Below, piece after piece: positions 1-64,000 of a stretch of DNA of 64,000 bases; position 1 is the stretch's first letter; the number at the start of each line of letters is the position of its first letter. Both the position numbers and the translations under genes were made by a program. Origin of the DNA: Actinomycetota bacterium. GTDB lineage: Bacteria; Actinomycetota; UBA4738; HRBIN12. The stretch is taken from the NCBI GenBank assembly GCA_041287635.1, contig JBGGNG010000057.1, forward strand, positions 54,062 through 118,061, written 5' to 3'. The notes beneath the pieces were generated by a model, which searched no databases, was not told the DNA's origin, and saw only the letters and a list, made by a program, of their open reading frames with translations.

Positions 1-283
1 CTCCGACATGATCTATCAGCAGATCGGCTACCTGATGCGATCGGGGTCGCCGGACTCGCTCGATCTGATGGTCGCGATCAACTACGCCGTGATGGCCGCC
101 GACCTCACGATCGAAGGGGTCCACGGCCGACTCGTGGCCCTGCGCAACGGCAACTACGTCAATGTGCCGCTCACCGTGCTGGGACAGGGCGTCAAGAGGG
201 TCGATGTCGACGCGCTGTACGACGCCGAGGCCTACCGGCCGAAGATCCGCCACGTCGACGGCAAGCCGATGTTCCTGTACTGA
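1..283 (+). CDS. pfk: 6-phosphofructokinase, C-terminal fragment (5' end outside window)
   Basis: ORF 8..283 translation [27 protein letters not shown]...[16 protein letters not shown] matches the conserved PFK C-terminal region (GHIQRGGSP...RCVGIQN pattern in PfkA); the ORF is open to the window edge. Confidence 0.7.
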
Positions 284-324
284 CGGCGCGGAGTGGTCGG
301 CCGGCCCTCGGTAGACTGCGCGCC

Positions 325-1404
325 ATGAGCCGGTTCCGCGTCGATCTGCGTTCGGACACCGTCACGATGCCGTCGCCCGAGATGCGCAAGGCGATGGCGG
401 AGGCCGATGTCGGGGACGCCTGGTACGGCGACGACCCGACCGTGAACCGTCTGCAGGACCTCGCGGCCGAGCGCCTCGGCACGGAAGCCGCGTTCTACGT
501 GCCGACCGGCACGATGGCGAACCAGATCGCGCTGGCCCTGCGCGCGCGAACGGGACACCTCGTGGCGTGCTCGGAGTGGTCGCACGTGGCCACGACCGAG
601 GTGATGACCTCGGCGGCCCTGTCGGGCATCGCCTTCCGTACCGCCGACCCCGGTCCCCGGGGGTGGATCGACGCCGAGATCGCCGGGTCGCTGCTGGAAC
701 CCGACTCCTACTACGACGTCGAGATCGTCGACGTGCTGTCGGTCGAGAACACGCTGGGTGGGGCGGGCGGCCGGGTGATGCCGCTCGAGGAGTTGCAGGC
801 GGTCCGGAAGGTGGCCGACGACGCCGGGGTGCCGGTGCACCTCGACGGCGCCCGGCTCTTCAACGCCGCGACCGCGGCCGGGGTCGACGCCCCCGAGTTC
901 GCGCGCGAGGCCGATACCGTGATGTTCTGCGTCTCCAAGGGACTGGGCGCGCCGATCGGGTCGCTGCTCTGCGGTCCTGCCGATCTGATGCCGGAGGTTC
1001 GGCGACTCTGGATCCTCTTCGGGGGCGCCTGGCGCCAGGCCGGCATCACCGCGGCCGCCGGCATCGTCGCGCTCGAGCGGGGTCCGGGGCGGCTGCACGA
1101 GGACCACGAGCGGGCTCGGCGCCTCGCCGCGGGGGTCGCCGAGCGTCTCCCTGGCTCGATCGATCTCGAACAGGTTGAAACGAACATGGTCCTCGTCGAC
1201 ACGGAAGCGGTGGGACTCGGCATGCTCGAGACGCTCGAGCGGCTGGAGACCCTCGGCGTGGGAGCGACGCACACCGGGAGTCACGTGCGCATGGTGACCC
1301 ACGCCGACGTGAGCGACGACGGTGTCGATGTCGCGCTCGACGCGTGGTCATCCATCGCGGAGGCCGCGTCATCCGAGCGCGCCGCCGGTGCGAAGGAGGA
1401 CTGA
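325..1404 (+). CDS. ltaE: low-specificity L-threonine aldolase (PLP-dependent)
   Basis: 359-aa ORF with N-terminus [32 protein letters not shown]...[10 protein letters not shown], typical of threonine aldolases. Confidence 0.8.
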
Positions 1405-2027
1405 TGGGCTTGTTCACGAAGAACTACCCCCCGGAGATCGCCCCGCGCATCCCGCCGGGCCAGCGCCTCGTGAAGACATGGCCGGTGCTGCACTACGGGC
1501 CGATCCCGAACTTCGACGGCTCGACCTGGGACCTCGACGTCTCCGGCCTCGTGGCGAACCCCTTCCGGCTCGCGTACGAGGAGCTGCGCGCCATGCCGAG
1601 CGTCACCGTCGATGCCGACATGCATTGCGTGACCGGTTGGACGACGCTCGACAACACGTGGGAAGGCGTCCCCTTCCGCGCGATCCTCGAGCGAGCGCAC
1701 CCGGCGCCCGAAGCGAAGTGGGTGATCGCCGAGTGCTCTCACGGCTACACGTCGGATCTCTCGGTCGAGGCGATGAGCGACGACGACGTGCTCCTGGCCT
1801 GGCGCAACCACGGCGAGGACCTCTCGCCCGAGCACGGATGGCCGCTGCGGCTCGTCGTTCCCAAGCGGTACGCATGGAAGAGCGCGAAGTGGCTCACGGG
1901 GCTCCGGTTCAGCGACCGGAACGAGCGGGGCTTCTGGGAGGAGCGCGGCTACCACGTGCACGCCGAGCCGTTCGCGGAGGAGCGCTACAGCTACCAGGAG
2001 GGCCCGAGGGCCGAGCTCGAGCCCTGA
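1404..2027 (+). CDS. sulfite-oxidase-like molybdopterin oxidoreductase (YedY/MsrP-like catalytic domain)
   Basis: ORF 1344..2027 contains an internal ATG at 1404 (MGLFTKNY...) preceded by AAGGAGG and overlapping the ltaE stop; CVTGW molybdopterin-Cys motif and HGWPLRLVVPKRYAWKSAKWL are typical of the Oxidored_molyb fold. Confidence 0.6.
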   Translation: MGLFTKNYPPEIAPRIPPGQRLVKTWPVLHYGPIPNFDGSTWDLDVSGLVANPFRLAYEELRAMPSVTVDADMHCVTGWTTLDNTWEGVPFRAILERAHPAPEAKWVIAECSHGYTSDLSVEAMSDDDVLLAWRNHGEDLSPEHGWPLRLVVPKRYAWKSAKWLTGLRFSDRNERGFWEERGYHVHAEPFAEERYSYQEGPRAELEP

Positions 2028-2076
2028 TCGGGCCGAGCCGTCGAGCCTGAGTCAGGCCGAGCCGCTCGAGCCGGCG

Positions 2077-2913
2077 TCAGGCGGGAGCCAGGCTGCGCAG
2101 GAGCGCGATCTGCGCCGCGTGCGACGCGGCATCGCCGGGTGTCTCGAGCACGAATGCCCACTCGGCCGCCTCCTGGCGTGCCAGCAACGCACGCCACCCC
2201 TCGATGCCGATCGTTCCCTCGCCGATCGGTGCGTGACGGTCGCGGCGCTCGCCCCGGGGGAAAACGGAATCGTTCGCGTGCACGAGGCCGACCCGCTCGA
2301 TGAGCCCGTGCACCCTCAACTCGTCGAAGAGCGCCGCGACCCCTTCGGCCGCGTCGAGCCCGTAGCCGGTCGCGACGAGGTGACACGTATCGAGGCAGAG
2401 GCCGAGGCGGTCGTCGTCTGCTTCCTCGAGCAGGGCCGCCGCCTCGGCGATCGTCGAGGCGGCGGCGCCTCGGGTCCCGGCCATCAGCTCCACGAGCACC
2501 TGCACCCGCTCGGCGGTCGCGACCGTCTCGCGAAGGGTGTGGGCCGCGCGGCGACGTGCCCCGGCGGACTCACCGCTGCCTCCGGCGCCCGCGTGCACGA
2601 CGAGCAGATCGATGCCGAGTCGGTCACAACCTCGGGCCGTCCGTCGGGCGAGCGTCCGGGAACGTGCGAGGAAGCCCCGGTTCGGCGACGCGATGTTCAC
2701 GACGTACGGGGCATGGGCCGCCAGCGGTCCGAGGCCCTCCGCCGCCCATGCCTCGCGGAACCTGGCCGCGGTCTCCTCGGAGAACGAAGGCGGTACCCAT
2801 GCGCGCGGATTCGAGACGAAGACCTGGGCGCAGTCGGCACCGCGTCGGCGACACTCCTCGACCACTCCGGTGGTGGTGTGGGAGCCGCGGCGCACGTGGG
2901 CGCCGAACCTCAA
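2077..2913 (-). CDS. nfo: endonuclease IV (AP endonuclease, TIM-barrel)
   Basis: C-terminal ~277 aa of ORF 2077..3717 match Nfo (RFGAHV...VFVSNPRAW...HAPYVVNIAS...HAGAG...CLDTCH...VHANDS); TTG start at 2913 gives MRFGAHV and overlaps the upstream kinase stop (TTTGA); the upstream part of the long ORF is out-of-family Arg-rich junk. Confidence 0.75.
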   Translation of the reverse strand: MRFGAHVRRGSHTTTGVVEECRRRGADCAQVFVSNPRAWVPPSFSEETAARFREAWAAEGLGPLAAHAPYVVNIASPNRGFLARSRTLARRTARGCDRLGIDLLVVHAGAGGSGESAGARRRAAHTLRETVATAERVQVLVELMAGTRGAAASTIAEAAALLEEADDDRLGLCLDTCHLVATGYGLDAAEGVAALFDELRVHGLIERVGLVHANDSVFPRGERRDRHAPIGEGTIGIEGWRALLARQEAAEWAFVLETPGDAASHAAQIALLRSLAPA

Positions 2914-4832
2914 AGCAGGAAGAGCTGGATCGTGTCGCCGTAGCTGACCATGACCCCGGGCGCGGGGCTCTGGGTGATGACGACGCCCGTGCCCCCGGGG
3001 AGGTCGGTGAACGACACCTGCAGGCCGTACTCCGCGGCCCGGTCCTCGGCGGCCCCGCGTGTCAGCCCGATGAAGCTCGGGGACTGGAACCGCTCGGGTC
3101 CGAGCGAGACCTTCAGCGTGACCGTGGAGGCGTACGGGGCCTCCGAGTTCGCCTTCGGGCTGACGCCGATCACGAACCCACGCTCGATGGTGTTGGAGAA
3201 GGCGTCCTCGGTCGTGACAGAGAAGCCGAGCTCCTGGAGGGTGTCGGAGGCTTCCGACTCGCTCACACCGGCGACCTTCGGCACCGCCACAGGGGCATGT
3301 CCCCTGCTCACGACCAGCTCGACCGTGCTCCCCGAAGGAACCATGCCGGTCTGTCGCTGCTCGATCACGCTGCCGTCGGGAACCTCGTCGTCGTAGCGGC
3401 GTTTCGCGACCGCGACGTCGAGTCCCTCCCGCTCCAGCTGCGTGGTCGCCCGTTCGAGGGTCATGCCCTCGACGTTCGGAGCCTTCACGGGTGGCGGACC
3501 GAGCGAGGGCACGATCGTGACGATCTCGCCCTGCTCGAGCGACGTGCCCGGCTCGGGCTCCACGCGGATCACGCTGCCCTGGGTGACGCGCGCGGAGTAC
3601 TGCCCGTCGGCGATCGTCACGGCGAAGCCGAGGTCGGAGAGCTGGTCCCTGGCGGCGTCGACGGGAACACCGGCGAGCGTGGGCACGTCGGCGCGGTGGG
3701 GGATCAGATAGGTCCACACGCCCCAGGCCGTCGCGGCGAGCGCCGCCACGAGGGCGACGATACCCAGACGCCGGCGCCAGCGGCGGCGAGTGCCCCGCTC
3801 CACCCGGACGATCGTGGCGGTGGTCGTGTCGAGCTCGCTCGCTTCCGACGCATCCCCGAGCACGACGACGTCGGTCGTCGTGCCGTCGGCCGGCAGTGGC
3901 ATCGCCGGGGGCGCGTCGTCGATGATCGACGTGAGCGCGCGGGCGGACGGGAGCGACGGTGTGATCGCATCGAGGTCGCGATGCATCGCGAGCGCGGACT
4001 CAGGACGCATCTCCCGGTCGCGGTCGGTGGCGCTCGCGACGAAGCCGTCGAGCTCGGCGGGGATCGAGGGGACGGCCGCGCTCGGCATCGGCACCCGGCC
4101 CGAGAGGTGCTTGTAGGCGATCGACATCGCGGTCTCGCCGGTGAACGGCAGCTTCCCGGTCAGCAGCTCGTAGCTCACGATGCCGAGCGAGTACAGGTCG
4201 CTGCGGGGGTCGGCCGGCTCGCCGCGGATCTGCTCGGGCGCCAGGTACTGCACCGTTCCGGTCACCGTGCCGGCCTGGGTCTGCCGGCCCTCGGCGTAGG
4301 CACGAGCGAGGCCGAAGTCCGCGACCTTCACGACGCCCTCGGTCGTGACCAGGATGTTCTCGGGCTTGATGTCACGGTGCACGATGCCCTGGCGATGGGC
4401 GTGATCGAGCGCCTGCAGCGTCTGTCGCACGACCTCTGCCGTCTGCGCGGGCTCGAGGCGCCCGTCGCGATTCAGCAGCGCGCGCAGGCTCTGACCGCGG
4501 ACGAACTCCATGACCATGTAGTAGATGCCGTCGACGGAGCCCCAGTCGAAGACGGCCACGATGTTGGAGTGGGAGAGCCCGGCGGCCGCGCGTGCCTCGG
4601 TCCTGAACCGATCGACGAACGCCTGGTCGCCGGCGAGCGAGCGGTGCAGCACCTTGATCGCGACCTCGCGTGCCAGCACCGTGTCACGGGCACGGAAGAC
4701 CTCGCCCATGCCGCCCGACGCGATGCGCTCCACGATCGCGTAGCGCCCGTCGAGGGTGACGAGCGCATGGCCTTGCGGTGCACCCGCCGGTGCCGGCTGC
4801 GCGATACTCCTAGACGTGGTGCCCTCCTGCAT
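2910..4832 (-). CDS. pknB: Ser/Thr protein kinase with four C-terminal PASTA repeats (PknB-like)
   Basis: ATG at 4832 gives MQEGTTSRS...; Hanks kinase motifs (GGMGEVF, VAIK, HRDIKPENIL, DFGLA, GTVQYLAPE), a TM segment and four PASTA-like repeats (...VTIADGQYSARVTQGSVIRVEP... x4). Confidence 0.8.
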   Translation of the reverse strand: MQEGTTSRSIAQPAPAGAPQGHALVTLDGRYAIVERIASGGMGEVFRARDTVLAREVAIKVLHRSLAGDQAFVDRFRTEARAAAGLSHSNIVAVFDWGSVDGIYYMVMEFVRGQSLRALLNRDGRLEPAQTAEVVRQTLQALDHAHRQGIVHRDIKPENILVTTEGVVKVADFGLARAYAEGRQTQAGTVTGTVQYLAPEQIRGEPADPRSDLYSLGIVSYELLTGKLPFTGETAMSIAYKHLSGRVPMPSAAVPSIPAELDGFVASATDRDREMRPESALAMHRDLDAITPSLPSARALTSIIDDAPPAMPLPADGTTTDVVVLGDASEASELDTTTATIVRVERGTRRRWRRRLGIVALVAALAATAWGVWTYLIPHRADVPTLAGVPVDAARDQLSDLGFAVTIADGQYSARVTQGSVIRVEPEPGTSLEQGEIVTIVPSLGPPPVKAPNVEGMTLERATTQLEREGLDVAVAKRRYDDEVPDGSVIEQRQTGMVPSGSTVELVVSRGHAPVAVPKVAGVSESEASDTLQELGFSVTTEDAFSNTIERGFVIGVSPKANSEAPYASTVTLKVSLGPERFQSPSFIGLTRGAAEDRAAEYGLQVSFTDLPGGTGVVITQSPAPGVMVSYGDTIQLFLL

Positions 4833-4895
4833 GTGTAGGGAAGCGCTCTCCGCAGGAGCGCCGGGCGAATCGTATAGCCGGAAAGGGGCCGGATC

Positions 4896-5729
4896 GTGGA
4901 GGTTCGGGCAACTGCGTCGCCGAAGGGCCCTGGCGAGATCGGCGCCGATCTCGACCGCATCGAGGCCGCCGTGGCGGCCGGGAACACCGATCTGAAGGCC
5001 CTCGGGTTCTGGGCGGTGGTGAAGCGCGTCAAGCTCGATCGCCTCCTCGTCGACGAGCACGCCGACCAGATCGGCCGCATCGACACGGCCGCGTTCCGGG
5101 TCGGGGTGCGCCTGCGCCTGCCGGTCTGGCTGGGCAACACCCTGCTCGTCGTCGGCACGGTCGTCGGGGCATTCGCTGCGGGGGCCGCCTTCGTCTGGCA
5201 GACCCCGTTGTGGAAGGGGCTGGCCCTGATCGCGGCCGGGGCGATCTGGTCGATCTCGGTGCACTCACCCACGCACTGGCTGGTGGGCACCATCGTGGGG
5301 ATCCGATGGACTGACTACTTCCTCGGCGGACCGCCGCCGCCCAGGCCGGGGCTGAAGTCCGACTACGGCACCTACCTGCGAGCCGATCCGGACTCCCGCG
5401 CCTGGATGCATGCGTCGGGCGCGATCGCCACGAAGCTCGCCCCGTTCGTCGCCCTCGCGTTCTGGCGCGCATCGGGCGCACCGTGGTGGGCGGCGGCCGC
5501 CCTGGGCGGCATCGGCATGCTGCAGATCGCGACCGACATCGGTCTCAGCACGAAGTCGAGCGACTGGAAGAAGTTCCGCCGGGAGAAGGCGATCGCGAGG
5601 CAGCGCCGAGCGGCGCTGGAGCCCGGAGCGCCCGCTGCCGAGGAGGCGCGCGTCACCGGCGGGTCGCAGATCCCGAGGGCGGTGCTTCCTGCCCTTCCTG
5701 CCGAACCGGTCGAGCCGCGTCCTCGTTGA
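4896..5729 (+). CDS. hypothetical integral membrane protein
   Basis: 277-aa ORF with GTG start after an AAAGGGG RBS, divergent from pknB; several hydrophobic helices; no family recognised. Confidence 0.4.
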   Translation: MEVRATASPKGPGEIGADLDRIEAAVAAGNTDLKALGFWAVVKRVKLDRLLVDEHADQIGRIDTAAFRVGVRLRLPVWLGNTLLVVGTVVGAFAAGAAFVWQTPLWKGLALIAAGAIWSISVHSPTHWLVGTIVGIRWTDYFLGGPPPPRPGLKSDYGTYLRADPDSRAWMHASGAIATKLAPFVALAFWRASGAPWWAAAALGGIGMLQIATDIGLSTKSSDWKKFRREKAIARQRRAALEPGAPAAEEARVTGGSQIPRAVLPALPAEPVEPRPR

Positions 5730-5761
5730 GGGCCGGCCTCGCTCCATCGCCTCGATAGGGT

Positions 5762-6643
5762 GTGCCCGTGGACCTCGTGTGCGTCGGCGATGTGATGCTC
5801 GACATCAGGGTCGACGCCCAAGCGTTGAAGCGCGGCGGCGACGTACACGGCCGCGTGCTCCTGCAGCCGGGAGGCACCTCGGCGAACGCGGCCGTGTGGG
5901 GGGCGTGGGCCGGCGCGACGACGCGGGTGCTCGGCCGCATCGGCGACGACCTGCCGGGGCGGAACGTGCGGGCGGCGCTCGCCGAACGAGGGGTCGACGC
6001 GGCGCTGACGGCCGATGCCGAGGCAGCCACCGGCACGATGCTCGTGCTCCACGAGCCGGGGGAGCGTTCGATGGTCGCCGATCGCGGAGCGAATGCTCGC
6101 CTCGCGCCCGACGATCTTCCCCCGACGATCGAGGCGGGCGCCGTGCTGGTCTCCGGGTACCTGTTCCTGCAGGACGCCGGCCACGATGCGGCCGTCGCCG
6201 CGCTCGAACGGGCGCGCGCCGGTCTGGTCGCGGTGGAGACGGCGTCCTGGCCGCTGATCGAGGCGTTCGGTCCAGGCCGCTTCTTCGAGGAGACCTCGGC
6301 GGCCACCGTGGTGCTCGCGAACGAGCGCGAGGTCGAGGCGCTCACGGGCCGATCCGGCGTCGATGCCGCGGGAGCGCTCGGCGAGCGCTACCGCGTGGCG
6401 GCGGTGAAGATGGATCGCCGGGGAGCCACCCTCTGCGTGGACGGGCGCGTGCTCACCGCTCCCGCGGAGCCGGTCGACGAGGTCGACCCGACCGGAGCCG
6501 GCGACGCTTTCGACGGAGTGCTGCTCGCGATGCTCTCGTGTGGCGCCGCGCCCGAGGACGCGCTCGCCCACGCGTGCCACGCCGGGGCCCTCGTCGCGGC
6601 GAGCGAGCACGCGTGGCCCGAACTGGGGGCTTCCCGTGACTGA
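5762..6643 (+). CDS. psuK: PfkB-family carbohydrate kinase, probable pseudouridine kinase
   Basis: Ribokinase-fold motifs (VCVGDVMLD..., GGTSANAA, DPTGAGDAF) and an 8-nt overlap with the downstream psuG. Confidence 0.65.
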   Translation: MPVDLVCVGDVMLDIRVDAQALKRGGDVHGRVLLQPGGTSANAAVWGAWAGATTRVLGRIGDDLPGRNVRAALAERGVDAALTADAEAATGTMLVLHEPGERSMVADRGANARLAPDDLPPTIEAGAVLVSGYLFLQDAGHDAAVAALERARAGLVAVETASWPLIEAFGPGRFFEETSAATVVLANEREVEALTGRSGVDAAGALGERYRVAAVKMDRRGATLCVDGRVLTAPAEPVDEVDPTGAGDAFDGVLLAMLSCGAAPEDALAHACHAGALVAASEHAWPELGASRD

Positions 6644-7544
6644 CCCGCTCGTGGTGGCGGACGCGGTCCGCGACGCGCTCGCCGCCGGCGTCGGGGTGGT
6701 GGCCCTCGAGACCAGCGTGATCGGCCAGGGCCTGCCCGCTCCGCGCAACGAGGAGTGCGTGCGGCGCATGAGCTCGGCGATCCGTGAGTCGGGCGGCCTG
6801 CCGGCGTGGATCGGGGTCGTCGACGGGCGTGTGATCGTCGGCCTCGGGGCCGACGAACTCGCGCGCTTCTGCGAGCCGGGGGTCGCCACCAAGGTGGCGC
6901 GGCGTGACCTGCCGGTCGCGGTGGCGGCCCGCGACCTCGGGGCCACGACGGTGAGCGCGACGATCTGGACAGGCTCGAAGGCGGGCATCTTCGTCGGTGC
7001 GACCGGCGGCATCGGAGGCGTGCATCCAGGCGAGGCGCTCGATGTCAGCGCCGACCTGCTCGAGCTCGCACGCACGCCGGGGCTGCTCGTCTGCTCCGGC
7101 CCGAAGTCGATCATCGATCCCGCCGCGACGGCCGAGAAGCTCGAGGAGCTTGGTGTGGCGATCGCCGGCTACGCGGTGGATCGGCTGCCGTTCTTCCTGG
7201 CGAGGGAGGCACCTGTCGAGCTGGAACACCGCGTCGACTCGCCCGCCGAGGCGGCCTCGATGCTCGACGCTGCGCTCGCCCTGGGCACCGGGTCCACCGT
7301 GCTGGTCTGCAACCCGGTGCCGTCGGCGATCGCGATGGATGCCGACGAGGTGGCGGGGGCGGCTCTCGAGGCCGAGCGCCTCGCCGACGAACACGGGGTC
7401 TCCGGGAAGGCGCGCACGCCGTACCTGCTCTCGACGTTGGCCGAGCTGACCGGCGGACGGAGCCTCGAGGCCAACCTCGCCCTGCTCGAGGACAACGCGC
7501 GGGTGGCGGCCGAGATCGCCGTTGCGCGCGCCCGCCGCTCGTGA
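6636..7544 (+). CDS. psuG: pseudouridine-5'-phosphate glycosidase
   Basis: GTG at 6636 in frame with ORF 6540..7544; VVALETSVIGQGLPAPRNEE...WIGVVDGRVIVGL... is typical of PsuG (indigoidine synthase A-like) and it is coupled to the PfkB kinase. Confidence 0.8.
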   Translation: MTDPLVVADAVRDALAAGVGVVALETSVIGQGLPAPRNEECVRRMSSAIRESGGLPAWIGVVDGRVIVGLGADELARFCEPGVATKVARRDLPVAVAARDLGATTVSATIWTGSKAGIFVGATGGIGGVHPGEALDVSADLLELARTPGLLVCSGPKSIIDPAATAEKLEELGVAIAGYAVDRLPFFLAREAPVELEHRVDSPAEAASMLDAALALGTGSTVLVCNPVPSAIAMDADEVAGAALEAERLADEHGVSGKARTPYLLSTLAELTGGRSLEANLALLEDNARVAAEIAVARARRS

Positions 7545-8167
7545 GGGCTCGGGGCGAGCCCAGGACGGTGGCGTTGCGGGCCGGTGCCGCGGGCCCCGTC
7601 GGCTTCCTGGTCGCGGCGTTCGTGCTCGCCGCAGTCCGCGATGACGTGATCGCGTCCCAGGGGTGGGTGAGCTGGCCCAGCAGCATGGCGCTCGGCGGTG
7701 CCGCCGGTCTGCCGATGATCGCGGCGTTCCTCTGGCTCGGCGGGTGCTATGTGGTCTTCGCGCTGGGAGCCCTGCGGCCCGTGGCGCTCTCGACCGTCGC
7801 CGTCTCTGGATACCTCGTCACCGCCGCCGGCGACGTCCTGCTGGCGTTCCCGACCGACGCGGCGGGGGAGGCGACCTCGTGGCACGGCTGGCTCCACCTC
7901 ACCGGTGTGATCCTGGCGACCGTGGGCACCCTGATCGTGGCGGCGGCCCTGCTTGCCGCGACCCGGGGGCGTGCGGCATGGCGACCGTTGCTCCCCGCCG
8001 TGGCCGTGATCGTCACCGCCGCGTTCGTGGGTCTGGCAGGCGGCTTCGACGAGGGGTGGGCGAAGGTCGCCTACGTGGTGGGCATCACGGCGCCCGCCGC
8101 GGTGGTGCCGTGGTGCCTGATCCGTGACCTCGAGGCGCTCGGCGTCGCGGACGCCTTCACTACCTGA
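7541..8167 (+). CDS. hypothetical polytopic membrane protein
   Basis: 208-aa ORF whose GTG overlaps the psuG stop (GTGA); very hydrophobic with ~6 predicted helices. Confidence 0.4.
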   Translation: MRARGEPRTVALRAGAAGPVGFLVAAFVLAAVRDDVIASQGWVSWPSSMALGGAAGLPMIAAFLWLGGCYVVFALGALRPVALSTVAVSGYLVTAAGDVLLAFPTDAAGEATSWHGWLHLTGVILATVGTLIVAAALLAATRGRAAWRPLLPAVAVIVTAAFVGLAGGFDEGWAKVAYVVGITAPAAVVPWCLIRDLEALGVADAFTT

Positions 8168-9212
8168 GCCATGTCTTGCCGATCGCCTTCGAGAAGTGCC
8201 AGGCGTACCGCATGCTCTTCGGCTTCTTCGACTCGCCCCCGCGGCGGGTGAGGAACGTGACCGGCACCTCCACGATGCGGGCGCGCTGCCGCAACGCCTC
8301 GATCGTGATCTCCGAGCTCCAGAACTGATCCTGGACGAGGATCAGCTTGCGCAGCGTCTCGGCGCGCGTGGCGCGGTAGCCGCTCGAGATGTCGGTGATG
8401 CGCTGGCCGGTGAGGATCGTCACGAGCCAGGAGAAGAAGTGCACGCCCGCGTGGCGGATCAACGGCCCCCCTCGCTCGAAGTCGCCGAGCATGCGCGAAC
8501 CGTTCACGTGGTCGGCTCGGTCCTCGACGATCGGGGCGATCAGCACGGGGACCTCCTCCGGCAGGTGCTGGCCGTCGGCGTCGAGCGAGACGACGATGTC
8601 GGCGCCGAGCCGCAGGGCGATGTCGTAGCCCACGCGCAGCGCCATGCCGCCTCCACGCCGGATCGGCAGGGTCGCCGCGAAGGCGCCAGCCACCCGTGCG
8701 GCGTCCGCGGTGCCGTCATCGGAGTGGTCGTCGATCACGATCGGCACCACGTGGTAGCCGGAGACCTCCTTCGGCATCGCCTCGATCACGGCGCCGACGT
8801 TCTCGGCCTCGTTGAAGGCGGGGCAGATCGTGATGACCTTGGGCCCGGGCGGCACGCGACGTTCGATCTCGTCCCAGTCGAACCGCTCGACCGTGAGCGA
8901 CTCCACGAGCTGCCGGATCGCTCGCTCGCTGCGGTCGGCGTGCCCCTGCAGGCGGAACAGCAGCAGGAAGAGCACGACCACGGCGCCGAGCAGCAACGCC
9001 ACGAGCCGCCGGTTGTCGCCCGGCTGGAAGTTGAACGTGTCGAAGACCGGGTCGAACAGGTTCGGGAACGCCGCCAGCACGATCACGGCGATCGACGCGA
9101 CGAACGCCGTGAACAGGCTCAGCCGGCTGATGTTGCGTCGCTGGTAGGAGCGCAACGCCGCGAGGAAGAACGCGGCCGCAGCCACGCCGGCGAGCAGCCG
9201 CAGGGCCCACAT
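8160..9212 (-). CDS. membrane-anchored family-2 glycosyltransferase (DPM1/GtrB-like, polyprenyl-phosphate sugar transferase type)
   Basis: 350-aa protein with a ~100-aa multi-TM N-terminus followed by GT2 motifs (ICPAFNEAENV, IVIDDHSDDGT, VSLDADGQH, SGYRA); its ATG lies 3 nt after the sqdB stop. Confidence 0.75.
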   Translation of the reverse strand: MWALRLLAGVAAAAFFLAALRSYQRRNISRLSLFTAFVASIAVIVLAAFPNLFDPVFDTFNFQPGDNRRLVALLLGAVVVLFLLLFRLQGHADRSERAIRQLVESLTVERFDWDEIERRVPPGPKVITICPAFNEAENVGAVIEAMPKEVSGYHVVPIVIDDHSDDGTADAARVAGAFAATLPIRRGGGMALRVGYDIALRLGADIVVSLDADGQHLPEEVPVLIAPIVEDRADHVNGSRMLGDFERGGPLIRHAGVHFFSWLVTILTGQRITDISSGYRATRAETLRKLILVQDQFWSSEITIEALRQRARIVEVPVTFLTRRGGESKKPKSMRYAWHFSKAIGKTWLR

Positions 9213-9215
9213 GGG

Positions 9216-10400
9216 CTACGAGGCGGTGTCGGCCGTCGCGGTGGCTCCCGCCGCCCAGCGGTCTCGGGGCAGGATGTGGTCGTCGATCACGCGCCCGCGG
9301 TGCCGCTCGATCTCGGCGAAGACCGACTCGATCAACGTCTCGGAGAGCAGGTGCGGCTTGAGTCCGAGGTCGAGCAACTTCGTGTGGGTCGGGTTGTAGT
9401 AGTGCTCCTCGAGCTCGAAGCGGGGGTTGACGATCGGCTCGACGGCGACGTCGATGCCGACCTCCGCTCCCGCCTTCTGCACGAGCTGGGCGAGTTCCAG
9501 GATCGAGAACGACTCGGTGAACTGGTTGAACACCCGCATCTCGCCACGCTCGGCCGGGTGCTCCACCGCGAGCTCGACGCACTGCAGCGTGTCGACGATG
9601 TTCAGGTAGCCGCGGGTCTGTCCCCCCTTGCCGTAGACGGTGAGGGGGTGGCCGATCACCGCCTGCAGGCAGAAGCGGTTCAGCGCGGTGCCGAACACGT
9701 CGTCGTAGTCGAACCGGGTCATCAAACGGTCGTCCAAGCGCGTCTCGTCGGTATGGATCCCGTACACGACGCCTTGGTTCAGGTCGGTGGCCCGCAGGCC
9801 CCACACCCGGCAGGCGAAGTGGATGTTGTGCGAGTCGTGCACCTTCGAGAGGTGGTACATCGAGCCGGGCACCTTCGGGAACGGAAGGTAGTCCTCCCGG
9901 CCGTTGTGGCGGATCTCGATGAACCCTTCCTCGATGTCGATGTTCGGGGTGCCGTACTCGCCCATCGTGCCGAGCTTCACGAGGTGGGCGTCCGGGGTGA
10001 GATCGCGCATCGCGTAGATCACGTTCAACGTGTTCACGACGTTGTTCGTCTGCGTGAACACCGCGTGCTCGCGATCCTTCATCGAGTACGGGGCGCTCGG
10101 CATCTCGCCGTAGTGGACGATGGCCTCGGGCCGGAAGTCGCGGAACAAGCCCTCGGTGACGCTCCAGTCGGTCAGGTCGCCCTCGGTCACGCCGATCTCG
10201 TTGCCGGTGACGTCCTTCCACGCGGCCACACGCCCGGGCAGGTCCGCTGTGATGGGCGTGAGGGAATCGGATCCGGCCTCCTGATGAGCGGTGCGCCGCA
10301 GGTAGTTGTCGACCACGTGCACCTCGTGGCCGCGGCTCGAGAACCGCATCGCGGTCGGCCATCCGAGGTAGCCGTCACCGCCCAGGATCAGGATGCGCAT
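9216..10400 (-). CDS. sqdB: UDP-sulfoquinovose synthase (SQD1/SqdB/Agl3 family, extended SDR)
   Basis: 394 aa; N-terminus MRILILGGDGYLGWPTAMRF... carries the SQD1-type GGDGYxGWP Rossmann motif; full-length collinearity with cyanobacterial SqdB as I recall it (blocks RFDYD, LNRF, PLTVYGKGGQTRG, HFxxQxTES). Confidence 0.8.
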   Translation of the reverse strand: MRILILGGDGYLGWPTAMRFSSRGHEVHVVDNYLRRTAHQEAGSDSLTPITADLPGRVAAWKDVTGNEIGVTEGDLTDWSVTEGLFRDFRPEAIVHYGEMPSAPYSMKDREHAVFTQTNNVVNTLNVIYAMRDLTPDAHLVKLGTMGEYGTPNIDIEEGFIEIRHNGREDYLPFPKVPGSMYHLSKVHDSHNIHFACRVWGLRATDLNQGVVYGIHTDETRLDDRLMTRFDYDDVFGTALNRFCLQAVIGHPLTVYGKGGQTRGYLNIVDTLQCVELAVEHPAERGEMRVFNQFTESFSILELAQLVQKAGAEVGIDVAVEPIVNPRFELEEHYYNPTHTKLLDLGLKPHLLSETLIESVFAEIERHRGRVIDDHILPRDRWAAGATATADTAS

Positions 10401-10538
10401 GTCGTTCCTTTCGAAGGGGAGTCACGCCGGAAGTCGGCCCGATCGTACCAACAGGGCGGGCCTCGAGCCTTCGCGCGCACCCGGCCCGGCACGGGATCGC
10501 CGCAGGTCAGCCGGGCCGCGGGGCACCCCCACGCGCCC

Positions 10539-11792
10539 TCAGGCGAGCTCGGCGAGCGCTCCGAGCACGCGATCGACCTCGTCCGCGGAGTGGTAGTGGC
10601 AGAACCCGATGCGCACCGCCCCGCCCGTGTCGAGCAGGCCGAGCCGGTCGAAGAGCTCGATCGCGTAGTAGTGCCCGTCCCAGACGTAGATGCCGCGGTC
10701 GGCGAGCGCCTTCGCCGTCTCCCGCGGATGACGGTCCCCGATGCGCACGGCGAACGTCGGGGTTCGGTCGTCGAGCCGGTCGAGATCGCCGATGCCGAAC
10801 AGACGCACCCCGTCGATCGCGCCGATCCCTTCGAGGAAGCGCTGCGCGAGCGCACGCTCGTGCGCCCCGACCGCATCGAACGCCGTGACGACCGCGGCGC
10901 GACGGGAAGCGTCGACAGGTCGGCCGTACGTCGTGCCGATGCCGGCCAGGTAGTCGACCGCGGCGGCGAAGCCGGCCATGGCCTCGTGGTTCTGCGTGCC
11001 GGTCTCCCAGCGCTCGGGCGACGGGTAGTGCTCGGCCGGGCGCACGCGGTAGGGGTCCCATCCGTCGAGTACCGCCGGCGTCGCGGCGACCATGCCCAGA
11101 TGCGGCCCGAAGACCTTGTACGGCGAGACGGTCACGATGTCGGCCCCGAGGAGCCCCAGATCGATCGAGCGGTGCTGGGCGACGTGCACGCCGTCGACGG
11201 CGACGATCGCCCCCGCCGCCTTGGCGCGGGCGACGAGGGCGGCGGCCGGGGTCACGGTGCCGACCGCGTTCGAGGCGAGCGTGAACGCCACGAGCGCGGG
11301 TCCGCGCTCCAGCGCCTCGTCGAACGCGTCGATGTCGAGGGTCGCGTCATCGGGCCGAACGTCGACCCAGCGCACGGTCGCACCCGCATCGCGTGTGGCC
11401 AGCACCCATGGGCGCACGTTCGCGTCGTGATCGAGCCTGGTGACGACGACCTCGTCGCCGGGACCGATCGTCCGGGCGAACGACCGCGACAGGTGGAACA
11501 GCAGCGACGTCGAGTTCGCCCCGAACACGATCTGCCGGGGGTCGGCGCCGACGAGATCGGCGCCGGCGCGCCGAGCAGCGGTCACCGTCGCCTCGAGGTC
11601 CTCGCTCGCGGCGAACACCCCGTCCATGTTCGAGATACCGCCTCGGTAGTGACCCTCGACCGCGTCGATCACGGTGTCGGGCACCTGGGATCCGCCCGGC
11701 GCGTCGGCGAAGACCACGTGGCGGCCGTCTTGGGTCCGCGCGAGGGCAGGGAAGCGCGATCGGAGCGCGGAGAGGTCGGGCGAAAGCGTCAT
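10539..11792 (-). CDS. class-V PLP-dependent enzyme, SufS/CsdA-like but lacking the persulfide-forming cysteine
   Basis: 417 aa; PLP-lysine block SPYKVFGPHLGMV, RWETGTQN and C-terminal RIGFCHYHSADEVDRV align to SufS/CsdA; the SufS GHHCA position reads GHYYA; RBS GAAGG upstream. Confidence 0.75.
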   Translation of the reverse strand: MTLSPDLSALRSRFPALARTQDGRHVVFADAPGGSQVPDTVIDAVEGHYRGGISNMDGVFAASEDLEATVTAARRAGADLVGADPRQIVFGANSTSLLFHLSRSFARTIGPGDEVVVTRLDHDANVRPWVLATRDAGATVRWVDVRPDDATLDIDAFDEALERGPALVAFTLASNAVGTVTPAAALVARAKAAGAIVAVDGVHVAQHRSIDLGLLGADIVTVSPYKVFGPHLGMVAATPAVLDGWDPYRVRPAEHYPSPERWETGTQNHEAMAGFAAAVDYLAGIGTTYGRPVDASRRAAVVTAFDAVGAHERALAQRFLEGIGAIDGVRLFGIGDLDRLDDRTPTFAVRIGDRHPRETAKALADRGIYVWDGHYYAIELFDRLGLLDTGGAVRIGFCHYHSADEVDRVLGALAELA

Positions 11793-11901
11793 TGCGCGTT
11801 ACCTTCGCCGGTCGAGGCGCCGCCGACAACCGGTGGGCGGCGGTCCGGACACGCCGAGGGCGCCCACGCGGGGCGCCCTCGGTCGGTGCTGGCGGAAGGT
11901 G

Positions 11902-12768
11902 TCAGACGGAGCGGTTCAGCTCGACTCGCAACCCGTCGGCGGTGAGCGATTCCGTCCTGGCCCGCAGGTCCAGGTACAGCAAGACGCTGATCAGCGCCGA
12001 GAACGGCGCGACGATGATCTGCGCCACGGAGCTGAAGATCCACGACACGAACCAGTTGTCATTGATCGCGGTGCCGATGGCGCCGATGATGCCCGCCACG
12101 ACCGCGGTGATGATGAAGGTCAGCACGATCAACCCGAACGCGTGCCAGAAGTGGCCCTTGACCAGGTTCCACGAGCGCCCCATCGCGTCGGTGCCGCGGC
12201 GGTTCTCGACGACGAGCGCCGGGATCGCGACGGCGAACATCACCGCGAGGAAGATGCCCGGGAGCACGAAGAGGAGGAGGCCGCCCAACACGGCGAGACC
12301 CACGAGGATCGAGATCAGCAGCACGCTGCCGAACCGCGCGAAGCCCCACTTGTACGACGCGTCGATGTCGACGGCGTCGCCGATGCTGCCCTGGGCGGCG
12401 CCCCGCATGATCGCGGCCTGCAGCACCGCGGAGATGATCACGCCGATCACGGCGGCGATCGCCCCGACGAGCAGGGCCGCTCCGGCCGACTGCGTCGTCA
12501 CCTCGATCTCCTGCCCGAAGACCACCTCCGTGGTGGTCTCGGGGGCGAACACGACCCCCCCGAGGAAGGCACTGATGAACGTGAGCGGCACCACGACGAT
12601 CGCGACGATCATCAGCAGGCTCGCGGCGTTCGCCTTGTAGATCTCGAACGCCGTGCTCAGGATCTCCCCGATCCCACGCGGCGGGAGGCCGGGCCCTCCT
12701 GCGCCTCCCTCGCCACCGGGCGGTGGCGGAGGCGGGGGCGGGGTGGTGAAACCACCCGAATCGTCCAT
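11902..12768 (-). CDS. membrane protein with proline-rich N-terminus
   Basis: 288 aa; PPPPPPPPGGEGG N-terminal stretch then ~6 hydrophobic helices; same strand as neighbours. Confidence 0.55.
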   Translation of the reverse strand: MDDSGGFTTPPPPPPPPGGEGGAGGPGLPPRGIGEILSTAFEIYKANAASLLMIVAIVVVPLTFISAFLGGVVFAPETTTEVVFGQEIEVTTQSAGAALLVGAIAAVIGVIISAVLQAAIMRGAAQGSIGDAVDIDASYKWGFARFGSVLLISILVGLAVLGGLLLFVLPGIFLAVMFAVAIPALVVENRRGTDAMGRSWNLVKGHFWHAFGLIVLTFIITAVVAGIIGAIGTAINDNWFVSWIFSSVAQIIVAPFSALISVLLYLDLRARTESLTADGLRVELNRSV

Positions 12769-12848
12769 GATGGATCCCCCTTCTCGACTGAACGGTCGGC
12801 GGCATCCTACGCCCCCCTCCGTCGGGGTGTGGGATGCGGACGTTCACC

Positions 12849-13289
12849 TCAGATGACGTCGTCCGGCAGATCCAGGGGTTCCCACGAGGGATCGGGGCGC
12901 CACGACGGCCAGTCGAGGTCGAACGGGGGTTCGTGCAAGACGATGTGCTCGATCGCGCGTTCCCCCGCCCACCGCACCCCGTGGGCGTCGGCGCGGGTGA
13001 GCAGTCCCCGCTCGACCGCCTCGGCGAGCTCGTGCTCGTCCTTCCATTCGTAGGTGTCGCGTGCGGGCGGGATGCGCACGTCGAGGAACCAGTCGGTGTA
13101 GTCGAACGTGTCGCCGTGTCGACGCAGGGGCGACTGGATGTTCACGTAGTACCCCTCGAACGCCCAGTCGGCGCTCCAGGAGAGCAGGACGGCGTAGGCG
13201 GTCTCGGGGAACGAGAACGACAGGACGGGTCGGTCGCGGACCTTCTGCTCGAGCTCCCACGGTTCCTCCAGGAACCGGACCTCGCCCAT
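12849..13289 (-). CDS. DUF402 (FomD/YgaC-like) protein; true start uncertain
   Basis: C-terminal part of ORF 12849..13811 has the DUF402 hallmark (FEGYYVNIQSP...DYTDWFLDV...WKDEHEL); the only in-frame ATG is at 13289 but homology-like sequence (TVVTLRELWQGRP...) continues upstream to ~13475 with no canonical start, so a non-canonical start or frame error is possible. Confidence 0.45.
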   Translation of the reverse strand: MGEVRFLEEPWELEQKVRDRPVLSFSFPETAYAVLLSWSADWAFEGYYVNIQSPLRRHGDTFDYTDWFLDVRIPPARDTYEWKDEHELAEAVERGLLTRADAHGVRWAGERAIEHIVLHEPPFDLDWPSWRPDPSWEPLDLPDDVI

Positions 13290-13471
13290 GTGACGAGGGT
13301 CGTTCAGCCACCGAGATCCGGGCGCGAGGTAGAAGGACCGGTGGTGATGAGGAAGGTCGTCGACGATGCGGACGGGCCGCAGGGAGGTGGGCCGCCCCTG
13401 CCAGAGCTCCCGGAGCGTGACGACGGTGCCGGGCGAGAGGGGTTCCGCCTCGGGGGCGGTGCCGTCACCGA

Positions 13472-14743
13472 TCAGTCGAGCCGCTCGGCCAGGGCCGTGA
13501 GGATCCGCTCCGCCGCCCAGTCCAGGTCCTCCTCGGTCACGCACAGCGGGGGAGCGAGTCGCACGGTGGTCTCGTGCGTGTCCTTGGCCAACACGCCCAT
13601 GTCGAGCAGGCGCTCGCACGTCTCGCGAGCGGGTGATCCGTCGGGGACCAGCTCGATGCCGACCCAGAGCCCCTTGCCCCGCACCTCCGAGACGACGCCG
13701 GCCGGGGCTCCGGCCCGGAGGCGCTCGATCAGCCGGGCGCCCAGCGTGGCCGCGCGCTCCTGGTACTCGCCGGTGCTCAGCAGACGCAGCACCTCGAGGC
13801 CGATCGCGCATGCGAGCGGGTTCCCCCCGAACGTCGAGCCGTGCTCACCCGGGCGGAAGACCCCGAGCACGTCTCGGTTCGACACGACGGCCGAGATCGG
13901 CACGATGCCGCCACCGAGCGCCTTGCCCAGCACGTAGACGTCCGGACGCACGTCTTCGTGTTCGCACGCGAAGGTGCGTCCGGTGCGACCGAGGCCCGAC
14001 TGCACCTCGTCGGCGATCAACAACACCCGATGCTCGTGGCAGAGCTCGCGGGCGCGCCGCAGGTACCCCTCGGGAGGCACGATGACGCCCGCCTCGCCCT
14101 GGATGGGCTCGACGAGGAAGCCGACGACCTCGGGGTCGGCGAGCGCGATCTCGAGCGCTTCGGCGTCGCCGTAGGCAACGGTCTCGAACCCGGGCGTGAA
14201 CGGCCCGAATCCGCCCTTGGCGCTTGGGTCGGTCGAGAAGCTCACGATCGTGATCGTGCGGCCGTGGAAGTTGCCCGTGCAGGTGACGATCTTGGCGCGA
14301 TCCTCCGGCACGCCCTTCACGTCGTATCCCCACCGTCGTGCGGTCTTCACCGCGGTCTCGACGGCCTCCGCCCCGGAGTTCATGGGCAGGACCATCTCCA
14401 TCTCACAGAGCTCGGCCAGACCCTGGCAGAAGGGCCCCATCTTGTCGTTGTGGAACGCCCGGCTGGTCAGGGTCACCCTGTCGAGCTGGGCGTGCGCGGC
14501 CGCGATGAGATCGGGGTGGCGATGACCGAAGTTGAGGGCCGAGTAGGCCGCCAGCATGTCGAGGTATCGCTTGCCTTCGACGTCGGTGACCCACGCACCG
14601 TCGGCCTCGGCGACGACGAGCGGCAGGGGATGGTAGTTGTGGGCGGAGTAGTGCTCGACGAGCTCGATCTGCTCCTCGGTCGACGTCAGCGGAGCGAAGG
14701 AGCTGAGTTCATTCGGGTCCGCGACGGTCGTCATGGCCAGCAT
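13472..14743 (-). CDS. rocD: ornithine aminotransferase (class-III aminotransferase)
   Basis: 423 aa, near-collinear with Bacillus RocD as recalled (HNYHPLP, LTSRAFHND, FHGRT, ADEVQSGLGRTG, GKALGGG, GSTFGGNPLA). Confidence 0.85.
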   Translation of the reverse strand: MLAMTTVADPNELSSFAPLTSTEEQIELVEHYSAHNYHPLPLVVAEADGAWVTDVEGKRYLDMLAAYSALNFGHRHPDLIAAAHAQLDRVTLTSRAFHNDKMGPFCQGLAELCEMEMVLPMNSGAEAVETAVKTARRWGYDVKGVPEDRAKIVTCTGNFHGRTITIVSFSTDPSAKGGFGPFTPGFETVAYGDAEALEIALADPEVVGFLVEPIQGEAGVIVPPEGYLRRARELCHEHRVLLIADEVQSGLGRTGRTFACEHEDVRPDVYVLGKALGGGIVPISAVVSNRDVLGVFRPGEHGSTFGGNPLACAIGLEVLRLLSTGEYQERAATLGARLIERLRAGAPAGVVSEVRGKGLWVGIELVPDGSPARETCERLLDMGVLAKDTHETTVRLAPPLCVTEEDLDWAAERILTALAERLD

Positions 14744-14775
14744 GATACGGGCCGCCCGCCGTTCCGGACCGCGTC

Positions 14776-14831
14776 TTGACGGATGTCGCAGGCTGGGCGT
14801 ACATTCATCCTCCGCTCGAACACATGTTCGA
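14776..14831 (+). promoter_or_regulatory. sigma-A-like promoter (TTGACG-18-TACATT) immediately followed by a perfect actinobacterial LexA/SOS box TCGAACACATGTTCGA
   Basis: TTGACG at 14776-14781, TACATT at 14800-14805, 16-bp palindrome TCGAAC-ACAT-GTTCGA at 14816-14831; lies in the divergent region between rocD and the dnaE2 cassette. Confidence 0.6.
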
Positions 14832-14872
14832 TAGAGCTACGCGGTTCACCCGGTGTCTGTGAGGCCCGTCAC

Positions 14873-15118
14873 GTGACGAAACGATTCGACGAGGAGATCA
14901 GTGTCGAACGTGACACCGGCATGCCGAGCGCGTTCGAGTGGCGGGGCAACCGCTACGAGGTCGCCGACGTGATCGGGCGGTGGAAGATCGAGGGCCGGTG
15001 GTGGTCCGACGGCCGCGATCGCGAGTACTGGCGGGTCGAGGCACGCGGCGGCGCGGTCTGGGACCTCTACTTCGACCGGGCCAGGGACCGCTGGCACATG
15101 GAGCGCCTGTGGGACTAG
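14873..15118 (+). CDS. small conserved hypothetical protein (81 aa) heading the SOS-box-fronted cassette
   Basis: GTG at 14873 with GAGG 8 nt upstream; VTKRFDEEISVERDTGMPSAFEWRGNRYEV...GRWWSDGRDREYWRVEARGGAVWDLYFD has a Trp/Arg-rich globular look; the ORF-track N-terminal extension overlaps the SOS box and is unlikely to be translated. Confidence 0.45.
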   Translation: MTKRFDEEISVERDTGMPSAFEWRGNRYEVADVIGRWKIEGRWWSDGRDREYWRVEARGGAVWDLYFDRARDRWHMERLWD

Positions 15119-15142
15119 CGCTCAAGAAGGTAGCGTGGCGAG

Positions 15143-15823
15143 GTGCGCGTCATCCCCTTCCTGGTCTCCGAACTGCGGCTGCCCGATGCGGAGCGGGAGC
15201 TCCTGGGGGTCGAGTGGTGGCCGTCGTACGGGCACGCGGTCGAGCATCCCGAAGGGATCTTCCTGTTCGACAACGGGGCCGGCTACGGCAACGCCGAGAT
15301 CGACGCGACGTTCTCGCCACGAGTCCGCCCGGTCGAGTATGCCCTCGGCGAGGCCGGCATCTCGCTCGCCGACGTGACGGGAGCGGCCAACTGCCACCTG
15401 CACTTCGATCATTGCGGGCAGAACACGCGGCTGCGAGGCATCCCGATCTTCGTACAGCGCACCGAGTGGGCCATGGTGTGCGAACCCGATTACACGGTGC
15501 CCGAGTGGATCGACGTGCCGGGGCTCACGTACGAGCTCCTCGACGGCGAAGCCGAGGTCGCATCCGGCATCCGGCTTGTCCCGACGCCGGGACACACCGC
15601 AGGACACCAGTCGGTGGTCATCGACGCGCCGGGGGGTGCGATCGTGCTCGCCGGCCAGGCGGTGCAGTCTCGCGAGGAGTGGCAGGGAGCCGAGGGTCCC
15701 GACGCATCGGGCCGATCGAGCGCGCCAGACCCCGACGCGTATGCACGATCGGTCGATCGCTTGCGGCTGCTCGACCCGGTCCGCGTGCACTTCGCGCACG
15801 ACCCCTCGATCTGGCAGCGCTGA
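15143..15823 (+). CDS. metallo-beta-lactamase-fold hydrolase
   Basis: 226 aa with HLHFDHCG (HxHxDH) and a downstream His (PGHTAGH). Confidence 0.7.
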   Translation: MRVIPFLVSELRLPDAERELLGVEWWPSYGHAVEHPEGIFLFDNGAGYGNAEIDATFSPRVRPVEYALGEAGISLADVTGAANCHLHFDHCGQNTRLRGIPIFVQRTEWAMVCEPDYTVPEWIDVPGLTYELLDGEAEVASGIRLVPTPGHTAGHQSVVIDAPGGAIVLAGQAVQSREEWQGAEGPDASGRSSAPDPDAYARSVDRLRLLDPVRVHFAHDPSIWQR

Positions 15824-15895
15824 GTGACGTCTCCTCGCTAGGGCACCGACTCGAAGCCTTCCCGGCGGAAGTCGGGATCGAACACGAGTGACGAC

Positions 15896-18800
15896 ATGAC
15901 GGCTCCGTTCGTGCACCTCGACGTTCGGTCGTGCTTCTCCCTGAAGGAAGGTGCGTTCACCACCGAGCAGCTCGCGGCGCGCGCGGCAGCGAACGACATA
16001 CCGGCCGTGGCCATGACCGATCGCGACGGGCTCTACGGCGCCGCGCGGTTCGTGCGGGCGTGCGAGGCCGAGGGCGTGCGGCCGATCCTGGGTGCGTCGA
16101 TCACCGTGCGCGCGAGTGCACCCCCACCGGGTGACGCGCACGTGGTGCTCCTCGCGACCGACGACACGGGGTACGCGAACCTCTGCCGGCTGCTCACCGA
16201 CGCGCACATGCTCGGCGAGCGCGGCGACCCCTGGGTCGACCCGATGCAGATCTGCGCGCACGCAGCGGGGCTCGTCGCGATCGCCGGACCTCGGTCGCAA
16301 CCGGGGCGAGCGGCCGCCCAGGGCCGCGTCGACCACGCCACACGGATGCTCGACCCGTTCCGCGAGGCGTTCGGGCGTGAGCGGCTCTTCGTCGGCGTCG
16401 AGCAGCGGCTCGAACGCGGATCGAACGACGAGACCCGCGCGATGCTGCGCCTCGCCGAGCGGGCCGGCGTCGGCGCCGTCGCGACGAACCCGGTGCGCTA
16501 CCTCGAGCCCGGCGACGCGTTCGTGGCCGACGTGCTCGAGTGCATGCGGCGACTCGTGCCGCTCGCCGAGACGAACGTCACCCGGCGCAACGCCGAGGGC
16601 TGGCTGAAGCCCGCCGCCGAGATGCGCGCGCTCTTCGTCGAGCGCCCCGACCTGTGTGACGCGACGCTCGAGGTCGCCGACATGTGCCGGTTCGACCTGG
16701 GGCTCGGGCGCATCCACTTCCCCGATTTCCCGACGCCGCAGCGCCGCAGCGCCGATGCTGTGCTCGCCGAACGGTGCTGGCGGGGGGTGCACGAACGCGA
16801 GATGCGTGAGGACGAGCGTCTGCGCGACCGGCTGCACCACGAGCTCTCGATGATCCGGCGCATGGGATTCGCGGCGTACTTCCTCACCGTGGCCGACATC
16901 GTCGCCGACGTGAAGGCGATGGGCATCAGGGCCGCGTGCCGGGGGTCGGCCGCCGGATCGCTCGTGTGCTACCTGACGGGCATCTCCGACGTCGACGCGC
17001 TCCGCCACGACCTGTCGTTCGAGCGGTTCATGAATCCGATGCGCAAGGACCTTCCCGACATCGACATCGATGTCGAGTCAGCGAGGCGTGAGGACGTCTA
17101 CGACATGATCCTCGGCCGCCACGGGGAAGAGCGCGCAGGCTGCGTCGCGATGATCGACACGTACCGCGCGCGCTCGGCGATCCGCGAGGTCGGCAAGGCG
17201 CTCGGGCTGCCCGATACCGAGGTCGGTGTCGTCGCGAAGTCGTTCCCGCACATCTCGGCGCGACACCTGCGCGAGGCGATCGAGCGCCTGCCCGAACTGG
17301 CGGACATCAACCTCCGCTTCGAGCAGATGCAACGCCTGATCGGCGTCGCCGAGAGGATCGGCGGCTTCCCGCGACATATCGCGCTGCATCCCTGCGGTAT
17401 CGTGCTCGCGAGCCACGACCTGGTCGAACGCGTACCGCTGGAGCGCAGCGCGAACGGCCATCGCATGATCCAGGCCGACAAGGACGACGTCGAGCTGCTC
17501 GGCTACCTGAAGCTCGACATCCTCGGCGTGCGCATGCTGAGCTCGATGCGACACGCGCTCGACGAGATCGCGCGCACGACGGGGGAGAAGGTCGACCTCG
17601 ACCGCATCGCGCTCGACGACCCCGCCACGTTCGAGCTCGTTCGCGCGTCCGATACGCTCGGGTGCTTCCAGATCGAGTCGCCGGGCCAGCGTGAATTGCT
17701 GCAGAAGCTCCAGCCCGACCGCTGGGAGGACCTGATCGTCGACATCTCGCTGTTCCGGCCCGGGCCGGTGAAGTCCGACATGATCACGCCCTACCTGCGA
17801 CGTCGCTCGGCGTTCGAGCGTCCGACGTATATCCACCCCGGGCTGCGCGGGCCCCTGCAGGAGACGTACGGGGTGATCGTCTTCCACGAGCAGGTGATCA
17901 GGGCGCTCGCCGCGCTCGCCGGCTACACCGAGACCTACGCCGACCACATCCGGCGACATCTCGATCGCGACGACCTGCTGCCGGGCTTCGAGGCCGACTT
18001 CATCGAGCGCGCGGTCGCCCGTGGCGTCGATCGCGATGCGGCCGCCGAGGTCTGGCATGCGGTGACGCAGTTCGCGAGCTTCGGCTTCTGCAAGGCGCAC
18101 GCGGCAGCGTTCGCGGTGCCGACCTACCAGAGCGCGTGGCTGAAGGCGCACCATCCGGCTCACATGTATGCCGGCCTGCTGACCCACGACCCAGGCATGT
18201 ACCCGCGTCGCACGATCCTCGACGACGCCCGCCGTCACGACATCCCGATCCTGGCGCTCGACGTGAACCGCAGCGAGCCGGAGTACGTGGTCGAGGAGGT
18301 CGAAGGACGATGGGGCATCAGGCTCGGGTTCCAGGATGTGCACGGCATCAGCGGCGCCGAGATCCGCTCGATCCTGATGGCGCGCGCCGACCGAGCGTTC
18401 CGCGACGTGGGCGACTTCATGCGGCGCACCACCGTGAGCCGTCCGGTGACCGAGGCGCTGGCGCATGCCGGCGCGTTCGACGCGCTCGAGCCGGCTCGCC
18501 GTCGCCACCTCTACGTGGCGATGACCACCGAGGCCGAGCGCGAGGGTGATCAGCTCACGCTCACGATGGGCGCCGATCCGGCCGAGGGGCACCGGTTCAC
18601 TGACTACTCCGACGCCGAGGTGGTGCGCGCCGAGCTCGAGGTGCTCGGACTCGACGCCACACGGCACATCGTGAGCTTCTACGAGCCGCTCCTCTGCGAC
18701 CTCGGGGTCACGCGCTCGAGGGATCTTCGCTCCGCGCGCGGCGGCTCGAAGGTGATCGTCGCGGGCGTGAAGGTCGCCTCGCAGACCCCGGCGATCCGCA

Positions 18801-19126
18801 GCGGCCAGCGCATCATCTTCCTCACGCTCGACGACGCGACGGGGCCGGTGGAGGTGACGGTGTTCGAGTCGGTGCAGCCCAAGGTGGCGACGACCGTCTT
18901 CCACGGGTACGCGCTCGCGGTCGCGGGCGAGCTCAGACGCACCGGGGTCGGCGGCGTGAGCGTGGTCGCCGAGGAGGTCTGGGATCTGTCGGCGTTGCAT
19001 CGGGCGCGTGCCGAGGGCCGTCTGCGCGAGGCCGTGCGCTGCCAGTCGTGGGACAGGGCGAACTCGACACCCGCCGGCGCCGGGCCGCGCTCGCTCTGGC
19101 ACGCGAGCCCCGGCTCCGCGGGATGA
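15896..19126 (+). CDS. dnaE2: error-prone DNA polymerase DnaE2 (ImuC)
   Basis: 1076 aa; N-terminus VHLDVRSCFSLKEGAFT...AMTDRDGLYGAARF matches the DnaE2 PHP-domain pattern (LHxHSxxSxLDGA...TDHDGLYGAxRF); ImuC-like size, shorter than DnaE1. Confidence 0.85.
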   Translation: MTAPFVHLDVRSCFSLKEGAFTTEQLAARAAANDIPAVAMTDRDGLYGAARFVRACEAEGVRPILGASITVRASAPPPGDAHVVLLATDDTGYANLCRLLTDAHMLGERGDPWVDPMQICAHAAGLVAIAGPRSQPGRAAAQGRVDHATRMLDPFREAFGRERLFVGVEQRLERGSNDETRAMLRLAERAGVGAVATNPVRYLEPGDAFVADVLECMRRLVPLAETNVTRRNAEGWLKPAAEMRALFVERPDLCDATLEVADMCRFDLGLGRIHFPDFPTPQRRSADAVLAERCWRGVHEREMREDERLRDRLHHELSMIRRMGFAAYFLTVADIVADVKAMGIRAACRGSAAGSLVCYLTGISDVDALRHDLSFERFMNPMRKDLPDIDIDVESARREDVYDMILGRHGEERAGCVAMIDTYRARSAIREVGKALGLPDTEVGVVAKSFPHISARHLREAIERLPELADINLRFEQMQRLIGVAERIGGFPRHIALHPCGIVLASHDLVERVPLERSANGHRMIQADKDDVELLGYLKLDILGVRMLSSMRHALDEIARTTGEKVDLDRIALDDPATFELVRASDTLGCFQIESPGQRELLQKLQPDRWEDLIVDISLFRPGPVKSDMITPYLRRRSAFERPTYIHPGLRGPLQETYGVIVFHEQVIRALAALAGYTETYADHIRRHLDRDDLLPGFEADFIERAVARGVDRDAAAEVWHAVTQFASFGFCKAHAAAFAVPTYQSAWLKAHHPAHMYAGLLTHDPGMYPRRTILDDARRHDIPILALDVNRSEPEYVVEEVEGRWGIRLGFQDVHGISGAEIRSILMARADRAFRDVGDFMRRTTVSRPVTEALAHAGAFDALEPARRRHLYVAMTTEAEREGDQLTLTMGADPAEGHRFTDYSDAEVVRAELEVLGLDATRHIVSFYEPLLCDLGVTRSRDLRSARGGSKVIVAGVKVASQTPAIRSGQRIIFLTLDDATGPVEVTVFESVQPKVATTVFHGYALAVAGELRRTGVGGVSVVAEEVWDLSALHRARAEGRLREAVRCQSWDRANSTPAGAGPRSLWHASPGSAG

Positions 19127-19133
19127 TGCTGGG

Positions 19134-20351
19134 ATGACCGGCCGATCACGAGGCCAGGCCTTGCCCGACGAGCGCCCGCCCGAACCGATCCTGCACGCCG
19201 ATCTCGATGCGTTCTACGCCTCGGTCGAGATGCTGAAGGACCCGTCGCTCGCCGGGAAGCCGGTGATCGTCGGTGGCGTGGGCGGCCGTGGGGTCGTGAG
19301 CTCGGCGTCGTACGAGGCCCGCGGGTTCGGCGTGCGCTCGGCGATGCCCACGGTGCGAGCGCGCCGGCTCTGCCCCGACGGCGTTTTCGTGCCACCCGAC
19401 TTCGAGGCGTACCAGGCGCACTCGAACCGGTTCCGCGAGGTGCTGCTCGCCCACACGCCGTTCGTCGAACCGATCTCCCTCGACGAGGCGTTCCTCGACG
19501 TCGGCGGGGCCACGATGCTGTTCGGCGACCCGCGGGTGATCGCCGCGCGCATCCGGGCCGAGGTCGAACGCGAGGTCGGGGTCACGTGCTCGGTCGGGGT
19601 CGCGCCGACGAAGTTCGTGGCCAAGCTCGCCTCCGACCACTGCAAGCCCAACGGGATGCTCGTGGTGCCGGCGGACGGCGTGCTCGGATTCCTCGAGCCG
19701 CTGCCGGTCGGCCGGCTGTGGGGCGTGGGGGAGAAGACCGGCGAGGTGCTCTCGCGTCTGGCGGTGCGCACGATCGGCGACCTCGCCGCGACCCCCGAGC
19801 CGATCCTCGCGCGCCTGCTCGGCGAGCAGCACGCTCGGCATCTGACGCGGCTCGCCCACGGTGTCGACGACCGCCACGTCGTGCCCTACGAGGCGCCGAA
19901 GTCCGTCGGCCACGAGGAGACGTTCGAGGTCGACCTCGACGACGACGAGACCCTCCTGCGCGAGCTCTTGGCGCTCTCGGGGAAGGTGGCGTCGCGGCTG
20001 CGTGCCGACGGATATCGCGCCCGCACCGTGACGATGAAGGTGCGACTGGCGACGTTCACCACGCTCACGCGGTCGAAAACGTCGAACGACCCCACCGACG
20101 TGGGCGCGGATCTCTACCACACGGTCGCCGAGCTCTACCGCGCCCTGCCGGGGGAACGCCGGCGTGTGCGCCTGCTGGGGGTGCAGGCGAGCGGGTTGGT
20201 GTCCGCGGGCGCCGAGCAGCTCGCCCTGCTGCGCGGGGAGCGGTGGGGCGACGTGGAACGGGCCGTCGACCGCATCGAGCATCGGTTCGGGCGTGGCGCG
20301 GCGATGCCCGCCTCGCTGCTCGATCGCTCTCGGCGTGACCGGCCGATCTGA
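19134..20351 (+). CDS. dinB: DNA polymerase IV (Y-family, catalytic residues present)
   Basis: ATG at 19134, 8 nt after the dnaE2 stop; ILHADLDAFYASVEM and SLDEAFLDV catalytic motifs; 405 aa. Confidence 0.85.
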   Translation: MTGRSRGQALPDERPPEPILHADLDAFYASVEMLKDPSLAGKPVIVGGVGGRGVVSSASYEARGFGVRSAMPTVRARRLCPDGVFVPPDFEAYQAHSNRFREVLLAHTPFVEPISLDEAFLDVGGATMLFGDPRVIAARIRAEVEREVGVTCSVGVAPTKFVAKLASDHCKPNGMLVVPADGVLGFLEPLPVGRLWGVGEKTGEVLSRLAVRTIGDLAATPEPILARLLGEQHARHLTRLAHGVDDRHVVPYEAPKSVGHEETFEVDLDDDETLLRELLALSGKVASRLRADGYRARTVTMKVRLATFTTLTRSKTSNDPTDVGADLYHTVAELYRALPGERRRVRLLGVQASGLVSAGAEQLALLRGERWGDVERAVDRIEHRFGRGAAMPASLLDRSRRDRPI

Positions 20352-20354
20352 ACG

Positions 20355-20447
20355 CGTGGGTTCCATGGTCGGGAAGGCTCCCTATAATCGAGGGGTCCGA
20401 AGGGCTACCCCCAACGACCGTCGGGCGAGACTCGCCGGAGGAACCGC
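20355..20447 (+). promoter_or_regulatory. candidate promoter with perfect TATAAT (20383-20388) and GGAGGA RBS for the DUF3040 gene
   Basis: seen in sequence: ...gggaaggctccc TATAAT cgagggg...gccGGAGGAaccgcATG. Confidence 0.3.
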
Positions 20448-20816
20448 ATGCCCCTGAGCGAACACGAACAACGCATCCTCGAGGAGATCGAGCGACGGCT
20501 GGCCGAGGACGACCCGAAGCTGGTCGAACAGGTCGGGCGCACCGACCTGTATACGCACCTCGCGCGTCGCATCCGGCTCGCGGCGATCGTGTTCGTGATC
20601 GGCTTCGTGTTGCTGCTCCTGTTCGTGGTGAGCCCGTGGATCGCGGCCGTGGGGTTCGTCGCGATGATCGGGTCGGCGCTGCTGATCTACCGGTACCTGG
20701 GTCAGCTCGGGCGCGACCAGATCCGAGCGATGCAGTCCGACGGCGGCTCGATCACGGGCATCATCGGCCGGCTCGCGGCGCGGTTCCGTCCGCCCACACC
20801 GACCGACGACGTCTGA
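20448..20816 (+). CDS. DUF3040 family membrane protein
   Basis: MPLSEHEQRILEEIERRLAEDDPKL N-terminus followed by two TM helices, the canonical DUF3040 layout. Confidence 0.7.
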   Translation: MPLSEHEQRILEEIERRLAEDDPKLVEQVGRTDLYTHLARRIRLAAIVFVIGFVLLLLFVVSPWIAAVGFVAMIGSALLIYRYLGQLGRDQIRAMQSDGGSITGIIGRLAARFRPPTPTDDV

Positions 20817-21016
20817 ACCCCGTCGGTCCCATGTCCGGACGAGCGGTTCCACGACCGTTGTGACCTCGCGGCTTGCCGCCCTTCCACGCGCTGTTGTACA
20901 ACGGGGTCCCTTCCCCCTGGGTGCGAGTCGTCGGTCGGTGCTCCGAACCGCTTCGGCGATCCGTGCCGAAGGTGTGTGGACGACAGAGACTCGAGACCGA
21001 GGGGGCACGCAACCGG

Positions 21017-21502
21017 ATGGAGGGATTCACCACCCACCAGGCCTGCAAGTTCACCGGCTGCACGCCTCGCCAGCTCAGGTACTGGGATCAGATCGGATTA
21101 GTGCAACCCTCCGTCCAGGGCACCGGGGGTCGCCCGGGGGTGCCGCGCCTCTACGCGTTCCGAGATCTCGTCGCGCTGAGGGTGGTGAAATCGCTCCTCG
21201 ACGGCGGCATGTCGCTGCAGCGCGTGCGCCGTTCGTGGGAGTTCCTGAACACGCGGGCCGGCATGGACAAGCACCTGTCCGAGGTGAAGCTCGTCACCGA
21301 CGGCCAGAGCATCTTCAAGATCTGTCGCCGCGACGGCGAGGTCATGGACGCGCTCCGCGACGGTCAGATGGCGTTCTTCGTGGCGATCGACGACATCGCG
21401 AGCGGCGTCGAGACCGACGTCAGGCAGTTCCGCGAGGATCGCGAGAAGTTCGTGCGTGCGCTGCGAGAGGCTGCGGCGCAGACCGTCACAGGGACCTCCT
21501 AG
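21017..21502 (+). CDS. MerR-family transcriptional regulator
   Basis: ATG at 21017 (RBS GAGGGGG); HTH ACKFTGCTPRQLRYWDQIGLV; the upstream 48 codons of ORF 20873..21502 look non-coding. Confidence 0.7.
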   Translation: MEGFTTHQACKFTGCTPRQLRYWDQIGLVQPSVQGTGGRPGVPRLYAFRDLVALRVVKSLLDGGMSLQRVRRSWEFLNTRAGMDKHLSEVKLVTDGQSIFKICRRDGEVMDALRDGQMAFFVAIDDIASGVETDVRQFREDREKFVRALREAAAQTVTGTS

Positions 21503-21518
21503 AGGCTCGCCCCGCCCC

Positions 21519-23810
21519 TCAGCGCCGCCGGTACGGCCCCGTGACCCGCTGCGTCCACCCGGCCTCGCGTCGCATCGCCCGCACGACCGAGTCCGTGGCG
21601 AGCCGCACGGTCTCCGCGTGCTCGCGATCGAGGTCGTCGCCGCCGTACGCCGCGAGGGTCGCGACGGCCGTCAGCCGGTCGAGGTCGTCGCCGCCGAGCC
21701 GTGCCTCGCCCGCGACGGCGCGACGGTACTCCTCGAGCGTCTGACCCGGAGCCCTCGGGTGCCCCAGCTCGGCCGCGCGGTCGGTGAACACGTCGTACGT
21801 CGCGAGGACCACGCTGCGCGCTGCCGGTCCGGCATGTCGCAGCCGCCGTCGCCGCCGCCACGCCCGCACCGGTGGGACGAGCGCCAGCGCCACGCCGGCG
21901 GCGACGAGTCCGGCGAGGACCGCGTTGCGCGCGGTGACGGGGCCGGGATCGACGGCGACGGCCGCGACGCCGACGGGATCGATCGGTCCGCCACCGCCGC
22001 TGCGTGGTCCCAGGAGGCCGGGCGGCACGCCCTCCCGGACGTTGGTCGAGTTGGCCGCGCTCTCCGACCCTCCCACCGCGTCGGGACCTCCTTGACCCTC
22101 GGGCCCGCAGGGCGACCCGTCGGGATTGACGCAGGGCGTCGACCCGTCCGGGTCGAGGTAGGGATAGGCCTCCACGTTCTGGCGGTTCGGGGTCGGTTCG
22201 AACGGCACCCACCCGAACGACGGGAAGAACACCTCGACCCACACGTGGGCGTTCTCGGTGGTCACCGACAGCCTCCCCGAGGAGCCCTTGGCCTCTCCCG
22301 GCGTGAAGCCCATGGCGAGCCGGGTCGGGATGCCCAGCGTGCGGAGCATCGCCCCCATCGTGCTCGCGAACTGCTGGCAGAACCCCGCCCGGTCCTCGAG
22401 GAGGAAGTCGACCATCGCCCGGTCGCTCGTGGAGCCCGGCACGGTGTCGTCGTACTCGAAGTCTCCCCCGGTGAACCGGTCCTGGATCGCGATGATCCGG
22501 TCGTACGGTGAGGAGGCGCCTCTGGTCCACGCGGCGGCCGTGGCGGCGATCTCCGGCGGCAGGTCCACCGGGTACTGCGTATAGCGAACCGTCTCGCTCG
22601 TCGCCGGGATCGTGTCTGCTCGCAGCTCTTGGGGGGTGGGTTGCACCACGTCTGCAACAGCCGTGTACGTGACCCCCGCACCGACGCCACCATCGATGAG
22701 GACCGAGCCGCCCTCGGGGTCCCACCGCATGCCATCGAGCTGGGCGTCGGTGGAGCGTGGCGGATAGGGGAGCGGCAGCCAGGGATCCGTGAGCTGGCTC
22801 GCGGCCGTGAATGTGACCACGGTCGTCTCGCCGGGAGCCGCGACCGGGGTCGTCGTGGCGAGCGTCGCATCGGGCTCGATCGCGAGGGTGGTCGGGGCCG
22901 GATCGTGGCTCCAGCGCTGGCCGTCGAAGTTCGGCAGGGCGACCATCCGCCAGTACCGGCCGACGTCGGCCTCGACGTCGAACACGGGAAGGATCTCGTC
23001 GCGTTGCAGGCTCTCCTGCACCGAGACCAAGGGGTCGATCCTCACCCGGTCGTCGTCGGCGCTGGAGAGATCGATCACGCCTTTGGAGCCGAAGCCGGGG
23101 AGCACGATCGGGGCGACCGCGGCGACCATCACCGCGGCGGCGGCGACCCGTCTCGCCCCGCGGCCGGCCGCCACGTCGAGTCGGGCGACCCTGCCGGGAC
23201 TCGTCCAGACCGGGCCCCACCCCTGCACTCGGCGCAGACCGTCGGCGAACAACAGCGCGGAGGCCGCGACCAGGAAGAGCAACCCGAAGATCGGACGGAT
23301 CACGTCTTCCAACACCGAGTCGGCGAACCCGACGAGCGCGATCGGCGGGAGCAGGGCGAGCAACGGGCTGCCGGCACGGAACGCGAGCGAGTGCGCAGCG
23401 AACACGGCGGCCCAGACGCCGGCGATGCCGGCGAGCATCAGCGGGGCGAGCGGCGGTGAGGGCGCTACCTGCACCCGCGCCTGCTCGCCCACCCGTGCCG
23501 CCGCGTCGAGTGACACGCGGAGGGTCTCGAGCGTGGGCAGGCCGAACCAGGTGGTTTCGGGAAACACGAGCAGGCCGATCGCGATCGCGAGGCCCGCGGC
23601 GCTCGCGATCGTCGCGAGCACGAGGCTCCTGCGCTCGAGCGCCGTCGCGATGACCGCCGACACCACGCCGGCCACCAGGAGCCGGAGCGTCGGTCCGTTG
23701 CCCTCGAAGACACGACCGAGCGCGATCGCCGCGGTTGCGGCGACGAGGACGGTCGCGACGCCGGCGATCACACGCTGCGTGCGAGCGGACGTTCCCGGGG
23801 AGCGTGCCAT
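21519..23810 (-). CDS. transglutaminase-like membrane protein (TgpA/DUF3488 + TGase core)
   Basis: ATG at 23810 with GAAGGA RBS; N-terminal polytopic region, TGase core GFCQQFASTMGAMLRTLGIPTRLAMGF, Pro/Gly-rich C-tail. Confidence 0.75.
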   Translation of the reverse strand: MARSPGTSARTQRVIAGVATVLVAATAAIALGRVFEGNGPTLRLLVAGVVSAVIATALERRSLVLATIASAAGLAIAIGLLVFPETTWFGLPTLETLRVSLDAAARVGEQARVQVAPSPPLAPLMLAGIAGVWAAVFAAHSLAFRAGSPLLALLPPIALVGFADSVLEDVIRPIFGLLFLVAASALLFADGLRRVQGWGPVWTSPGRVARLDVAAGRGARRVAAAAVMVAAVAPIVLPGFGSKGVIDLSSADDDRVRIDPLVSVQESLQRDEILPVFDVEADVGRYWRMVALPNFDGQRWSHDPAPTTLAIEPDATLATTTPVAAPGETTVVTFTAASQLTDPWLPLPYPPRSTDAQLDGMRWDPEGGSVLIDGGVGAGVTYTAVADVVQPTPQELRADTIPATSETVRYTQYPVDLPPEIAATAAAWTRGASSPYDRIIAIQDRFTGGDFEYDDTVPGSTSDRAMVDFLLEDRAGFCQQFASTMGAMLRTLGIPTRLAMGFTPGEAKGSSGRLSVTTENAHVWVEVFFPSFGWVPFEPTPNRQNVEAYPYLDPDGSTPCVNPDGSPCGPEGQGGPDAVGGSESAANSTNVREGVPPGLLGPRSGGGGPIDPVGVAAVAVDPGPVTARNAVLAGLVAAGVALALVPPVRAWRRRRRLRHAGPAARSVVLATYDVFTDRAAELGHPRAPGQTLEEYRRAVAGEARLGGDDLDRLTAVATLAAYGGDDLDREHAETVRLATDSVVRAMRREAGWTQRVTGPYRRR

Positions 23811-24997
23811 CGTTCCTTCAATGGGGTCGAGGGGGTCAAGACGATGCAATCCCATCCTGCGCGGGCGAACGCCATGGTGGCTTGGGTCGCCCGGCCTTCG
23901 AGCTGAGCGGCCCGCCCAGGGGGGAGGGTCTGGGGATCCACCGGATGCACCAGCACGGCGAGCTTCGGTCCGAAGCCCGCTCCCGCTCTGATCAGCGAGG
24001 AGAGTTCGCCCGGGGCGGGCGGCGCCGCGACGTACACGAGCGAGGTGTCGGCCGTCGCGCCGGCGCGCAGATGAGCGAGCGCGGGACCGACCGAACGGGC
24101 CGACGCGTGACCGATGCCCGAGAGCGCGTCGAGGAAGCGTTCCTCGCTCACGGTGGCCGCCGGCGCTTCGGTGGTGCCCAGGCGCAGCGCGAAACCCCGC
24201 TGGGCCAGCATGACGCCGAGCGTGGCGGCCACCGAGACGGCGCGCTCGAAGGCGGGGGAGTGGGCCTGCCCGAGCGCATGGCCCCGGTTGTCCAGGAACA
24301 CGAGCCCGCTCGCGCGCCGGGACGACTCGTCCTGGCGGATCATCAGGTCGCCCGTGCGTGCCACCGACGGCCAGTGGATCCGTCGCAGATCGTCACCGAG
24401 TTGGTACTGGCGCATCGTGTAGTACTCCTCGCCGGTCCGGAAGAGCTGTCGCGCCCGGGTGGCCCCCCAGTTCGGGCCGAGGCCCGAGTCGGGGGCGGCG
24501 AAGAGGTCCTCGATCTCCGGCGTGACGAGCAGCTCGTCGATCTCGTCGAACTCCAGACGCTGCCGCGTCAGCGCGAAGGGGTCGGAGACGTCGACCGTGA
24601 GCGGCCCCAACCGGTACCGACCACGGGTCTGCGGCAGCACCGTATAGGCCACGCCCTGCGAGCCCTTCCCCGGCAGACCCGAGACGACCAGGCGCGCCGG
24701 GCGCCCGAGCGCTGCCGGCAGGCGGTCCTCGACGAGGAGCACGGGTGAGGGCACCGGCGACGCGTTTTCGACGTCGAGACGCACGGTAACGCGCGTGCCC
24801 GGCGCCACGCGAACGTCGGACAGGCGGCGGCGGATCCGGAGCCTCGTGTGACCCCATCGCACGAACGCGCCGGCGAGGAACGGCAACGCGACGAGGCCGA
24901 TGCCGACGACCTCCATCCCCGACGACCCGACGAGGCGAGCCGCGACCCACATCGCAAGGCCGACGCCGAAGACGACGAGTCCCCGGCCCGACGGCAT
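23768..24997 (-). CDS. DUF58 domain protein (VWA-like partner of MoxR)
   Basis: ATG overlaps the MoxR stop (ATGA); DUF58 core ...YTMRQYQLGDDLRRIHWPSVARTGDLMIRQDE...; N-terminal TM helices. Confidence 0.75.
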   Translation of the reverse strand: MPSGRGLVVFGVGLAMWVAARLVGSSGMEVVGIGLVALPFLAGAFVRWGHTRLRIRRRLSDVRVAPGTRVTVRLDVENASPVPSPVLLVEDRLPAALGRPARLVVSGLPGKGSQGVAYTVLPQTRGRYRLGPLTVDVSDPFALTRQRLEFDEIDELLVTPEIEDLFAAPDSGLGPNWGATRARQLFRTGEEYYTMRQYQLGDDLRRIHWPSVARTGDLMIRQDESSRRASGLVFLDNRGHALGQAHSPAFERAVSVAATLGVMLAQRGFALRLGTTEAPAATVSEERFLDALSGIGHASARSVGPALAHLRAGATADTSLVYVAAPPAPGELSSLIRAGAGFGPKLAVLVHPVDPQTLPPGRAAQLEGRATQATMAFARAGWDCIVLTPSTPLKERWHAPRERPLARSV

Positions 24998-26029
24998 CAG
25001 GGGTTCTCCGCGACCGGCACCGGCACCTCGGCGAGGATCTCCTGGATCACGACCTCCGTCGAGCGGCCGGTCATGACGGCGTCGGCCGTCACGATGATGC
25101 GGTGTCCGAGGACGGGAACGGCGAGCGCCTTGACGTCGTCGGGGATCACGAAGTCGCGCTCGTCGGCCGCGGCGTAGGCGCGGGCTGCCCGCAGGATCAT
25201 CAGAGATGCGCGGGGGCTCGCACCGAGGTACACGTCGCCGTGGCGACGGGTCGCCTCGACGAGATCGACGATGTATCGGCGCAGAGCCGGCGCGACGTGC
25301 ACCCGGCGCGCCTGCTCGATCATCTCCGCGACCCCCGGGGCATCGCTGACCGGCCCGATCTCCTCGAGTGGTTGGGAGCCGGCGGTGTGACTCGCGAGGA
25401 TCTCGGTCTCGATCTCGTTGCTCGGATACCCGATCGACAGGCGGAGCATGAAGCGGTCGAGCTGCGCCTCGGGGAGCGGGTAGGTGCCCTCGTGCTCGAT
25501 CGGGTTCTGCGTCGCGATCACCATGAACGGGGTGCCCAGCGGATGGGTCTCGGTGTCGACCGTGACCTGACGCTCCTCCATGCATTCCAACAGGGCCGAC
25601 TGGGTCTTCGGCGAGGCCCGGTTGATCTCGTCGCCCAGCACGATGTTGGCGAAGATCGCGCCCGGCTTGAACTCGAAGTCGCGCTGCTCCTGGTTGAAGA
25701 CGTTGACGCCGGTCACGTCGGTGGGCAGCAGATCGGGGGTGAACTGGATGCGGCGGAACGAGCAGTCGATCGAGCGGGCGATCGACTTGGCGAGCATCGT
25801 CTTGCCGACGCCGGGCACGTCCTCGATCAACAGGTGCCCCTCGGCGATGAGCGCGACGAGCGCGAGCCGGATCTCCGCGTGCTTGCCGCGCACGACCCGT
25901 TCGACGTTCGTCTCGATCTCATGGAACCGAGCGGCGAACCGCGTCCAGTCCTGGGACCGTTCCTCGACCTCCACCGGCACCTCCGACTCGTTCGCTGTAC
26001 CCCGAGGCAACCGGGTCATCGTACGCCAC
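24997..26029 (-). CDS. MoxR-family AAA+ ATPase
   Basis: GKHAEIRLALVALIAEGHLLIEDVPGVGKT (Walker A), VLGDEINRASPKTQSALLE; start at MWRTMTRL (26029) or 11 nt downstream. Confidence 0.85.
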
Positions 26030-26288
26030 ATGCGGCGGAACGCAGACCCGTGACGGCGCGCCGACACGGGTGGGGGGGAGCAGATGCGAGCAAGTTCCCG
26101 CAAGAGACCACGAGGTCGTACCGGCGATGTGTGCGGCGACCGGGCCGATGCTCGCGGACGCCCCGCGCGGCCCCTATTCGCAACTCCAGGCATCGCGCTC
26201 GACCCGGTCGCCGCGCCCAGAGATTACACAGATGTGATTCGCCTCGTCGAGACCCCGAGTCCGCTGAGGCCACCGTAGACTGCCCTGC

Positions 26289-26771
26289 ATGGGACGTGCG
26301 CTCGTCCTCAACGCGACCGATCTGCCGCTGGCGGTGGTGCCAGCGCGTCGTGCCGTCGTGCTCGTGCTGAAGGAGAAGGCCGAGGTCGTGCTCTCCAACG
26401 GCATGATCTTCCATTCCGAGCGCCTGGTGCTCGAAGCCCCATCGGTCGTGCGCCTCCGCCGATACGTGCGCGTACCGTACCGTCCGCACGCCCCGCTCAC
26501 GCGCCGTGCGGTCTTCGCCCGTGATGAGTGGGCGTGCCAGTACTGCGGCGCGTCCGCCGAGAACCTCGATCACGTGTTGCCGCGCTCGCGGGGCGGGATG
26601 CACGTGTGGGAGAACGTGGTCGCCGCCTGTCGCCGGTGCAACGCGAAGAAGGAAGACCGCACGCCCTCCGAGGCCGGCTTCCACCTCGCTCGCCAGCCGT
26701 TCGCGCCCCGTGACGGCTTCCACCTCACGCTCGGCCATCTCGAGCCGGGCTGGGAAGACTTCCTGGTCTAG
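26289..26771 (+). CDS. HNH endonuclease family protein
   Basis: CQYCG...DHVLPRSRGG...WENVVAACRRCNAKK HNH zinc-finger nuclease motif; 160 aa standalone. Confidence 0.7.
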   Translation: MGRALVLNATDLPLAVVPARRAVVLVLKEKAEVVLSNGMIFHSERLVLEAPSVVRLRRYVRVPYRPHAPLTRRAVFARDEWACQYCGASAENLDHVLPRSRGGMHVWENVVAACRRCNAKKEDRTPSEAGFHLARQPFAPRDGFHLTLGHLEPGWEDFLV

Positions 26772-26836
26772 TCACGCCCCCTCTGCCCTGGTTCCCTCAC
26801 CGGTCGCCCGGCCTTCCCGGGTCGTATGCCCTCTGC

Positions 26837-26859
26837 CCGAACACATGTTCACGTTGACG
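26837..26859 (+). promoter_or_regulatory. SOS-box-like palindrome GAACACATGTTC abutting a TTGACG -35 element upstream of mraZ
   Basis: cCGAACACATGTTCac at 26837-26852, its 12-nt core identical to the perfect LexA box at 14816; TTGACG at 26854-26859, possible -10 ATAAAC ~18 nt downstream. Confidence 0.45.
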
Positions 26860-26914
26860 TGGTGGAGTGATAGTGGCATAAACGTGTGGCTTAGTGGAGG
26901 AAAGGGGAGGAGGC

Positions 26915-27343
26915 GTGGCCGAACTGCTCGGCACGCACAGCTACCAGCTCGACCCGAAGGGCAGGGTCTCGCTCCCGGCGAAGTTCCGGGCCGCGTTCGT
27001 CGACGGCTGCTGGATCACCGTGGGCCAGGACCGCTGCCTCTACGTCTTCCCCAGGGCCGAGTGGCAGCGGCGATCCGACGAGGTCGCGTCGTCTCCCCTT
27101 TCCGACACGGACGGCCGTGCGTACTCGCGCATGTTCTTCGGCTCCTCCGAGGAGGCGAAGCTCGACGGTCAAGGGCGGGTCACGATCCCGCAACGCCTTC
27201 GGGAAGCCGTCGGCATCGACAAGGACGTCGTGGTGCTCGGCGTGCGCGACCGCATGGAGATCTGGAACCGCGAGACGCACGAGAGCTACACGGCCGGATT
27301 CGCCGATGCGTACCAGACCGGTGCGCTCGAACCCAGGAGGTAG
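26915..27343 (+). CDS. mraZ: transcriptional regulator MraZ
   Basis: GTG at 26915 after AGGGGAGGAGG; LLGTHSYQLDPKGRVSLP and a second DxxGR repeat (LDGQGRVTIP). Confidence 0.85.
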   Translation: MAELLGTHSYQLDPKGRVSLPAKFRAAFVDGCWITVGQDRCLYVFPRAEWQRRSDEVASSPLSDTDGRAYSRMFFGSSEEAKLDGQGRVTIPQRLREAVGIDKDVVVLGVRDRMEIWNRETHESYTAGFADAYQTGALEPRR

Positions 27344-27350
27344 GGCGCAC

Positions 27351-27497
27351 ATGGCAACGACGGTTCCCGGTCCACGACGTCTCGAGCCGACCAGGCTCGG
27401 GGCGGAGGTACGACAGAGCCTGACCCTGATCGGCCTGACGGCGCTCACGCTCCTCGCCTCGATCGGCATCGGCATCCTCGCCGGGCAGCTCGGTTGA
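27351..27497 (+). CDS. possible small single-TM protein between mraZ and rsmH (48 aa)
   Basis: ATG 8 nt after the mraZ stop with AGGAGG 13 nt upstream; [48 protein letters not shown]; stops 1 nt before the rsmH start. Confidence 0.3.
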
Positions 27498-27498
27498 C

Positions 27499-28410
27499 GT
27501 GGGGGAGCGGGATGCGACGGGGGCGGCGGCTGATGCGGTCGCGCCGCACGACCCCGTCATGGTCGCCGAGGTGGTCCGCTTCCTCGTCGGCGACGCTCCG
27601 CGCACCGGGACGGTCGTGGACATGACGCTGGGAGCGGGTGGGCACACCGAGGCGCTGCTGCGCGCGGGCGCCGACCGGGTGATCGGCATCGATCGCGACG
27701 CCGAGGCGCTTGCCGTCGCCGACGAGCGGTTGGCCCCGTACGGCGAGCGGTTCCGCTCGGTCAGGACGACGTTCGACGAGGTGGACGGCGCGGTCACCGG
27801 CGGGCCTGTGGACGGCCTGCTGTACGACCTCGGGGTCTCGTCGATGCAGCTCGATCGGGCCGAGCGCGGGTTCAGCTATCGCGACGACGGTCCGCTCGAC
27901 ATGCGCATGGCGGGCGCCGACGACGACGAGCCCTCGGCCGCCGACCTCGTGAACTCGCTACCCGAAGGTGATCTCGCCGACCTGATCTACGAGCTCGGGG
28001 GCGAACGTCACTCGCGCCGCATCGCCCGGGCGATCGTCCGACGCCGGCCGATCACCACCACCGACCAGCTCGCCGGCGTGGTCGTGGGCGCCGTGGGACG
28101 ACGGCCGGGGGGCCCCCACCCCGCGCGTCGCACGTTCCAGGCGCTCCGCATCGCGGTCAACCGGGAGATCGAGGAACTCGCCGCCTCCCTGCCTCAGGCG
28201 GTCGGGCTCCTCGCTCCCGGGGGCCGCGTGGTCGTGATCGCGTACCACTCCCTCGAGGACCGCGTCGTGAAGACGACGTTCCGCGAGGATGACCGCCTCA
28301 CGGTGCTGACGAAGAAGCCGCTGCGTCCGCCCGAGGAGGAAGTCGCTCGGAACCCTCGTGCGCGCAGCGCGATCTTCCGCGCCGCCCAGCGAGCCGAGGC
28401 GGCCGCGTGA
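27499..28410 (+). CDS. rsmH: 16S rRNA (cytosine1402-N4)-methyltransferase
   Basis: HDPVMVAEV...[14 protein letters not shown]...[13 protein letters not shown]-methyltransferase motifs; canonical second gene of the dcw cluster. Confidence 0.85.
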
Positions 28411-28835
28411 GCGTTCCGGCACGGAACCTCCCCGCACCCCGGTCGCCTGCGCGCGCAGCGCGACCCGCGGCGCGCCCGACACCCTCCACCCCTCCCCAGC
28501 GTCGGGCGCGCCGCGGGTCCACCCCGGCGTTCTGGCTCCTCTCGGCCGCGGTCGTGTCTGCACTCGTGTTCGTCGTCGTGGGGCTGAACGCGATGGTCGT
28601 GAACACGACCTACCGGACGGAGGCGATCGACCAGCGGGTGCGGACCCTTCAGGAACGGAACGAGGAGCTCGACATCGAGGTCGCCCGCCTCTCGTCGCCC
28701 TCGCGGATCGCTGAATGGGCCGACGTCGTCGGCATGGTCGCGCCGGGCCCCGGTGAGTCGGTGATCCTGCGGGTTCCGGGTGAGCGCTCGCGCTGGTCCG
28801 CCTCGAACGGCGAGGGTGCGGGAGGGGGAGGATGA
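28407..28835 (+). CDS. ftsL: cell division protein FtsL-like
   Basis: 142 aa, Pro/Arg-rich N-terminus, one TM helix, coiled-coil ([19 protein letters not shown]); position between rsmH and ftsI; GTG overlaps the rsmH stop. Confidence 0.6.
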
Positions 28836-30541
28836 CCCGCCCGCCGGTCACGAGGCTCATCGCGATGCTCGCGTTGATGCTGCTCGCCTTCGGCGGCATC
28901 GTCGTGCGGTTGGCATTCCTGCAGGTGCGCGACAACCCCGAGCTCGAGGCGATGGGGCTGCAGCAGCGCGTTCGGACGACCACCCTGCCCGCCCAGCGCG
29001 GGGAGATCGTCGATCGCTCGGGCGTGCCGCTCGCCGTCACGCGGGAGGCCCGCGACATCTACGTGGACCCCCGTGACGTCGTGGACCCACGCGCCGAGGC
29101 CGAGACGATCGCCGAGGTCCTCGATCTGCGCGCCCGGGAGGTGCGGACGGCGCTCGAGAGCGACGGCACGTTCGCCTTCATCGACCGACAGGTCGACCTC
29201 GATGTCGCGGAGGAGCTCGAGAGCCTGTCCCTGCCCGGCATCGGGTTCCTCGAGGTGCCGAAGCGCTACTACCCGGCCGGGGCCCTCGCGGCGCAGGTGC
29301 TGGGGTTCGTGAACGTCGACGGGGAGGGTGCCGCCGGGCTGGAGAGCGCCTTCGACGACGCGCTCGCGGGTACCCCAGGTGAGCGCACCGCCGAGATGTC
29401 GGCCGACGGGCTGCCGATCTCGAGCGGGCTCGACACGCTCGTCGAGCCGGTGCCCGGCTCGACGATGCATACGACGATCGACCGGCAGATGCAGTACATG
29501 GTGCAGACCGCGCTCGAACGAGCGGTGAAGGACAACGGAGCCCTGGGCGGCACGGCCGTCGTGATGGACCCGGCCACGGGCGAGGTGCTGGCGATGGCCA
29601 CCTACCCCTGGTTCGACCCGAACGAGTACAGCGAGGCGCCGGTCGAGGCGATGCGCAACCGCGCGGTGACCGATACGTTCGAGCCGGGCTCGGTCAACAA
29701 GATCATCACGGCGGCGGCGGCGCTGGAGACCGGGGCGGTCTCCCTCGAGGAGCGGTTCCGCGTGCCCGCTTCGATGAAGGTCGGGCCGTTCACGATCCGT
29801 GACTCGCACGAGCATCCGGTGGAGTCGATGACGATCGGGGACATCATCACGGAGTCGAGCAACATCGGCGCCGCGCTGATCGCCGAGCAGGTGGGAAGCG
29901 TGACGCTCGGCTCCTTCATGGAGAAGTTCGGATACGGCAGTCCGACCGGAGTCGGGTTCCCGGGCGAAGCGGCGGGCGTGCTGCTGCCCGGTGAGAGCTG
30001 GGACGAGGTGATCCGCGCGACGGTCTCCTACGGTCAGGGCATCTCTGTGACCCCGCTGCAGATGGCCAACGTCTACGCCACGATCGCCAACGGCGGGCGC
30101 TGGATGCAGCCGACGCTCGTGCGCGGCTTCGAGGCACCCGACGGCGCGTTCGCCGAGGCCGACGCGAGACGGACCCACCGGATCATCCGCCCCGATACGG
30201 CGCAACTGCTCACGAGCATGCTCGCGTCCGCCGTGGAGGAGGGGACGGGCGTGAACGCCCAGATCCCCGGCTACCAGGTCGCGGGCAAGACCGGCACCTC
30301 GCGCAAGCTCGATGCGTACGGCCACTACGTGCAGCGGTACCATGCCTCGTTCGCCGGGTTCCTGCCCGCCGCCGACCCTCGCGTGGTGATCGCGGTCTCG
30401 ATCGACGAGCCCCGCACCGTCTACGGCGGCCTGGCGGCGGCGCCTCTGTTCCAGGAGATCGCTCGGTACGCGATCCAGCGCCTCGCGATCCCCGCTGCAC
30501 CCCCGGTGGCCCTGCCGCCGAACGCATCGGGAACCTCCTGA
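28832..30541 (+). CDS. ftsI: peptidoglycan D,D-transpeptidase FtsI (class B PBP)
   Basis: TM anchor, PBP dimerisation domain, transpeptidase motifs (SVNKII STxK, SSN, KTGT). Confidence 0.85.
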   Translation: MTRPPVTRLIAMLALMLLAFGGIVVRLAFLQVRDNPELEAMGLQQRVRTTTLPAQRGEIVDRSGVPLAVTREARDIYVDPRDVVDPRAEAETIAEVLDLRAREVRTALESDGTFAFIDRQVDLDVAEELESLSLPGIGFLEVPKRYYPAGALAAQVLGFVNVDGEGAAGLESAFDDALAGTPGERTAEMSADGLPISSGLDTLVEPVPGSTMHTTIDRQMQYMVQTALERAVKDNGALGGTAVVMDPATGEVLAMATYPWFDPNEYSEAPVEAMRNRAVTDTFEPGSVNKIITAAAALETGAVSLEERFRVPASMKVGPFTIRDSHEHPVESMTIGDIITESSNIGAALIAEQVGSVTLGSFMEKFGYGSPTGVGFPGEAAGVLLPGESWDEVIRATVSYGQGISVTPLQMANVYATIANGGRWMQPTLVRGFEAPDGAFAEADARRTHRIIRPDTAQLLTSMLASAVEEGTGVNAQIPGYQVAGKTGTSRKLDAYGHYVQRYHASFAGFLPAADPRVVIAVSIDEPRTVYGGLAAAPLFQEIARYAIQRLAIPAAPPVALPPNASGTS

Positions 30542-32079
30542 TGGCTACCGGCCGGCGGCCGGGGGCGCGGGTAAGCTCGGAACCGGTGGCTTCCCCGTCG
30601 GTGTCCCCCCCATCCGCGCCTGCGTTCCCGCCGATCCCCCTCTCGGCGCTGGTCGACGCCGTCCCCGACGCCGAACCTCGGGGCGACACGGCGCTCTCGA
30701 TCCTCGACGTCGCCTACGACTCCCGCGCCGTCGGCACCGGTGCCTTGTTCTGCTGCGTGCAGGGCGCGACGGCCGACGGGCACGACTTCGCTCGCGCGGC
30801 GCTCGATGCGGGCGCCGCCGCGCTCGTCGTCGAGCGTTGGCTCGATGTGGCGGCTCCGCAGGTGCTCGTCCGCTCGGTCCGCGAGGCGATGGGGCCGATC
30901 GCGGCCCGGGCGTTCCGTGATCCCGCCGAGGCGATGACGATGCTCGGAGTCACCGGGACGAACGGGAAGACCACCACGACGTACCTGGTGGAGGCGATCG
31001 CCCGTCGAGCGGGCGTGCGCCCGGGAGTGATCGGCACGACGGGAGCTCGCGCCGATGGGGAGCCGCTCCCGCTCGACCGCACGACCCCCGAGGCTCCGGA
31101 TCTGCACCGGCTGCTGGCCCGCATGCGCGACGGCGGCGTCGGTCTCGTGGCGATGGAGGCGTCGTCGCACGCGCTCGACCAGCACCGGGTCGACGGGGTG
31201 ATCTACGACGCGGTCGCGTTCACGAACCTCTCCCAGGATCACCTCGACTTCCACGCGTCGATGGAACGGTACTTCGCGGCCAAGGCGGCTCTGTTCACGT
31301 CCCGGCACGCTCGCCGGGGACTCGTCAACGCGGACGACCGGTGGGGCCGTCGGCTGCTGACGTCGCCCGAGATCCCGGTGTCGACGTTCGCGGTCGACGT
31401 CGACGCCGACCTGCGCGCCGTCGACGTCGAGGTCTTCGCGTCCGGGATCGCCTTCCGGATCGACGGACTCGCGGTGCGCTCCTCGTTGCGCGGCGCGTTC
31501 AACGTCTCGAACTGCCTGGCCGCGATCTCGCTGGGGCGAGCCGTGGGCCTGCCCGACTCGGCGATCGTCGAGGGCATCGCCGACGTGCGTGCGGTGCCGG
31601 GCCGCGTGGAGCCGGTCGACGAGGGTCAGGAGTTCCTGGTGGTGGTGGACTACGCCCACACGCCGGATAGCATCCTCGGCGTGCTGCAGGCCACGCGCCC
31701 GCTGGCCACGGGCCGGCTGATCGTCGTGTTCGGTTGCGGAGGAGACCGCGACCGCGCCAAGCGACCCTTGATGGGGAAGGCGGCGACCTCGACAGCCGAC
31801 CTGACGATCATCACCTCGGACAACCCTCGCTCCGAGGATCCGGCCGAGATCATCGCGGCGATCGAGCCCGGTGCGATCGAGGGCGGCGGCGACTACGTGA
31901 TCGAGGCCGATCGCCGGGCCGCGATCGCCCGCGCCGTGGGAGATGCAGCGCCCGGCGATGTGGTCGTGATCGCCGGCAAGGGCCACGAGCCGACCCAGGA
32001 GATCGCCGGTCGAACGATCGAGTTCGACGATCGTGGCGTCGCCCGCGCGGAGCTCCGAGCGCTCGGGGGTCGGGCGTGA
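30541..32079 (+). CDS. murE: UDP-N-acetylmuramoyl-L-alanyl-D-glutamate--2,6-diaminopimelate ligase
   Basis: Mur ligase motifs GVTGTNGKTTTTYL, DYAHTPDS, DNPRSEDP; ATG overlaps the ftsI stop. Confidence 0.85.
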   Translation: MATGRRPGARVSSEPVASPSVSPPSAPAFPPIPLSALVDAVPDAEPRGDTALSILDVAYDSRAVGTGALFCCVQGATADGHDFARAALDAGAAALVVERWLDVAAPQVLVRSVREAMGPIAARAFRDPAEAMTMLGVTGTNGKTTTTYLVEAIARRAGVRPGVIGTTGARADGEPLPLDRTTPEAPDLHRLLARMRDGGVGLVAMEASSHALDQHRVDGVIYDAVAFTNLSQDHLDFHASMERYFAAKAALFTSRHARRGLVNADDRWGRRLLTSPEIPVSTFAVDVDADLRAVDVEVFASGIAFRIDGLAVRSSLRGAFNVSNCLAAISLGRAVGLPDSAIVEGIADVRAVPGRVEPVDEGQEFLVVVDYAHTPDSILGVLQATRPLATGRLIVVFGCGGDRDRAKRPLMGKAATSTADLTIITSDNPRSEDPAEIIAAIEPGAIEGGGDYVIEADRRAAIARAVGDAAPGDVVVIAGKGHEPTQEIAGRTIEFDDRGVARAELRALGGRA

Positions 32080-33437
32080 TCCCTCGGTCGATGTCGGCGA
32101 TCGCGGGGGAGGTGGGCGGCAGGCTCACCGGTGCCGATGCGGAGATCACGCACGTGGTGACCGACTCGCGTCTCGTGAGTCCCGGCGCGCTGTTCGTCGC
32201 CCTCGCGGGTGAGCGGACCGACGGTGCGGGGTTCGTCGAGGACGCGCTCGCACGCGGCGCGACGGGGGCGCTCGTGCCCGAGGGCGTCGTCATGGCGGGT
32301 TCGGGCATCGTGGTCGCCTCCACCGGCGAGGCCCTGCTGAGGCTGGCCACGGCCGAGCGGACGCGTTCGTCCGCGATCGTGGTCGGGATCACCGGCGCCA
32401 ACGGGAAGACCACCACGAAGGACATGGCGGCGGCGGTGCTCTCCCGGACGTACCGGACCCACGCGAGCCCGGGGTCGTTCAACAACGAGATCGGCCTGCC
32501 GATCACGATCCTCGGCGCCGACCCGGCGACCGAGGTCATCGTCGCCGAGCTCGGCGCCCGTCGCAAGGGCGACGTCACGCTGCTGTGCGAGGTCGCGAAG
32601 CCGGCGATCGTCGTCGTGACGAACGTTGGCGTGGCGCACATCGAGATCTTCGGGTCCTGGGAGGCGATCGTCGAGGCGTCGGCGGAGCCGGTCGAGGCCG
32701 TCGCGGCGGAGGGCTGGGTCGTCCTGAACGCCGACGACCCGGTCGTCGCCGGCTTCCGCTCACGCGCTGCCGGTCGTGTCGTCACCTTCGGCGTGCATGC
32801 CGATGCGGATGTGCGAGCCGAGGGCGTGGAGATCGGGGCCGATGGCACGGCCTCGTTCACCCTCGTCACCAGAGATCGGCCCGTGCCCGTCGACCTGCCG
32901 ATCGCCGGCGAGCATATGGTGCCCAACGCTCTCGCAGCGGCGGCGGTCGGCCAGATCCTCGGTGTGCCGGCGGAGGCGTCGGCCCAGGCACTCGCCACCA
33001 CGGCCCTCTCGCGCTGGCGCATGGAGACCTTCACGACCCACGAGGGCGTCCGCGTGATCAACGACGCGTACAACGCGAACCCCGAGTCGATGGCGGCCGC
33101 GCTGAAGACCGCTCGTGTGATGGCGGCCGACGCCCGGCTGATCGCGGTCCTCGGGCACATGGCCGAGATCGGACCGATCGCGGGAGTTGCCCATGAGCAG
33201 GTGGGCGATCTCGCGGCACGTCTGCCGGTCGACCGGCTCGTGACGGTCGGACACGACGCTCGACCGATCGCGATGTCAGCGCTCCGCGAGGGCGTGGAGC
33301 CCGAGAACGTCGCCTCCTACGACGATCCGAGGGACGCGCTGGCCGACGTGCGGGCCCATGCCCGCGTCGGGGACGTCGTGCTCGTCAAGGGCTCGCGCGC
33401 CGCCGGCCTGGAGAGCGTCGCGGAGGCGCTGCGGTGA
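32076..33437 (+). CDS. murF: UDP-N-acetylmuramoyl-tripeptide--D-alanyl-D-alanine ligase
   Basis: GTG overlaps the murE stop (GTGA); GITGANGKTTTKD Mur ligase P-loop. Confidence 0.8.
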   Translation: MIPRSMSAIAGEVGGRLTGADAEITHVVTDSRLVSPGALFVALAGERTDGAGFVEDALARGATGALVPEGVVMAGSGIVVASTGEALLRLATAERTRSSAIVVGITGANGKTTTKDMAAAVLSRTYRTHASPGSFNNEIGLPITILGADPATEVIVAELGARRKGDVTLLCEVAKPAIVVVTNVGVAHIEIFGSWEAIVEASAEPVEAVAAEGWVVLNADDPVVAGFRSRAAGRVVTFGVHADADVRAEGVEIGADGTASFTLVTRDRPVPVDLPIAGEHMVPNALAAAAVGQILGVPAEASAQALATTALSRWRMETFTTHEGVRVINDAYNANPESMAAALKTARVMAADARLIAVLGHMAEIGPIAGVAHEQVGDLAARLPVDRLVTVGHDARPIAMSALREGVEPENVASYDDPRDALADVRAHARVGDVVLVKGSRAAGLESVAEALR

Positions 33438-34501
33438 TCTCGATCCTGGTGGCGGGCGCGATCGGTCTGGCGGTGACGCTGCTCGGCACCCCGATCGCGA
33501 TCAAGGTGTTCACGGTCTGGGGGTGGGGCCAGCGCATCCGCGAGGACGGTCCACATACCCACATGGAGAAGATGGGAACGCCGACGATGGGTGGCATCGT
33601 GATCCTCGTCGGCCTGCTGCTCGCGTTCCTCGCCACGCGGTTCACGAGCGGGCCTATCACCCCGGCGGGGCTCGCGCTCGTGGTGGCGGTCGTGGGCTTC
33701 GGGCTCGTGGGCTTCCTCGATGACTTCATGAAGGTCCGCAACCGCCGGTCGCTGGGGCTGACGAAGCTGCAGAAGTTCTGCGGCACCGCGATCGTCTCGG
33801 TGCTGTTCGGCGTGATCGTGGCGCGCTCCAGCGACGAGACCGGCATCAGCACGAACCTGTCGTTCATCCGCCCGACGGCCATCTCGCTCGGCGTCTTTTT
33901 CCTCGTCTGGGTCTTCGTCGTGCTCACCGCGTCGTCGCATGCGGTCAATCTCACCGACGGCCTCGACGGGCTGGCCGCCGGATCGAGCGCGCTCGTGTTC
34001 GCGTCCTACGCCTTCATCGCCTTCTGGGAGTTTCGGCACCTCTGCTTCGGCGCGGAAGGCATCGCACGGCAGGGCTGCTTCGACGTGAACGGACCCGCGA
34101 TGCTCGACAACGCGATCATGGCGGCCGCCATGATGGGAGCACTCGCCGGCTTCCTCTGGTGGAACGCCGCCCCCGCGCGGATCTTCATGGGAGACACCGG
34201 TGCCCTCGCGATCGGGGGTCTCCTCGGCGCCCTCGCGATCACCACGAACACCCAGCTCCTGCTCGTGATCCTCGGCGGGCTCTTCGTGATGGAGACGATG
34301 TCGGTGATCCTGCAGGTGATCTCGTTCCGTGGGTTCGGGCGACGGATCTTCCGCATGTCGCCGATCCACCATCACTTCGAACTCGCCGGGTGGCCCGAGT
34401 TCACCGTGATCGTGCGGTTCTGGATCATCGCGGGCCTCTGCGTGGCCGTGGGCCTGGGTCTGTTCTACGCCGACTTCATCCGCCTGGGAGGGCTCGAGTG
34501 A
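33434..34501 (+). CDS. mraY: phospho-N-acetylmuramoyl-pentapeptide transferase
   Basis: MraY motifs (VNLTDGLDGLA, MGDTG, polytopic); GTG overlaps the murF stop. Confidence 0.9.
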   Translation: MISILVAGAIGLAVTLLGTPIAIKVFTVWGWGQRIREDGPHTHMEKMGTPTMGGIVILVGLLLAFLATRFTSGPITPAGLALVVAVVGFGLVGFLDDFMKVRNRRSLGLTKLQKFCGTAIVSVLFGVIVARSSDETGISTNLSFIRPTAISLGVFFLVWVFVVLTASSHAVNLTDGLDGLAAGSSALVFASYAFIAFWEFRHLCFGAEGIARQGCFDVNGPAMLDNAIMAAAMMGALAGFLWWNAAPARIFMGDTGALAIGGLLGALAITTNTQLLLVILGGLFVMETMSVILQVISFRGFGRRIFRMSPIHHHFELAGWPEFTVIVRFWIIAGLCVAVGLGLFYADFIRLGGLE

Positions 34502-35850
34502 GCGGGCGCTTCGACGGCGAGCGTGTGGTGGTGGTCGGCGCCGGCGTGGCCGGCGCCTCGGCTGCCCGCGTGCTCGTCGCCGAAGGCGCCACGGTGCGTG
34601 TGACCGAGGCGCGGCCCACGTCCGAGCTGTCCACGGTGGCGGCGCTGCGTGACGCCGGCGTCGAGATGCTGACCGGCGGCCACGAACCGGGGCATCTCGA
34701 CGACGCGACGCTCGTCGTGACCGGCCCGGGAGTCTCCGAGGCCGCCCCCGTGCTCACGTGGGCGCGTGAGCGCGGACTCCCGATCTGGAGCGAGATGGAG
34801 CTCGGCGCACGACTCGCCGACGTGCCGTACCTGGCCGTCACGGGCACGAACGGCAAGACCACGACCACCGGCATGATCGAGGCGTGTCTGCGCGCCGACG
34901 GCGTCGATGCCGTGGCGTGCGGCAACATCGGCCACCCGTTCCCCGAGGCAGCGCGCGCGGGGCACGAGGTTCTGGTCGTCGAGTGCTCGTCGTTCCAGCT
35001 CCGCATGCAGGCGTCGTTCCATCCCCGGGTCTCGGTGCTGTTGAACCTCGCGCCGGACCACCTCGACGAACACGGATCGTTCGAGGCGTACGCCGACGCG
35101 AAGGCGAGGATCTACGCGCTCCAGGGGCCGGATGACACGCACATCGGCAACCGCGACGATCCCGCGGCGGGCGCCCGATCGGCCGAGGCTCCCTGCGACG
35201 TCGTGTGGTTCCGCGCGGGAGCGCCCGGCGACGGCGAGGTCGGCTACGACCACGAGGATCTCGTCTCGAACCTGGAGAGCGAGCGCGTCCCACTGGGGCG
35301 TGTCGAGGGCACGGCCGGGAAGCGGGCCGACGCGGCCGCGGCGGCTGCGGCGGCGCTGGCGTTCGGCGTCTCGGCCCGTGGCGTGCGCGACGGCCTCGAC
35401 GGCTTCGTGTCGGCGCCACATCGTGGTCAGATCGCGGCGGTCGTCGACGGCGTGACGTTCATCGACGACTCGAAGGCCACGAACGTGCACGCGGCACTCG
35501 CCGCGATCGATGGCGTCGAGGACGCCGTCCTGATCGCCGGCGGCATGGCCAAGGGTGTGGACCTGTCGCCGCTGGCCACGCGCGCCGGGCGGCTCCGAGC
35601 GGTGGTCGCGATCGGCGAGGGCGCCGCCGATCTCGTCCGGGTCTTCGACGGGGTGCGGCCCGTGCACGTCGCGTCGTCGATCGAGGATGCCGTGGGCACC
35701 GCTTTCGAGCTCGCCCGTCCCGGAGGTCGAGTGTTGCTGGCGCCGGCCTGTGCGAGCTGGGACCAGTTCCGTGACTACGCCGAGCGTGGCGACCGGTTCG
35801 CGGCAGCTGCGCACGGGTTGGAGCAGGAGGTGAGCGCCGGTGGCCCGTAG
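34498..35850 (+). CDS. murD: UDP-N-acetylmuramoylalanine--D-glutamate ligase
   Basis: GTG at 34498 overlapping the mraY stop; VVGAGVAG Rossmann fold and GTNGKTTTTGM. Confidence 0.85.
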   Translation: MSGRFDGERVVVVGAGVAGASAARVLVAEGATVRVTEARPTSELSTVAALRDAGVEMLTGGHEPGHLDDATLVVTGPGVSEAAPVLTWARERGLPIWSEMELGARLADVPYLAVTGTNGKTTTTGMIEACLRADGVDAVACGNIGHPFPEAARAGHEVLVVECSSFQLRMQASFHPRVSVLLNLAPDHLDEHGSFEAYADAKARIYALQGPDDTHIGNRDDPAAGARSAEAPCDVVWFRAGAPGDGEVGYDHEDLVSNLESERVPLGRVEGTAGKRADAAAAAAAALAFGVSARGVRDGLDGFVSAPHRGQIAAVVDGVTFIDDSKATNVHAALAAIDGVEDAVLIAGGMAKGVDLSPLATRAGRLRAVVAIGEGAADLVRVFDGVRPVHVASSIEDAVGTAFELARPGGRVLLAPACASWDQFRDYAERGDRFAAAAHGLEQEVSAGGP

Positions 35851-37150
35851 GAGGCCGGCCCGCGACCGGCGGCACCACCTGCGCGTCGTGCGCGCGCCTG
35901 GTCGTCGCGCGGCCGCGATGCATGCGGCCCGCGTCAACGTGCTCCTGTTGCTCGTCCCGACCGCGGTGCTCACGGTCCTCGGGCTCACGATGGTGCTGTC
36001 GGCCGGGTCCGTCTCTGCGACCCAGGGCTACGACGGCAACCCCTTCTGGTACTTCCAACGACAAGGCGTCTACGCGGTCATCGGCGTCGTCGCGCTGCTG
36101 ATCGCCCTGCGGCTGCCCCACACCGTCTGGCAGAAGATCGCGGTGCCGGCGGTGGTGCTGCTGATCCCGCTGATGCTCGTCGCCCTGCACCACTCGGCGG
36201 GCTCGTCCCTCTACGGCGCCTCACGGTGGATCGACCTCGGGTACGTCACGCTGCAGCCCTCGGAGTTCATGAAGCTCGCGATCGTCGCGTTCACCGCCAC
36301 GGTACTCACGAAGAAATGGGGCACGCTCGACGACCCGGTGCACCTGTTGATTCCGCTCGCCCCGGTCGTGCTGGGGGTGGCCCTGCTCGTGATCCTGCAG
36401 CGTGACCTCGGCACCACGGTGATCATCTGCGGATCGGTGTTCGTGCTGATGTTCGCCGCCGGGGTGCGCCTGCGCTACCTGGTCGTCACGGGCGCCGTCG
36501 CGATCGCCGGGACCGCGTTCCTGATCTTCGGGGAGGCCTACCGTCGAACCCGCTTCGTCGACGCGTTCCTGAACCCCTGGAACGATCCGGACGGGGCCGG
36601 ATTCCAGCTGATCCAGGGCATGATCGCGTTCGGCTCGGGTGGATGGATGGGGGTCGGTCTGGGCGCCAGTCGTCAGAAGTGGGACTACCTGCCGAACGCG
36701 CACTCCGACTTCATCTTCGCGATCGTCGGCGAGGAGCTCGGCCTGCTCGGGGCGCTGTTCGTGCTGGCGATGTTCGCCGTGCTCCTGTTCGCGGGGGTCC
36801 GTATCGCGATCGCCGCGCCCGACACTTTCGGTCGCCTGATGGCCGCGGGCATCACCGGGTGGATCGGGCTGCAGACGATCATCAACCTCGGCGCGGTCAC
36901 CGGCCTGATGCCGATCACGGGCGTGCCGTTGCCGCTGCTGTCGTTCGGCGGCACCGCGCTCGTCGTCACGCTCGCGGCCATCGGGGTCCTCGCCGGAATC
37001 GCCCGAGCGAGCGCCCAGGCTTCGCCTCGATCGTCGTCGGCCGGGTCCTCCACACGCACACGGCCAACGAGGCGCCCCACGACCTCGGCCGCACGTGCGC
37101 GCGAGAGGACGGCTCGACAGCACGCGGCCGGGGGAAGGACCGCGCGGTGA
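35840..37150 (+). CDS. ftsW: peptidoglycan glycosyltransferase FtsW (SEDS family)
   Basis: 10 TM helices, SEDS motifs (DLGT, PxxHSDFIFA); disordered Ser/Thr/Arg-rich C-tail. Confidence 0.85.
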   Translation: MARRRPARDRRHHLRVVRAPGRRAAAMHAARVNVLLLLVPTAVLTVLGLTMVLSAGSVSATQGYDGNPFWYFQRQGVYAVIGVVALLIALRLPHTVWQKIAVPAVVLLIPLMLVALHHSAGSSLYGASRWIDLGYVTLQPSEFMKLAIVAFTATVLTKKWGTLDDPVHLLIPLAPVVLGVALLVILQRDLGTTVIICGSVFVLMFAAGVRLRYLVVTGAVAIAGTAFLIFGEAYRRTRFVDAFLNPWNDPDGAGFQLIQGMIAFGSGGWMGVGLGASRQKWDYLPNAHSDFIFAIVGEELGLLGALFVLAMFAVLLFAGVRIAIAAPDTFGRLMAAGITGWIGLQTIINLGAVTGLMPITGVPLPLLSFGGTALVVTLAAIGVLAGIARASAQASPRSSSAGSSTRTRPTRRPTTSAARARERTARQHAAGGRTAR

Positions 37151-38247
37151 GGGTCGTGATGAGTGGTGGTGGCACCGCCGGTCACGTCTTCCCCGCCGTG
37201 GCGGTCGCCGAACGACTGCGCGAGCGCGGTCACGACGTGCGCTTCATCGGGTCCGCAACCGGACAGGAAGCGACGCTCGTCCCCGACGCGGGGTTCCCGT
37301 TCGTGCCCGTGCGGGTGGCCTCGGCGCAGACTCGCGTCTCGCTCCAGACGGCCAAGGCCCTCTGGATGTCGCTCGTCGCCGCACGCGCCGTGCGTCCCAT
37401 CGTGAGGGCGGCCGACGTGGTCGTCGGTATCGGGGGATATGCGAGCGCACCCGCGATCGTGGCTGCGCGCCGGGTGCGGACCCCGATCGTGCTGATCGAG
37501 CAGAACGGCGTGCCGGGCGTGGTCAATCGCGTCGCGGCCCGATGGGCGGTCGCTGTCGCCACGACCTTCGAGGCGACGGCGTCTCGGCTGCCTTCGGGCA
37601 CCCGAGTCCTGCGCACCGGCAATCCCGTCCGTCGCGAGATCGCCGACGTCGCTGCCTCTCGCGCCGATCGCCGAGCCGAAGCGCTCCGCGCGTTCGCGCT
37701 CGACGACGATCGTCGTACGGTGTCGGTGTTCGGTGGGAGCCAGGGGGCTCGCCAGCTCGACCGGACGGTCGCGGCGGCGATCGGAGATCTCCGCGGTCGC
37801 GACGACATCCAGTTGCTCGTCGCGACCGGCGCCGCCCATGTCGACGAGGTCGCACCGGCAGCAGCGGACCCCGGCGACCTGCTCGTGCGCGTGGAAGGGT
37901 TCATCGACCGCATGGATCTCGCCCTCGCGGTCACCGACCTCGCCGTTGCGAGGGCGGGGTCGGGCACGGTGTCGGAGCTCGCGGTCTGCGGGGTGCCGTC
38001 GATCCTCGTGCCGTACCCCTACGCCACCGAGCACCATCAGGAGGCCAACGGCCGCGAGGTGGAGCGCGCAGGGGGGGCCGAGGTCGTGATCGAGGCGGCA
38101 CTTACGCCGACGGCCTTCGCCGAGCGGGTCACGGCGCTCCTCGACGACGAGCCTCGGCGTGCCGCGATGGCGGCGGCGATGCTCGAGTGGGCACGTCCCG
38201 ACGCCGACGAGCGTATCGCGGACCTCGTGACGGAGGTCGCCGCATGA
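37147..38247 (+). CDS. murG: UDP-GlcNAc:undecaprenyl-PP-MurNAc-pentapeptide GlcNAc transferase
   Basis: MSGGGTAGHVFPAVAVAE (G-loop); GTG/ATG start region overlaps the ftsW stop. Confidence 0.85.
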   Translation: MRVVMSGGGTAGHVFPAVAVAERLRERGHDVRFIGSATGQEATLVPDAGFPFVPVRVASAQTRVSLQTAKALWMSLVAARAVRPIVRAADVVVGIGGYASAPAIVAARRVRTPIVLIEQNGVPGVVNRVAARWAVAVATTFEATASRLPSGTRVLRTGNPVRREIADVAASRADRRAEALRAFALDDDRRTVSVFGGSQGARQLDRTVAAAIGDLRGRDDIQLLVATGAAHVDEVAPAAADPGDLLVRVEGFIDRMDLALAVTDLAVARAGSGTVSELAVCGVPSILVPYPYATEHHQEANGREVERAGGAEVVIEAALTPTAFAERVTALLDDEPRRAAMAAAMLEWARPDADERIADLVTEVAA

Positions 38248-39674
38248 GGTCGTACGCGCCGCCCTCGGGAAGCATCCCCACGCTCCCCGTGCCGAGTCTC
38301 GTCGGGGTCCGGTCCGTGCACATGATCGGCGTCGGGGGGGCGGGCATGCGCAACCTCGCCCGTCTGCTGCTCGCCCGGGGCATCGAGGTGCGTGGTTCCG
38401 ACATGAAGGACTCGAAAGGGTTGCGCGAACTGGTCGAGCCCGGCGCCGAGGTGTGGGTGGGTCACGATCCCACGCGGCTCGGCGCCCCCGACGCGGTGAT
38501 CATCTCGAGCGCGATCGGCGACGCGAACCCGGAGCTGCGGGGGGCTCGGGAGCGCGAACTGCCCGTGTGGGCGCGGCAGCAGGCGCTGGCGGCGCTCGCC
38601 GCCGGGCATCGCGCCGTGGCCGTCGCCGGCACACACGGCAAAACGACCACCACCTCGATGATCGCGGTGGTCCTCGAACGGTGTGGACTCGATCCCAGCT
38701 ACTTGATCGGGGGCGACCTCAACGAGAGCGGCAGCGGCGCGCGGAGCGGAGCCGGTGACGTCTTCGTCTTCGAGGCCGACGAGAGCGATGGGTCGTTCCT
38801 GCTCGCACGTCCCGACGTCGGAGTCGTCACGAACGTGGATGTCGATCACGTCGACTTCTACCCGGGCGGTCGCGAGGAGATCGAAGCCGCGTTCGGTACG
38901 TTCGTCACCGGCTGCGAACGCGTCGTGGCGTGCGGCGACGACCCCGGCGTCCGATCCGTGCTCGAGGATGCCGGCGTCCGGGCGATCCGCTACGGCGTCG
39001 GTCGAGACAACGACCTCGTGGTCTCGGTCGACGAGCTCGGTCCCGATGGCGCGGCCGGGCGCATCCACGACGCCGATGGCGCCGAGTCGACCCTGCGGCT
39101 GCGCGTGGACGGTGCCCACAATCTGATGAACGCTGCTGCGGCGGTCGGCGTCGCGACCCTGCTGGGGCTTCCGCTCGACGCCGCCGCGGCCGCCGTCGGC
39201 GCGTACGACGGCGTGCACCGCCGGTTCGAACGGCGTGGCCGGGCGCGCGGTGCCGACTTCTTCGACGACTACGGACACACGCCGACCGAGATGGCGGTCA
39301 CGATCGAGACGGCCCGGCGTCGACGGCCCGCACGGTTGATCGCGCTGGTGCAGCCGCACCGCTACTCGCGGGTGCAGGCGCTCTGGCGCGAGCTCGGCGA
39401 GAGCGTCGCCGGCGCCGATCTCGTGCTCGTGACCGATGTGTACGGCGCCGCTCAGGAGCCGATCCCCGGCGTGACCGGGAGGCTCGTGGTCGACGGCGTC
39501 GAGATGGCGTCGCCCTCGACCCCCGTCGTGTACCTGCCTCACCGCGCCGAGGTGATCGACTTCCTGGATCGAGAGGTGCGCGAAGGCGACCTCGTCGTGA
39601 CGATGGGCTGCGGCGACGTGTGGATGCTGGCCGACGCGGCGGTCGAGCGGCTCGGAGGAGGACGCGAGCCATGA
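38244..39674 (+). CDS. murC: UDP-N-acetylmuramate--L-alanine ligase
   Basis: ATG overlaps the murG stop (ATGA); HMIGVGGAGM, GTHGKTTTTSM. Confidence 0.85.
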   Translation: MRSYAPPSGSIPTLPVPSLVGVRSVHMIGVGGAGMRNLARLLLARGIEVRGSDMKDSKGLRELVEPGAEVWVGHDPTRLGAPDAVIISSAIGDANPELRGARERELPVWARQQALAALAAGHRAVAVAGTHGKTTTTSMIAVVLERCGLDPSYLIGGDLNESGSGARSGAGDVFVFEADESDGSFLLARPDVGVVTNVDVDHVDFYPGGREEIEAAFGTFVTGCERVVACGDDPGVRSVLEDAGVRAIRYGVGRDNDLVVSVDELGPDGAAGRIHDADGAESTLRLRVDGAHNLMNAAAAVGVATLLGLPLDAAAAAVGAYDGVHRRFERRGRARGADFFDDYGHTPTEMAVTIETARRRRPARLIALVQPHRYSRVQALWRELGESVAGADLVLVTDVYGAAQEPIPGVTGRLVVDGVEMASPSTPVVYLPHRAEVIDFLDREVREGDLVVTMGCGDVWMLADAAVERLGGGREP

Positions 39675-40600
39675 GTGACATCGCCCGGGCGGAGGCGATC
39701 CTGCGCGCGGCATGCGGCGACCGGGTTCGCGCCTCCTTCGCGATGGCACCGCTCACGACGTTCCGGATCGGCGGGTCCGCGGCCCTGTACCTGGAGCCCG
39801 AGTCCGAGGCCGACCTCGCCGCCGCCGCGCAGGCGGTTGCGGAGGGCGAGATCGCGTTCGTCGTGATCGGGAAGGGATCGAACGTCCTCGTCTCCGATCG
39901 CGGGTTCGACGGCCTCGTGATCCGCCTGGGGCGCGGATACCGGTGGGCGGCGCGGGACGGGGATCGCCTCACCGCGGGTGGATCGATGCCCCTCCCCGCG
40001 CTGGCGGGCGTCGCGCTTCGGCACGCGCTCGAGGGCCTGGCCTTCGGCGTGGCGATCCCGGCCACGCTCGGGGGAGCGGTGAAGATGAACGCCGGCGCCC
40101 ACGGGGGACAGATGGCCGACGTCCTCGTCGACATCGAGGTCTTCCGACTTGAGGACGGGCGCGTGGATCGCGTGCCCGCGGCGGCGGCCGGATTCTCCTA
40201 TCGCCACTCGGAGCTCCCCTCGGATGCCGTCGTGACGGGCGCCCGGTTCGAGCTCCGGCCGGGGGATCCGCCCCTGATCCGGGCCGCGATGGACGAGGCC
40301 CGCGAGTGGAGGAGACGCACCCAGCCGCTCGCCGAGCCGAACTGTGGAAGCGTGTTCAAGAACCCGGTCGACGGACATGCCGCGCGATCGATCGAGGAAG
40401 CCGGGTTGAAGGGAACCCGGGTCGGCGGCGCGCAGATCTCTGTCAAGCACGCGAACTTCATCATCGCTGACGAAGGGGCCCGCGCGGACGACGTCCTGAC
40501 GCTGATCGACCTGGTGCGCCAGACGGTGCAGGCCCACAGCGGCATCGTGCTCGAGCCCGAGGTCCAGCTGATCGGGGGGTTCGATCGTGTCAGCGGATGA
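39671..40600 (+). CDS. murB: UDP-N-acetylenolpyruvoylglucosamine reductase
   Basis: ATG overlaps the murC stop; FAD-binding PCMH domain (LTTFRIGGSAALY, IGKGSNVLV) and a C-terminal MurB domain. Confidence 0.85.
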   Translation: MSDIARAEAILRAACGDRVRASFAMAPLTTFRIGGSAALYLEPESEADLAAAAQAVAEGEIAFVVIGKGSNVLVSDRGFDGLVIRLGRGYRWAARDGDRLTAGGSMPLPALAGVALRHALEGLAFGVAIPATLGGAVKMNAGAHGGQMADVLVDIEVFRLEDGRVDRVPAAAAGFSYRHSELPSDAVVTGARFELRPGDPPLIRAAMDEAREWRRRTQPLAEPNCGSVFKNPVDGHAARSIEEAGLKGTRVGGAQISVKHANFIIADEGARADDVLTLIDLVRQTVQAHSGIVLEPEVQLIGGFDRVSG

Positions 40601-41486
40601 GCACCGCGCAGCCCATCTGCCCGGGGGTCCCGACCCGTCGTCGAACACATCTGCCTCGGCGGTGTCGCCGCCCCACATCATGGACGAGGAACGTCGGCGC
40701 CGCCTCCGCCCGTGGGCGATCGCCGGGGCGACGGCCGTCGCGCTGGTGACCGGAACCGTCGCCCTCAGCTATACCCCTGCGTTCGGAGCACGAGTCGTCG
40801 AGGTCGAGGGTGAGGAGCGCCTCGCCCCGCGCCAGGTGATGCGCCTGGCCGGCGTGGACCGCGGCACGAACGTCTTCCACCTCGACACGACCCTCGCAGA
40901 GTCTCGACTTGAGGCAGAGCCATGGATCCTCGATGCCACGGTCGCCACGAGCCTGCCGGGTACGATCACGATCTCGGTCAGGGAGCGGACACCTGTGCTC
41001 ATCCTCGTCACGGACGAGACGAGGCGGCTGGTCGCCGGCGACGGCACCGAGCTCGGGCGCGCGGTGCGAGGTTCCGTCTTCCCCGAGGTGACCGCGACGC
41101 TCGGGTCCACGATCGGAAGCACGGAGATCGAGGCCGCGGGAGAGGTCGTGCAGGCGATGTCCCCAGAGCTGCGTGCGCGCATCGACTCGATCACGGTGGC
41201 GCAGGACGGCACGATCACCCTCCTCGTCGACGGCGACGTGGAGGTCAGATACGGCACCGTGCACGACACCACGGCGAAGTCCCAGGCGCTCCGCGCGATC
41301 CTGCGCTACGCCGACGAGGAGGGGGGAGATCTGCTCTCCGTGGACCTGTCTGCCACCGCGGCGCCGACGGCGAGATTCGTCGGATCACAACAGCCGCTCT
41401 CGGTGCCCGACCCCTCTGCGGACGTGCCCGCCACCGTGGACGGGGTCGAGGACGATGCCCACGCGTCCCCATCTCCGTCACCTTGA
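40587..41486 (+). CDS. ftsQ: cell division protein FtsQ/DivIB
   Basis: TM helix then POTRA-like domain (VVEVEGEERLAPRQVMRLAGV); position between murB and ftsZ; start could alternatively be the ATG at ~40680. Confidence 0.7.
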   Translation: MSADEHRAAHLPGGPDPSSNTSASAVSPPHIMDEERRRRLRPWAIAGATAVALVTGTVALSYTPAFGARVVEVEGEERLAPRQVMRLAGVDRGTNVFHLDTTLAESRLEAEPWILDATVATSLPGTITISVRERTPVLILVTDETRRLVAGDGTELGRAVRGSVFPEVTATLGSTIGSTEIEAAGEVVQAMSPELRARIDSITVAQDGTITLLVDGDVEVRYGTVHDTTAKSQALRAILRYADEEGGDLLSVDLSATAAPTARFVGSQQPLSVPDPSADVPATVDGVEDDAHASPSPSP

Positions 41487-41534
41487 CGCGGCTGGAACTG
41501 TCATCGACCGAGACAGTCGGGACCAACTCTCGAC

Positions 41535-41678
41535 TTGACGGACCTGCTGAGACTTAGTAACTTGCCGGACTCTACGTCATGTAGATATGACAATAACACT
41601 ATAGTTTACGGTTACGGTTTGGTGGAAGGTACGGCATTTCCCCAGGTAGAGCGAGCCTCGGCTCGCGGAGGAAGACAG
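41535..41678 (+). promoter_or_regulatory. AT-rich ftsZ upstream region with candidate promoters (TTGACG-17-TAACTT at 41535-41563; TATAGT at 41601) and a TTACGG direct repeat
   Basis: Local AT-rich island in a 70% GC background, ending in GGAGGAAGACAG-ATG (ftsZ RBS). Confidence 0.4.
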
Positions 41679-42851
41679 ATGGACGTTCCCCAGAACTACC
41701 TCGCCGTCATCAAGGTGGTCGGGATCGGTGGCGGCGGCGTGAACGCGGTGAACCGCATGATCGAGGCGGGCCTGCGGGGCGTCGAGTTCATCGCCGTCAA
41801 CACCGACGCGCAGACCCTGCTGATGTCCGACGCGGAGGTGAAGCTCGACATCGGACGCGAGACGACCCGTGGACTGGGGGCCGGCTCCGACCCCGAGGTC
41901 GGCAAGAACGCCTCCACGGAGCATGCCGATGAGATCGAGGAGATCCTCAAGGGCGCCGACATGGTCTTCATCACCGCCGGCGAAGGTGGCGGCACCGGGA
42001 CCGGTGGCGCGCCCGTGGTCGCCGAGGTTGCCCGCGGACTCGGGGCGCTGACGATCGGTGTCGTGACCCGTCCCTTCGGCTTCGAAGGTCGCAAGCGCGC
42101 GACCCAGGCCGACCTCGGCATCACCGAGCTCAAGAAGGCGGTCGACACGCTGATCGTCGTGCCGAACGACCGTCTGCTCCAGGTTGCCGATCCCAACATG
42201 CCGATGGTCGAGGCTTTCCGCATGGCCGACCAGGTGCTGTTCCAGGGCGTCGACGGCATCACGTCGTTGATCACGACGCCGGGCCTCATCAACCTCGACT
42301 TCGCCGACGTGAAGTCGGTCATGTCGGGCGCGGGGTCGGCCCTGATGGGCATCGGCCTCGGATCGGGCGCCGACCGGGCGACCGAGGCGTCGAAGGCCGC
42401 CATCAGCTCTCCGTTGCTCGAGAGCTCGATCGACGGCGCGAAGGGGGTCCTGCTTTCGATCGCGGGCCCGACCGACCTGACCCTGCACGAGGTGAACCAG
42501 GCGGCCGACGCGATCACGAAGGTCGCTCACCCCGACGCGAACATCATCTTCGGAGCCGTCGTCGACGACGCACTGGGCGAGGAGGTCCGCGTCACGGTGG
42601 TCGCGGCGGGCTTCGACAAGGTGGCCCCGAGCACGACGGGCAGCAACCAGTTCGAGTCACGCCTCTCGCGTCTGCTCGAGGAGCCGGTGCGCGGCGAAGG
42701 AGAGGAGACCCGCGAGCCGCTCCCGTCGATCCTGGCCGACGCGGGCGACGACGAGAACGACGTCTTCACCACCGGCGAGCACGAATCGCAGCCGTCGGTG
42801 TCGTTCGATGCCGAGGAGGATCTCGATATCCCGGACTTCCTGAAGAGCTGA
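41679..42851 (+). CDS. ftsZ: cell division GTPase FtsZ
   Basis: [17 protein letters not shown] tubulin signature and a C-terminal DIPDFL peptide; no ftsA follows, as usual in Actinobacteria. Confidence 0.95.
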
Positions 42852-42888
42852 GCGAGCACACCCGCTCCGCGCGGCCCCGTGTGGGCGT

Positions 42889-42959
42889 GGGGGCGGGGAG
42901 GTTCCGACGCGAGGAGGCGCCCTTCCCCCGCCTCTTGGCCGAGAGACCTCCCCGCCCCC
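42889..42959 (+). terminator. GC-rich hairpin downstream of ftsZ (14-bp perfect stem GGGGGCGGGGAGGT / ACCTCCCCGCCCCC, ~43-nt loop with secondary pairing)
   Basis: Inverted repeat read directly; no T-tract, as is common for actinobacterial terminators. Confidence 0.45.
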
Positions 42960-43020
42960 GTTCTCGTTCCGTGGCGATTCGCCTCGCCGACCGATCGCCC
43001 TCGCATGACACGATGACGGC

Positions 43021-43731
43021 ATGACCGTCGGGCGAGACGAGGTCGCGCACAACCTGCATGGGATCCAGGCCGCGATCGAACGCGCCTGCGATCGGGCCTC
43101 GCGGGACCCCGGGTCGATCCTGTTGGTGGCGGCCGCGAAGACCCAACCGGTCGAAGCGATCCGATGGGTGGTCGAGGCCGGGGTCACGGCCGTCGGGGAG
43201 AACTACGTTCGAGAGCTGCGCGACGTTCGCGATGCGGTGCCCGGTGCCCGGTGGCATTACATCGGTGCGTTGCAGACGAACTCCGCCCATCACGTGGCCG
43301 CCCTCGCCGACGTCGTGGAGACTGTCTCCGGTGAGCGGGGGACGATGCGGCTCGGACGCCGTGCCGCCGGCCTCGGACGCACCCTCGACGTCCTGATCGA
43401 GGTGGACTTCACCGACTCGAGAGTGGGGGTGTCACCCGACGACGCAGCTCCGTTCGCCGACCTCGTCGCCGGGCTCGAGGGGCTCCGCCTGCGGGGCCTC
43501 ATGACGATCGCGCCGATCGGGGAGAGCGCCGAAGACGCCAGGCCGTGGTTCCGCAGGCTCCGAGAGCTGCGGGATGCCATCCGAGAGAACCATCCCGACG
43601 TGGTGGACTTGAGCATGGGGATGTCGTTGGATTACGAAGCTGCAGTAGAGGAAGGCGCTACGATGGTTCGCATCGGAACGGCGCTGTTCGGCCCCCGGGA
43701 TCGCCCGAGGGATCCGGGCGGAGCGCCGTGA
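43021..43731 (+). CDS. yggS: YggS-family pyridoxal-phosphate homeostasis protein
   Basis: VAAAKTQPVEAIRWVVEAGVTAVGENYVRE...MGMSLDYEAAVEEGATMVRIGTALFG, alanine-racemase-N fold. Confidence 0.8.
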   Translation: MTVGRDEVAHNLHGIQAAIERACDRASRDPGSILLVAAAKTQPVEAIRWVVEAGVTAVGENYVRELRDVRDAVPGARWHYIGALQTNSAHHVAALADVVETVSGERGTMRLGRRAAGLGRTLDVLIEVDFTDSRVGVSPDDAAPFADLVAGLEGLRLRGLMTIAPIGESAEDARPWFRRLRELRDAIRENHPDVVDLSMGMSLDYEAAVEEGATMVRIGTALFGPRDRPRDPGGAP

Positions 43732-43759
43732 GACGACCGATGACACGAGAGGAACGGAG

Positions 43760-44230
43760 ATGGCCGGCGTGTGGAAGAAGACGCTGAACTACCTGGGGCT
43801 CGTCGAGGAGGACGAGGATTTCGTCGACGACATGCCCGAGGCCGACCCGGCGCCGGTGCGACGCATGCGTCCGCAGGCGGTCCGTGAGGTTCCTGCCGAA
43901 GCCGAGGGGGTCGTGCGCACGATCGCGTCGCCGCGCCCCGTGTCCACGGGCATGAGCTCGATCCACAAGTCCGAGCCGAAGCGGTTCAACGAGGCCCGGG
44001 AGGTCGCCGACCGGTTCAAGGACGGCACGGCCGTGATCATGAACCTGCAGTCGACCGAGGACTCGATCGCGCGCCGCCTGGTCGACTTCGCGAGCGGGCT
44101 CGTCTACGGACTCGACGGCAAGATCGAGCTGGTCGCGAACCGCGTGTACCTGCTCAGCCCCGCCGATGTGGAGGTCTCTGCCGAGGAACGCGAACGCCTC
44201 GCCGGCACCGGCTTCTACAACCAGTTCTGA
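43760..44230 (+). CDS. sepF: cell division protein SepF
   Basis: MAGVWKKTLNYLGLVEED... N-terminal amphipathic helix and a conserved SepF C-domain (GTAVIMNL...RLVDFASGLVYGLDGKIE). Confidence 0.85.
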   Translation: MAGVWKKTLNYLGLVEEDEDFVDDMPEADPAPVRRMRPQAVREVPAEAEGVVRTIASPRPVSTGMSSIHKSEPKRFNEAREVADRFKDGTAVIMNLQSTEDSIARRLVDFASGLVYGLDGKIELVANRVYLLSPADVEVSAEERERLAGTGFYNQF

Positions 44231-44285
44231 ACCACGGCCAGGGCGTCGACCCGGCTCCCGCCCCTGCTGTTAGCCTCTCGACCCG

Positions 44286-44546
44286 ATGAACAGGCTCATC
44301 TGCGTCGCGCTCACGCTCGCCTGGGTGATCCTGCTCGTGCGGGTCATCTTGAGCTGGGTGCAGCTCGCCGGATGGCACCCGCCCGCCACCGGTCCGCTAC
44401 GCTCCGCTTACGAGCTCTTGTTCGACGTGACCGAGCCGCCGCTGCGACTGCTTCGTCGCATCATCCCCCCGGCGGGTATGTTCGACCTCTCGGTCGTGGT
44501 GGCCTTCATCATCATCTTCGTGTTGCAGACTGCGATCTGCCGCTGA
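44286..44546 (+). CDS. yggT: YggT-family membrane protein
   Basis: 86 aa with two TM helices, conserved position between sepF and divIVA. Confidence 0.7.
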   Translation: MNRLICVALTLAWVILLVRVILSWVQLAGWHPPATGPLRSAYELLFDVTEPPLRLLRRIIPPAGMFDLSVVVAFIIIFVLQTAICR

Positions 44547-44559
44547 CCAGGAGGGGTTC

Positions 44560-45336
44560 ATGGGCAAGAAGGACACAGGACTGGGCGAGGCGGTCGCCGC
44601 ACCGTCGCGGCTCAGCCCCGCCGACATCCAGCAGAAGGAGTTCCGCGTCTCGCGCTTCGGCGGCTACAAGATGCGCGACGTCGACGAGTTCCTCGACCAG
44701 ATCACGGACTCGTTCACCGCGCTGACGAGTGACGTCGACCGCCTGCGAGCAAGTGGTGCCTCGCCCGTCGTCGGCTCGCCGGATCTCGGCGACGTCGCCC
44801 GTCAGGCCGACGAGATCATCGCGAGGGCTCGAGCCGAGGCGGCCCGGATCGTCGCGGAGGCTCGCACGACCGCGGCGTCGACGTCCGCCGCGGCCCCGAA
44901 CGGGCCCCAGGACAAGGCCGCCGTCAACGCCTTCATCGCTCGGGAGCGTGAGTTCCTCCAGTCGCTCGCCGGGCTCGTGCAGGAGCATGCCGAGACGGTC
45001 AAGGGTATGGCGAAGTCCGCGCGGTCGGGTCCCGAGGCGCCGGCAGCGGATGCCTCCGGACCAGGATCGTCGCGGACGGCGGAGCAGGCGCAGTCCGGTT
45101 CGACGGGTACATCCCCCGTAGCAGCAGCGGCGGCAGCATCCACGTCGCCTCCTGCCCCCTCGACCCCTGCCGCGCCGTCGCCTGTTGCGCCCGAGGCGAC
45201 GGCGGAGCCCACCCGGGTGCCCGAGAGCGACGACACCGTCCGCATCGAGGAGCCGGCCACGGCCGGCGCCACCCGTGGTGACGCCGAGCCTGAAGGTGAT
45301 CGCTCGCTCCGCGAGCTCTTCTGGGGCGAGGACTGA
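44560..45336 (+). CDS. divIVA: DivIVA-domain protein (Wag31-like)
   Basis: LSPADIQQKEFRVSRFGGYKMRDVDEFLDQI DivIVA N-domain, coiled-coil, Ala/Pro-rich C-terminus. Confidence 0.85.
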   Translation: MGKKDTGLGEAVAAPSRLSPADIQQKEFRVSRFGGYKMRDVDEFLDQITDSFTALTSDVDRLRASGASPVVGSPDLGDVARQADEIIARARAEAARIVAEARTTAASTSAAAPNGPQDKAAVNAFIAREREFLQSLAGLVQEHAETVKGMAKSARSGPEAPAADASGPGSSRTAEQAQSGSTGTSPVAAAAAASTSPPAPSTPAAPSPVAPEATAEPTRVPESDDTVRIEEPATAGATRGDAEPEGDRSLRELFWGED

Positions 45337-45392
45337 CGAGACCGGAGGGCGACGACCGCCGGTACGGGCGCGACGTCGCGGGCCGCTACCTC

Positions 45393-45568
45393 GTGGCGCT
45401 CGGCTTCGGGGCCCTCTGCATGGTGAGCCTGGCCCTGGGCATGGCGATCGAGCGCGGTGCGGCGCTCGTCGGGCTCGCGATCGTCGCCGGTTCGATCGCG
45501 CTCGTCGCCCTCGCCGACGGAACGCTCAGGCGCGTGCGGGCGAGGCGTAGTCCGCGCGCCGCACGGTG
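45393..45568 (+). CDS. possible small two-helix membrane protein downstream of divIVA (weak call)
   Basis: Frame +1 relative to ORF 45185..45550: (V)ALGFGALCMVSLALGMAIERGAALVGLAIVAGSIALVALADGTLRRVRARRSPRAAR; its 3' end overlaps the convergent ileS 3' end by ~40 nt. Confidence 0.2.
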
Positions 45569-48500
45569 ATGCGCACCGGCCCGCCCTCGATCGCCGTCGC
45601 GACGGCAGGACCCTCGACCTCGCCGTGGATCACGTCGACCGCCAGGGTCTCGACGGCGACGGTGTCGCGATGCTCGATCAGGGCGTCGGTCACCACCGGC
45701 CCCGCCTCGACGCCGAGCTGGATCCGGTCCGAGATGTCGAGACCGGCGGCTTTGCGTGCGTCCTGGATCGCGCGGATGAGCTCCCGTGCCACCCCCTCTC
45801 GCCGCAGCTCGTCGGTCAGGTGCAGGTCGAGTGCGAGCGTGATGCCGCCCTCACTCGCGACCCCCCAGCCCTCGCGGACATCCTGCGAGAGGTCGACGTC
45901 GTCGGGACCGAGCGAGACGTCGCCGCCCGACGTGCGCACGGCGATCGTCCCGCCCATCGCGAGCTCGCCCGCGAGCGAGCCGTCGTCGGCGCCCAACGCG
46001 GCCGCCACCTCCTTCACCCGAGCGCCGAGCGTCGGTCCCAGCGCCTTGAAGTTCGGTTTCGCGTGCCACCGGCCGAACGATCCGGCCGACTCGGCGAAGA
46101 CGACCCGGTGCACGTTCAGCTCCTCGGCGACCAGGTCGAGCAGTGGCTCGAGGCCCTCGAGGCTGCCGGGCAGGTGGACCACAGCCTCCGCCAACGGCTG
46201 ACGCACCCGTGTCTTCGTCTCCGTGCGCACCGTTCGCCCGAGGCTGACGATCGTCCTCGCAGCCGCCATCGCCGCGTCGAGCGCAGCGTCGATCGCCTCC
46301 GCGTCGGCCGCTGGATAGTCGGCGAGGTGCACGGACTCGGGCCGTCCTGCTCGGCCGGCCGCGAGGTTGCGCCACATGACGTCGGCGACGAACGGTGTGA
46401 AGGGGGCGAGCAGCGTCGCAACGGCGACGAGGCACTCGTACAACGTATGGAACGCGGCGGATGCGTCGTCGGTGGCATCGCCGCCGGGGTTCCAGAACCT
46501 TCGCCGCGCACGGCGCACGTACCAGTTCGACAGGTCGTCGACGAAGCGCTCGATGCGGCGGCCCGCGCCGGTGGCGTCGTAAGCATCGAGGCCGTCGCGG
46601 GCGGCGGCCGTCGTGCGCGCGAGCTGGGACAGCACCCACCGGTCGAGCAGTGGCCGGTCGGCCACGGGGGGCGCCGGCGATGCTGGGTCGAAACCATCGG
46701 CGGTCGCGTAGGTCACGAAGAACGCGTGCACGTGGCGCAGCGTCAGCAGGAACTGCCGCACCACGTCGTCGAGCACCTCGTGCCCGATCCGCCGGGAGGC
46801 CCACGGCGAGCCGTTCGTGATCATGAACCATCGCAAGGCGTCGGCGCCCTGGCGGTCCAACGCCTCCCATGGGTCGAACATGTTCCCCAGCGATTTCGAC
46901 ATCTTCCGCCCGTCGGCCGCGATGATGTGACCGAGGCACACGACGTTGCGGTAGGCGGTCGCGTCGAAGTGCAGCACCCCTTCGGCCATCAGCGTGTAGA
47001 ACCATCCGCGCGTCTGGTCGATCGCCTCGGAGATGAAGTCGGCCGGGAAGTGCCGCTCGAAGTCCTCGATGCCGCGGCCGAGGTCGGGGTGGTAGCCCCA
47101 CTGCGCGAACGGCATCGCGCCCGAGTCGTACCAGGTGTCGATCACCTCGGGAACCCGACGAGCCTCCTGGCCGCATTCGGGACAGGTGAACGTCACGTCG
47201 TCGATCGCTGGCCGGTGGGGATCGACGTCGCGGACGTCGCGGCCCGCGAGCTCGCCGAGCTCGGTGAGCGAGCCGACGGCCCGCAGGTGCCCGGCGCGGC
47301 ACCGCCAGATCGGCAGCGGGGTGCCCCAGTAGCGCTCGCGCGAGAGCGCCCAGTCCACGTTGTTCTCCAGCCAATTCCCGTAGCGCCCGCTCTTGATGTG
47401 GCCGGGGAACCAGTGCACCTGCTCGTTCACGGCGAGCAGACGGTCCTTCACCTGGGTCGTGCGCACGTACCAGGACGTGCGCGCGTAGTAGAGCAGCGGC
47501 GTCTTGCATCGCCAGCAGAACGGGTAGCTGTGCTCGTACGTGCCTGACCGAAGCAGCACGCCGCGCTCTCGCAGGTCCTCGACGATCCTCGGGTCGGCGT
47601 CTTTCACGAAATGACCGCGCACGAACGCCGGTGCGAGGTCGGTGAAGCGTCCGTCGTCGCCCACCGGCTTGTGCACGGGCCAGCCCTGCGCGAGGCCGAT
47701 GGCGAGGTCCTCCGGACCAAAAGCCGGGGCGAGATGCACGATGCCGGTGCCGTCGTCCATCGAGACGAAGTCCGCAGCCACGACCCGGTGCGCGTCCTCG
47801 ACGTTCGGGTATGGCGGCTCGTAGCGGGCGCCGACGAGCGCGGCTCCGGACATCGTGCGGACGAGGTCACCGCCCTCGCCGAGCACGGTCTCCCGCAACG
47901 TGGCGCCGACGATCAGTCGCTCGCCGTCGAGGGCGATCTCGACATAGTCGGCGGCGGCATCGACCGCGACCCCGGTGTTCGAAGGCAGGGTCCACGGTGT
48001 CGTGGTCCACACGACCATCGAGGCGCCCACGAGCCCGACGTCGTCCGCCGCCTCGATCGGGAACCGCACGTGCACGCTCGGGTCGTCGACGGTCTGGTAC
48101 CCCAGCGCGACCTCTGCATCGGACAGGGCGGTGCCGCAGCGGGGGCAGTACGCCGTGACCTTGTCCGCTTCCTGCAGCAGGCCCCGCTCGAACAGCGACT
48201 TCAGCGACCACCACACAGACTCGATGTAGCGGGGCGACATCGTCCAGTAGGCCTCGTCGAGGTCGACCCAGTAGCCGATGCGCTCGGTGAGCCGCTCGAA
48301 CTCGCCCACGTATCGCTGGACCGACTCGCGGCACCGCTGGTTGAACTCGGCGATCCCGAACGCTTCGATATCGCGCTTGCCGGTGGTGCCGATCTCCTTC
48401 TCGACCTCGATCTCGACCGGCAGGCCGTGACAGTCCCACCCGCCTTTGCGCGGCACGAGATGGCCGGTCATCGTCTTGAACCGGGGGTAGACGTCCTTGA

Positions 48501-48696
48501 ACGTGCGGGGCTCCACATGGTGCACGCCGGGTCTGCCGTTCGCGGTCGGTGGCCCCTCGAAGAACATCCACAGCGGCGCGCCCTCGCGCCGGGCGAGCGA
48601 GGCGTTGAAGACGTCGTGCTCCTTCCAGAACGCGAGGATCTCCCGCTCGAGCTCCGGGAAGCTCGCCTTCGTGTCAACCGGCTCGAACGCCGCCAT
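45526..48696 (-). CDS. ileS: isoleucine--tRNA ligase
   Basis: ATG at 48696 (RBS GGAGGACGGAG) gives MAAFEPVDTKASFPELEREILAFWKEHDVF...; HIGH region (PTANGRPGVHH), KMSKS (KMSKSLGN), editing domain. Confidence 0.9.
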   Translation of the reverse strand: MAAFEPVDTKASFPELEREILAFWKEHDVFNASLARREGAPLWMFFEGPPTANGRPGVHHVEPRTFKDVYPRFKTMTGHLVPRKGGWDCHGLPVEIEVEKEIGTTGKRDIEAFGIAEFNQRCRESVQRYVGEFERLTERIGYWVDLDEAYWTMSPRYIESVWWSLKSLFERGLLQEADKVTAYCPRCGTALSDAEVALGYQTVDDPSVHVRFPIEAADDVGLVGASMVVWTTTPWTLPSNTGVAVDAAADYVEIALDGERLIVGATLRETVLGEGGDLVRTMSGAALVGARYEPPYPNVEDAHRVVAADFVSMDDGTGIVHLAPAFGPEDLAIGLAQGWPVHKPVGDDGRFTDLAPAFVRGHFVKDADPRIVEDLRERGVLLRSGTYEHSYPFCWRCKTPLLYYARTSWYVRTTQVKDRLLAVNEQVHWFPGHIKSGRYGNWLENNVDWALSRERYWGTPLPIWRCRAGHLRAVGSLTELGELAGRDVRDVDPHRPAIDDVTFTCPECGQEARRVPEVIDTWYDSGAMPFAQWGYHPDLGRGIEDFERHFPADFISEAIDQTRGWFYTLMAEGVLHFDATAYRNVVCLGHIIAADGRKMSKSLGNMFDPWEALDRQGADALRWFMITNGSPWASRRIGHEVLDDVVRQFLLTLRHVHAFFVTYATADGFDPASPAPPVADRPLLDRWVLSQLARTTAAARDGLDAYDATGAGRRIERFVDDLSNWYVRRARRRFWNPGGDATDDASAAFHTLYECLVAVATLLAPFTPFVADVMWRNLAAGRAGRPESVHLADYPAADAEAIDAALDAAMAAARTIVSLGRTVRTETKTRVRQPLAEAVVHLPGSLEGLEPLLDLVAEELNVHRVVFAESAGSFGRWHAKPNFKALGPTLGARVKEVAAALGADDGSLAGELAMGGTIAVRTSGGDVSLGPDDVDLSQDVREGWGVASEGGITLALDLHLTDELRREGVARELIRAIQDARKAAGLDISDRIQLGVEAGPVVTDALIEHRDTVAVETLAVDVIHGEVEGPAVATAIEGGPVRITVRRADYASPARA

Positions 48697-48980
48697 CTCC
48701 GTCCTCCCGCCGCGGTCCGTGGGGGCCCCCGACACGAACGCCCCGCCCCAGTGCCGGGACGAGGCGTCGAGTCTGCCCCGCGGTACCACCCCGCGTTGCC
48801 GCGCCCTCACGGGTCGTGGCCACTCACGGCCTCGAACGAAGGCCTCCCGCTGTCACGGGCGGAACCCGCCTGCATCTCCCACGGCCGACCGGCCGGCTCG
48901 GACAGGGGCTCGGAGATGATGTCCGCGCGGCGCCGGCGCCGGGCTCCCACCATCCCCGGCTCGCTTCTGCCTGACGGATC
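48697..48980 (-). promoter_or_regulatory. T-box riboswitch leader (Ile-specific, likely translational type) upstream of ileS
   Basis: Minus-strand RNA contains ACGCGGGGUGGUACCGCGG (T-box consensus AGGGUGGNACCGCG; plus coordinates 48777-48796), a GGACAUCAUCUCC segment with AUC Ile codons (48904-48915), and GGGAGGACGGAG SD positioned for sequestration. Confidence 0.6.
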
Positions 48981-49027
48981 CGCGCGGCGCGTTCCCGTCG
49001 TCGCCTGTGAGAGGCATGCTACATGCC

Positions 49028-49291
49028 ATGGCGAGCCTGACGGTGCGGGTGGTGCCCCGATCCGGACGAACCGAGGTCGTGCGCAGATCCTCCGGCGAGA
49101 TCGTGGTGCGGGTCCGTGCGGCCCCCGAGCGGGGGAGGGCCACGACCGAGGCGGGCGCCGCGCTGGCTGCCTTCATCGGCATCCCTCGGACCGCCGTGTC
49201 GCTGCGGACAGGCGCTCGTTCGAGGTCCAAGGTCTTCTCGCTCGAAGGGGTCTCCGACGACGACCTCAGGAAGGCCTTGAACCGCCTGTGA
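49028..49291 (+). CDS. DUF167/YggU-family protein
   Basis: MASLTVRVVPRSGRTEVV...GEIVVRVRAAPERGRATTEAGAALAAFIGIPRTAVSL fits the YggU pattern (VxVxPxAxxxxV...VxVxAPPxxGxAN..L..FL); two in-frame ATGs upstream (49007, 49016) are alternative starts. Confidence 0.6.
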   Translation: MASLTVRVVPRSGRTEVVRRSSGEIVVRVRAAPERGRATTEAGAALAAFIGIPRTAVSLRTGARSRSKVFSLEGVSDDDLRKALNRL

Positions 49292-49340
49292 CCTGCGGCG
49301 ACGGGTCCAGGATGGCCCGTTCTGCTACCCTTCGCCGACC

Positions 49341-49724
49341 ATGCCCCAGACCAAGCTCACCGCCAAGGAGATCGGCGACCTCAAGGGTCGCCTCGAAGAG
49401 GAACAGCTCGAGCTGCGCGACCAGCTGACCACGATCGAGGAAGAGGCATTCGCGGCGACCCAGTCCGAGCTCGCCGGCGACGTCGGCCTCGACGACGAGT
49501 CCGCGGATGCGGGGACGGCGACGTTCGAGCGCGAGAAGGATCTCTCGATCGAGAACAACGTGCGCGACCTGCTGGCCAAGATCGACCGGGCGCTCAAGCG
49601 CATCGACGACGGCAGCTTCGGCACCTGCGATCGCTGCGGCAAGCCGATCGAGAAGGCGCGCATCAAGGCGCTTCCGTACGTCGACCTCTGCATCAAGGAC
49701 GCGCAGGCGCAATCGCGCCGGTAG
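49341..49724 (+). CDS. DksA/TraR-family C4 zinc-finger protein
   Basis: Coiled-coil N-terminus and CDRCGKPIEKARIKALPYVDLC zinc finger; conserved neighbour of lspA in Actinobacteria. Confidence 0.7.
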   Translation: MPQTKLTAKEIGDLKGRLEEEQLELRDQLTTIEEEAFAATQSELAGDVGLDDESADAGTATFEREKDLSIENNVRDLLAKIDRALKRIDDGSFGTCDRCGKPIEKARIKALPYVDLCIKDAQAQSRR

Positions 49725-49729
49725 CGGCT

Positions 49730-50275
49730 GTGGACCGCGCTCGACGCCGCGGGGCGGTCTGGCTCTTCACCGTCGCAGGGCTCGTCTTCATGCTGGACCG
49801 CGTCACCAAGGCCTGGGCGGAGCAGCGACTCGTATCCGCCCCGATCGACGTGATCGAGGGCGTCCTGACGTTCCGCTTCGCGACGAACCCCGGGGGCGCG
49901 TTCAGCCTGGGCCAGAACGCGCCGTGGTTCTTCGCGACGGCCAGCATCGTCGTGTCGATCCTGATCGTCGTCACCGCGTTCCGCCACACGAACGTCCTCA
50001 CGGCGGTCGCGTTGGGCCTCGTGCTCGGGGGTGCGGTCGGGAACCTGACGGACCGGCTCACCCGCGGCGAGGACTTCTTCTCGGGGCGGGTCGTGGACTT
50101 CATCGACCTGCAGATCTGGCCGGTGTTCAACATCGCCGACACCGCGATCGTCGTGGGGGCGGTGATCCTCGCCGTGAGCTCGTTCGTCGGGGACCGCGGC
50201 CAGGCGGCCTCCGGCGCCGCACTCGGGGGGACCGCATCGCCGGCGACGGACGGGCACGCCGTCGATGAGCGCTGA
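49730..50275 (+). CDS. lspA: lipoprotein signal peptidase II
   Basis: GTG start; FRFATNPGGAFSLG, NLTDR and FNIADTAIVVG motifs, four TM helices. Confidence 0.85.
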   Translation: MDRARRRGAVWLFTVAGLVFMLDRVTKAWAEQRLVSAPIDVIEGVLTFRFATNPGGAFSLGQNAPWFFATASIVVSILIVVTAFRHTNVLTAVALGLVLGGAVGNLTDRLTRGEDFFSGRVVDFIDLQIWPVFNIADTAIVVGAVILAVSSFVGDRGQAASGAALGGTASPATDGHAVDER

Positions 50276-51164
50276 GACCTACGTCGGGGAAGCCGGCCGG
50301 CTCGACGCCGTGATCGCCCGGCTCTCCGGCTCCACCCGGGCCGACGTGCAACGCGCGATCGCCGACGGTCACGTGCTCGTCGACGGAGCGGCGCGCCCGA
50401 AGTCCTTCCGGCTCGAGGGCGGCGAGCGACTCCAGGTCGAGATCCGGCCGAACGAACCGCTCGCGGCGGAGGGCCCGCCGGTGCCGGTCCGCTTCGAAGA
50501 CGCTCACCTGATGGTGATCGCCAAACCGGAAGGCCTGATCACCCACCCCACTGAGCAGCGACGCACCGGCACGCTGGTGAACCGCCTGCTCGGGATGGGC
50601 ATCCGGCTGTCGGGGAACGGTGGCCCGTTGCGCCCCGGCATCGTGCACCGTCTCGACGCCGGCACCTCCTGGTTGATGCTCGTCGCGAAGACCGACGAGG
50701 CGCACGAGGCGCTCTCACGCATGATGCGGCGCCACGAGGTGCAACGCCGCTACCTCGCGCTCGTGCGCGGCCGGGTGGAGCACGAGACGTTCGCCGTCGA
50801 CGCGCCCCTCGGCCGCCGGGCCGAGCGCATCGTCGTGGACCACAGCGAGGGCAGGGCGGCCGAGACGGGGTTCGAGATCCGCGAACGTCTGACCCGCGCG
50901 ACGCTCCTCGAGGCGACACCGCGCACCGGACGTACCCACCAGATCCGCGTGCACCTGCGCGCGATCGGGCACCCGATCCTCGGGGACCGTGCGTACGGGG
51001 GCGGCGGGGACGACGCGACCGCCCTCGGCCTGACGCGACCATTCCTGCATTCGTGGAGGATCGCGTTCGACCACCCGGTCACAGGGGAGCGCGTCGAGAT
51101 CGAGGAAGCCTTCCCCGACGACCTCGGCGGCGCCCTGGAGAGGGCCCGCGACCTGCAACCTTGA
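50265..51164 (+). CDS. rluD: RluA-family 23S rRNA pseudouridine synthase (RluD-like)
   Basis: S4 domain then HRLDAGTSWLMLVAKT (catalytic Asp motif), THQIRVH; ATG overlaps the lspA stop. Confidence 0.8.
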   Translation: MSAETYVGEAGRLDAVIARLSGSTRADVQRAIADGHVLVDGAARPKSFRLEGGERLQVEIRPNEPLAAEGPPVPVRFEDAHLMVIAKPEGLITHPTEQRRTGTLVNRLLGMGIRLSGNGGPLRPGIVHRLDAGTSWLMLVAKTDEAHEALSRMMRRHEVQRRYLALVRGRVEHETFAVDAPLGRRAERIVVDHSEGRAAETGFEIRERLTRATLLEATPRTGRTHQIRVHLRAIGHPILGDRAYGGGGDDATALGLTRPFLHSWRIAFDHPVTGERVEIEEAFPDDLGGALERARDLQP

Positions 51165-51246
51165 CGACCTCTCGGGCCGGGCGTAGGTTGGTCACCCGCT
51201 GGAATCACACCGGTGTAGTTCTCCACAGCCGCCGGGGAAGCTGTGG
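51161..51246 (+). promoter_or_regulatory. candidate dnaE promoter TTGACG-17-TAGGTT (51161-51189) followed by a 7-bp stem hairpin CCACAGC(N10)GCTGTGG (51223-51246) in the 5' UTR
   Basis: Hexamers and spacer read directly; the -35 overlaps the rluD stop codon. Confidence 0.35.
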
Positions 51247-51279
51247 ATATCCGCCCCGCAAGGAGCTCGCACACCGCAC

Positions 51280-54200
51280 ATGACCGACCGCAGCGACGGC
51301 TTCGTCCACCTTCACGTGCACTCCGAGTACTCCCTGCTCGACGGCGCCGCTCGCATCGAAGCTCCCGCGTCGAACCCCGGGGCGCCCACGATCTTCACTG
51401 AGGCGCAGCGGCTCGGCATGCCCGCGGTCGCCGTCACCGACCACGGATCGATGTTCGGCACGCTGCGCTTCTTCGAGGCGGCCAGGGAGGCCGGCGTCAA
51501 ACCGATCATCGGCGTCGAGGCCTACGTCGCGCCTGGCTCGCGGTTCGATCGCAACCCCGGCGAGAGCGAGGAGAAGTACTACCACCTCACGCTCCTGGCC
51601 CGGAACGAAGCCGGGTACCGCAACCTCCTCAAGCTCGTCTCCGCGGCCTACCTCGAGGGCTTCTACCACCGCCCACGCATGGACAAGCAGCTCATGGCCG
51701 AGCATGCCGAGGGCATCACCTGCCTCTCGGGCTGCCTGTCGAGCGAGGTGTCCGTGCAGCTCCTGAACGGCCAGCAGGAGCGGGCCCGCCAGACCGCCTC
51801 CGAGTACCGCGACATCTTCGGGGCCGACGGCTTCTACATCGAGGTGCAGGACCACGGCATCGGCGACCAACGCAAGATCCTGAGGCAGCAGTTCGATCTC
51901 GGCCGCGACCTCGGCATCCCGGTCGTGGCGACGAACGACCTGCACTACACGCTCAAGGAGGACGCGAAGCCGCACGACGTGCTGCTCTGCATCCAGCAGC
52001 AGAAGGTGCAGACCGACCTGAAGCGGCTGCGCTTCGACGCGGACGAGTTCTACCTGAAGAGCGCCGAGGAGATGCGCCACGTGTTCGCCGAGGCGCCCGA
52101 GGCCTGCGACAACACCCTCACGATCGCCGAGAGCGTCGAGCTCGACCTCGTCTACGGCGATCGCGCACCCGCCGACCAGCGTTACCACCTGCCGCGGTTC
52201 GAGACGCCCGGGGGCCTCGACCGAGACACCTACCTGCGCCAGCTCGTCGACGACGGCGCCGTGGCCCGCTACGGCGAGATCACGCCCGAGATCCGCAAGA
52301 GGATCAACCACGAGCTCGGCGTGATCACCAGCATGGGCTTCGGAGGCTACTTCCTGATCGTGTGGGACCTGATCAGGCACGCCCGCGACCAGGGCATCCG
52401 TGTGGGCCCGGGACGCGGATCGGCGGCTGGGTCGGTCGTCAGCTACGCGTTGCGCATCACCGACCTCGATCCGCTGCGCTACGGGCTGTTGTTCGAGCGG
52501 TTCCTGAACCCCGAACGCATCCAGATGCCCGACATCGACATGGACTTCGACGAGCGTCGCCGCGACGAGGTGATCCGCTACGCGACCGAGAAGTACGGTG
52601 TCGACCACGTCGCGCAGATCGTCACGTTCCAGACGATCAAGGGGAAGCAGGGCATCCGCGACGCCGCGCGCGTGCTCGGGTTCCCGCCGGTGGTGGGCGA
52701 TCGGCTCTGCAAGATGTATCCGCCCGCGGTGATGGGCCGTGACTACCCGATCGAGGACGCGCTCAAGCTCTCGCCCGACCTGGCGAACGCGTACGAGCGC
52801 GAGCCGGAGGCCAAGGAGATCGTCGAGACGGCACGGGCCCTCGAGGGGCTGCGCCGCGAGGACTCCGTGCACGCGGCCGGCGTCGTGATCGGCGACGCGC
52901 CGCTCGTGAACTACCTGCCGCTGAAGCTCTCGAAGGACTCACGAGACGATTCCAAGAAGGTCGTGACCCAGTTCGATATGAACGGGGTCGAGGCGCTCGG
53001 CTTGCTGAAGATGGACTTCCTCGGCCTGCGGAACCTTTCGGTGATCGAGGACACCCTGCGACACCTGCGCGCCCGCGGGGTCGAGCTCGACATCGACCAC
53101 GTCGCGCTCGACGACCCCGGGACCTACGCGATGCTGCAGCGCGCGGAGACCACGGGCGTGTTCCAGATGGAATCGGCGGGCATGCGCAACCTGATCAAGG
53201 TCCTCAAGCCCGACCGTTTCGAGGACCTGATGGCGCTCGTGGCCCTCTACCGTCCCGGGCCGCTGAACAACGGCCTGCACACCGAGTACGCCGAGCGCAA
53301 GCACGGCCGGCGCCAGGTCACCTATCCGCACGACGACCTCGAACCGATCCTGCGTGACACGTACGGCGTGATGATCTACCAGGAACAGGTGATGCAGGTG
53401 GCGGTGGCGCTCGCCGGCTTCTCGATGGGCGAGGCGGACACCCTGCGCAAGGCGATGGGCAAGAAGAAGCTCGACGTGCTCATGCCCTTCAAAGAGAAGT
53501 TCATCGCCGGGGCCGTCGACAAGGGCTATCCGCGCACGCTCGCGGACGACATGTTCGACATGATCGTGCCGTTCGCCGACTACGGCTTCAACGCCTCGCA
53601 CGCCTGCGCATACGGCTACGTGGCCTACCAGACGGCATACCTGATGGCCCACCACCCGGTCGAGTACATGGCGGCGATCCTGACCTCGGTCAAGGACGAC
53701 AAGGATCGCAAGCCCTACTACCTCTACGCCTGCCGCGGCATGGACATCGAGGTCCTGCCCCCCGACGTGAACGAGTCCGAGACCGACTTCGCCCCGGCGC
53801 CCGGCGGCGTGCCCGCGATCCGTTACGGGCTGTCCGCGGTGCGCAACGTCGGGGAGGGAGCCGTCACGAAGATCATCGAGGCGCGCCGCGCCGACGGAGC
53901 CTTCACGTCGTTCTCGGACTTCTGCAGGAAGGTCGACCCGGGGGTGCTGACGAAGCGTGTGTTCGAATCGCTCGCGCAGGCGGGCGCGTTCGGCTCGCTC
54001 GGCTACACGCGCCAGGGCCTCCTGCAGGCTCAGGACAAGGTCTCGGGGCCGATCCTCGCCGAGCGCAAGGCCGAGGAGGCCGGCCAGTTCTCGCTCTTCG
54101 GCGCGGGCGACGACACATCGGCGGCGGGAGCGATCGACGAATCCGTGCTCGAGGCTGAGGAGTTCGACAAGCGTACGCTCCTTCGGCTCGAGAAGGAGAT

Positions 54201-54864
54201 GCTCGGACAGTTCGTCACCGACCACCCCCTGCTCGAGGTCCGCGACGTGCTCTCGTCGAAGTGCTCGCACGAGATCGCTGACCTCGAGGCACTCGGCGAC
54301 GGCGACCTCGTCACGATCGGCGGCATCATCGGGGCCGTCGCCCGCAAGTACACCAAGCGCGGAGAGCCGTACGCCCAGTTCCGCCTCGAGGGCCTGGCGG
54401 GCGGCGTCAACGTGGTGGCGTTCCCGAACGTGTACGAGGCGGTGCCCGGCATGATCGAGACCGATCGCATCGTGCTCGCGGTGGGCCGAATCGATCTGCG
54501 CGGGCGTGAGTTGCAGATCCGGGCGACCGAGGTCCGTGAACCCGACCTGGGCGGCGCGTCGTCGATCGCCGCGGTGCCCGATGCGGTCGTCGTCGACCTG
54601 CCCGCCGCGGCCTGCACTCCTTCGGTCCTCGCCAAGCTCAAGGATCTCTTCGAGGCCCATCCCGGCGGGGCCCCCGTCCGGGTGCGGTTCCTGTCCTCGG
54701 GTGGTGTGACCCCGTTGGAGCTCGGCACGTACCGGGTGCACCCGGGTGGCCCTCTCCTGGGTGAGCTCCGGTCGCTGCTCGGCGGCGACGCCGCGCGGGT
54801 CGAGCGCGATCCGGCGGCCGACCCCGAAGGCAGCTCGGCCCCCCGCTCGTCCAGTCTCGTCTAG
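51280..54864 (+). CDS. dnaE: DNA polymerase III alpha subunit (replicative DnaE1)
   Basis: 1194 aa; PHP N-terminus VHLHVHSEYSLLDGA, pol IIIa palm/fingers (GPGRGSAAGS), OB-fold C-terminus. Confidence 0.9.
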   Translation: MTDRSDGFVHLHVHSEYSLLDGAARIEAPASNPGAPTIFTEAQRLGMPAVAVTDHGSMFGTLRFFEAAREAGVKPIIGVEAYVAPGSRFDRNPGESEEKYYHLTLLARNEAGYRNLLKLVSAAYLEGFYHRPRMDKQLMAEHAEGITCLSGCLSSEVSVQLLNGQQERARQTASEYRDIFGADGFYIEVQDHGIGDQRKILRQQFDLGRDLGIPVVATNDLHYTLKEDAKPHDVLLCIQQQKVQTDLKRLRFDADEFYLKSAEEMRHVFAEAPEACDNTLTIAESVELDLVYGDRAPADQRYHLPRFETPGGLDRDTYLRQLVDDGAVARYGEITPEIRKRINHELGVITSMGFGGYFLIVWDLIRHARDQGIRVGPGRGSAAGSVVSYALRITDLDPLRYGLLFERFLNPERIQMPDIDMDFDERRRDEVIRYATEKYGVDHVAQIVTFQTIKGKQGIRDAARVLGFPPVVGDRLCKMYPPAVMGRDYPIEDALKLSPDLANAYEREPEAKEIVETARALEGLRREDSVHAAGVVIGDAPLVNYLPLKLSKDSRDDSKKVVTQFDMNGVEALGLLKMDFLGLRNLSVIEDTLRHLRARGVELDIDHVALDDPGTYAMLQRAETTGVFQMESAGMRNLIKVLKPDRFEDLMALVALYRPGPLNNGLHTEYAERKHGRRQVTYPHDDLEPILRDTYGVMIYQEQVMQVAVALAGFSMGEADTLRKAMGKKKLDVLMPFKEKFIAGAVDKGYPRTLADDMFDMIVPFADYGFNASHACAYGYVAYQTAYLMAHHPVEYMAAILTSVKDDKDRKPYYLYACRGMDIEVLPPDVNESETDFAPAPGGVPAIRYGLSAVRNVGEGAVTKIIEARRADGAFTSFSDFCRKVDPGVLTKRVFESLAQAGAFGSLGYTRQGLLQAQDKVSGPILAERKAEEAGQFSLFGAGDDTSAAGAIDESVLEAEEFDKRTLLRLEKEMLGQFVTDHPLLEVRDVLSSKCSHEIADLEALGDGDLVTIGGIIGAVARKYTKRGEPYAQFRLEGLAGGVNVVAFPNVYEAVPGMIETDRIVLAVGRIDLRGRELQIRATEVREPDLGGASSIAAVPDAVVVDLPAAACTPSVLAKLKDLFEAHPGGAPVRVRFLSSGGVTPLELGTYRVHPGGPLLGELRSLLGGDAARVERDPAADPEGSSAPRSSSLV

Positions 54865-55484
54865 TTGGGGCTCACGTCGAGGCCGGCGCCGCCCACCCCG
54901 GCGCCGAGCGCTCGCACCAAGGCCGTCTCGTGCCGGAAGATGCCGCGCACCGCGGCGAGCCGGGCACCCGCGCCGGCCAGCTCCAGCAGCGCCTGATGCG
55001 TCGGCACGAGGGCGGGGGTTGCCGCGGCGAGCACGTAGCTCGCGGCCACGGGGTCGTGAGGGGCCGAGGCGACCTGCCCGGCGGGTTCACCCGTGACGGA
55101 CAGGTACCCCGAGAGGGCGTCGGCGGCGGCCTCGACGTCGTCGGTGCCGGCGCCCCCCTCGTCGGGGAAGAGCTCGATCTGCCAGATCGGGTACGGGTCC
55201 TCACGATCCGGCGCGATCAGCGCGACGCGGTCCCGGCCGACGATGCGCAGGCGGTGCGAACCGTCCTCGTCGCGATCGTGGACCTCGATCGCGACCGTGA
55301 CACCGACACGGTAGGGCTCGTAGGAACCGCCCACCTCCTGTCCGTGACGGATCGCGACTACGGCGAACGTGCCGGCAGGGAGCACGTCGTCCATCAGGGC
55401 CCGGTAACGGGGCTCGAAGACCCGCAGCCCCATCGCCTGACCGGGGAACAACACGGTGTGCAGCGCGAAGACGGGCATCTCCAT
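54861..55484 (-). CDS. Lon protease N-terminal (LON substrate-binding) domain-only protein
   Basis: MPVFALHTVLFPGQAMGLRVFEPRYRALMDDV is the Lon-N signature; ~208 aa with no ATPase or protease domain; its stop overlaps the dnaE stop (convergent). Confidence 0.6.
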   Translation of the reverse strand: MEMPVFALHTVLFPGQAMGLRVFEPRYRALMDDVLPAGTFAVVAIRHGQEVGGSYEPYRVGVTVAIEVHDRDEDGSHRLRIVGRDRVALIAPDREDPYPIWQIELFPDEGGAGTDDVEAAADALSGYLSVTGEPAGQVASAPHDPVAASYVLAAATPALVPTHQALLELAGAGARLAAVRGIFRHETALVRALGAGVGGAGLDVSPN

Positions 55485-55524
55485 GCACCCATGATGCCAG
55501 CGCACGGCCGATAGGGTTCCCACG

Positions 55525-56238
55525 ATGGGTTTCGAGGTGATCCCCGCGATCGACGTCTCCGGCGGACGGCTCGCGTCCTACTCGCCCGCGGGACCCGTCC
55601 CCGAGAGCGCGTTCGACGGCGACCCGCTCGCCGCAGCCGGTGAATACGCCGCAGCGGGAGCGCGATGGGTGCACGTCGTCGACCTGGACCTCGCGTTCGA
55701 CGGCTTCGCGCGCAACCTCGACGTCGTGCGCGCGATCGTGCCGCTCGGTGTACGCGTGCAGGCGAGCGGGGGCATCCGCACGATCGCCGACGCGCAGGCG
55801 GCGCTCGACGCAGGCGCCTCTCGCGTCGTGCTCGGATCGGGCGCGCTCGCAGAGGAAGCCGGCGCCCTCGATGCGATCGAGCGCTTCAGCGGCCGGATCA
55901 TCGTCGGTATCGAGGTGGAGGGCGGCCGCATCCGATCACGGGGAGCCGACGGCGTGGATCTCCCGCTCGTCGAAACCCTGGGCTGGCTGGTGGCCGGGGG
56001 CGCGCCGGCGTTCCTGGTGACCGCGGTCGCTCGGGTCGGAAGCCTCATGGGTCCCGACGTCGCGGTGGTCAAGAGGGTCATCCGGGCGGGCCGTCCGGTG
56101 ATCGCCGCGGGGGGCATCTCCAGCATCGAGGACCTCAAGGGCCTCCGCGCGTCGGGGGCCTCCGGCGCCGTCGTGGGCCGCGCCGCCCTCGAGGGTGGGC
56201 TCGATCTCGAGGGAGCCCTGAGCCTCGGGCTCGGGTGA
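55525..56238 (+). CDS. hisA: HisA/PriA-fold (beta/alpha)8 phosphoribosyl isomerase located in the trp operon (probable PRA isomerase function)
   Basis: MGFEVIPAIDVSGGRLAS (HisA/PriA N-terminal Asp motif), ...GGIRTIAD..., ...AGGISSIEDL; 40 bp upstream of trpC on the same strand. Confidence 0.75.
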   Translation: MGFEVIPAIDVSGGRLASYSPAGPVPESAFDGDPLAAAGEYAAAGARWVHVVDLDLAFDGFARNLDVVRAIVPLGVRVQASGGIRTIADAQAALDAGASRVVLGSGALAEEAGALDAIERFSGRIIVGIEVEGGRIRSRGADGVDLPLVETLGWLVAGGAPAFLVTAVARVGSLMGPDVAVVKRVIRAGRPVIAAGGISSIEDLKGLRASGASGAVVGRAALEGGLDLEGALSLGLG

Positions 56239-56277
56239 GCGGGGTACGGCAGACCTGTCGGTAGACTCGCGGGCTCG

Positions 56278-57087
56278 ATGGGATTCCTCACCGACTTCGT
56301 CTCCGGGGTTCGACGCGACCTCCGCGACCGCCCCCTCGACGAGGGGGCCCTCCTGTCCCGCGCGCAGGCTCGGCCCCCGGCCCGCGGGTTCGTCGCCGCG
56401 CTGCGCGAGCGGACGCCGGCCTTGATCGCCGAGATCAAGCGCGCCTCACCGAGCGCCGGCTCGATCGCCGACGGAGCCGATCCGATCTCCCAGGCGATCG
56501 CCTACGCCGACGCAGGCGCCGCGGCGATCTCGGTGCTGACCGAGCCACGCCACTTCCATGGGTCGCTCTCCGACCTCGAGGCCGCGCGGGTGAGCGTGCA
56601 GGTGCCGTTGCTGCGCAAGGACTTCTTGGTTCATCCGGCGCAGGTGATCGAAGCGCGCGCGCACGGCGCCGACGCCGTGCTGCTGATCACGGCGGCGCTC
56701 ACCGACGACGAGCTTGCGGCGATGCTCGCGATGGCCGGAGATCTCGGCATGGGTGCCCTCGTCGAGACCCACACCGCCGATGAGCTCGATCGCGCGATCG
56801 CGTGCGGCGCCGAGGTGATCGGAGTCAACGCTCGCGAGCTCGAGTCCCTCGAGGTCGACGTCGCGGGTGCGCTCGAGCTCATGCGACGCGTCCCCGGCGA
56901 GCGGGTGGCCGTCTTCGAGTCGGGCCTGAGGACACGAGCCGACGTCGACGCCGCCGTCGACGCCGGGGCGTCTGCCATCCTGGTGGGCGAGGCCCTGATG
57001 CGCGCCGCCGATCCGCGCGCCGCTGTGCGCGAACTCATCGGTGGTTCCGCCCACGACCCGAACGACGAGGAGACCAGCCCGGCATGA
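56278..57087 (+). CDS. trpC: indole-3-glycerol-phosphate synthase
   Basis: [41 protein letters not shown] motifs. Confidence 0.85.
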
Positions 57088-58295
57088 GTCCCGACACCGC
57101 CACGCCACCCCTGCCGACCGTGCCCGACGAGCGCGGACGCTTCGGGGACTACGGGGGCCGGTACGTGCCCGAGGTGCTGATCCCCGCGCTCGACGAGCTC
57201 GCGGACGCCTGGGCGCGTCTGCGCGACGATCCCGGGTTCCGCGGCGAGCTCGGCGCGCTGAGCCGCGACTTCGTCGGACGTCCGACGCCGATCACCCACG
57301 CTGCCCGCCTCTCCGCCGAGCTCGGGTACGAGGTCTGGTTGAAGCGCGAGGACCTCGCCCACACGGGAGCCCACAAGATCAACAACGCGCTCGGTCAGGC
57401 GCTGCTCGCCAAGCGACTCGGGAAGCGGCGCATCATCGCCGAGACCGGCGCCGGACAGCACGGGGTGGCCGCCGCCACGGCGTGCGCGCTGCTCGGGCTC
57501 CCGTGTGTCGTCTACATGGGCGAGGAGGACACGCATCGCCAGGCGCCGAACGTCGCGCGCATGAAGCTGCTCGGCGCCGAGGTCGTGCCCGTCACCGCCG
57601 GCACCAAGACGCTGAAGGAAGCCGTGAACGAAGCGCTGCGCGACTGGGCGGCCACGGTCACCGATACCCACTACATCATCGGGTCGGTGGTGGGGCCCCA
57701 CCCGTTCCCGCAGCTCGTTCGCGACCTGCAGCGGGTGATCGGCGACGAGGCCCGAGCCCAGTACGCCGAGCGACTGGGCGGCGATCCCGAGGTCGTCGTG
57801 GCGTGCGTGGGCGGAGTGTCCAACGCGATCGGCATGTTCACGGCGTTCGTCGGCACCCCCGGCGTGCGCCTGATCGGGGTGGAGGCGGGCGGCCGCGGTA
57901 TGAACCTGGGGGAGCACTGCTCCTCGATCACCCAGGGGCAGCCGGGTGTGCTGCACGGCGCGATGATGTACCTGCTGCAGGACGCCGAGGGGCAGATCAT
58001 CGAGACCCACTCGATCTCGGCCGGCCTCGACTACCCGGGCGTGGGGCCCGAGCACGCGTGGCTGCACGACGAGGGGCTCGCGGAGTACGTGAGCGCCTCC
58101 GACGAGGACGCGCTCACCGGCTTCCAGGCGCTCGCGCGCACAGAGGGCATCCTGCCGGCGTTGGAGCCCGCCCACGTGATCGGCTGGCTGCTGCACCGCC
58201 CCCTGCCCGAGGGCGCCCGGGTCCTCGTCTGCCTCTCGGGCCGGGGCGACAAGGACCTCGACACCGTGCTCGCGGCGCTGGAGTCTCGGGCCTGA
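57084..58295 (+). CDS. trpB: tryptophan synthase beta chain
   Basis: ATG overlaps the trpC stop (ATGA); [36 protein letters not shown]. Confidence 0.9.
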
Positions 58296-59068
58296 TGGGC
58301 GCCCTGGAGGCCGCGCTCCGGGCGCGTCGCGACCTCGGTGGACGTTCGTTCGTCCCCTACCTGACCGGCGGCTTCCCGGGGGTCGATCCGGCCCTGCTGC
58401 GGGCCGTGGCCAACGCCGGCGCCGACGCGATCGAGGTGGGGGTGCCGCACTCCGACCCGGTGATGGACGGGGGAGTGATCCAGGAGGCGTCCTCAGCCGC
58501 GCTCGCCGCCGGCACCCGTCCGTCCGACGTGCTCGCGACGATCCGCGACGCCGCGCTCGACATCCCCGTCGCCGTGATGACCTACGTGAATCCCGTGCTC
58601 CGTCGCGGGGTCGGGGCGTTCCTGGACGAGGCGCACGACGCGGGCGTCTCAGGCATCATCGTGCCGGATCTGCCGGTCGACGAGGCCGAGACCTTCGACG
58701 CGGCCTGTGCGGCCAAGGGCATCGACGCCGTCCTGCTGGCGGCCCCGGGGGCCAAGCCTGCGCGGCTGGCCGACATCGGAGCCAGGTCGCGTGGGTTCGT
58801 CTACTGCGTGGCGACGTACGGCGTCACCGGAGCACGAGATGCGCTGGGCGGCAGTGCTCAGGAGCTGGTCTCCGCCCTCCGTCCCCTCACCGACCTGCCC
58901 CTCCTGGTGGGGGTCGGGATCGGCACACCCGATCAGGCTCACCAGGCCGGCGAGTTCGCCGACGGCGTTATCGTCGGCAGCGCCCTGATGGCCCGACTGG
59001 TGCAGGGCGACCGACGCGGCATGCTCGGCCTGGCGCGATCGTTCCGCGAGGCCCTCCCACCGGCGTGA
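58295..59068 (+). CDS. trpA: tryptophan synthase alpha chain
   Basis: ATG overlaps the trpB stop (TGATG); FVPYLTGGFPG, IEVGVPHSDPVMDG, GFVYCVATYGVTG. Confidence 0.85.
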   Translation: MGALEAALRARRDLGGRSFVPYLTGGFPGVDPALLRAVANAGADAIEVGVPHSDPVMDGGVIQEASSAALAAGTRPSDVLATIRDAALDIPVAVMTYVNPVLRRGVGAFLDEAHDAGVSGIIVPDLPVDEAETFDAACAAKGIDAVLLAAPGAKPARLADIGARSRGFVYCVATYGVTGARDALGGSAQELVSALRPLTDLPLLVGVGIGTPDQAHQAGEFADGVIVGSALMARLVQGDRRGMLGLARSFREALPPA

Positions 59069-59214
59069 TCGGTCCCCCGGGCAGAGGTGGCGGGCATCCC
59101 GATGGGACCCGTCGAACGTATGCACGTGCAGGCCGATCCGACGGAGCGATTGGCTTGAAGGTGCGGGATGTGATACCAACACGCGTCCCGAAGCACTCAA
59201 GGGAAGGGGGCCCG

Positions 59215-60531
59215 ATGAAGCGTCGACCTTGGCTGACGGTGATCGCCACCGTCGCCGCGCTCGCCCTGGTGGCGAGCGCTTGCTCCAACGACGACGGTGG
59301 TGGCGACAGCGGCGGCGGCGACACCGAGACCGCGGCAGCCGACGAGTTCGGCACGGTCGAGATCGCGGAGGGCGAGCCGATCAACATCGGTTCGCTGCTG
59401 GTGATCTCTGGCGCCGACGCCGCGCTCGGTCAGGACAGCCAGAACGGCGCCGTGCTCGCTGCCGACTACCTCGACGGCACGTTCGACGGCACCGACGGCC
59501 AGTTGCTCGGCCACGACATCCAGTGGTCGCACGAGGACGAGCTCTGCACGGCCGAAGGCGGTCAGGCTGGAGGCACCGCCCTCTCGGCCGACCCGTCGAT
59601 CGTGGCCGTGATCGGCACGAGCTGCTCCAGCGCGGCGTTGGGCGTCGCCGACACGATCATGTCCGAGAAGGGCATCCTGCTCTTCTCGCCGTCGAACACG
59701 AACCCGGCGCTGACCTCGGAAGAGGCGCACCAGCCGTTCTACGCGCGCACCGCGCACAACGACCGCATCCAGGGTGCGATCGTGGCCGAGTACGCCTTGA
59801 ACGAGCAGGGCGCGACGAAGCTGGCGACGATTCACGACGAGAGCCCGTACACGCAGGGCCTCACCGCGGCGGCGGCCGTCAACTTCGAGGCCGGTGACGG
59901 CACCGTGACGGTGCAGGAGCAGATCAACTCCGAGGACACCGACTTCAAGCCCCTATTGCGGTCGATCGCTGAGGGCGACCCCGACGTGCTGTATGCGCCG
60001 GTGTTCGTCGCGGCGTGCTCGCTGATCCTCAAGCAGGCGGCCGAGATCATGCCGGACGTCACGATCATGGCGTCGGACGGGTGCATGAGCAGCGACACGC
60101 TTAAGAACGCCGGCGACGCCGTCGACGGCGTCTTCCTGTCGTCGCCGGACATCTCGGTGTTCCAGGAGGGTGAGTTCTACTCCAACGAGTTCATCCCCGC
60201 CTACGAGGAGCAGTTCGGCACGGAGCCGACCTCGGTCTTCCACGCGCACGCCTTCGACGCGACGAACGTCCTGTTCGACGCGATCGAGCAGGTCGCGGTG
60301 GAGAACGACGACGGCTCACTGTCGATCCCTCGGACAGCCCTGCGCGACGCGGTGTTCGCGACGTCGGGGTACGAGGGCCTCACCGGCATCATCACCTGCA
60401 CCGAACTGGGTGACTGTGCCACGGACGTGACGATCGGCATCTTCGAGGGCCCGAACTGGCCAGTCGAGGGTGGGGCGAAGCCCGACACACCGGTGTACAG
60501 CGACACGAAGTCGCTGGACGACGTCCTGTAG
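59215..60531 (+). CDS. livJ: branched-chain amino acid ABC transporter substrate-binding lipoprotein (LivJ/LivK family)
   Basis: ATG at 59215 after AAGGGAAGGGGG; signal peptide plus lipobox LVASAC; type-I periplasmic binding fold. Confidence 0.8.
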   Translation: MKRRPWLTVIATVAALALVASACSNDDGGGDSGGGDTETAAADEFGTVEIAEGEPINIGSLLVISGADAALGQDSQNGAVLAADYLDGTFDGTDGQLLGHDIQWSHEDELCTAEGGQAGGTALSADPSIVAVIGTSCSSAALGVADTIMSEKGILLFSPSNTNPALTSEEAHQPFYARTAHNDRIQGAIVAEYALNEQGATKLATIHDESPYTQGLTAAAAVNFEAGDGTVTVQEQINSEDTDFKPLLRSIAEGDPDVLYAPVFVAACSLILKQAAEIMPDVTIMASDGCMSSDTLKNAGDAVDGVFLSSPDISVFQEGEFYSNEFIPAYEEQFGTEPTSVFHAHAFDATNVLFDAIEQVAVENDDGSLSIPRTALRDAVFATSGYEGLTGIITCTELGDCATDVTIGIFEGPNWPVEGGAKPDTPVYSDTKSLDDVL

Positions 60532-60555
60532 TCCCGGAACGAGAGCACGACGGAT

Positions 60556-60587
60556 CCCCGGGCGACCGCGTGAGCGGTCGCCCGGGG
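60556..60587 (+). terminator. perfect 14-bp stem / 4-nt loop hairpin (CCCCGGGCGACCGC gtga GCGGTCGCCCGGGG) between livJ and livH
   Basis: Read directly 25 nt after the livJ stop. Confidence 0.45.
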
Positions 60588-60615
60588 GCCCATCCATGAG
60601 GGGGGCGGGCGAGGC

Positions 60616-61716
60616 GTGTCCAGTTCCGGGTCCGCACGAACCGTCGACGCGCGGCTGAGCGGTTTCGCGACGCTCCCGTGGCGTCGCATCATCCTGGTGG
60701 TGCTCGGTGCGACGATCGCGTTCGTCGCCGTCGCGGGCGCCTACAAGACCCTCACCCTGCCGGAAGGGGAACGCTACTCCGGCGACTTCTGGATCGACCA
60801 GATCGTCAACGGGCTCGGCCAGGGAGCGATCCTCGCGCTGATCGCGCTCGGCTACACGCTCGTCTACGGCATCCTCCGCATGATCAACTTCGCCCACGGC
60901 GAGGTCTTCATGGCGGGTGCGTTCATCTCCTTCTTCTTCGCCGACGCGTATCTCAAGAGCGGGTTCCTCGACTCGAACACGTACCTCGCGCTCCTGATCC
61001 TGCTCGTCGTCTCGATCGCCGGGTCGACCCTCGTCGCGATCCTGCTTGAGCGCATCGCCTATCGGCCCCTTCGCAACGCGCCACGGCTCGTGCCGTTGAT
61101 CACCGCGATCGGGGCGTCCCTCTTCATCGCGAACGCGTTCCGCGGGTTCTTCGGACCGCAGCCGTACGGCTACCCGCTGCCGACGCTGCTGCAGGGATCG
61201 ATCGGGATCTTCGGGATCTCGGTAGCCAGGGTGCAGCTCCTCGTCTTCGTGACGGCGATCGTGGCGATGGTGGCCCTCCAGCTCTTCGTGAACCGCAGCC
61301 GCACCGGTCGCTCGATGCGTGCGGTCGCCGAGGACAGCGAGATCGCGAGCCTCATGGGCATCAACGTGGACCGCATCGTCGTGATCACGTTCATCGTGGG
61401 CGGCATCCTCGCAGGCATCGCCGGCCTCCTCTTCGCCCTCACGTTCCAGCAGGTGCAGTTCACGATGGGCTTCAAGCCGGGCATCGCGGCGTTCACCGCC
61501 GCCGTGCTCGGAGGCATCGGCAGCATCGGCGGTGCCGCGCTCGGCGGGTTCGTGCTGGGGGTGCTCCAGGCTGTCGGGCCGCCGCTGCTGCTGACCGGCT
61601 TCGGCATCCCGAGCCCGTTCTCACTGAAGGACGCGTTCGTGTTCCTCGTGCTGATCCTCGTGCTCGTGTTCCGACCCGGCGGCCTGCTCGGCTCCGGAGA
61701 GGCGGAGAAGGTCTGA
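60616..61716 (+). CDS. livH: branched-chain amino acid ABC transporter permease (LivH type)
   Basis: GLGQGAILALIALGYTLVYGILRMINFAHGE permease signature. Confidence 0.85.
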   Translation: MSSSGSARTVDARLSGFATLPWRRIILVVLGATIAFVAVAGAYKTLTLPEGERYSGDFWIDQIVNGLGQGAILALIALGYTLVYGILRMINFAHGEVFMAGAFISFFFADAYLKSGFLDSNTYLALLILLVVSIAGSTLVAILLERIAYRPLRNAPRLVPLITAIGASLFIANAFRGFFGPQPYGYPLPTLLQGSIGIFGISVARVQLLVFVTAIVAMVALQLFVNRSRTGRSMRAVAEDSEIASLMGINVDRIVVITFIVGGILAGIAGLLFALTFQQVQFTMGFKPGIAAFTAAVLGGIGSIGGAALGGFVLGVLQAVGPPLLLTGFGIPSPFSLKDAFVFLVLILVLVFRPGGLLGSGEAEKV

Positions 61717-63497
61717 TGCGATCGGCGGTCCGGGTCGGGGCGATCGCCGGGGCCGTGACGATCTTCCTCGCGGCGGTCGGGCTGATCGGCAACTTCACCG
61801 ACCTGAACCTGATCGGCACCCAGGTGACGTTCGCCGGGTTGATGATCCTGACGCCGCCGCTGCTCGCCGGCTACGTGGCCATCACGCCGCGGGTCGAGGC
61901 GGGGCGGCTGATCGAGCTCGGCCGCGGGGAGGCGCTCGCGGCCGGTGCGACCGCCGGGGCGCTCGCCGGCGTGGTCTTCGGAGCGTTCGTCGTCTTCGTC
62001 GACACGTTCGGCGTCGAGCGCATCCGCGAGGTGTTCATCAACATCTCACCGGAGTTGATGGAGTACCTGACGCAGGGACGCACCGCGATCGTCGCGGCCG
62101 CCATCCTCGTCGCCGTCTCGGTCGCGGCCGGCGCCGCCGGTGCCGGGTATCGCACCCTGTCCGATCCGATCCGCCGCCCGCTGGGAACGGCCGTGTGGGT
62201 GACGCTGCTCTTCGGGTTCCTGCAGCGCATCGTGCCGATCGCGCTCGACCAGCTCGATGTGGAGCGCGACTGGATGTACAGCAAGGTGACCGGGGGCCTG
62301 ACGTGGGTCGGGGCGGTCGTGATCGCGGCCGTCGCCGCGGGCGCCTCGGTGCTGAAGGCGCGCAAGGGCGATGCGATCCGCGCCGCGATCAAGGGTCAAC
62401 GTGACCGGCGGGCCGACGGTCCTCGCCTCACCCCGCTTTCCTTCGCCCTGATGCTCGTGGGTCTCGCCGTCGTGCTGATCGCGCCCCACGTGCTCGGCTC
62501 GGTGATCTCGGAGGTCCTCGGCACCGTCATGGTGTTCGCGTTGCTCGGCCTCGGGCTCAACATCGTCGTGGGCTACGCCGGCCTGCTGGACCTCGGGTAC
62601 GTGTTCTTCTTCACGCTCGGGGCGTACACCCTCGCCCTGCTCACCGGGGCCACCCTGAACACGTTCGTCGGCTCCACCGAGCCGGCGATCGCCTTCAACC
62701 TCAACTTCTACGTCGCGATCCCGATCGTCGTGCTGGTCGCCGCCGGCGCCGGCGTGCTGATCGGTGCGCCGGTGCTGCGCCTGCGCGGCGACTACCTCGC
62801 GCTCGTCACCCTCGGGCTGGGCGAGATGATCGTCGTGCTGGTCACGAGTCCATGGCTCGAACCGCTCGTCGGCGGTCCCCAGGGCATGCGCGACATCACC
62901 GACGCCGCGATCGGGAACTTCGGCTTCCGGGACCCGAAGCACTTCTACTACCTCGCGTTCGCCTTCGTCGTGCTCGCGCTCTTCGTCTCGTGGCGGCTCG
63001 CCAACTCGCGCGTCGGCCGTGCGTGGACCGCGCTGCGCGAGGACGAGCAGGTCGCCGACGCGATGGGGGTGAGCACGACCGCTTACAAGCTGCTCGCCTT
63101 CGCGATGGGCGGCGCGATCGGCTCCGTCGGGGGCGCGCTGTTCGCCGTGAAGATCGGCTCCCTCACGCCGGCGAGCTTCACCGTGCTCGTCTCGATCCAG
63201 GTGCTCGGCATCGTGATCCTGGGGGGCATCGGCAGCCTGCCCGGTGTGATCACCGGGTCCCTCGTGCTCGTGGGCCTTCCGGGTTTGCTGCGCGAGTTCG
63301 AGGAGTACCGCCTGCTCGCCTACGGCGCGGCGCTCGTCGCGGTGATGCTGCTGCGACCCGCGGGCCTGATCCCGAACGTGCGCAGGAGCCGCGAGCTGAA
63401 GGACGAGGACCGAGAACAGGACAAGTGGGCCAGCGACGTGGCGGCCGATGAACACGCGGCGACGCCCATCACCCCTCTGGGGGAGGGCGCCGGATGA
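61716..63497 (+). CDS. livM: branched-chain amino acid ABC transporter permease (LivM type) with a long extra N-terminal membrane domain
   Basis: ATG overlaps the livH stop; C-terminal half carries the LivM core (LLDLGYVFFFTLGAYT...); 593 aa, ~250 aa longer than typical. Confidence 0.8.
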   Translation: MRSAVRVGAIAGAVTIFLAAVGLIGNFTDLNLIGTQVTFAGLMILTPPLLAGYVAITPRVEAGRLIELGRGEALAAGATAGALAGVVFGAFVVFVDTFGVERIREVFINISPELMEYLTQGRTAIVAAAILVAVSVAAGAAGAGYRTLSDPIRRPLGTAVWVTLLFGFLQRIVPIALDQLDVERDWMYSKVTGGLTWVGAVVIAAVAAGASVLKARKGDAIRAAIKGQRDRRADGPRLTPLSFALMLVGLAVVLIAPHVLGSVISEVLGTVMVFALLGLGLNIVVGYAGLLDLGYVFFFTLGAYTLALLTGATLNTFVGSTEPAIAFNLNFYVAIPIVVLVAAGAGVLIGAPVLRLRGDYLALVTLGLGEMIVVLVTSPWLEPLVGGPQGMRDITDAAIGNFGFRDPKHFYYLAFAFVVLALFVSWRLANSRVGRAWTALREDEQVADAMGVSTTAYKLLAFAMGGAIGSVGGALFAVKIGSLTPASFTVLVSIQVLGIVILGGIGSLPGVITGSLVLVGLPGLLREFEEYRLLAYGAALVAVMLLRPAGLIPNVRRSRELKDEDREQDKWASDVAADEHAATPITPLGEGAG

Positions 63498-64000
63498 GTG
63501 CCCCCCTCCTGGAGGTCGACGGCGTCACGAAGCGGTTCGGGGGGCTCAGCGCCCTCAACGACCTCTCGTTCGAGGTCGCGGAGGGCGAGATCGTCTCGAT
63601 CATCGGCCCCAACGGCGCCGGCAAGTCGACCGTGTTCAACGTCATCACCGGTCTCTACCCGCCCGACGAGGGGGACGTGCGACTGCGCGGCATCTCGGTC
63701 GTGGGTCTGGCGCCGAACCGCCTCACGCGGGCGGGGATCGCGCGCACGTTCCAGAACGTGCACCTCTTCCCGAACATGACCGTGCTCGAGAACGCGATGG
63801 TTGGGCAGCATTGCCGGAGCAAGGCGGGGGTCTTCGGGTCGATCTTTCGCCCCCCCTCGGTGCGCCGCGAGGAGACCGCGATCCGCGCCCGCGCGCGGGA
63901 GAGCCTCGAGTTCTTTGGGTCGCGATTGGCCGGGTATCGACAGGACCAGCCCGCGTTCGTGCTCTCGTACGCGAACCGGCGGCGGCTCGAGATGGCCCGG
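63494..64000 (+). CDS. livG: ABC transporter ATP-binding protein (LivG type), 3' end outside window
   Basis: ATG overlaps the livM stop (ATGA), reading MSAPLLEVDGVTKRFGGLSALNDLSFEVAEGEIVSIIGPNGAGKST (Walker A) in a frame not listed in the ORF track; the truncated 63498 ORF in the track is a different frame. Confidence 0.8.
   Translation, partial: MSAPLLEVDGVTKRFGGLSALNDLSFEVAEGEIVSIIGPNGAGKSTVFNVITGLYPPDEGDVRLRGISVVGLAPNRLTRAGIARTFQNVHLFPNMTVLENAMVGQHCRSKAGVFGSIFRPPSVRREETAIRARARESLEFFGSRLAGYRQDQPAFVLSYANRRRLEMAR

Follow-up and report, generated by a model that had tools for sequence, protein, structure and literature searches.

A conserved sqdB-glycosyltransferase gene pair of an uncultured soil actinobacterium and its putative role in loading sulfoquinovose onto a polyprenyl-phosphate carrier

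Reviews up to 2026 describe sulfoquinovose (SQ) as a product of phototrophs and a few archaea, made almost always as the sulfolipid SQDG (PMC12890257, PMC13436972), and every bacterial SqdB characterised so far acts in the making of SQDG (PMC13436972). What is the purpose of an sqdB gene in an uncultured soil actinobacterium, where it is followed by neither SqdX nor SqdD? An earlier note on a 64-kb stretch of this genome (the window) proposed a self-contained three-gene module, in which a Cys-less PLP enzyme supplies sulfite to SqdB and a membrane glycosyltransferase of family GT2 transfers the sugar. Its ORFs and coordinates were all reproduced in the sequence (Table 1), as were the motifs GGDGYLGWP in SqdB, DDHSDDGT and LDADGQH in the GT2 and GHYYA in the PLP enzyme, and the gap of 3 nt that separates the stop codon of sqdB from the GT2 gene. 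The functional unit is smaller, a two-gene operon of sqdB followed by a DUF2304-GT2 fusion gene. The Pro-rich membrane protein and DUF402 genes, which the note had thought might belong to the unit, were dropped from it together with OAT because their linkage is lineage synteny only. The minus-strand genes have a GC3 of 0.91-0.96, and a 1273-aa plus-strand ORF at 8124-11945 was rejected as a high-GC antisense artefact. An Rfam scan across the window gave zero matches. No GT4 or GT8 transferase of the SqdX/SQD2 or SqdD type is found among the listed window genes, and the partner of sqdB matches GT2 only.

Table 1. Features of the sqdB locus, with positions in the window
Feature	Position	Strand	Size or extent	Basis or detail
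DUF2304-GT2 membrane glycosyltransferase (GT2), predicted polyprenyl-phosphate sulfoquinovosyltransferase	8160-9212	minus	350 aa	Pfam, NCBIfam and PDB matches; linkage
GT-A catalytic domain of the GT2	8214-8843	minus	residues about 124-333	alignment to DPMS/ArnC; DDHSDDGT and LDADGQH (DxD)
DUF2304 (GacJ/Rv3632-like) three-helix membrane module of the GT2	8895-9203	minus	residues 4-106	Pfam PF10066
sqdB, UDP-sulfoquinovose synthase, SQD1/SqdB/Agl3 type, extended SDR	9216-10400	minus	394 aa	full-length similarity to SQD1
PLP-sqdB spacer	10401-10538	minus	138 nt	-10-like box TACGAT, 10442-10447; RBS GAAAGGA, 10406-10412
TIGR01976 'cysteine desulfurase-like' class-V PLP enzyme, neighbour of the SQ unit	10539-11792	minus	417 aa	TIGR01976 score
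Pro-rich membrane protein	11902-12768	minus		
DUF402 gene	real start about 13289	minus		

The predicted SqdB matches Arabidopsis thaliana SQD1 (1qrr) over its full length (521 bits, E 1.7e-155), residues 2-384 aligning collinearly with SQD1 residues 3-384 at 57.6% identity. The NAD motif GxxGxxG is present as GGDGYLG, and H96, T145, M146, Y182, H183, K186, Q209 and R327 are kept in this protein and in every one of 70 relatives. Among these, T145/Y182/K186, H183 and M146 have roles described for the catalytic residues of SQD1 (PMC4388408). R101 of SQD1 is replaced by Pro, as it is in 67 of the 70 relatives. NF041015 is by far the best NCBIfam family for this protein, with a score of 486.3 bits that lies below its equivalog cut-off of 575; the runner-up, GalE, reaches 44.6 bits. 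Judged by its sequence, the 394-aa protein is a bona fide SQD1/SqdB-type UDP-SQ synthase with all catalytic residues kept, as the earlier note had it.

The GT2 is composed, according to Pfam, of DUF2304 (PF10066, 36.4 bits against a cut-off of 25.5) and Glycos_transf_2, and three hydrophobic helices can be read at its N-terminus. DUF2304 was found too in the GT2 orthologues of Gaiellaceae and of locus L056, and in one Solirubrobacterales orthologue the HMM score fell below threshold. The domain is known only as an activating partner of Und-P glycosyltransferases, to which it is sometimes fused; GacJ and Rv3632 stimulate in this manner the Und-P glycosyltransferases GacI and PpgS (bioRxiv 10.1101/180810). 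The GacJ-type identity of this N-terminus had been overlooked in the earlier note. The catalytic domain aligns with residues 23-235 of Pyrococcus furiosus DPMS (5mlz, the best PDB match at 2e-12) and with ArnC (1e-8). The best NCBIfam models were AglJ (6e-30), PpgS (1e-19), Dol-P-hexose transferase (1e-17) and ArnC (2e-9), all with scores under the equivalog cut-offs. The significant NCBIfam and PDB matches are polyprenyl-P glycosyltransferases without exception, and Glyco_tranf_2_3/GT21-type models did not match the GT2. An AF2 model of this GT2, computed from the one sequence alone, was discarded (pLDDT 45.8). These matches and the DUF2304 N-terminus bear out the prediction that sqdB is partnered by neither SqdX nor SqdD but by a membrane GT2 of the kind that makes polyprenyl-phosphate sugars. 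Gene linkage suggests SQ as its sugar.

The surroundings of sqdB were compared in the best 80 loci from a genome scan, which come from species-level genomes that are all metagenome-assembled. In about 73 of these, sqdB has such a GT2 gene, encoding 347-355 aa, no more than 8 kb away and usually next to it. The pairing noted in the window is therefore conserved far outside its own lineage. It is kept in Gaiellaceae, and also in Solirubrobacterales, where the two genes are divergently oriented and surrounded by unrelated housekeeping genes.

A polytopic protein of 580-720 aa adjoins the pair in 13 of the 80 loci, and in L089 and L090 its gene shares 4 nt with the end of the GT2 gene, an arrangement of translational coupling. 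A profile search against PDB sequences and NCBIfam and Pfam scans of this protein returned nothing meaningful, and its fold came to light only by AF2 and Foldseek. With the AF2 model (pLDDT 83.8, pTM 0.86), the nine best Foldseek matches in the PDB were all GT-C enzymes, ArnT first at 6e-6; STT3, AftA, AftD, PglB, ALG9 and ALG12 were further top matches. The coupled polytopic protein of the relatives is thus, on its modelled structure, a GT-C-fold glycosyltransferase, and up to three GT-C-type paralogues surround the operon in relatives. The window contains no GT-C, flippase or acceptor gene, and the 8-kb surroundings in the nearest relatives have none either. When the window was searched by tblastn for members of the GT-C, sulfatase and AT3 families, antisense artefacts alone came up. 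The GT-C gene must therefore lie elsewhere in this genome, if it is present. The earlier note had overlooked this expected third component, which is not in the window and was found in relatives.

We consider it probable that the two-gene operon serves a route from UDP-SQ by way of polyprenyl-P-SQ to an envelope acceptor. The scheme is modelled on ArnC/ArnT, GacI-GacJ/GacL and PpgS-Rv3632/Rv3779. SqdB would form UDP-SQ, and the GT2, with its catalytic domain in the cytoplasm and its anchor acting as a built-in GacJ-like module, would move SQ from UDP-SQ to polyprenyl monophosphate, giving polyprenyl-P-beta-SQ. The lipid-linked sugar would be flipped across the membrane, and a GT-C-fold enzyme would then pass SQ to an extracytoplasmic acceptor, which may be a cell-wall glycopolymer, a lipoglycan or a glycoprotein.

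An SQDG-like product has also to be weighed, the GT2 making a beta-sulfoquinovosyl diacylglycerol-type sulfolipid directly, as a non-orthologous replacement of SqdX/SqdD with a role in sparing membrane phosphorus. Bacillus coahuilensis reportedly provides a Gram-positive precedent for SQDG, and a cyanobacterial GT2, Synechocystis MgdA, is said to glycosylate diacylglycerol directly. These precedents, the purpose of SqdB in all characterised bacteria and the lack of a GT-C gene in the window favour such a lipid, but the GT2 matches polyprenyl-P families only, with no match to the Glyco_tranf_2_3/GT21 type, DUF2304 has its known partners among Und-P glycosyltransferases, and the gene coupled downstream in relatives encodes a GT-C protein. 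We regard direct lipid synthesis as unlikely.

Does the PLP gene upstream of sqdB belong to the unit? Its product scores 409.7 bits against TIGR01976 (cut-off 352.35), with 199 against the SufS model (cut-off 475) and 112 against the CsdA model (cut-off 494). It shares with the TIGR01976 (VC1184-type) proteins a SufS-like, fold-type-I class-V architecture and the PLP Lys; SufS/CsdA, Rv3778c and UstD are distant relatives. When the protein is aligned by HMMER with SufS of M. tuberculosis, GHYYA faces GHHCA, in agreement with the by-eye reading of the earlier note that Tyr replaces the Cys, and the sole Cys of the protein, C398, is at a position not conserved in the family. Unlike SufS/CsdA, the enzyme thus lacks the persulfide-forming Cys and is therefore not a cysteine desulfurase. 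The Lys, Asp and His of the PLP site, together with the Arg that binds the carboxylate, are conserved among 110 TIGR01976 representatives and intact in the window protein, so that the enzyme is probably active. Rv3778c was rejected as a functional analogue because it lacks the PLP Lys, which the window protein retains. The family comprises 887 clusters at 50% identity (E below 1e-30), and Tyr occupies the SufS Cys position in 88 of the 110 representatives. Since the change is family-wide, it is no locus-specific adaptation, and the missing Cys carries no functional signal on this locus. The PLP enzyme is an ordinary member of a widespread, naturally Cys-less and uncharacterised family.

In about 45 of the best 80 loci, a PLP gene is found at most 8 kb upstream of sqdB, and the two remain adjacent while the genes beyond the PLP gene change (Memb, DUF402, LLM oxidoreductase and others). 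This adjacency is limited to SqdBs at least 76% identical to that of the window, in a lineage where the DnaE2...PknB block is wholly syntenic over a region of 25 kb, which is consistent with a single origin. The sqdB-GT2 pairs of Solirubrobacterales, Gaiellaceae and L052-L057 are retained without the PLP gene. Around distant TIGR01976 members, neither sqdB nor the GT2 was found within 7 kb in any of 80 loci, and there was no dominant shared neighbour. In eight orthologous PLP-sqdB spacers, the T, A, A and T of TACGAT and the RBS are invariant, and the remaining spacer is unconserved. A simple consensus scan of 7400-13600 found no sigma-70-type promoter or intrinsic terminator, and the predicted RNA fold of the spacer was not better than that of shuffled sequences (z = 0.92).

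The three-gene module would have the PLP enzyme act as a cysteine-sulfinate desulfinase or other organosulfur lyase that feeds sulfite to SqdB. This activity has no signature that could be recognised in a sequence. In favour of the module, Mihara et al. are said to have found in 1997 that CsdA/SufS enzymes desulfinate cysteine sulfinate without the catalytic Cys. The probable activity of the enzyme and its adjacency to sqdB despite changing upstream neighbours also speak for the module, as do a sulfatase domain fused to one TIGR01976 member and the view in the literature that the sulfur donor used by SQD1/Agl3 in vivo has yet to be settled (PMC4388408). Against it stand the recurrent fusion partner of the family, which is a PhyH dioxygenase and not a sulfur enzyme, and the lack of a cysteine dioxygenase gene in the window. 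In view of the family-wide Tyr, the 0 of 80 distant loci, the one-lineage adjacency and the -10-like box that sqdB has of its own, the place of the PLP enzyme in the SQ unit as sulfite supplier is unsupported, and we consider the module improbable.

It is equally doubtful that the substrate of the GT2 is an ordinary UDP-sugar (Glc, GlcNAc or Gal) while an unlinked transferase consumes UDP-SQ: specificity is not readable from sequence and the characterised GT2 relatives all take non-sulfonated sugars, but adjacency to sqdB, with a gap of 1-19 nt in most same-strand loci or in divergent orientation, persists in different lineages, although their GT2s share no more than 38-43% identity and the rest of the neighbourhood is wholly different, and in the best 80 loci sqdB has no consistent link to another transferase.

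The polyprenyl-P-SQ route that we favour resembles several known systems in part. GacI-GacJ/GacL of Streptococcus pyogenes and PpgS-Rv3632/Rv3779 of M. tuberculosis likewise combine a GT2 polyprenyl-P transferase with a DUF2304 activator and a GT-C enzyme acting outside the membrane, here coupled in relatives. Those systems use GlcNAc or GalNAc, whereas the nucleotide-sugar gene linked here is sqdB, and the predicted sugar is therefore SQ. In addition, DUF2304 is fused at the N-terminus of the window GT2 (fused GT2/DUF2304 forms have been reported in some Deltaproteobacteria), and the window holds no GT-C or flippase gene. ArnC/ArnT, the Und-P-L-Ara4FN synthase and lipid A transferase, and GtrA/GtrB/Gtr* of O-antigen glucosylation share the plan of a cytoplasmic-face GT2, a lipid-linked monosaccharide and a GT-C transferase, and ArnC and ArnT rank at or near the top among the sequence and structural matches of the GT2 and the GT-C protein. 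They differ in sugar, acceptor and phylum, and ArnC and GtrB carry C-terminal transmembrane helices where the window GT2 has an N-terminal DUF2304 module. With SqdB-SqdX of cyanobacteria, SQD1-SQD2 of plants and SqdB-SqdD-SqdC of Rhodobacter/Sinorhizobium, the locus shares an orthologous first enzyme and an operon arrangement of synthase and transferase. In those SQDG pathways the transferase is a retaining GT4 or GT8; here it is an inverting polyprenyl-P-type GT2, and the predicted product is therefore a lipid-linked donor, not SQDG. The Agl3-dependent SQ of Sulfolobus acidocaldarius N-glycans is similar in that SQ would reach a cell-surface glycoconjugate by way of an isoprenoid carrier and not a thylakoid lipid; in Sulfolobus, SQ is joined to a Dol-PP-linked oligosaccharide, and neither Dol-P-SQ nor Und-P-SQ has been reported there as an intermediate.

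Literature searches on sqdB in Actinobacteria, on SQ with undecaprenyl and on SQ with the Gram-positive cell wall yielded no description of such a system. The two-gene operon should make SQ and load it onto a lipid carrier in the membrane, from which the cell surface would be decorated, and this would be an undescribed route. There is a slim chance that the TIGR01976 enzyme is an organosulfur lyase, such as a cysteine-sulfinate desulfinase, dedicated to giving sulfite to SqdB, and that this actinobacterial lineage has a self-contained path that starts from organosulfur and leads by way of UDP-SQ and polyprenyl-P-SQ to a glycan of the envelope; if so, it would provide an in vivo sulfur donor for UDP-SQ synthase and a function for a large orphan PLP family. 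If the two-gene route is correct, polyprenyl-P-SQ would be a new lipid-linked sugar donor, and Gram-positive bacteria would possess sulfonated, permanently anionic cell-envelope glycans. The conserved combination of sqdB and a polyprenyl-P-glycosyltransferase, with or without the GT-C gene, in abundant soil Actinomycetota would then represent a non-phototrophic source of SQ in the soil sulfur cycle.

Along its entire length, the sqdB product (394 aa) aligned with Arabidopsis SQD1 (521 bits, E 1.7e-155; 57.6% identity). It contains the GxxGxxG motif, and H96, T145, M146, Y182, H183, K186, Q209 and R327 (SQD1 numbering; roles of the residues from PMC4388408) are retained in the window protein and in 70 of 70 relatives. 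Among NCBIfam families, the UDP-sulfoquinovose (UDP-SQ) synthase equivalog scored far above the rest, with 486 bits (below the model cut-off of 575 bits) versus 45 for GalE. At the position of SQD1 R101, 67 of 70 actinobacterial SqdB proteins have Pro and three have Ala; the other active-site residues checked are invariant. As judged from its sequence, the identification of this protein as a UDP-SQ synthase, made in the earlier note as an SQD1/SqdB type, is secure.

The glycosyltransferase encoded next to it (GT2) has two Pfam domains, DUF2304 (residues 4-106) and Glycos_transf_2. Every significant NCBIfam match of the catalytic domain is a polyprenyl-phosphate glycosyltransferase, namely AglJ (6e-30), PpgS (1e-19), a haloarchaeal Dol-P-hexose transferase (1e-17) and ArnC, and among solved structures P. 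furiosus Dol-P-Man synthase and ArnC come nearest. These matches bear out the earlier reading of the sqdB partner as a lipid-carrier GT2; that it is a direct beta-SQ glycerolipid synthase appears unlikely. To the DUF2304 family belong GacJ and Rv3632, small membrane proteins that act as strong stimulators of the Und-P glycosyltransferases GacI and PpgS, to which they bind and are occasionally fused (bioRxiv 10.1101/180810). By its domain content, the window GT2 is thus a natural GacJ-GacI-type fusion, and from the charges flanking its three N-terminal helices the catalytic domain is predicted to be cytoplasmic. GT2 is 347-355 aa long throughout the window's broad lineage, so the fusion is universal there. 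In other assemblies of the same species, GT2 was called as a truncated 306-aa protein without DUF2304 and ftsW is split into three ORFs; both genes are intact in the window, and long-read frameshift errors probably account for the differences.

When one genome per GTDB species was scanned, 581 SqdB relatives were obtained, and the best 80 of these, all from MAGs, were analyzed. Their SqdB identity to the window protein runs from 93% down to 67%. Using tblastn and ORF clustering, we found GT2 no more than 8 kb from sqdB in about 73 of these 80 loci, mostly adjacent. Throughout the window's broad lineage both genes run in the same direction, 1-19 nt apart, and in Gaiellaceae and others they are also co-directional. 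In Solirubrobacterales, GT2 identity is merely 38-43%, the two genes are divergently oriented, and their neighbors are unrelated housekeeping genes (gatCB, ndh, ilvB, men genes). That the linkage outlasts such divergence and rearrangement indicates that sqdB and GT2 are a functional pair; the proposal that their linkage is irrelevant to the GT2 substrate is, in our estimation, quite improbable. The next gene beside the Solirubrobacterales GT2 consistently encodes a protein of about 100 aa.

All three ORFs of the earlier note were located where it had put them, with all the motifs it quoted and the 3 nt it reported between the sqdB stop and the GT2 start (Table). GC content of the window is about 70%, and between 8.1 and 14.8 kb the minus strand carries the true genes (GC3 0.91-0.96); a long plus-strand ORF over these genes was rejected as an antisense artefact. 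The PLP gene is separated by 138 nt from sqdB and by 109 nt from the upstream membrane-protein gene. Housekeeping functions make up the rest of the window, with pseudouridine catabolism, PknB, a dnaE2/imuB cassette and the dcw cluster. Since the dcw cluster is complete, the SQ operon sits in the conserved chromosomal core.

Table. Locations of features in the window and in related loci or proteins.
Feature	Location	Strand	Remarks
Beta_elim_lyase PLP enzyme	325-1404	+	About 6 kb past GT2; syntenic within lineage
Sulfite-oxidase-fold molybdoenzyme (Oxidored_molyb), 207 aa	~1404-2027	+	As preceding row
PfkB kinase and Indigoidine_A (pseudouridine-5'-phosphate glycosidase)	5762-7544	+	Directly past GT2; pair kept in about 25-30 related loci
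Polytopic membrane protein, 208 aa	7541-8167	+	Weak DUF998 match; convergent with GT2, overlapping its 3' end by 8 nt; conservation limited to closest relatives
Rejected ORF	8124-11945	+	Antisense artefact
GT2	8160-9212	-	DUF2304-GT2 fusion
sqdB	9216-10400	-	UDP-SQ synthase
SqdB residue 101 (Pro)	10098-10100	-	Aligned with SQD1 R101
PLP enzyme	10539-11792	-	TIGR01976 member
Pro-rich membrane protein (Memb)	11902-12768	-	
DUF6504-MBL-DnaE2-Y-family (IMS/ImuB-like) cassette	14783-20351		Upstream of OAT gene; resembles SOS mutasome
dcw cluster	~26.9-43.7 kb		mraZ, rsmH, ftsI, murE, murF, mraY, murD, ftsW ... ftsQ, ftsZ, sepF
Second, replicative DnaE	51280-54864		
GT-C candidate	L034:10220-12187; L089:7001-8812; L090:7001-8932		Beside or translationally coupled to sqdB-GT2
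Extra envelope genes	L024:1159-2562; L034; L036; L051; L033:2802-4778; L089:3426-4721		Between PLP gene and sqdB; lipoprotein-type sulfatase (CxPxR formylglycine motif), AT3 or AT3-SGNH acyltransferases, more polytopic proteins
Solirubrobacterales GT2 neighbor, ~100 aa	L060-L086, e.g. L086:6549-6851		Two transmembrane helices and zinc ribbon (CPxCG...CxxCG)
Truncated GT2 and split ftsW	L003:11322-12242; L087:17009-18326		Same species, other assemblies
PhyH-PLP fusions	P0268, P0282, P0312, P0340, P0359, P0370, P0377, P0389		
Sulfatase-PLP fusion	P0327		
PLP-Cupin_2 fusion	P0341		

The earlier note also proposed that the PLP enzyme supplies sulfite to SqdB. This enzyme scored 409.7 bits against the TIGR01976 'cysteine desulfurase-like' model (cut-off 352) and far under the SufS and CsdA cut-offs; alignment to M. 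tuberculosis SufS gave GHYYA for GHHCA, so the loss of the Cys had been correctly recognized. An exhaustive HMMER search for the family produced 887 clusters at 50% identity (E < 1e-30). Among 110 representatives, the PLP Lys, Asp and His are conserved, as is the carboxylate-binding Arg. A role in sulfite supply would be compatible with the apparent catalytic competence of the enzyme, as predicted from its residues, and with the sulfur donor that UDP-SQ synthases use in vivo being still regarded as unresolved (PMC4388408). Against it, Tyr stands at the SufS Cys position in 88 of the 110 full-length representatives and a conserved Cys in none, so that the Cys-less loop defines the whole family and is no locus-specific adaptation. 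Neither sqdB nor GT2 was found within 7 kb in any of 80 loci of distant family members in a metagenome scan (40 of them longer than 8 kb), and these loci have no dominant neighbor in common. Seen from sqdB, about 45 of 80 loci have a PLP gene within 8 kb, all with an SqdB at least 76% identical to that of the window, and the entire block is syntenic in this lineage (dnaE2-MBL-DUF6504-(OAT)-DUF402-(Memb)-PLP-sqdB-GT2-IndA-PfkB-...-PknB). Sister lineages (L052-L057, L083, L028) keep the downstream synteny without the PLP gene, which is also absent from the Solirubrobacterales and Gaiellaceae loci. Finally, a TAnnAT box (some 40 nt before the sqdB start) and a ribosome-binding site, GAAAGGA, occur in the PLP-sqdB spacer; both are invariant in 8 orthologous spacers that are otherwise unalignable, an indication that sqdB-GT2 may be transcribed from a promoter of its own. 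A single historical event plus synteny could account for the PLP gene lying next to sqdB; none of our findings speaks for the PLP enzyme as the sulfite source, and we now give this role little credence. Eight of ten long family members examined are fusions with PhyH-type Fe/2OG dioxygenases, the others being with a sulfatase and a cupin; the recurrent PhyH fusions may offer a lead to the reaction of this large Cys-less TIGR01976-like family.

In 13 of 80 loci (among L007-L086), the sqdB-GT2 pair is adjoined by a polytopic membrane protein of 580-720 aa, a family with no match in Pfam or NCBIfam. Two homologues (41% and 57% identity) have the order sqdB-GT2-candidate, with a 4-nt overlap of the GT2 stop and candidate start. 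An AlphaFold2 model from a 27-sequence alignment was confident (pLDDT 83.8, pTM 0.86), and in a Foldseek search of the PDB each of its nine best matches was a GT-C enzyme using a polyprenyl-phosphate-linked donor; the matches include ArnT (E 6e-6), STT3, AftA, AftD, PglB, ALG9 and ALG12, with EmbB and PMTs close behind. The model thus points to a GT-C fold of ArnT/AftA/STT3 type. GT-C enzymes typically carry an acidic residue in the first loop, and D57 of the candidate, a nearly invariant Asp shortly after the first transmembrane helix, is consistent with this residue. With a gene of predicted GT-C fold coupled to sqdB-GT2, these relatives would thus encode the full ArnC/ArnT or GacIJ/GacL logic, sqdB being the sugar-supply gene. 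Some loci have two or three candidate paralogues (up to three per locus), in some cases with an AT3 or AT3-SGNH acyltransferase and a formylglycine-type sulfatase lipoprotein. No candidate gene was found in the window or within 8 kb in its closest relatives.

Three settings account for the SQ biosynthesis described in the searchable literature (including PMC13436972 and PMC4388408): SQDG of phototrophs and certain proteobacteria, SQDG of Bacillus coahuilensis (PMC4744853), and Sulfolobus N-glycans. Neither an actinobacterial sqdB nor a polyprenyl-P-SQ intermediate was found in the open-access literature. The sqdB-GT2 system, with or without the GT-C candidate, mechanistically resembles polyprenyl-P-sugar decoration pathways but differs from them in sugar, fused activator and phylum. 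From homology, the fusion and the conserved linkage, we infer that sqdB-GT2 is a decoration system of this type using SQ. The product, if its carrier were C55-P, would be C55-P-SQ with a calculated [M-H]- of about 1071.67 and would be expected to yield sulfonate fragments. What endures of the earlier note is SqdB with a lipid-carrier GT2; the sulfite-supplying PLP enzyme does not. A concrete and testable prediction follows: abundant soil Actinomycetota would make polyprenyl-P-sulfoquinovose and sulfonated envelope glycans.

Follow-up and report, generated by a model that had tools for sequence, protein, structure and literature searches.

The window, i.e. the whole 64-kb stretch of DNA analysed here, contains mraZ and the body of the dcw operon behind it, an HNH endonuclease gene upstream of mraZ, and an SOS cassette with a perfect SOS box. 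Four parts make up the control region in front of mraZ: a LexA-type 16-mer, the hexamer TTGACG, an extended -10 and four GTGG boxes. The features are as follows:

14816–14831, no strand assigned: reference SOS box, perfect TCGAACACATGTTCGA, about 10 nt 3' of the -10 of TTGACG (14776) - 18 nt - TACATT (14800)
14873–20351, plus strand: SOS cassette of DUF6504, an MBL-fold hydrolase, DnaE2 and Pol IV (DinB) (Pfam, NCBIfam)
26289–26771, plus strand: upstream HNH endonuclease gene (Pfam HNH_5), ending 68 nt before the dyad
26837–26852, no strand assigned: candidate LexA-type operator, 16-mer CCGAACACATGTTCAC, with the core GAAC-ACAT-GTTC at 26839–26850
26854–26859, plus strand: TTGACG, inferred -35 hexamer of the mraZ/dcw promoter (TTGAC invariant in 80 of 80 relatives), 17 nt from CATAAA
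26862–26899, plus strand: four direct GTGG repeats, predicted MraZ boxes, starting at 26862, 26873, 26884 (GTGT) and 26894, with a period of 10-11 nt
26874–26882, plus strand: predicted extended -10, TGgCATAAA, placed by its spacing (GTGGCATAA invariant across relatives)
26915–27343, plus strand: mraZ, 142 aa (Pfam MraZ, E = 1.2e-33), GTG start, GGAGG ribosome binding site at 26906–26910
27351–27497, plus strand: conserved 48-aa ORF between mraZ and rsmH, single-pass membrane protein
27499–28410, plus strand: rsmH (mraW) (Pfam), dcw operon body
28407–28835, plus strand: ftsL-like gene (Pfam), dcw operon body
28832–30541, plus strand: ftsI (Pfam), dcw operon body
30541–32079, plus strand: murE (Pfam), dcw operon body

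Two alternative starts of mraZ, at 26894 (the longest ORF) and at 26906, were rejected, both being too early in comparison with the GTG at 26915. The 48-aa ORF that follows would be co-transcribed from the mraZ promoter. It is found in 77-78 of 81 loci, and its nucleotide diversity at the three codon positions is 0.19, 0.09 and 0.42. The protein has no match in Pfam or NCBIfam, and it matches 21 small-protein clusters among 1.84 billion representatives.

A scan with the sigma-70 consensus did not call the mraZ promoter because its -10 (CATAAA) is without the final T; the promoter was inferred from the invariant arrangement TTGAC - 17 nt - TGgCATAAA over 80 loci, and transcription would be predicted to start near 26889. 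A promoter of the ECF-sigma type (GGAAC - 16-18 nt - GTT) was rejected by inspection, as the motif reads CGAAC with a spacing of just 10 nt.

From the spacer of the promoter, the predicted MraZ boxes run across the -10 and the predicted start site into the 5' UTR. MraZ-autoregulated Pmra promoters with GTG(G/T) boxes are found in E. coli and B. subtilis. The arrangement also resembles the MraZ-autoregulated Pmra of M. genitalium, where the repeats bound by MraZ are direct, read GTG(G/T) and have 6-nt spacers and a period of about 10 nt (PMC12957436): here, too, direct GTGG repeats recur every 10-11 nt across the core promoter. Unlike Pmra, the promoter has an additional LexA-type inverted repeat fused 5' of the -35, and thus two separate inputs. 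Given that this inverted repeat lies no more than 10 nt from the first MraZ box, MraZ itself might bind it within an autoregulatory operator, an alternative that the preliminary description had raised. However, the dyad lacks GTGG and its repeat is inverted, whereas MraZ takes direct GTG(G/T) repeats, and the four repeats sit apart from it, downstream, where every one of the 80 relatives retains them, also the 14 without a dyad. The alternative thus finds no support in the sequence, and we regard it as highly improbable.

The 12-mer GAACACATGTTC occupies 26839–26850, and a second copy lies at 14818–14829. The preliminary description had placed the dyad 3 nt 5' of a TTGACG -35 element and about 75 nt from mraZ. 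Both distances hold: the dyad ends at 26850 and TTGACG begins at 26854, while the first base of the dyad lies 76 nt before the GTG at 26915. The full 16-mer CCGAACACATGTTCAC ends one base short of TTGACG. With up to one mismatch allowed, the 12-mer occurs twice in the window against an expectation of 0.07, a number that none of 100 shuffled sequences reached; the naive expectation is 0.001. The looser motif GAAC-N4-GTTC occurs at three sites (0.64 expected; reached in 3 of 100 shuffles), an enrichment that is weak on its own. Only two of these, the mraZ dyad and the 14816 box, are intergenic within the 64 kb. The third, TCGAACGGGGGTTCGT at 12919, was rejected as a possible SOS box, since it lies within a minus-strand coding sequence (...HEPPFDLDW...), and we treat it as a chance match.

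The site at 14816 is a genuine SOS-type box. It stands before DUF6504, dnaE2 and Pol IV, so that the same genome uses the motif at canonical SOS genes, and in 78 of 79 metagenome relatives it is kept as [TC]CGAAC-N4-GTTCG[AG], with ATAT, ATAC, ACAT, ACAC or ACCT as N4. In many relatives it is followed, about 1 kb downstream, by a second perfect box. The window itself contains no lexA gene in its 64 kb; given the conserved cassette boxes, the genome probably possesses one.

For comparison we used 80 species-level relatives, in which MraZ is 67-100% identical. MraZ has 2,690 homologues with E <= 1e-10, and a homologue search yielded only members of the same uncultured lineage, with an identity of at least 75%. 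As would be expected from the preliminary description, which had proposed a LexA-type site upstream of mraZ, 66 of the 80 relatives possess GAAC-N4-GTTC there at a fixed distance from the -35. This distance is 2-3 nt in the clade of the window and 13-14 nt in most others; the two registers, hereafter the 3-nt and the 14-nt register, differ by 11 bp, i.e. one helical turn. The arms of the dyad are 100% conserved, in contrast to the upstream flank, in which the commonest base accounts for 44-51%. Elsewhere the motif is rare: there are 7-8 other sites in 492 kb of related loci (0.014 sites per kb), and no further intergenic site in the window. Three outcomes had been named beforehand as speaking against the proposal; two were examined, a dyad missing from the relatives and a frequent motif, and neither is what we found.

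That the dyad is a functionless chance occurrence would be in line with the weak enrichment of GAAC-N4-GTTC in the window. This explanation is nevertheless already refuted by the conservation at a fixed position beside an unconserved flank and by the low background, and its probability is negligible; the comparative evidence is decisive here. The preliminary description had also argued against chance from the reuse of the ACAT spacer at both window sites. Its conclusion stands by virtue of the comparative data, but the reuse does not show that either site arose as a copy of its counterpart: LexA boxes of Actinobacteria have ACAT as their consensus spacer, and both sites therefore match one consensus.

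The fixed distance to the -35 ties the dyad to the promoter, because the distance from the -35 to the upstream gene varies between 51 and 346 nt, although most relatives keep the HNH gene in synteny. We also considered whether the dyad is linked to the HNH gene, e.g. as a site for cleavage, and rejected this: of the 14 dyad-less relatives, at least 7 retain a putative counterpart of that gene, namely an upstream ORF matching it in strand and size. In the clade of the window N4 is ACAT, ACGT, ACCT, ACAC, AGGT or CTGT, of which ACAT, ACAC and ACCT are common to mraZ dyads and cassette boxes. The 14-nt register is typified by the 16-mer TCGAACAACAGTTCGG, with the spacer A[AGT]CA and thus an A at the fourth position. 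A variable spacer between unvarying arms is the pattern to be expected of a site for a dimeric protein. The dyad has been lost at least four times, and is therefore dispensable.

It could be argued that the dyad is no protein operator at all but the apex of a hairpin in RNA or DNA, which might serve the HNH gene as, e.g., a terminator or insulator. In the 14-nt register the palindrome extends outwards by a mean of 4.2 bp and a maximum of 17 bp, folding energies go down to -28 kcal/mol, and a short T-run follows the palindrome in some loci; in most loci the upstream gene is on the same strand. The outer pairs of this register also covary beyond shuffled or slid controls: 37 cells are changed on both sides, compared to 25.5 expected, and 2 of 500 shuffles reached 37. 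However, the clade of the window has no such extension (0 bp in 15 of 15). The stem in the window, 4-5 bp long and half of it A/T, with a loop of 2-4 nt, is unstable and followed by no T-run, unlike an intrinsic terminator with its G+C-rich stem of at least 5 bp and U-tract, and a terminator scan of the window did not call the dyad. The inner five pairs do not vary in 49 distinct sequences, a constancy that structure alone does not need, whereas the outer pairs are unpaired in 30-40% of the sequences. Moreover, it is the distance to the -35 that is fixed and the distance to the HNH stop codon that varies. A scan of the whole window against Rfam at the gathering threshold gave no match, nor did one of 26700–27000 at E <= 10, and the dyad corresponds to no known structured RNA such as the mraW motif of Actinobacteria. 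For the clade of the window we rejected a terminator or hairpin; in the 14-nt-register relatives we retain it, with part of its hallmarks present, as an overlapping feature; as a replacement for a protein operator it is very unlikely.

We consider it likely that the dyad is a LexA operator on the master promoter of the dcw cluster. CCGAACACATGTTCAC has the form of the 16-bp imperfect palindrome of Gram-positive and actinobacterial SOS boxes: compared with tCGAAC-N4-GTTCGa, it matches the core at 12 of 12 positions (8 arm bases and ACAT) and at C2, with mismatches at positions 1, 15 and 16. The operator in front of M. tuberculosis Rv3074, bound by LexA with a KD of 3.9 nM, is TCGAACACATGTTCGA, the same 16-mer as the 14816 box, and the box of M. 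tuberculosis lexA is TCGAACACATGTTTGA (PMC8607333); the lexA footprint found throughout Actinobacteria is aaTCGAACacatgtTCGAAC (PMC2248561). The core 12-mer of the mraZ dyad equals that of the Rv3074 operator and of the Actinobacteria-wide footprint, and this identity with an operator bound by M. tuberculosis LexA supports, indirectly and by analogy, that LexA may bind at mraZ. Two further findings on M. tuberculosis LexA agree with such binding: in vivo it binds sites with up to 3 mismatches, and it directly controls the division genes Rv2719c and whiB2 (PMC3381160). In addition, a gel shift revealed binding of B. subtilis LexA to a site 5' of a human gut microbiome homologue of mraZ (PMC3998124). 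The position in a promoter region and the conservation in orthologous promoters are likewise what a LexA operator would be expected to have.

Compared with the Cheo box of Actinobacteria and other Gram-positive bacteria, TCGAAC-N4-GTTCGA (Rv3074, lexA, recA and dnaE2 in M. tuberculosis), the mraZ dyad shares the 12-nt core with Rv3074 and the ACAT spacer with the lexA operator. Like Cheo boxes it is intergenic, located at a promoter and conserved in orthologous promoters, and the same genome has a perfect box at its dnaE2 cassette. Unlike them it deviates at the outer positions 1, 15 and 16. The C at position 1 is also present in 8 of 78 cassette boxes. The deviation at position 15 speaks against LexA: G15 is invariant in 78 of 78 cassette boxes and conserved in the LexA motif of S. 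venezuelae (PMC9380542). Further points against LexA are the location upstream of the -35 and not over the core promoter, the repeated loss of the dyad, and the frequent palindrome extension with covarying outer pairs in the 14-nt register, where constraints of a hairpin and of a protein site appear to coexist. The cassette box of the window lies at the -10 or the start site, whereas the mraZ dyad abuts the -35, or lies 14 nt off in most relatives.

These differences could be explained if another dedicated dimeric regulator of dcw, and not LexA, recognised CGAAC-N4-GTTCG. The mraZ sites are systematically unlike the SOS-type boxes of the lineage: positions 15-16 are AC, TC or CC in the 3-nt register, and the spacer A[AGT]CA of the 14-nt register is missing from all 78 cassette boxes. 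Moreover, a placement 5' of the -35 and the helical phasing of two registers are typical of dedicated activators. On the other hand, the core is that of a validated LexA operator, and the mismatches are within the number LexA accepts in vivo; in the window, the 3 kb on either side of mraZ contain no regulator gene, and no other factor recognising GAAC-N4-GTTC was found in the literature. To our knowledge LexA is the sole binder of this motif described in Actinobacteria or Firmicutes. We therefore regard a different regulator as improbable.

A connection between LexA and mraZ in Actinobacteria was not found in the literature. The ChIP-seq study of M. tuberculosis LexA, with 25 sites, does not mention Rv2166c (mraZ) (PMC3381160), nor is mraZ mentioned in the S. 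venezuelae LexA paper (175 sites) or in those of its supplementary tables that were consulted (PMC9380542). Unlike those 25 M. tuberculosis sites, the mraZ dyad would have the dcw master promoter as its target. There is, however, a precedent from gut Firmicutes. The site described by Cornish et al. (2014) belongs to the same target family (COG2001) and the same type of LexA motif, and these authors proposed that SOS control of division via MraZ has evolved repeatedly in Gram-positive bacteria (PMC3998124). Their evidence was a single gel shift from a human gut metagenome; ours is a sequence footprint over 66 species of an uncultured soil lineage of Actinomycetes, with its promoter geometry and two phased registers.

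The retention of the LexA-type site by most relatives suggests that, in this lineage, DNA damage may act directly on cell division. The direction of such control can be viewed in two ways: if LexA binds, repression appears somewhat the better founded, with activation a substantial second possibility. On the one hand, a LexA dimer at the dyad would occupy about -52 to -37, where it would collide with sigma region 4 on the -35, and the promoter would be held down jointly by LexA and MraZ autorepression. Upon DNA damage, RecA-stimulated LexA cleavage would lead to more mraZ, more of the 48-aa membrane protein and more transcription of the downstream genes. Excess MraZ acts as a division inhibitor in other bacteria, and raised mraZ would therefore delay division. 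The physiological logic is ambiguous, however: a simple repressor site would turn on mraZ and the dcw operon during the SOS response, because DNA damage removes LexA. Furthermore, steric repression is not assured, because in most relatives the dyad occupies about -63 to -48, shifted upstream by 11 bp on the same helix face, where it is clear of the -35.

Alternatively, LexA may be a positive factor at the dcw promoter, aiding RNA polymerase from upstream of the -35, which we regard as possible though rather unlikely. The dyad would have been centred at about -55 ancestrally and at about -44 in the clade of the window, one helical turn apart, and activation by LexA would mean that DNA damage lowers dcw transcription: self-cleavage of LexA would directly reduce transcription of the division and cell-wall operon. 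In a related variant, the co-transcribed 48-aa membrane protein would be an SOS-controlled division effector. This would resemble the activation of whiB2 by LexA in M. tuberculosis, with the dcw operon as the target instead. Smollett et al. (2012) found that M. tuberculosis LexA represses Rv2719c (chiZ) and activates whiB2, a case which demonstrates that LexA can act positively and that damage lowers expression of a gene required for division (PMC3381160). M. tuberculosis LexA thus acts directly on division-related promoters, as would LexA at mraZ; its targets there are an accessory inhibitor and a WhiB regulator, whereas the target predicted here from sequence would be the first dcw operon promoter.

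Dedicated SOS division inhibitors include SulA, YneA, DivS, SidA, SosA and ChiZ. If LexA represses, the mraZ locus would resemble them in that damage induces MraZ and a small membrane protein, both potential types of division inhibitor. Unlike them, mraZ and the 48-aa gene are not single genes devoted to LexA control but open a housekeeping operon, dcw, as its first two genes, and both are kept in relatives without the dyad.

Many Actinobacteria have no recognisable SOS-induced division inhibitor (PMC9380542). A LexA-type operator on the mraZ/dcw promoter would offer a concrete and testable route from DNA damage to division in a large and abundant uncultured soil lineage. It would extend the idea of a repeated recruitment of MraZ to SOS regulons in Gram-positive bacteria, for which one gel shift from a gut metagenome was previously known. 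If LexA is an activator here, the lineage would possess an SOS division checkpoint without a dedicated inhibitor protein, acting on the dcw operon itself. The two phased registers and the independent losses, of which there were at least four, constitute a natural experiment on how the position of an operator relative to the -35 may relate to the action of LexA.

The 12-mer GAACACATGTTC occupies positions 26839-26850 of the window, inside the 16-mer CCGAACACATGTTCAC (26837-26852), and is followed by ACG and then by TTGACG (26854-26859). The mraZ gene behind it (Pfam MraZ, E = 1.2e-33) starts at GTG 26915 with GGAGG at 26906-26910, which places the onset of this GAAC-N4-GTTC dyad 76 nt 5' of the start codon. 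An identical 12-mer lies at 14818-14829, within a perfect TCGAACACATGTTCGA (14816-14831), so that the recurrence reported in the preliminary description, 3 nt from TTGACG at mraZ, is indeed found at both places. With at most one mismatch the 12-mer occurs twice in the window against 0.07 expected, a count reached by none of 100 shuffles (the naive expectation for the 12-mer is 0.001), and three copies of the looser GAAC-N4-GTTC are present where 0.64 would be expected. The third copy, TCGAACGGGGGTTCGT (12919-12934), with one mismatch to the SOS consensus, is taken as a chance match: it falls within a minus-strand coding sequence (...HEPPFDLDW...), which leaves the 14816 and mraZ sites as the sole intergenic pair in 64 kb. 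At 26850-26861 the -35 hexamer is spanned by a short inverted repeat, CACGT-TG-ACGTG; it is shared by most members of the window's clade but missing from some, and is probably incidental. The features concerned are:

14873-20351, plus strand: SOS cassette encoding a DUF6504 protein, an MBL-fold (lactonase-like) hydrolase, DnaE2 and DNA polymerase IV
26289-26771, plus strand: stand-alone HNH endonuclease gene (160 aa), between a MoxR/DUF58/transglutaminase cluster and mraZ
Starts at 26862, 26873, 26884 and 26894: four direct GTGG repeats with a period of 10-11 nt
27351-27497, plus strand: 48-aa ORF, a predicted single-pass membrane protein, between mraZ and rsmH

The box at 14816 lies about 10 nt 3' of the -10 element in a TTGACG - 18 nt - TACATT promoter ahead of the cassette operon. 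The operon represents a canonical SOS mutagenesis cassette, and its operator is placed where a repressor canonically acts; in place of the usual imuA'-imuB-dnaE2 it comprises DUF6504, MBL-fold, DnaE2 and Pol IV genes (in the window and in loci L084 and L110-L160). A metagenome scan with the DUF6504 protein as query yielded 80 relatives, 79 of them with enough upstream sequence, and in 78 of these 79 a [TC]CGAAC-N4-GTTCG[AG] box is present within 120 nt of the start codon, with ATAT, ATAC, ACAT, ACAC or ACCT as spacer; many relatives have another perfect box, TCGAACATACGTTCGA, about 1 kb 3' of the first. The Rv3074 operator of M. tuberculosis is the same 16-mer as the 14816 box and is bound by M. 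tuberculosis LexA with a KD of 3.9 nM, while the lexA operator of that species, TCGAACACATGTTTGA (KD 1 nM), is nearly the same (PMC8607333); the Actinobacteria-wide footprint 5' of lexA is aaTCGAACacatgtTCGAAC (PMC2248561). The conservation of the cassette box and its match to the M. tuberculosis operators indicate that the lineage uses the standard actinobacterial LexA motif. The earlier argument that reuse of the spacer is improbable in itself does not hold, since ACAT is the plain consensus spacer of this motif; the correction makes the LexA assignment stronger, not weaker.

Orthologous mraZ upstream regions were compared in 80 loci from a MraZ genome scan, one per species-level genome and all from uncultured Actinomycetes/Actinomycetota MAGs (MraZ identity to the window's protein 67-100%; L001 is its own or a near-identical genome), aligned on an invariant TTGAC...GTGGAG anchor. 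The dyad is retained directly 5' of the -35 hexamer in 66 of the 80, in two registers: the gap is 3 nt in 13 loci and the window (2 nt in one locus) and 14 nt in 51 loci (13 nt in one). The frequency of the commonest base is 1.00 at all eight arm positions in both classes, 0.85-0.89 in the dyad spacer, 0.64 over the 13 nt between dyad and hexamer in the 14-nt class and 0.44-0.51 in the flank 5' of the dyad. The distance from dyad to hexamer is fixed, whereas that from the upstream gene's stop to the hexamer varies from 51 to 346 nt. Elsewhere within the relatives' 492 kb the pattern occurs at only 7-8 sites (0.014 per kb) and is thus not frequent at random positions. These patterns mark the mraZ dyad as a DNA element tied to the promoter, with a clean phylogenetic footprint.

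On a neighbour-joining tree of MraZ and RsmH the 14-nt register is spread widely and was probably the ancestral state; outside the window's clade the 3-nt register occurs in just one small neighbouring group. The tree places at least four losses of the dyad, one of them in a clade comprising about ten genomes and the others in three individual genomes. The 14 dyad-less genomes (L021, L028-L031, L033, L036, L038, L040, L041, L045, L046, L055 and L068) share a T-rich tract, CC[AT]TTT[CT]...CCGCTG, at about the position of the 14-nt-register dyad, which may represent the remains of a dyad or a replacement resembling an UP element. By protein sequence L021 belongs to the window's clade, yet it has the T-rich upstream module.

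Downstream of the dyad position, TTGAC(G/C), a 17-nt spacer and GTGGCATAA are common to all 80 loci; we read this arrangement as a -35 hexamer and an extended -10 element, TGgCATAAA (26874-26882), with a predicted start near 26889. A consensus promoter scan of the window did not call this promoter because its -10 lacks the final T. The four GTGG repeats overlap the promoter spacer and the putative -10 and continue across the predicted start site into the 5' UTR. MraZ recognises direct GTG(G/T) repeats with 6-nt spacers (PMC12957436), and the GTGG repeats point to a predicted operator of MraZ itself, which is distinct from the dyad and is kept by the 14 dyad-less genomes too. The suggestion that MraZ might use the dyad is therefore rejected: the dyad is an inverted repeat without GTGG, and the MraZ boxes are separate.

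To our knowledge, LexA is the only factor recognising CGAAC-N4-GTTCG in Actinobacteria and Firmicutes. The core of the mraZ site is identical to a validated LexA operator, the SOS cassette of the same organism carries the motif, and the site agrees with an actinobacterial SOS box in sequence, location, conservation and same-genome usage. Of the spacers at mraZ in the window's clade, ACAT, ACAC and ACCT also occur at cassette boxes. Speaking against LexA, the A[AGT]CA spacer of the 14-nt register does not occur among those boxes, and the window site departs at positions 15-16 (AC versus GA). M. tuberculosis LexA tolerates up to three mismatches in vivo (PMC3381160) and has nanomolar affinity for boxes that carry a single flank mismatch (PMC8607333), so that these deviations are compatible with LexA binding. 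LexA probably binds the mraZ dyad with regulatory effect.

A structural role of the repeat has to be weighed against its probable role as an operator. In the 14-nt register, where the conserved core is [TC]CGAAC-A[AGT]CA-GTTCGG, the palindrome extends outward in about 60% of loci (mean 4.2 bp, maximum 17 bp), and the predicted folding energy reaches -28 kcal/mol. In an alignment of 51 such sequences the five inner pairs are invariant and the outer pairs are formed in 55-70%; changes on both sides number 37 cells where 25.5 are expected, with 2 of 500 shuffles getting as high, and slid registers are all lower. An invariant core with covarying outer pairs indicates a facultative stem-loop around a sequence-specific core in these genomes, plausibly a terminator or insulator for the same-strand upstream HNH gene, and suggests that the extended element doubles as operator and terminator/insulator hairpin. 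Some of the L012-L080 loci have a short T-run 3' of the extended repeat, and the LexA-type core there lies about 26 to 15 nt 5' of the -35 hexamer. For the window the structural explanation fails: the extension is 0 bp in 15 of 15 members of its clade, and the bare dyad has no U-tract and can form no stable hairpin. Rfam gave no match at gathering threshold anywhere in the window, nor at E <= 10 over 26700-27000.

The direction of a LexA effect can be read in two ways. On the one hand, LexA, normally a repressor, may repress the mraZ promoter: the window 16-mer stops 1 nt short of the putative -35 hexamer, so that a dimer bound there would be expected to keep sigma region 4 out. In both E. coli and B. 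subtilis an excess of MraZ reportedly blocks division (Eraso et al. 2014 and subsequent studies), which would make SOS induction of MraZ sensible. In C. glutamicum, ftsEX is repressed by MraZ, as cited in PMC5014011. However, if the site served a repressor, SOS would bring up the downstream fts and mur genes as well, against the expected logic, a rise that MraZ autorepression and internal promoters could buffer. Alternatively, LexA may activate the promoter. The ancestral-register operator extends from about -63 to -48 and does not reach the -35 hexamer, and the shift into the 3-nt register amounts to 11 bp, preserving the helical face. Precedents are the LexA-activated division gene whiB2 of M. 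tuberculosis and four genes of C. glutamicum (PMC3381160), and activation is also favoured by the drop of C. glutamicum mraZ mRNA after ciprofloxacin (PMC5055667).

The 48-aa ORF, whose stop codon abuts the rsmH start, is present in 77-78 of 81 loci, dyad-less ones included. Its nucleotide diversity by codon position (0.19 / 0.09 / 0.42) has the pattern usual for a protein under purifying selection; Pfam and NCBIfam gave no match to it, and only 21 small-protein clusters among 1.84 billion representatives match. The usual SOS division inhibitors are small membrane proteins, and since this ORF would be transcribed from the putative mraZ promoter it deserves a separate look; the protein may represent a novel dcw-cluster component in this lineage. 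At the position of the HNH gene, an ORF filter found a plus-strand ORF of similar size in 53 of 80 relatives; the nearest NCBIfam models of the HNH domain are IscB and Cas9 HNH, far below cut-offs.

In the human gut microbiome MraZ (COG2001) is a candidate SOS regulon member, and one of its LexA sites was shifted by B. subtilis LexA (PMC3998124). For Actinobacteria we found no literature report of a LexA-mraZ link: Rv2166c is unmentioned in the M. tuberculosis ChIP-seq study of 25 LexA sites (PMC3381160), MraZ is unmentioned in the S. venezuelae LexA study (175 sites; PMC9380542) and the supplementary tables examined, and the link is absent from the Corynebacterium literature checked. The authors of the S. 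venezuelae study state that no SOS division inhibitor is known in Streptomyces. The operator type was known already, and the target gene had been suggested in gut-microbiome bacteria; here the site is supported by deep conservation across an uncultured soil actinobacterial lineage, with an unusual two-register geometry. With 2,690 MraZ homologues at E <= 1e-10, in a protein search that returned the same lineage only, this soil lineage is very abundant.
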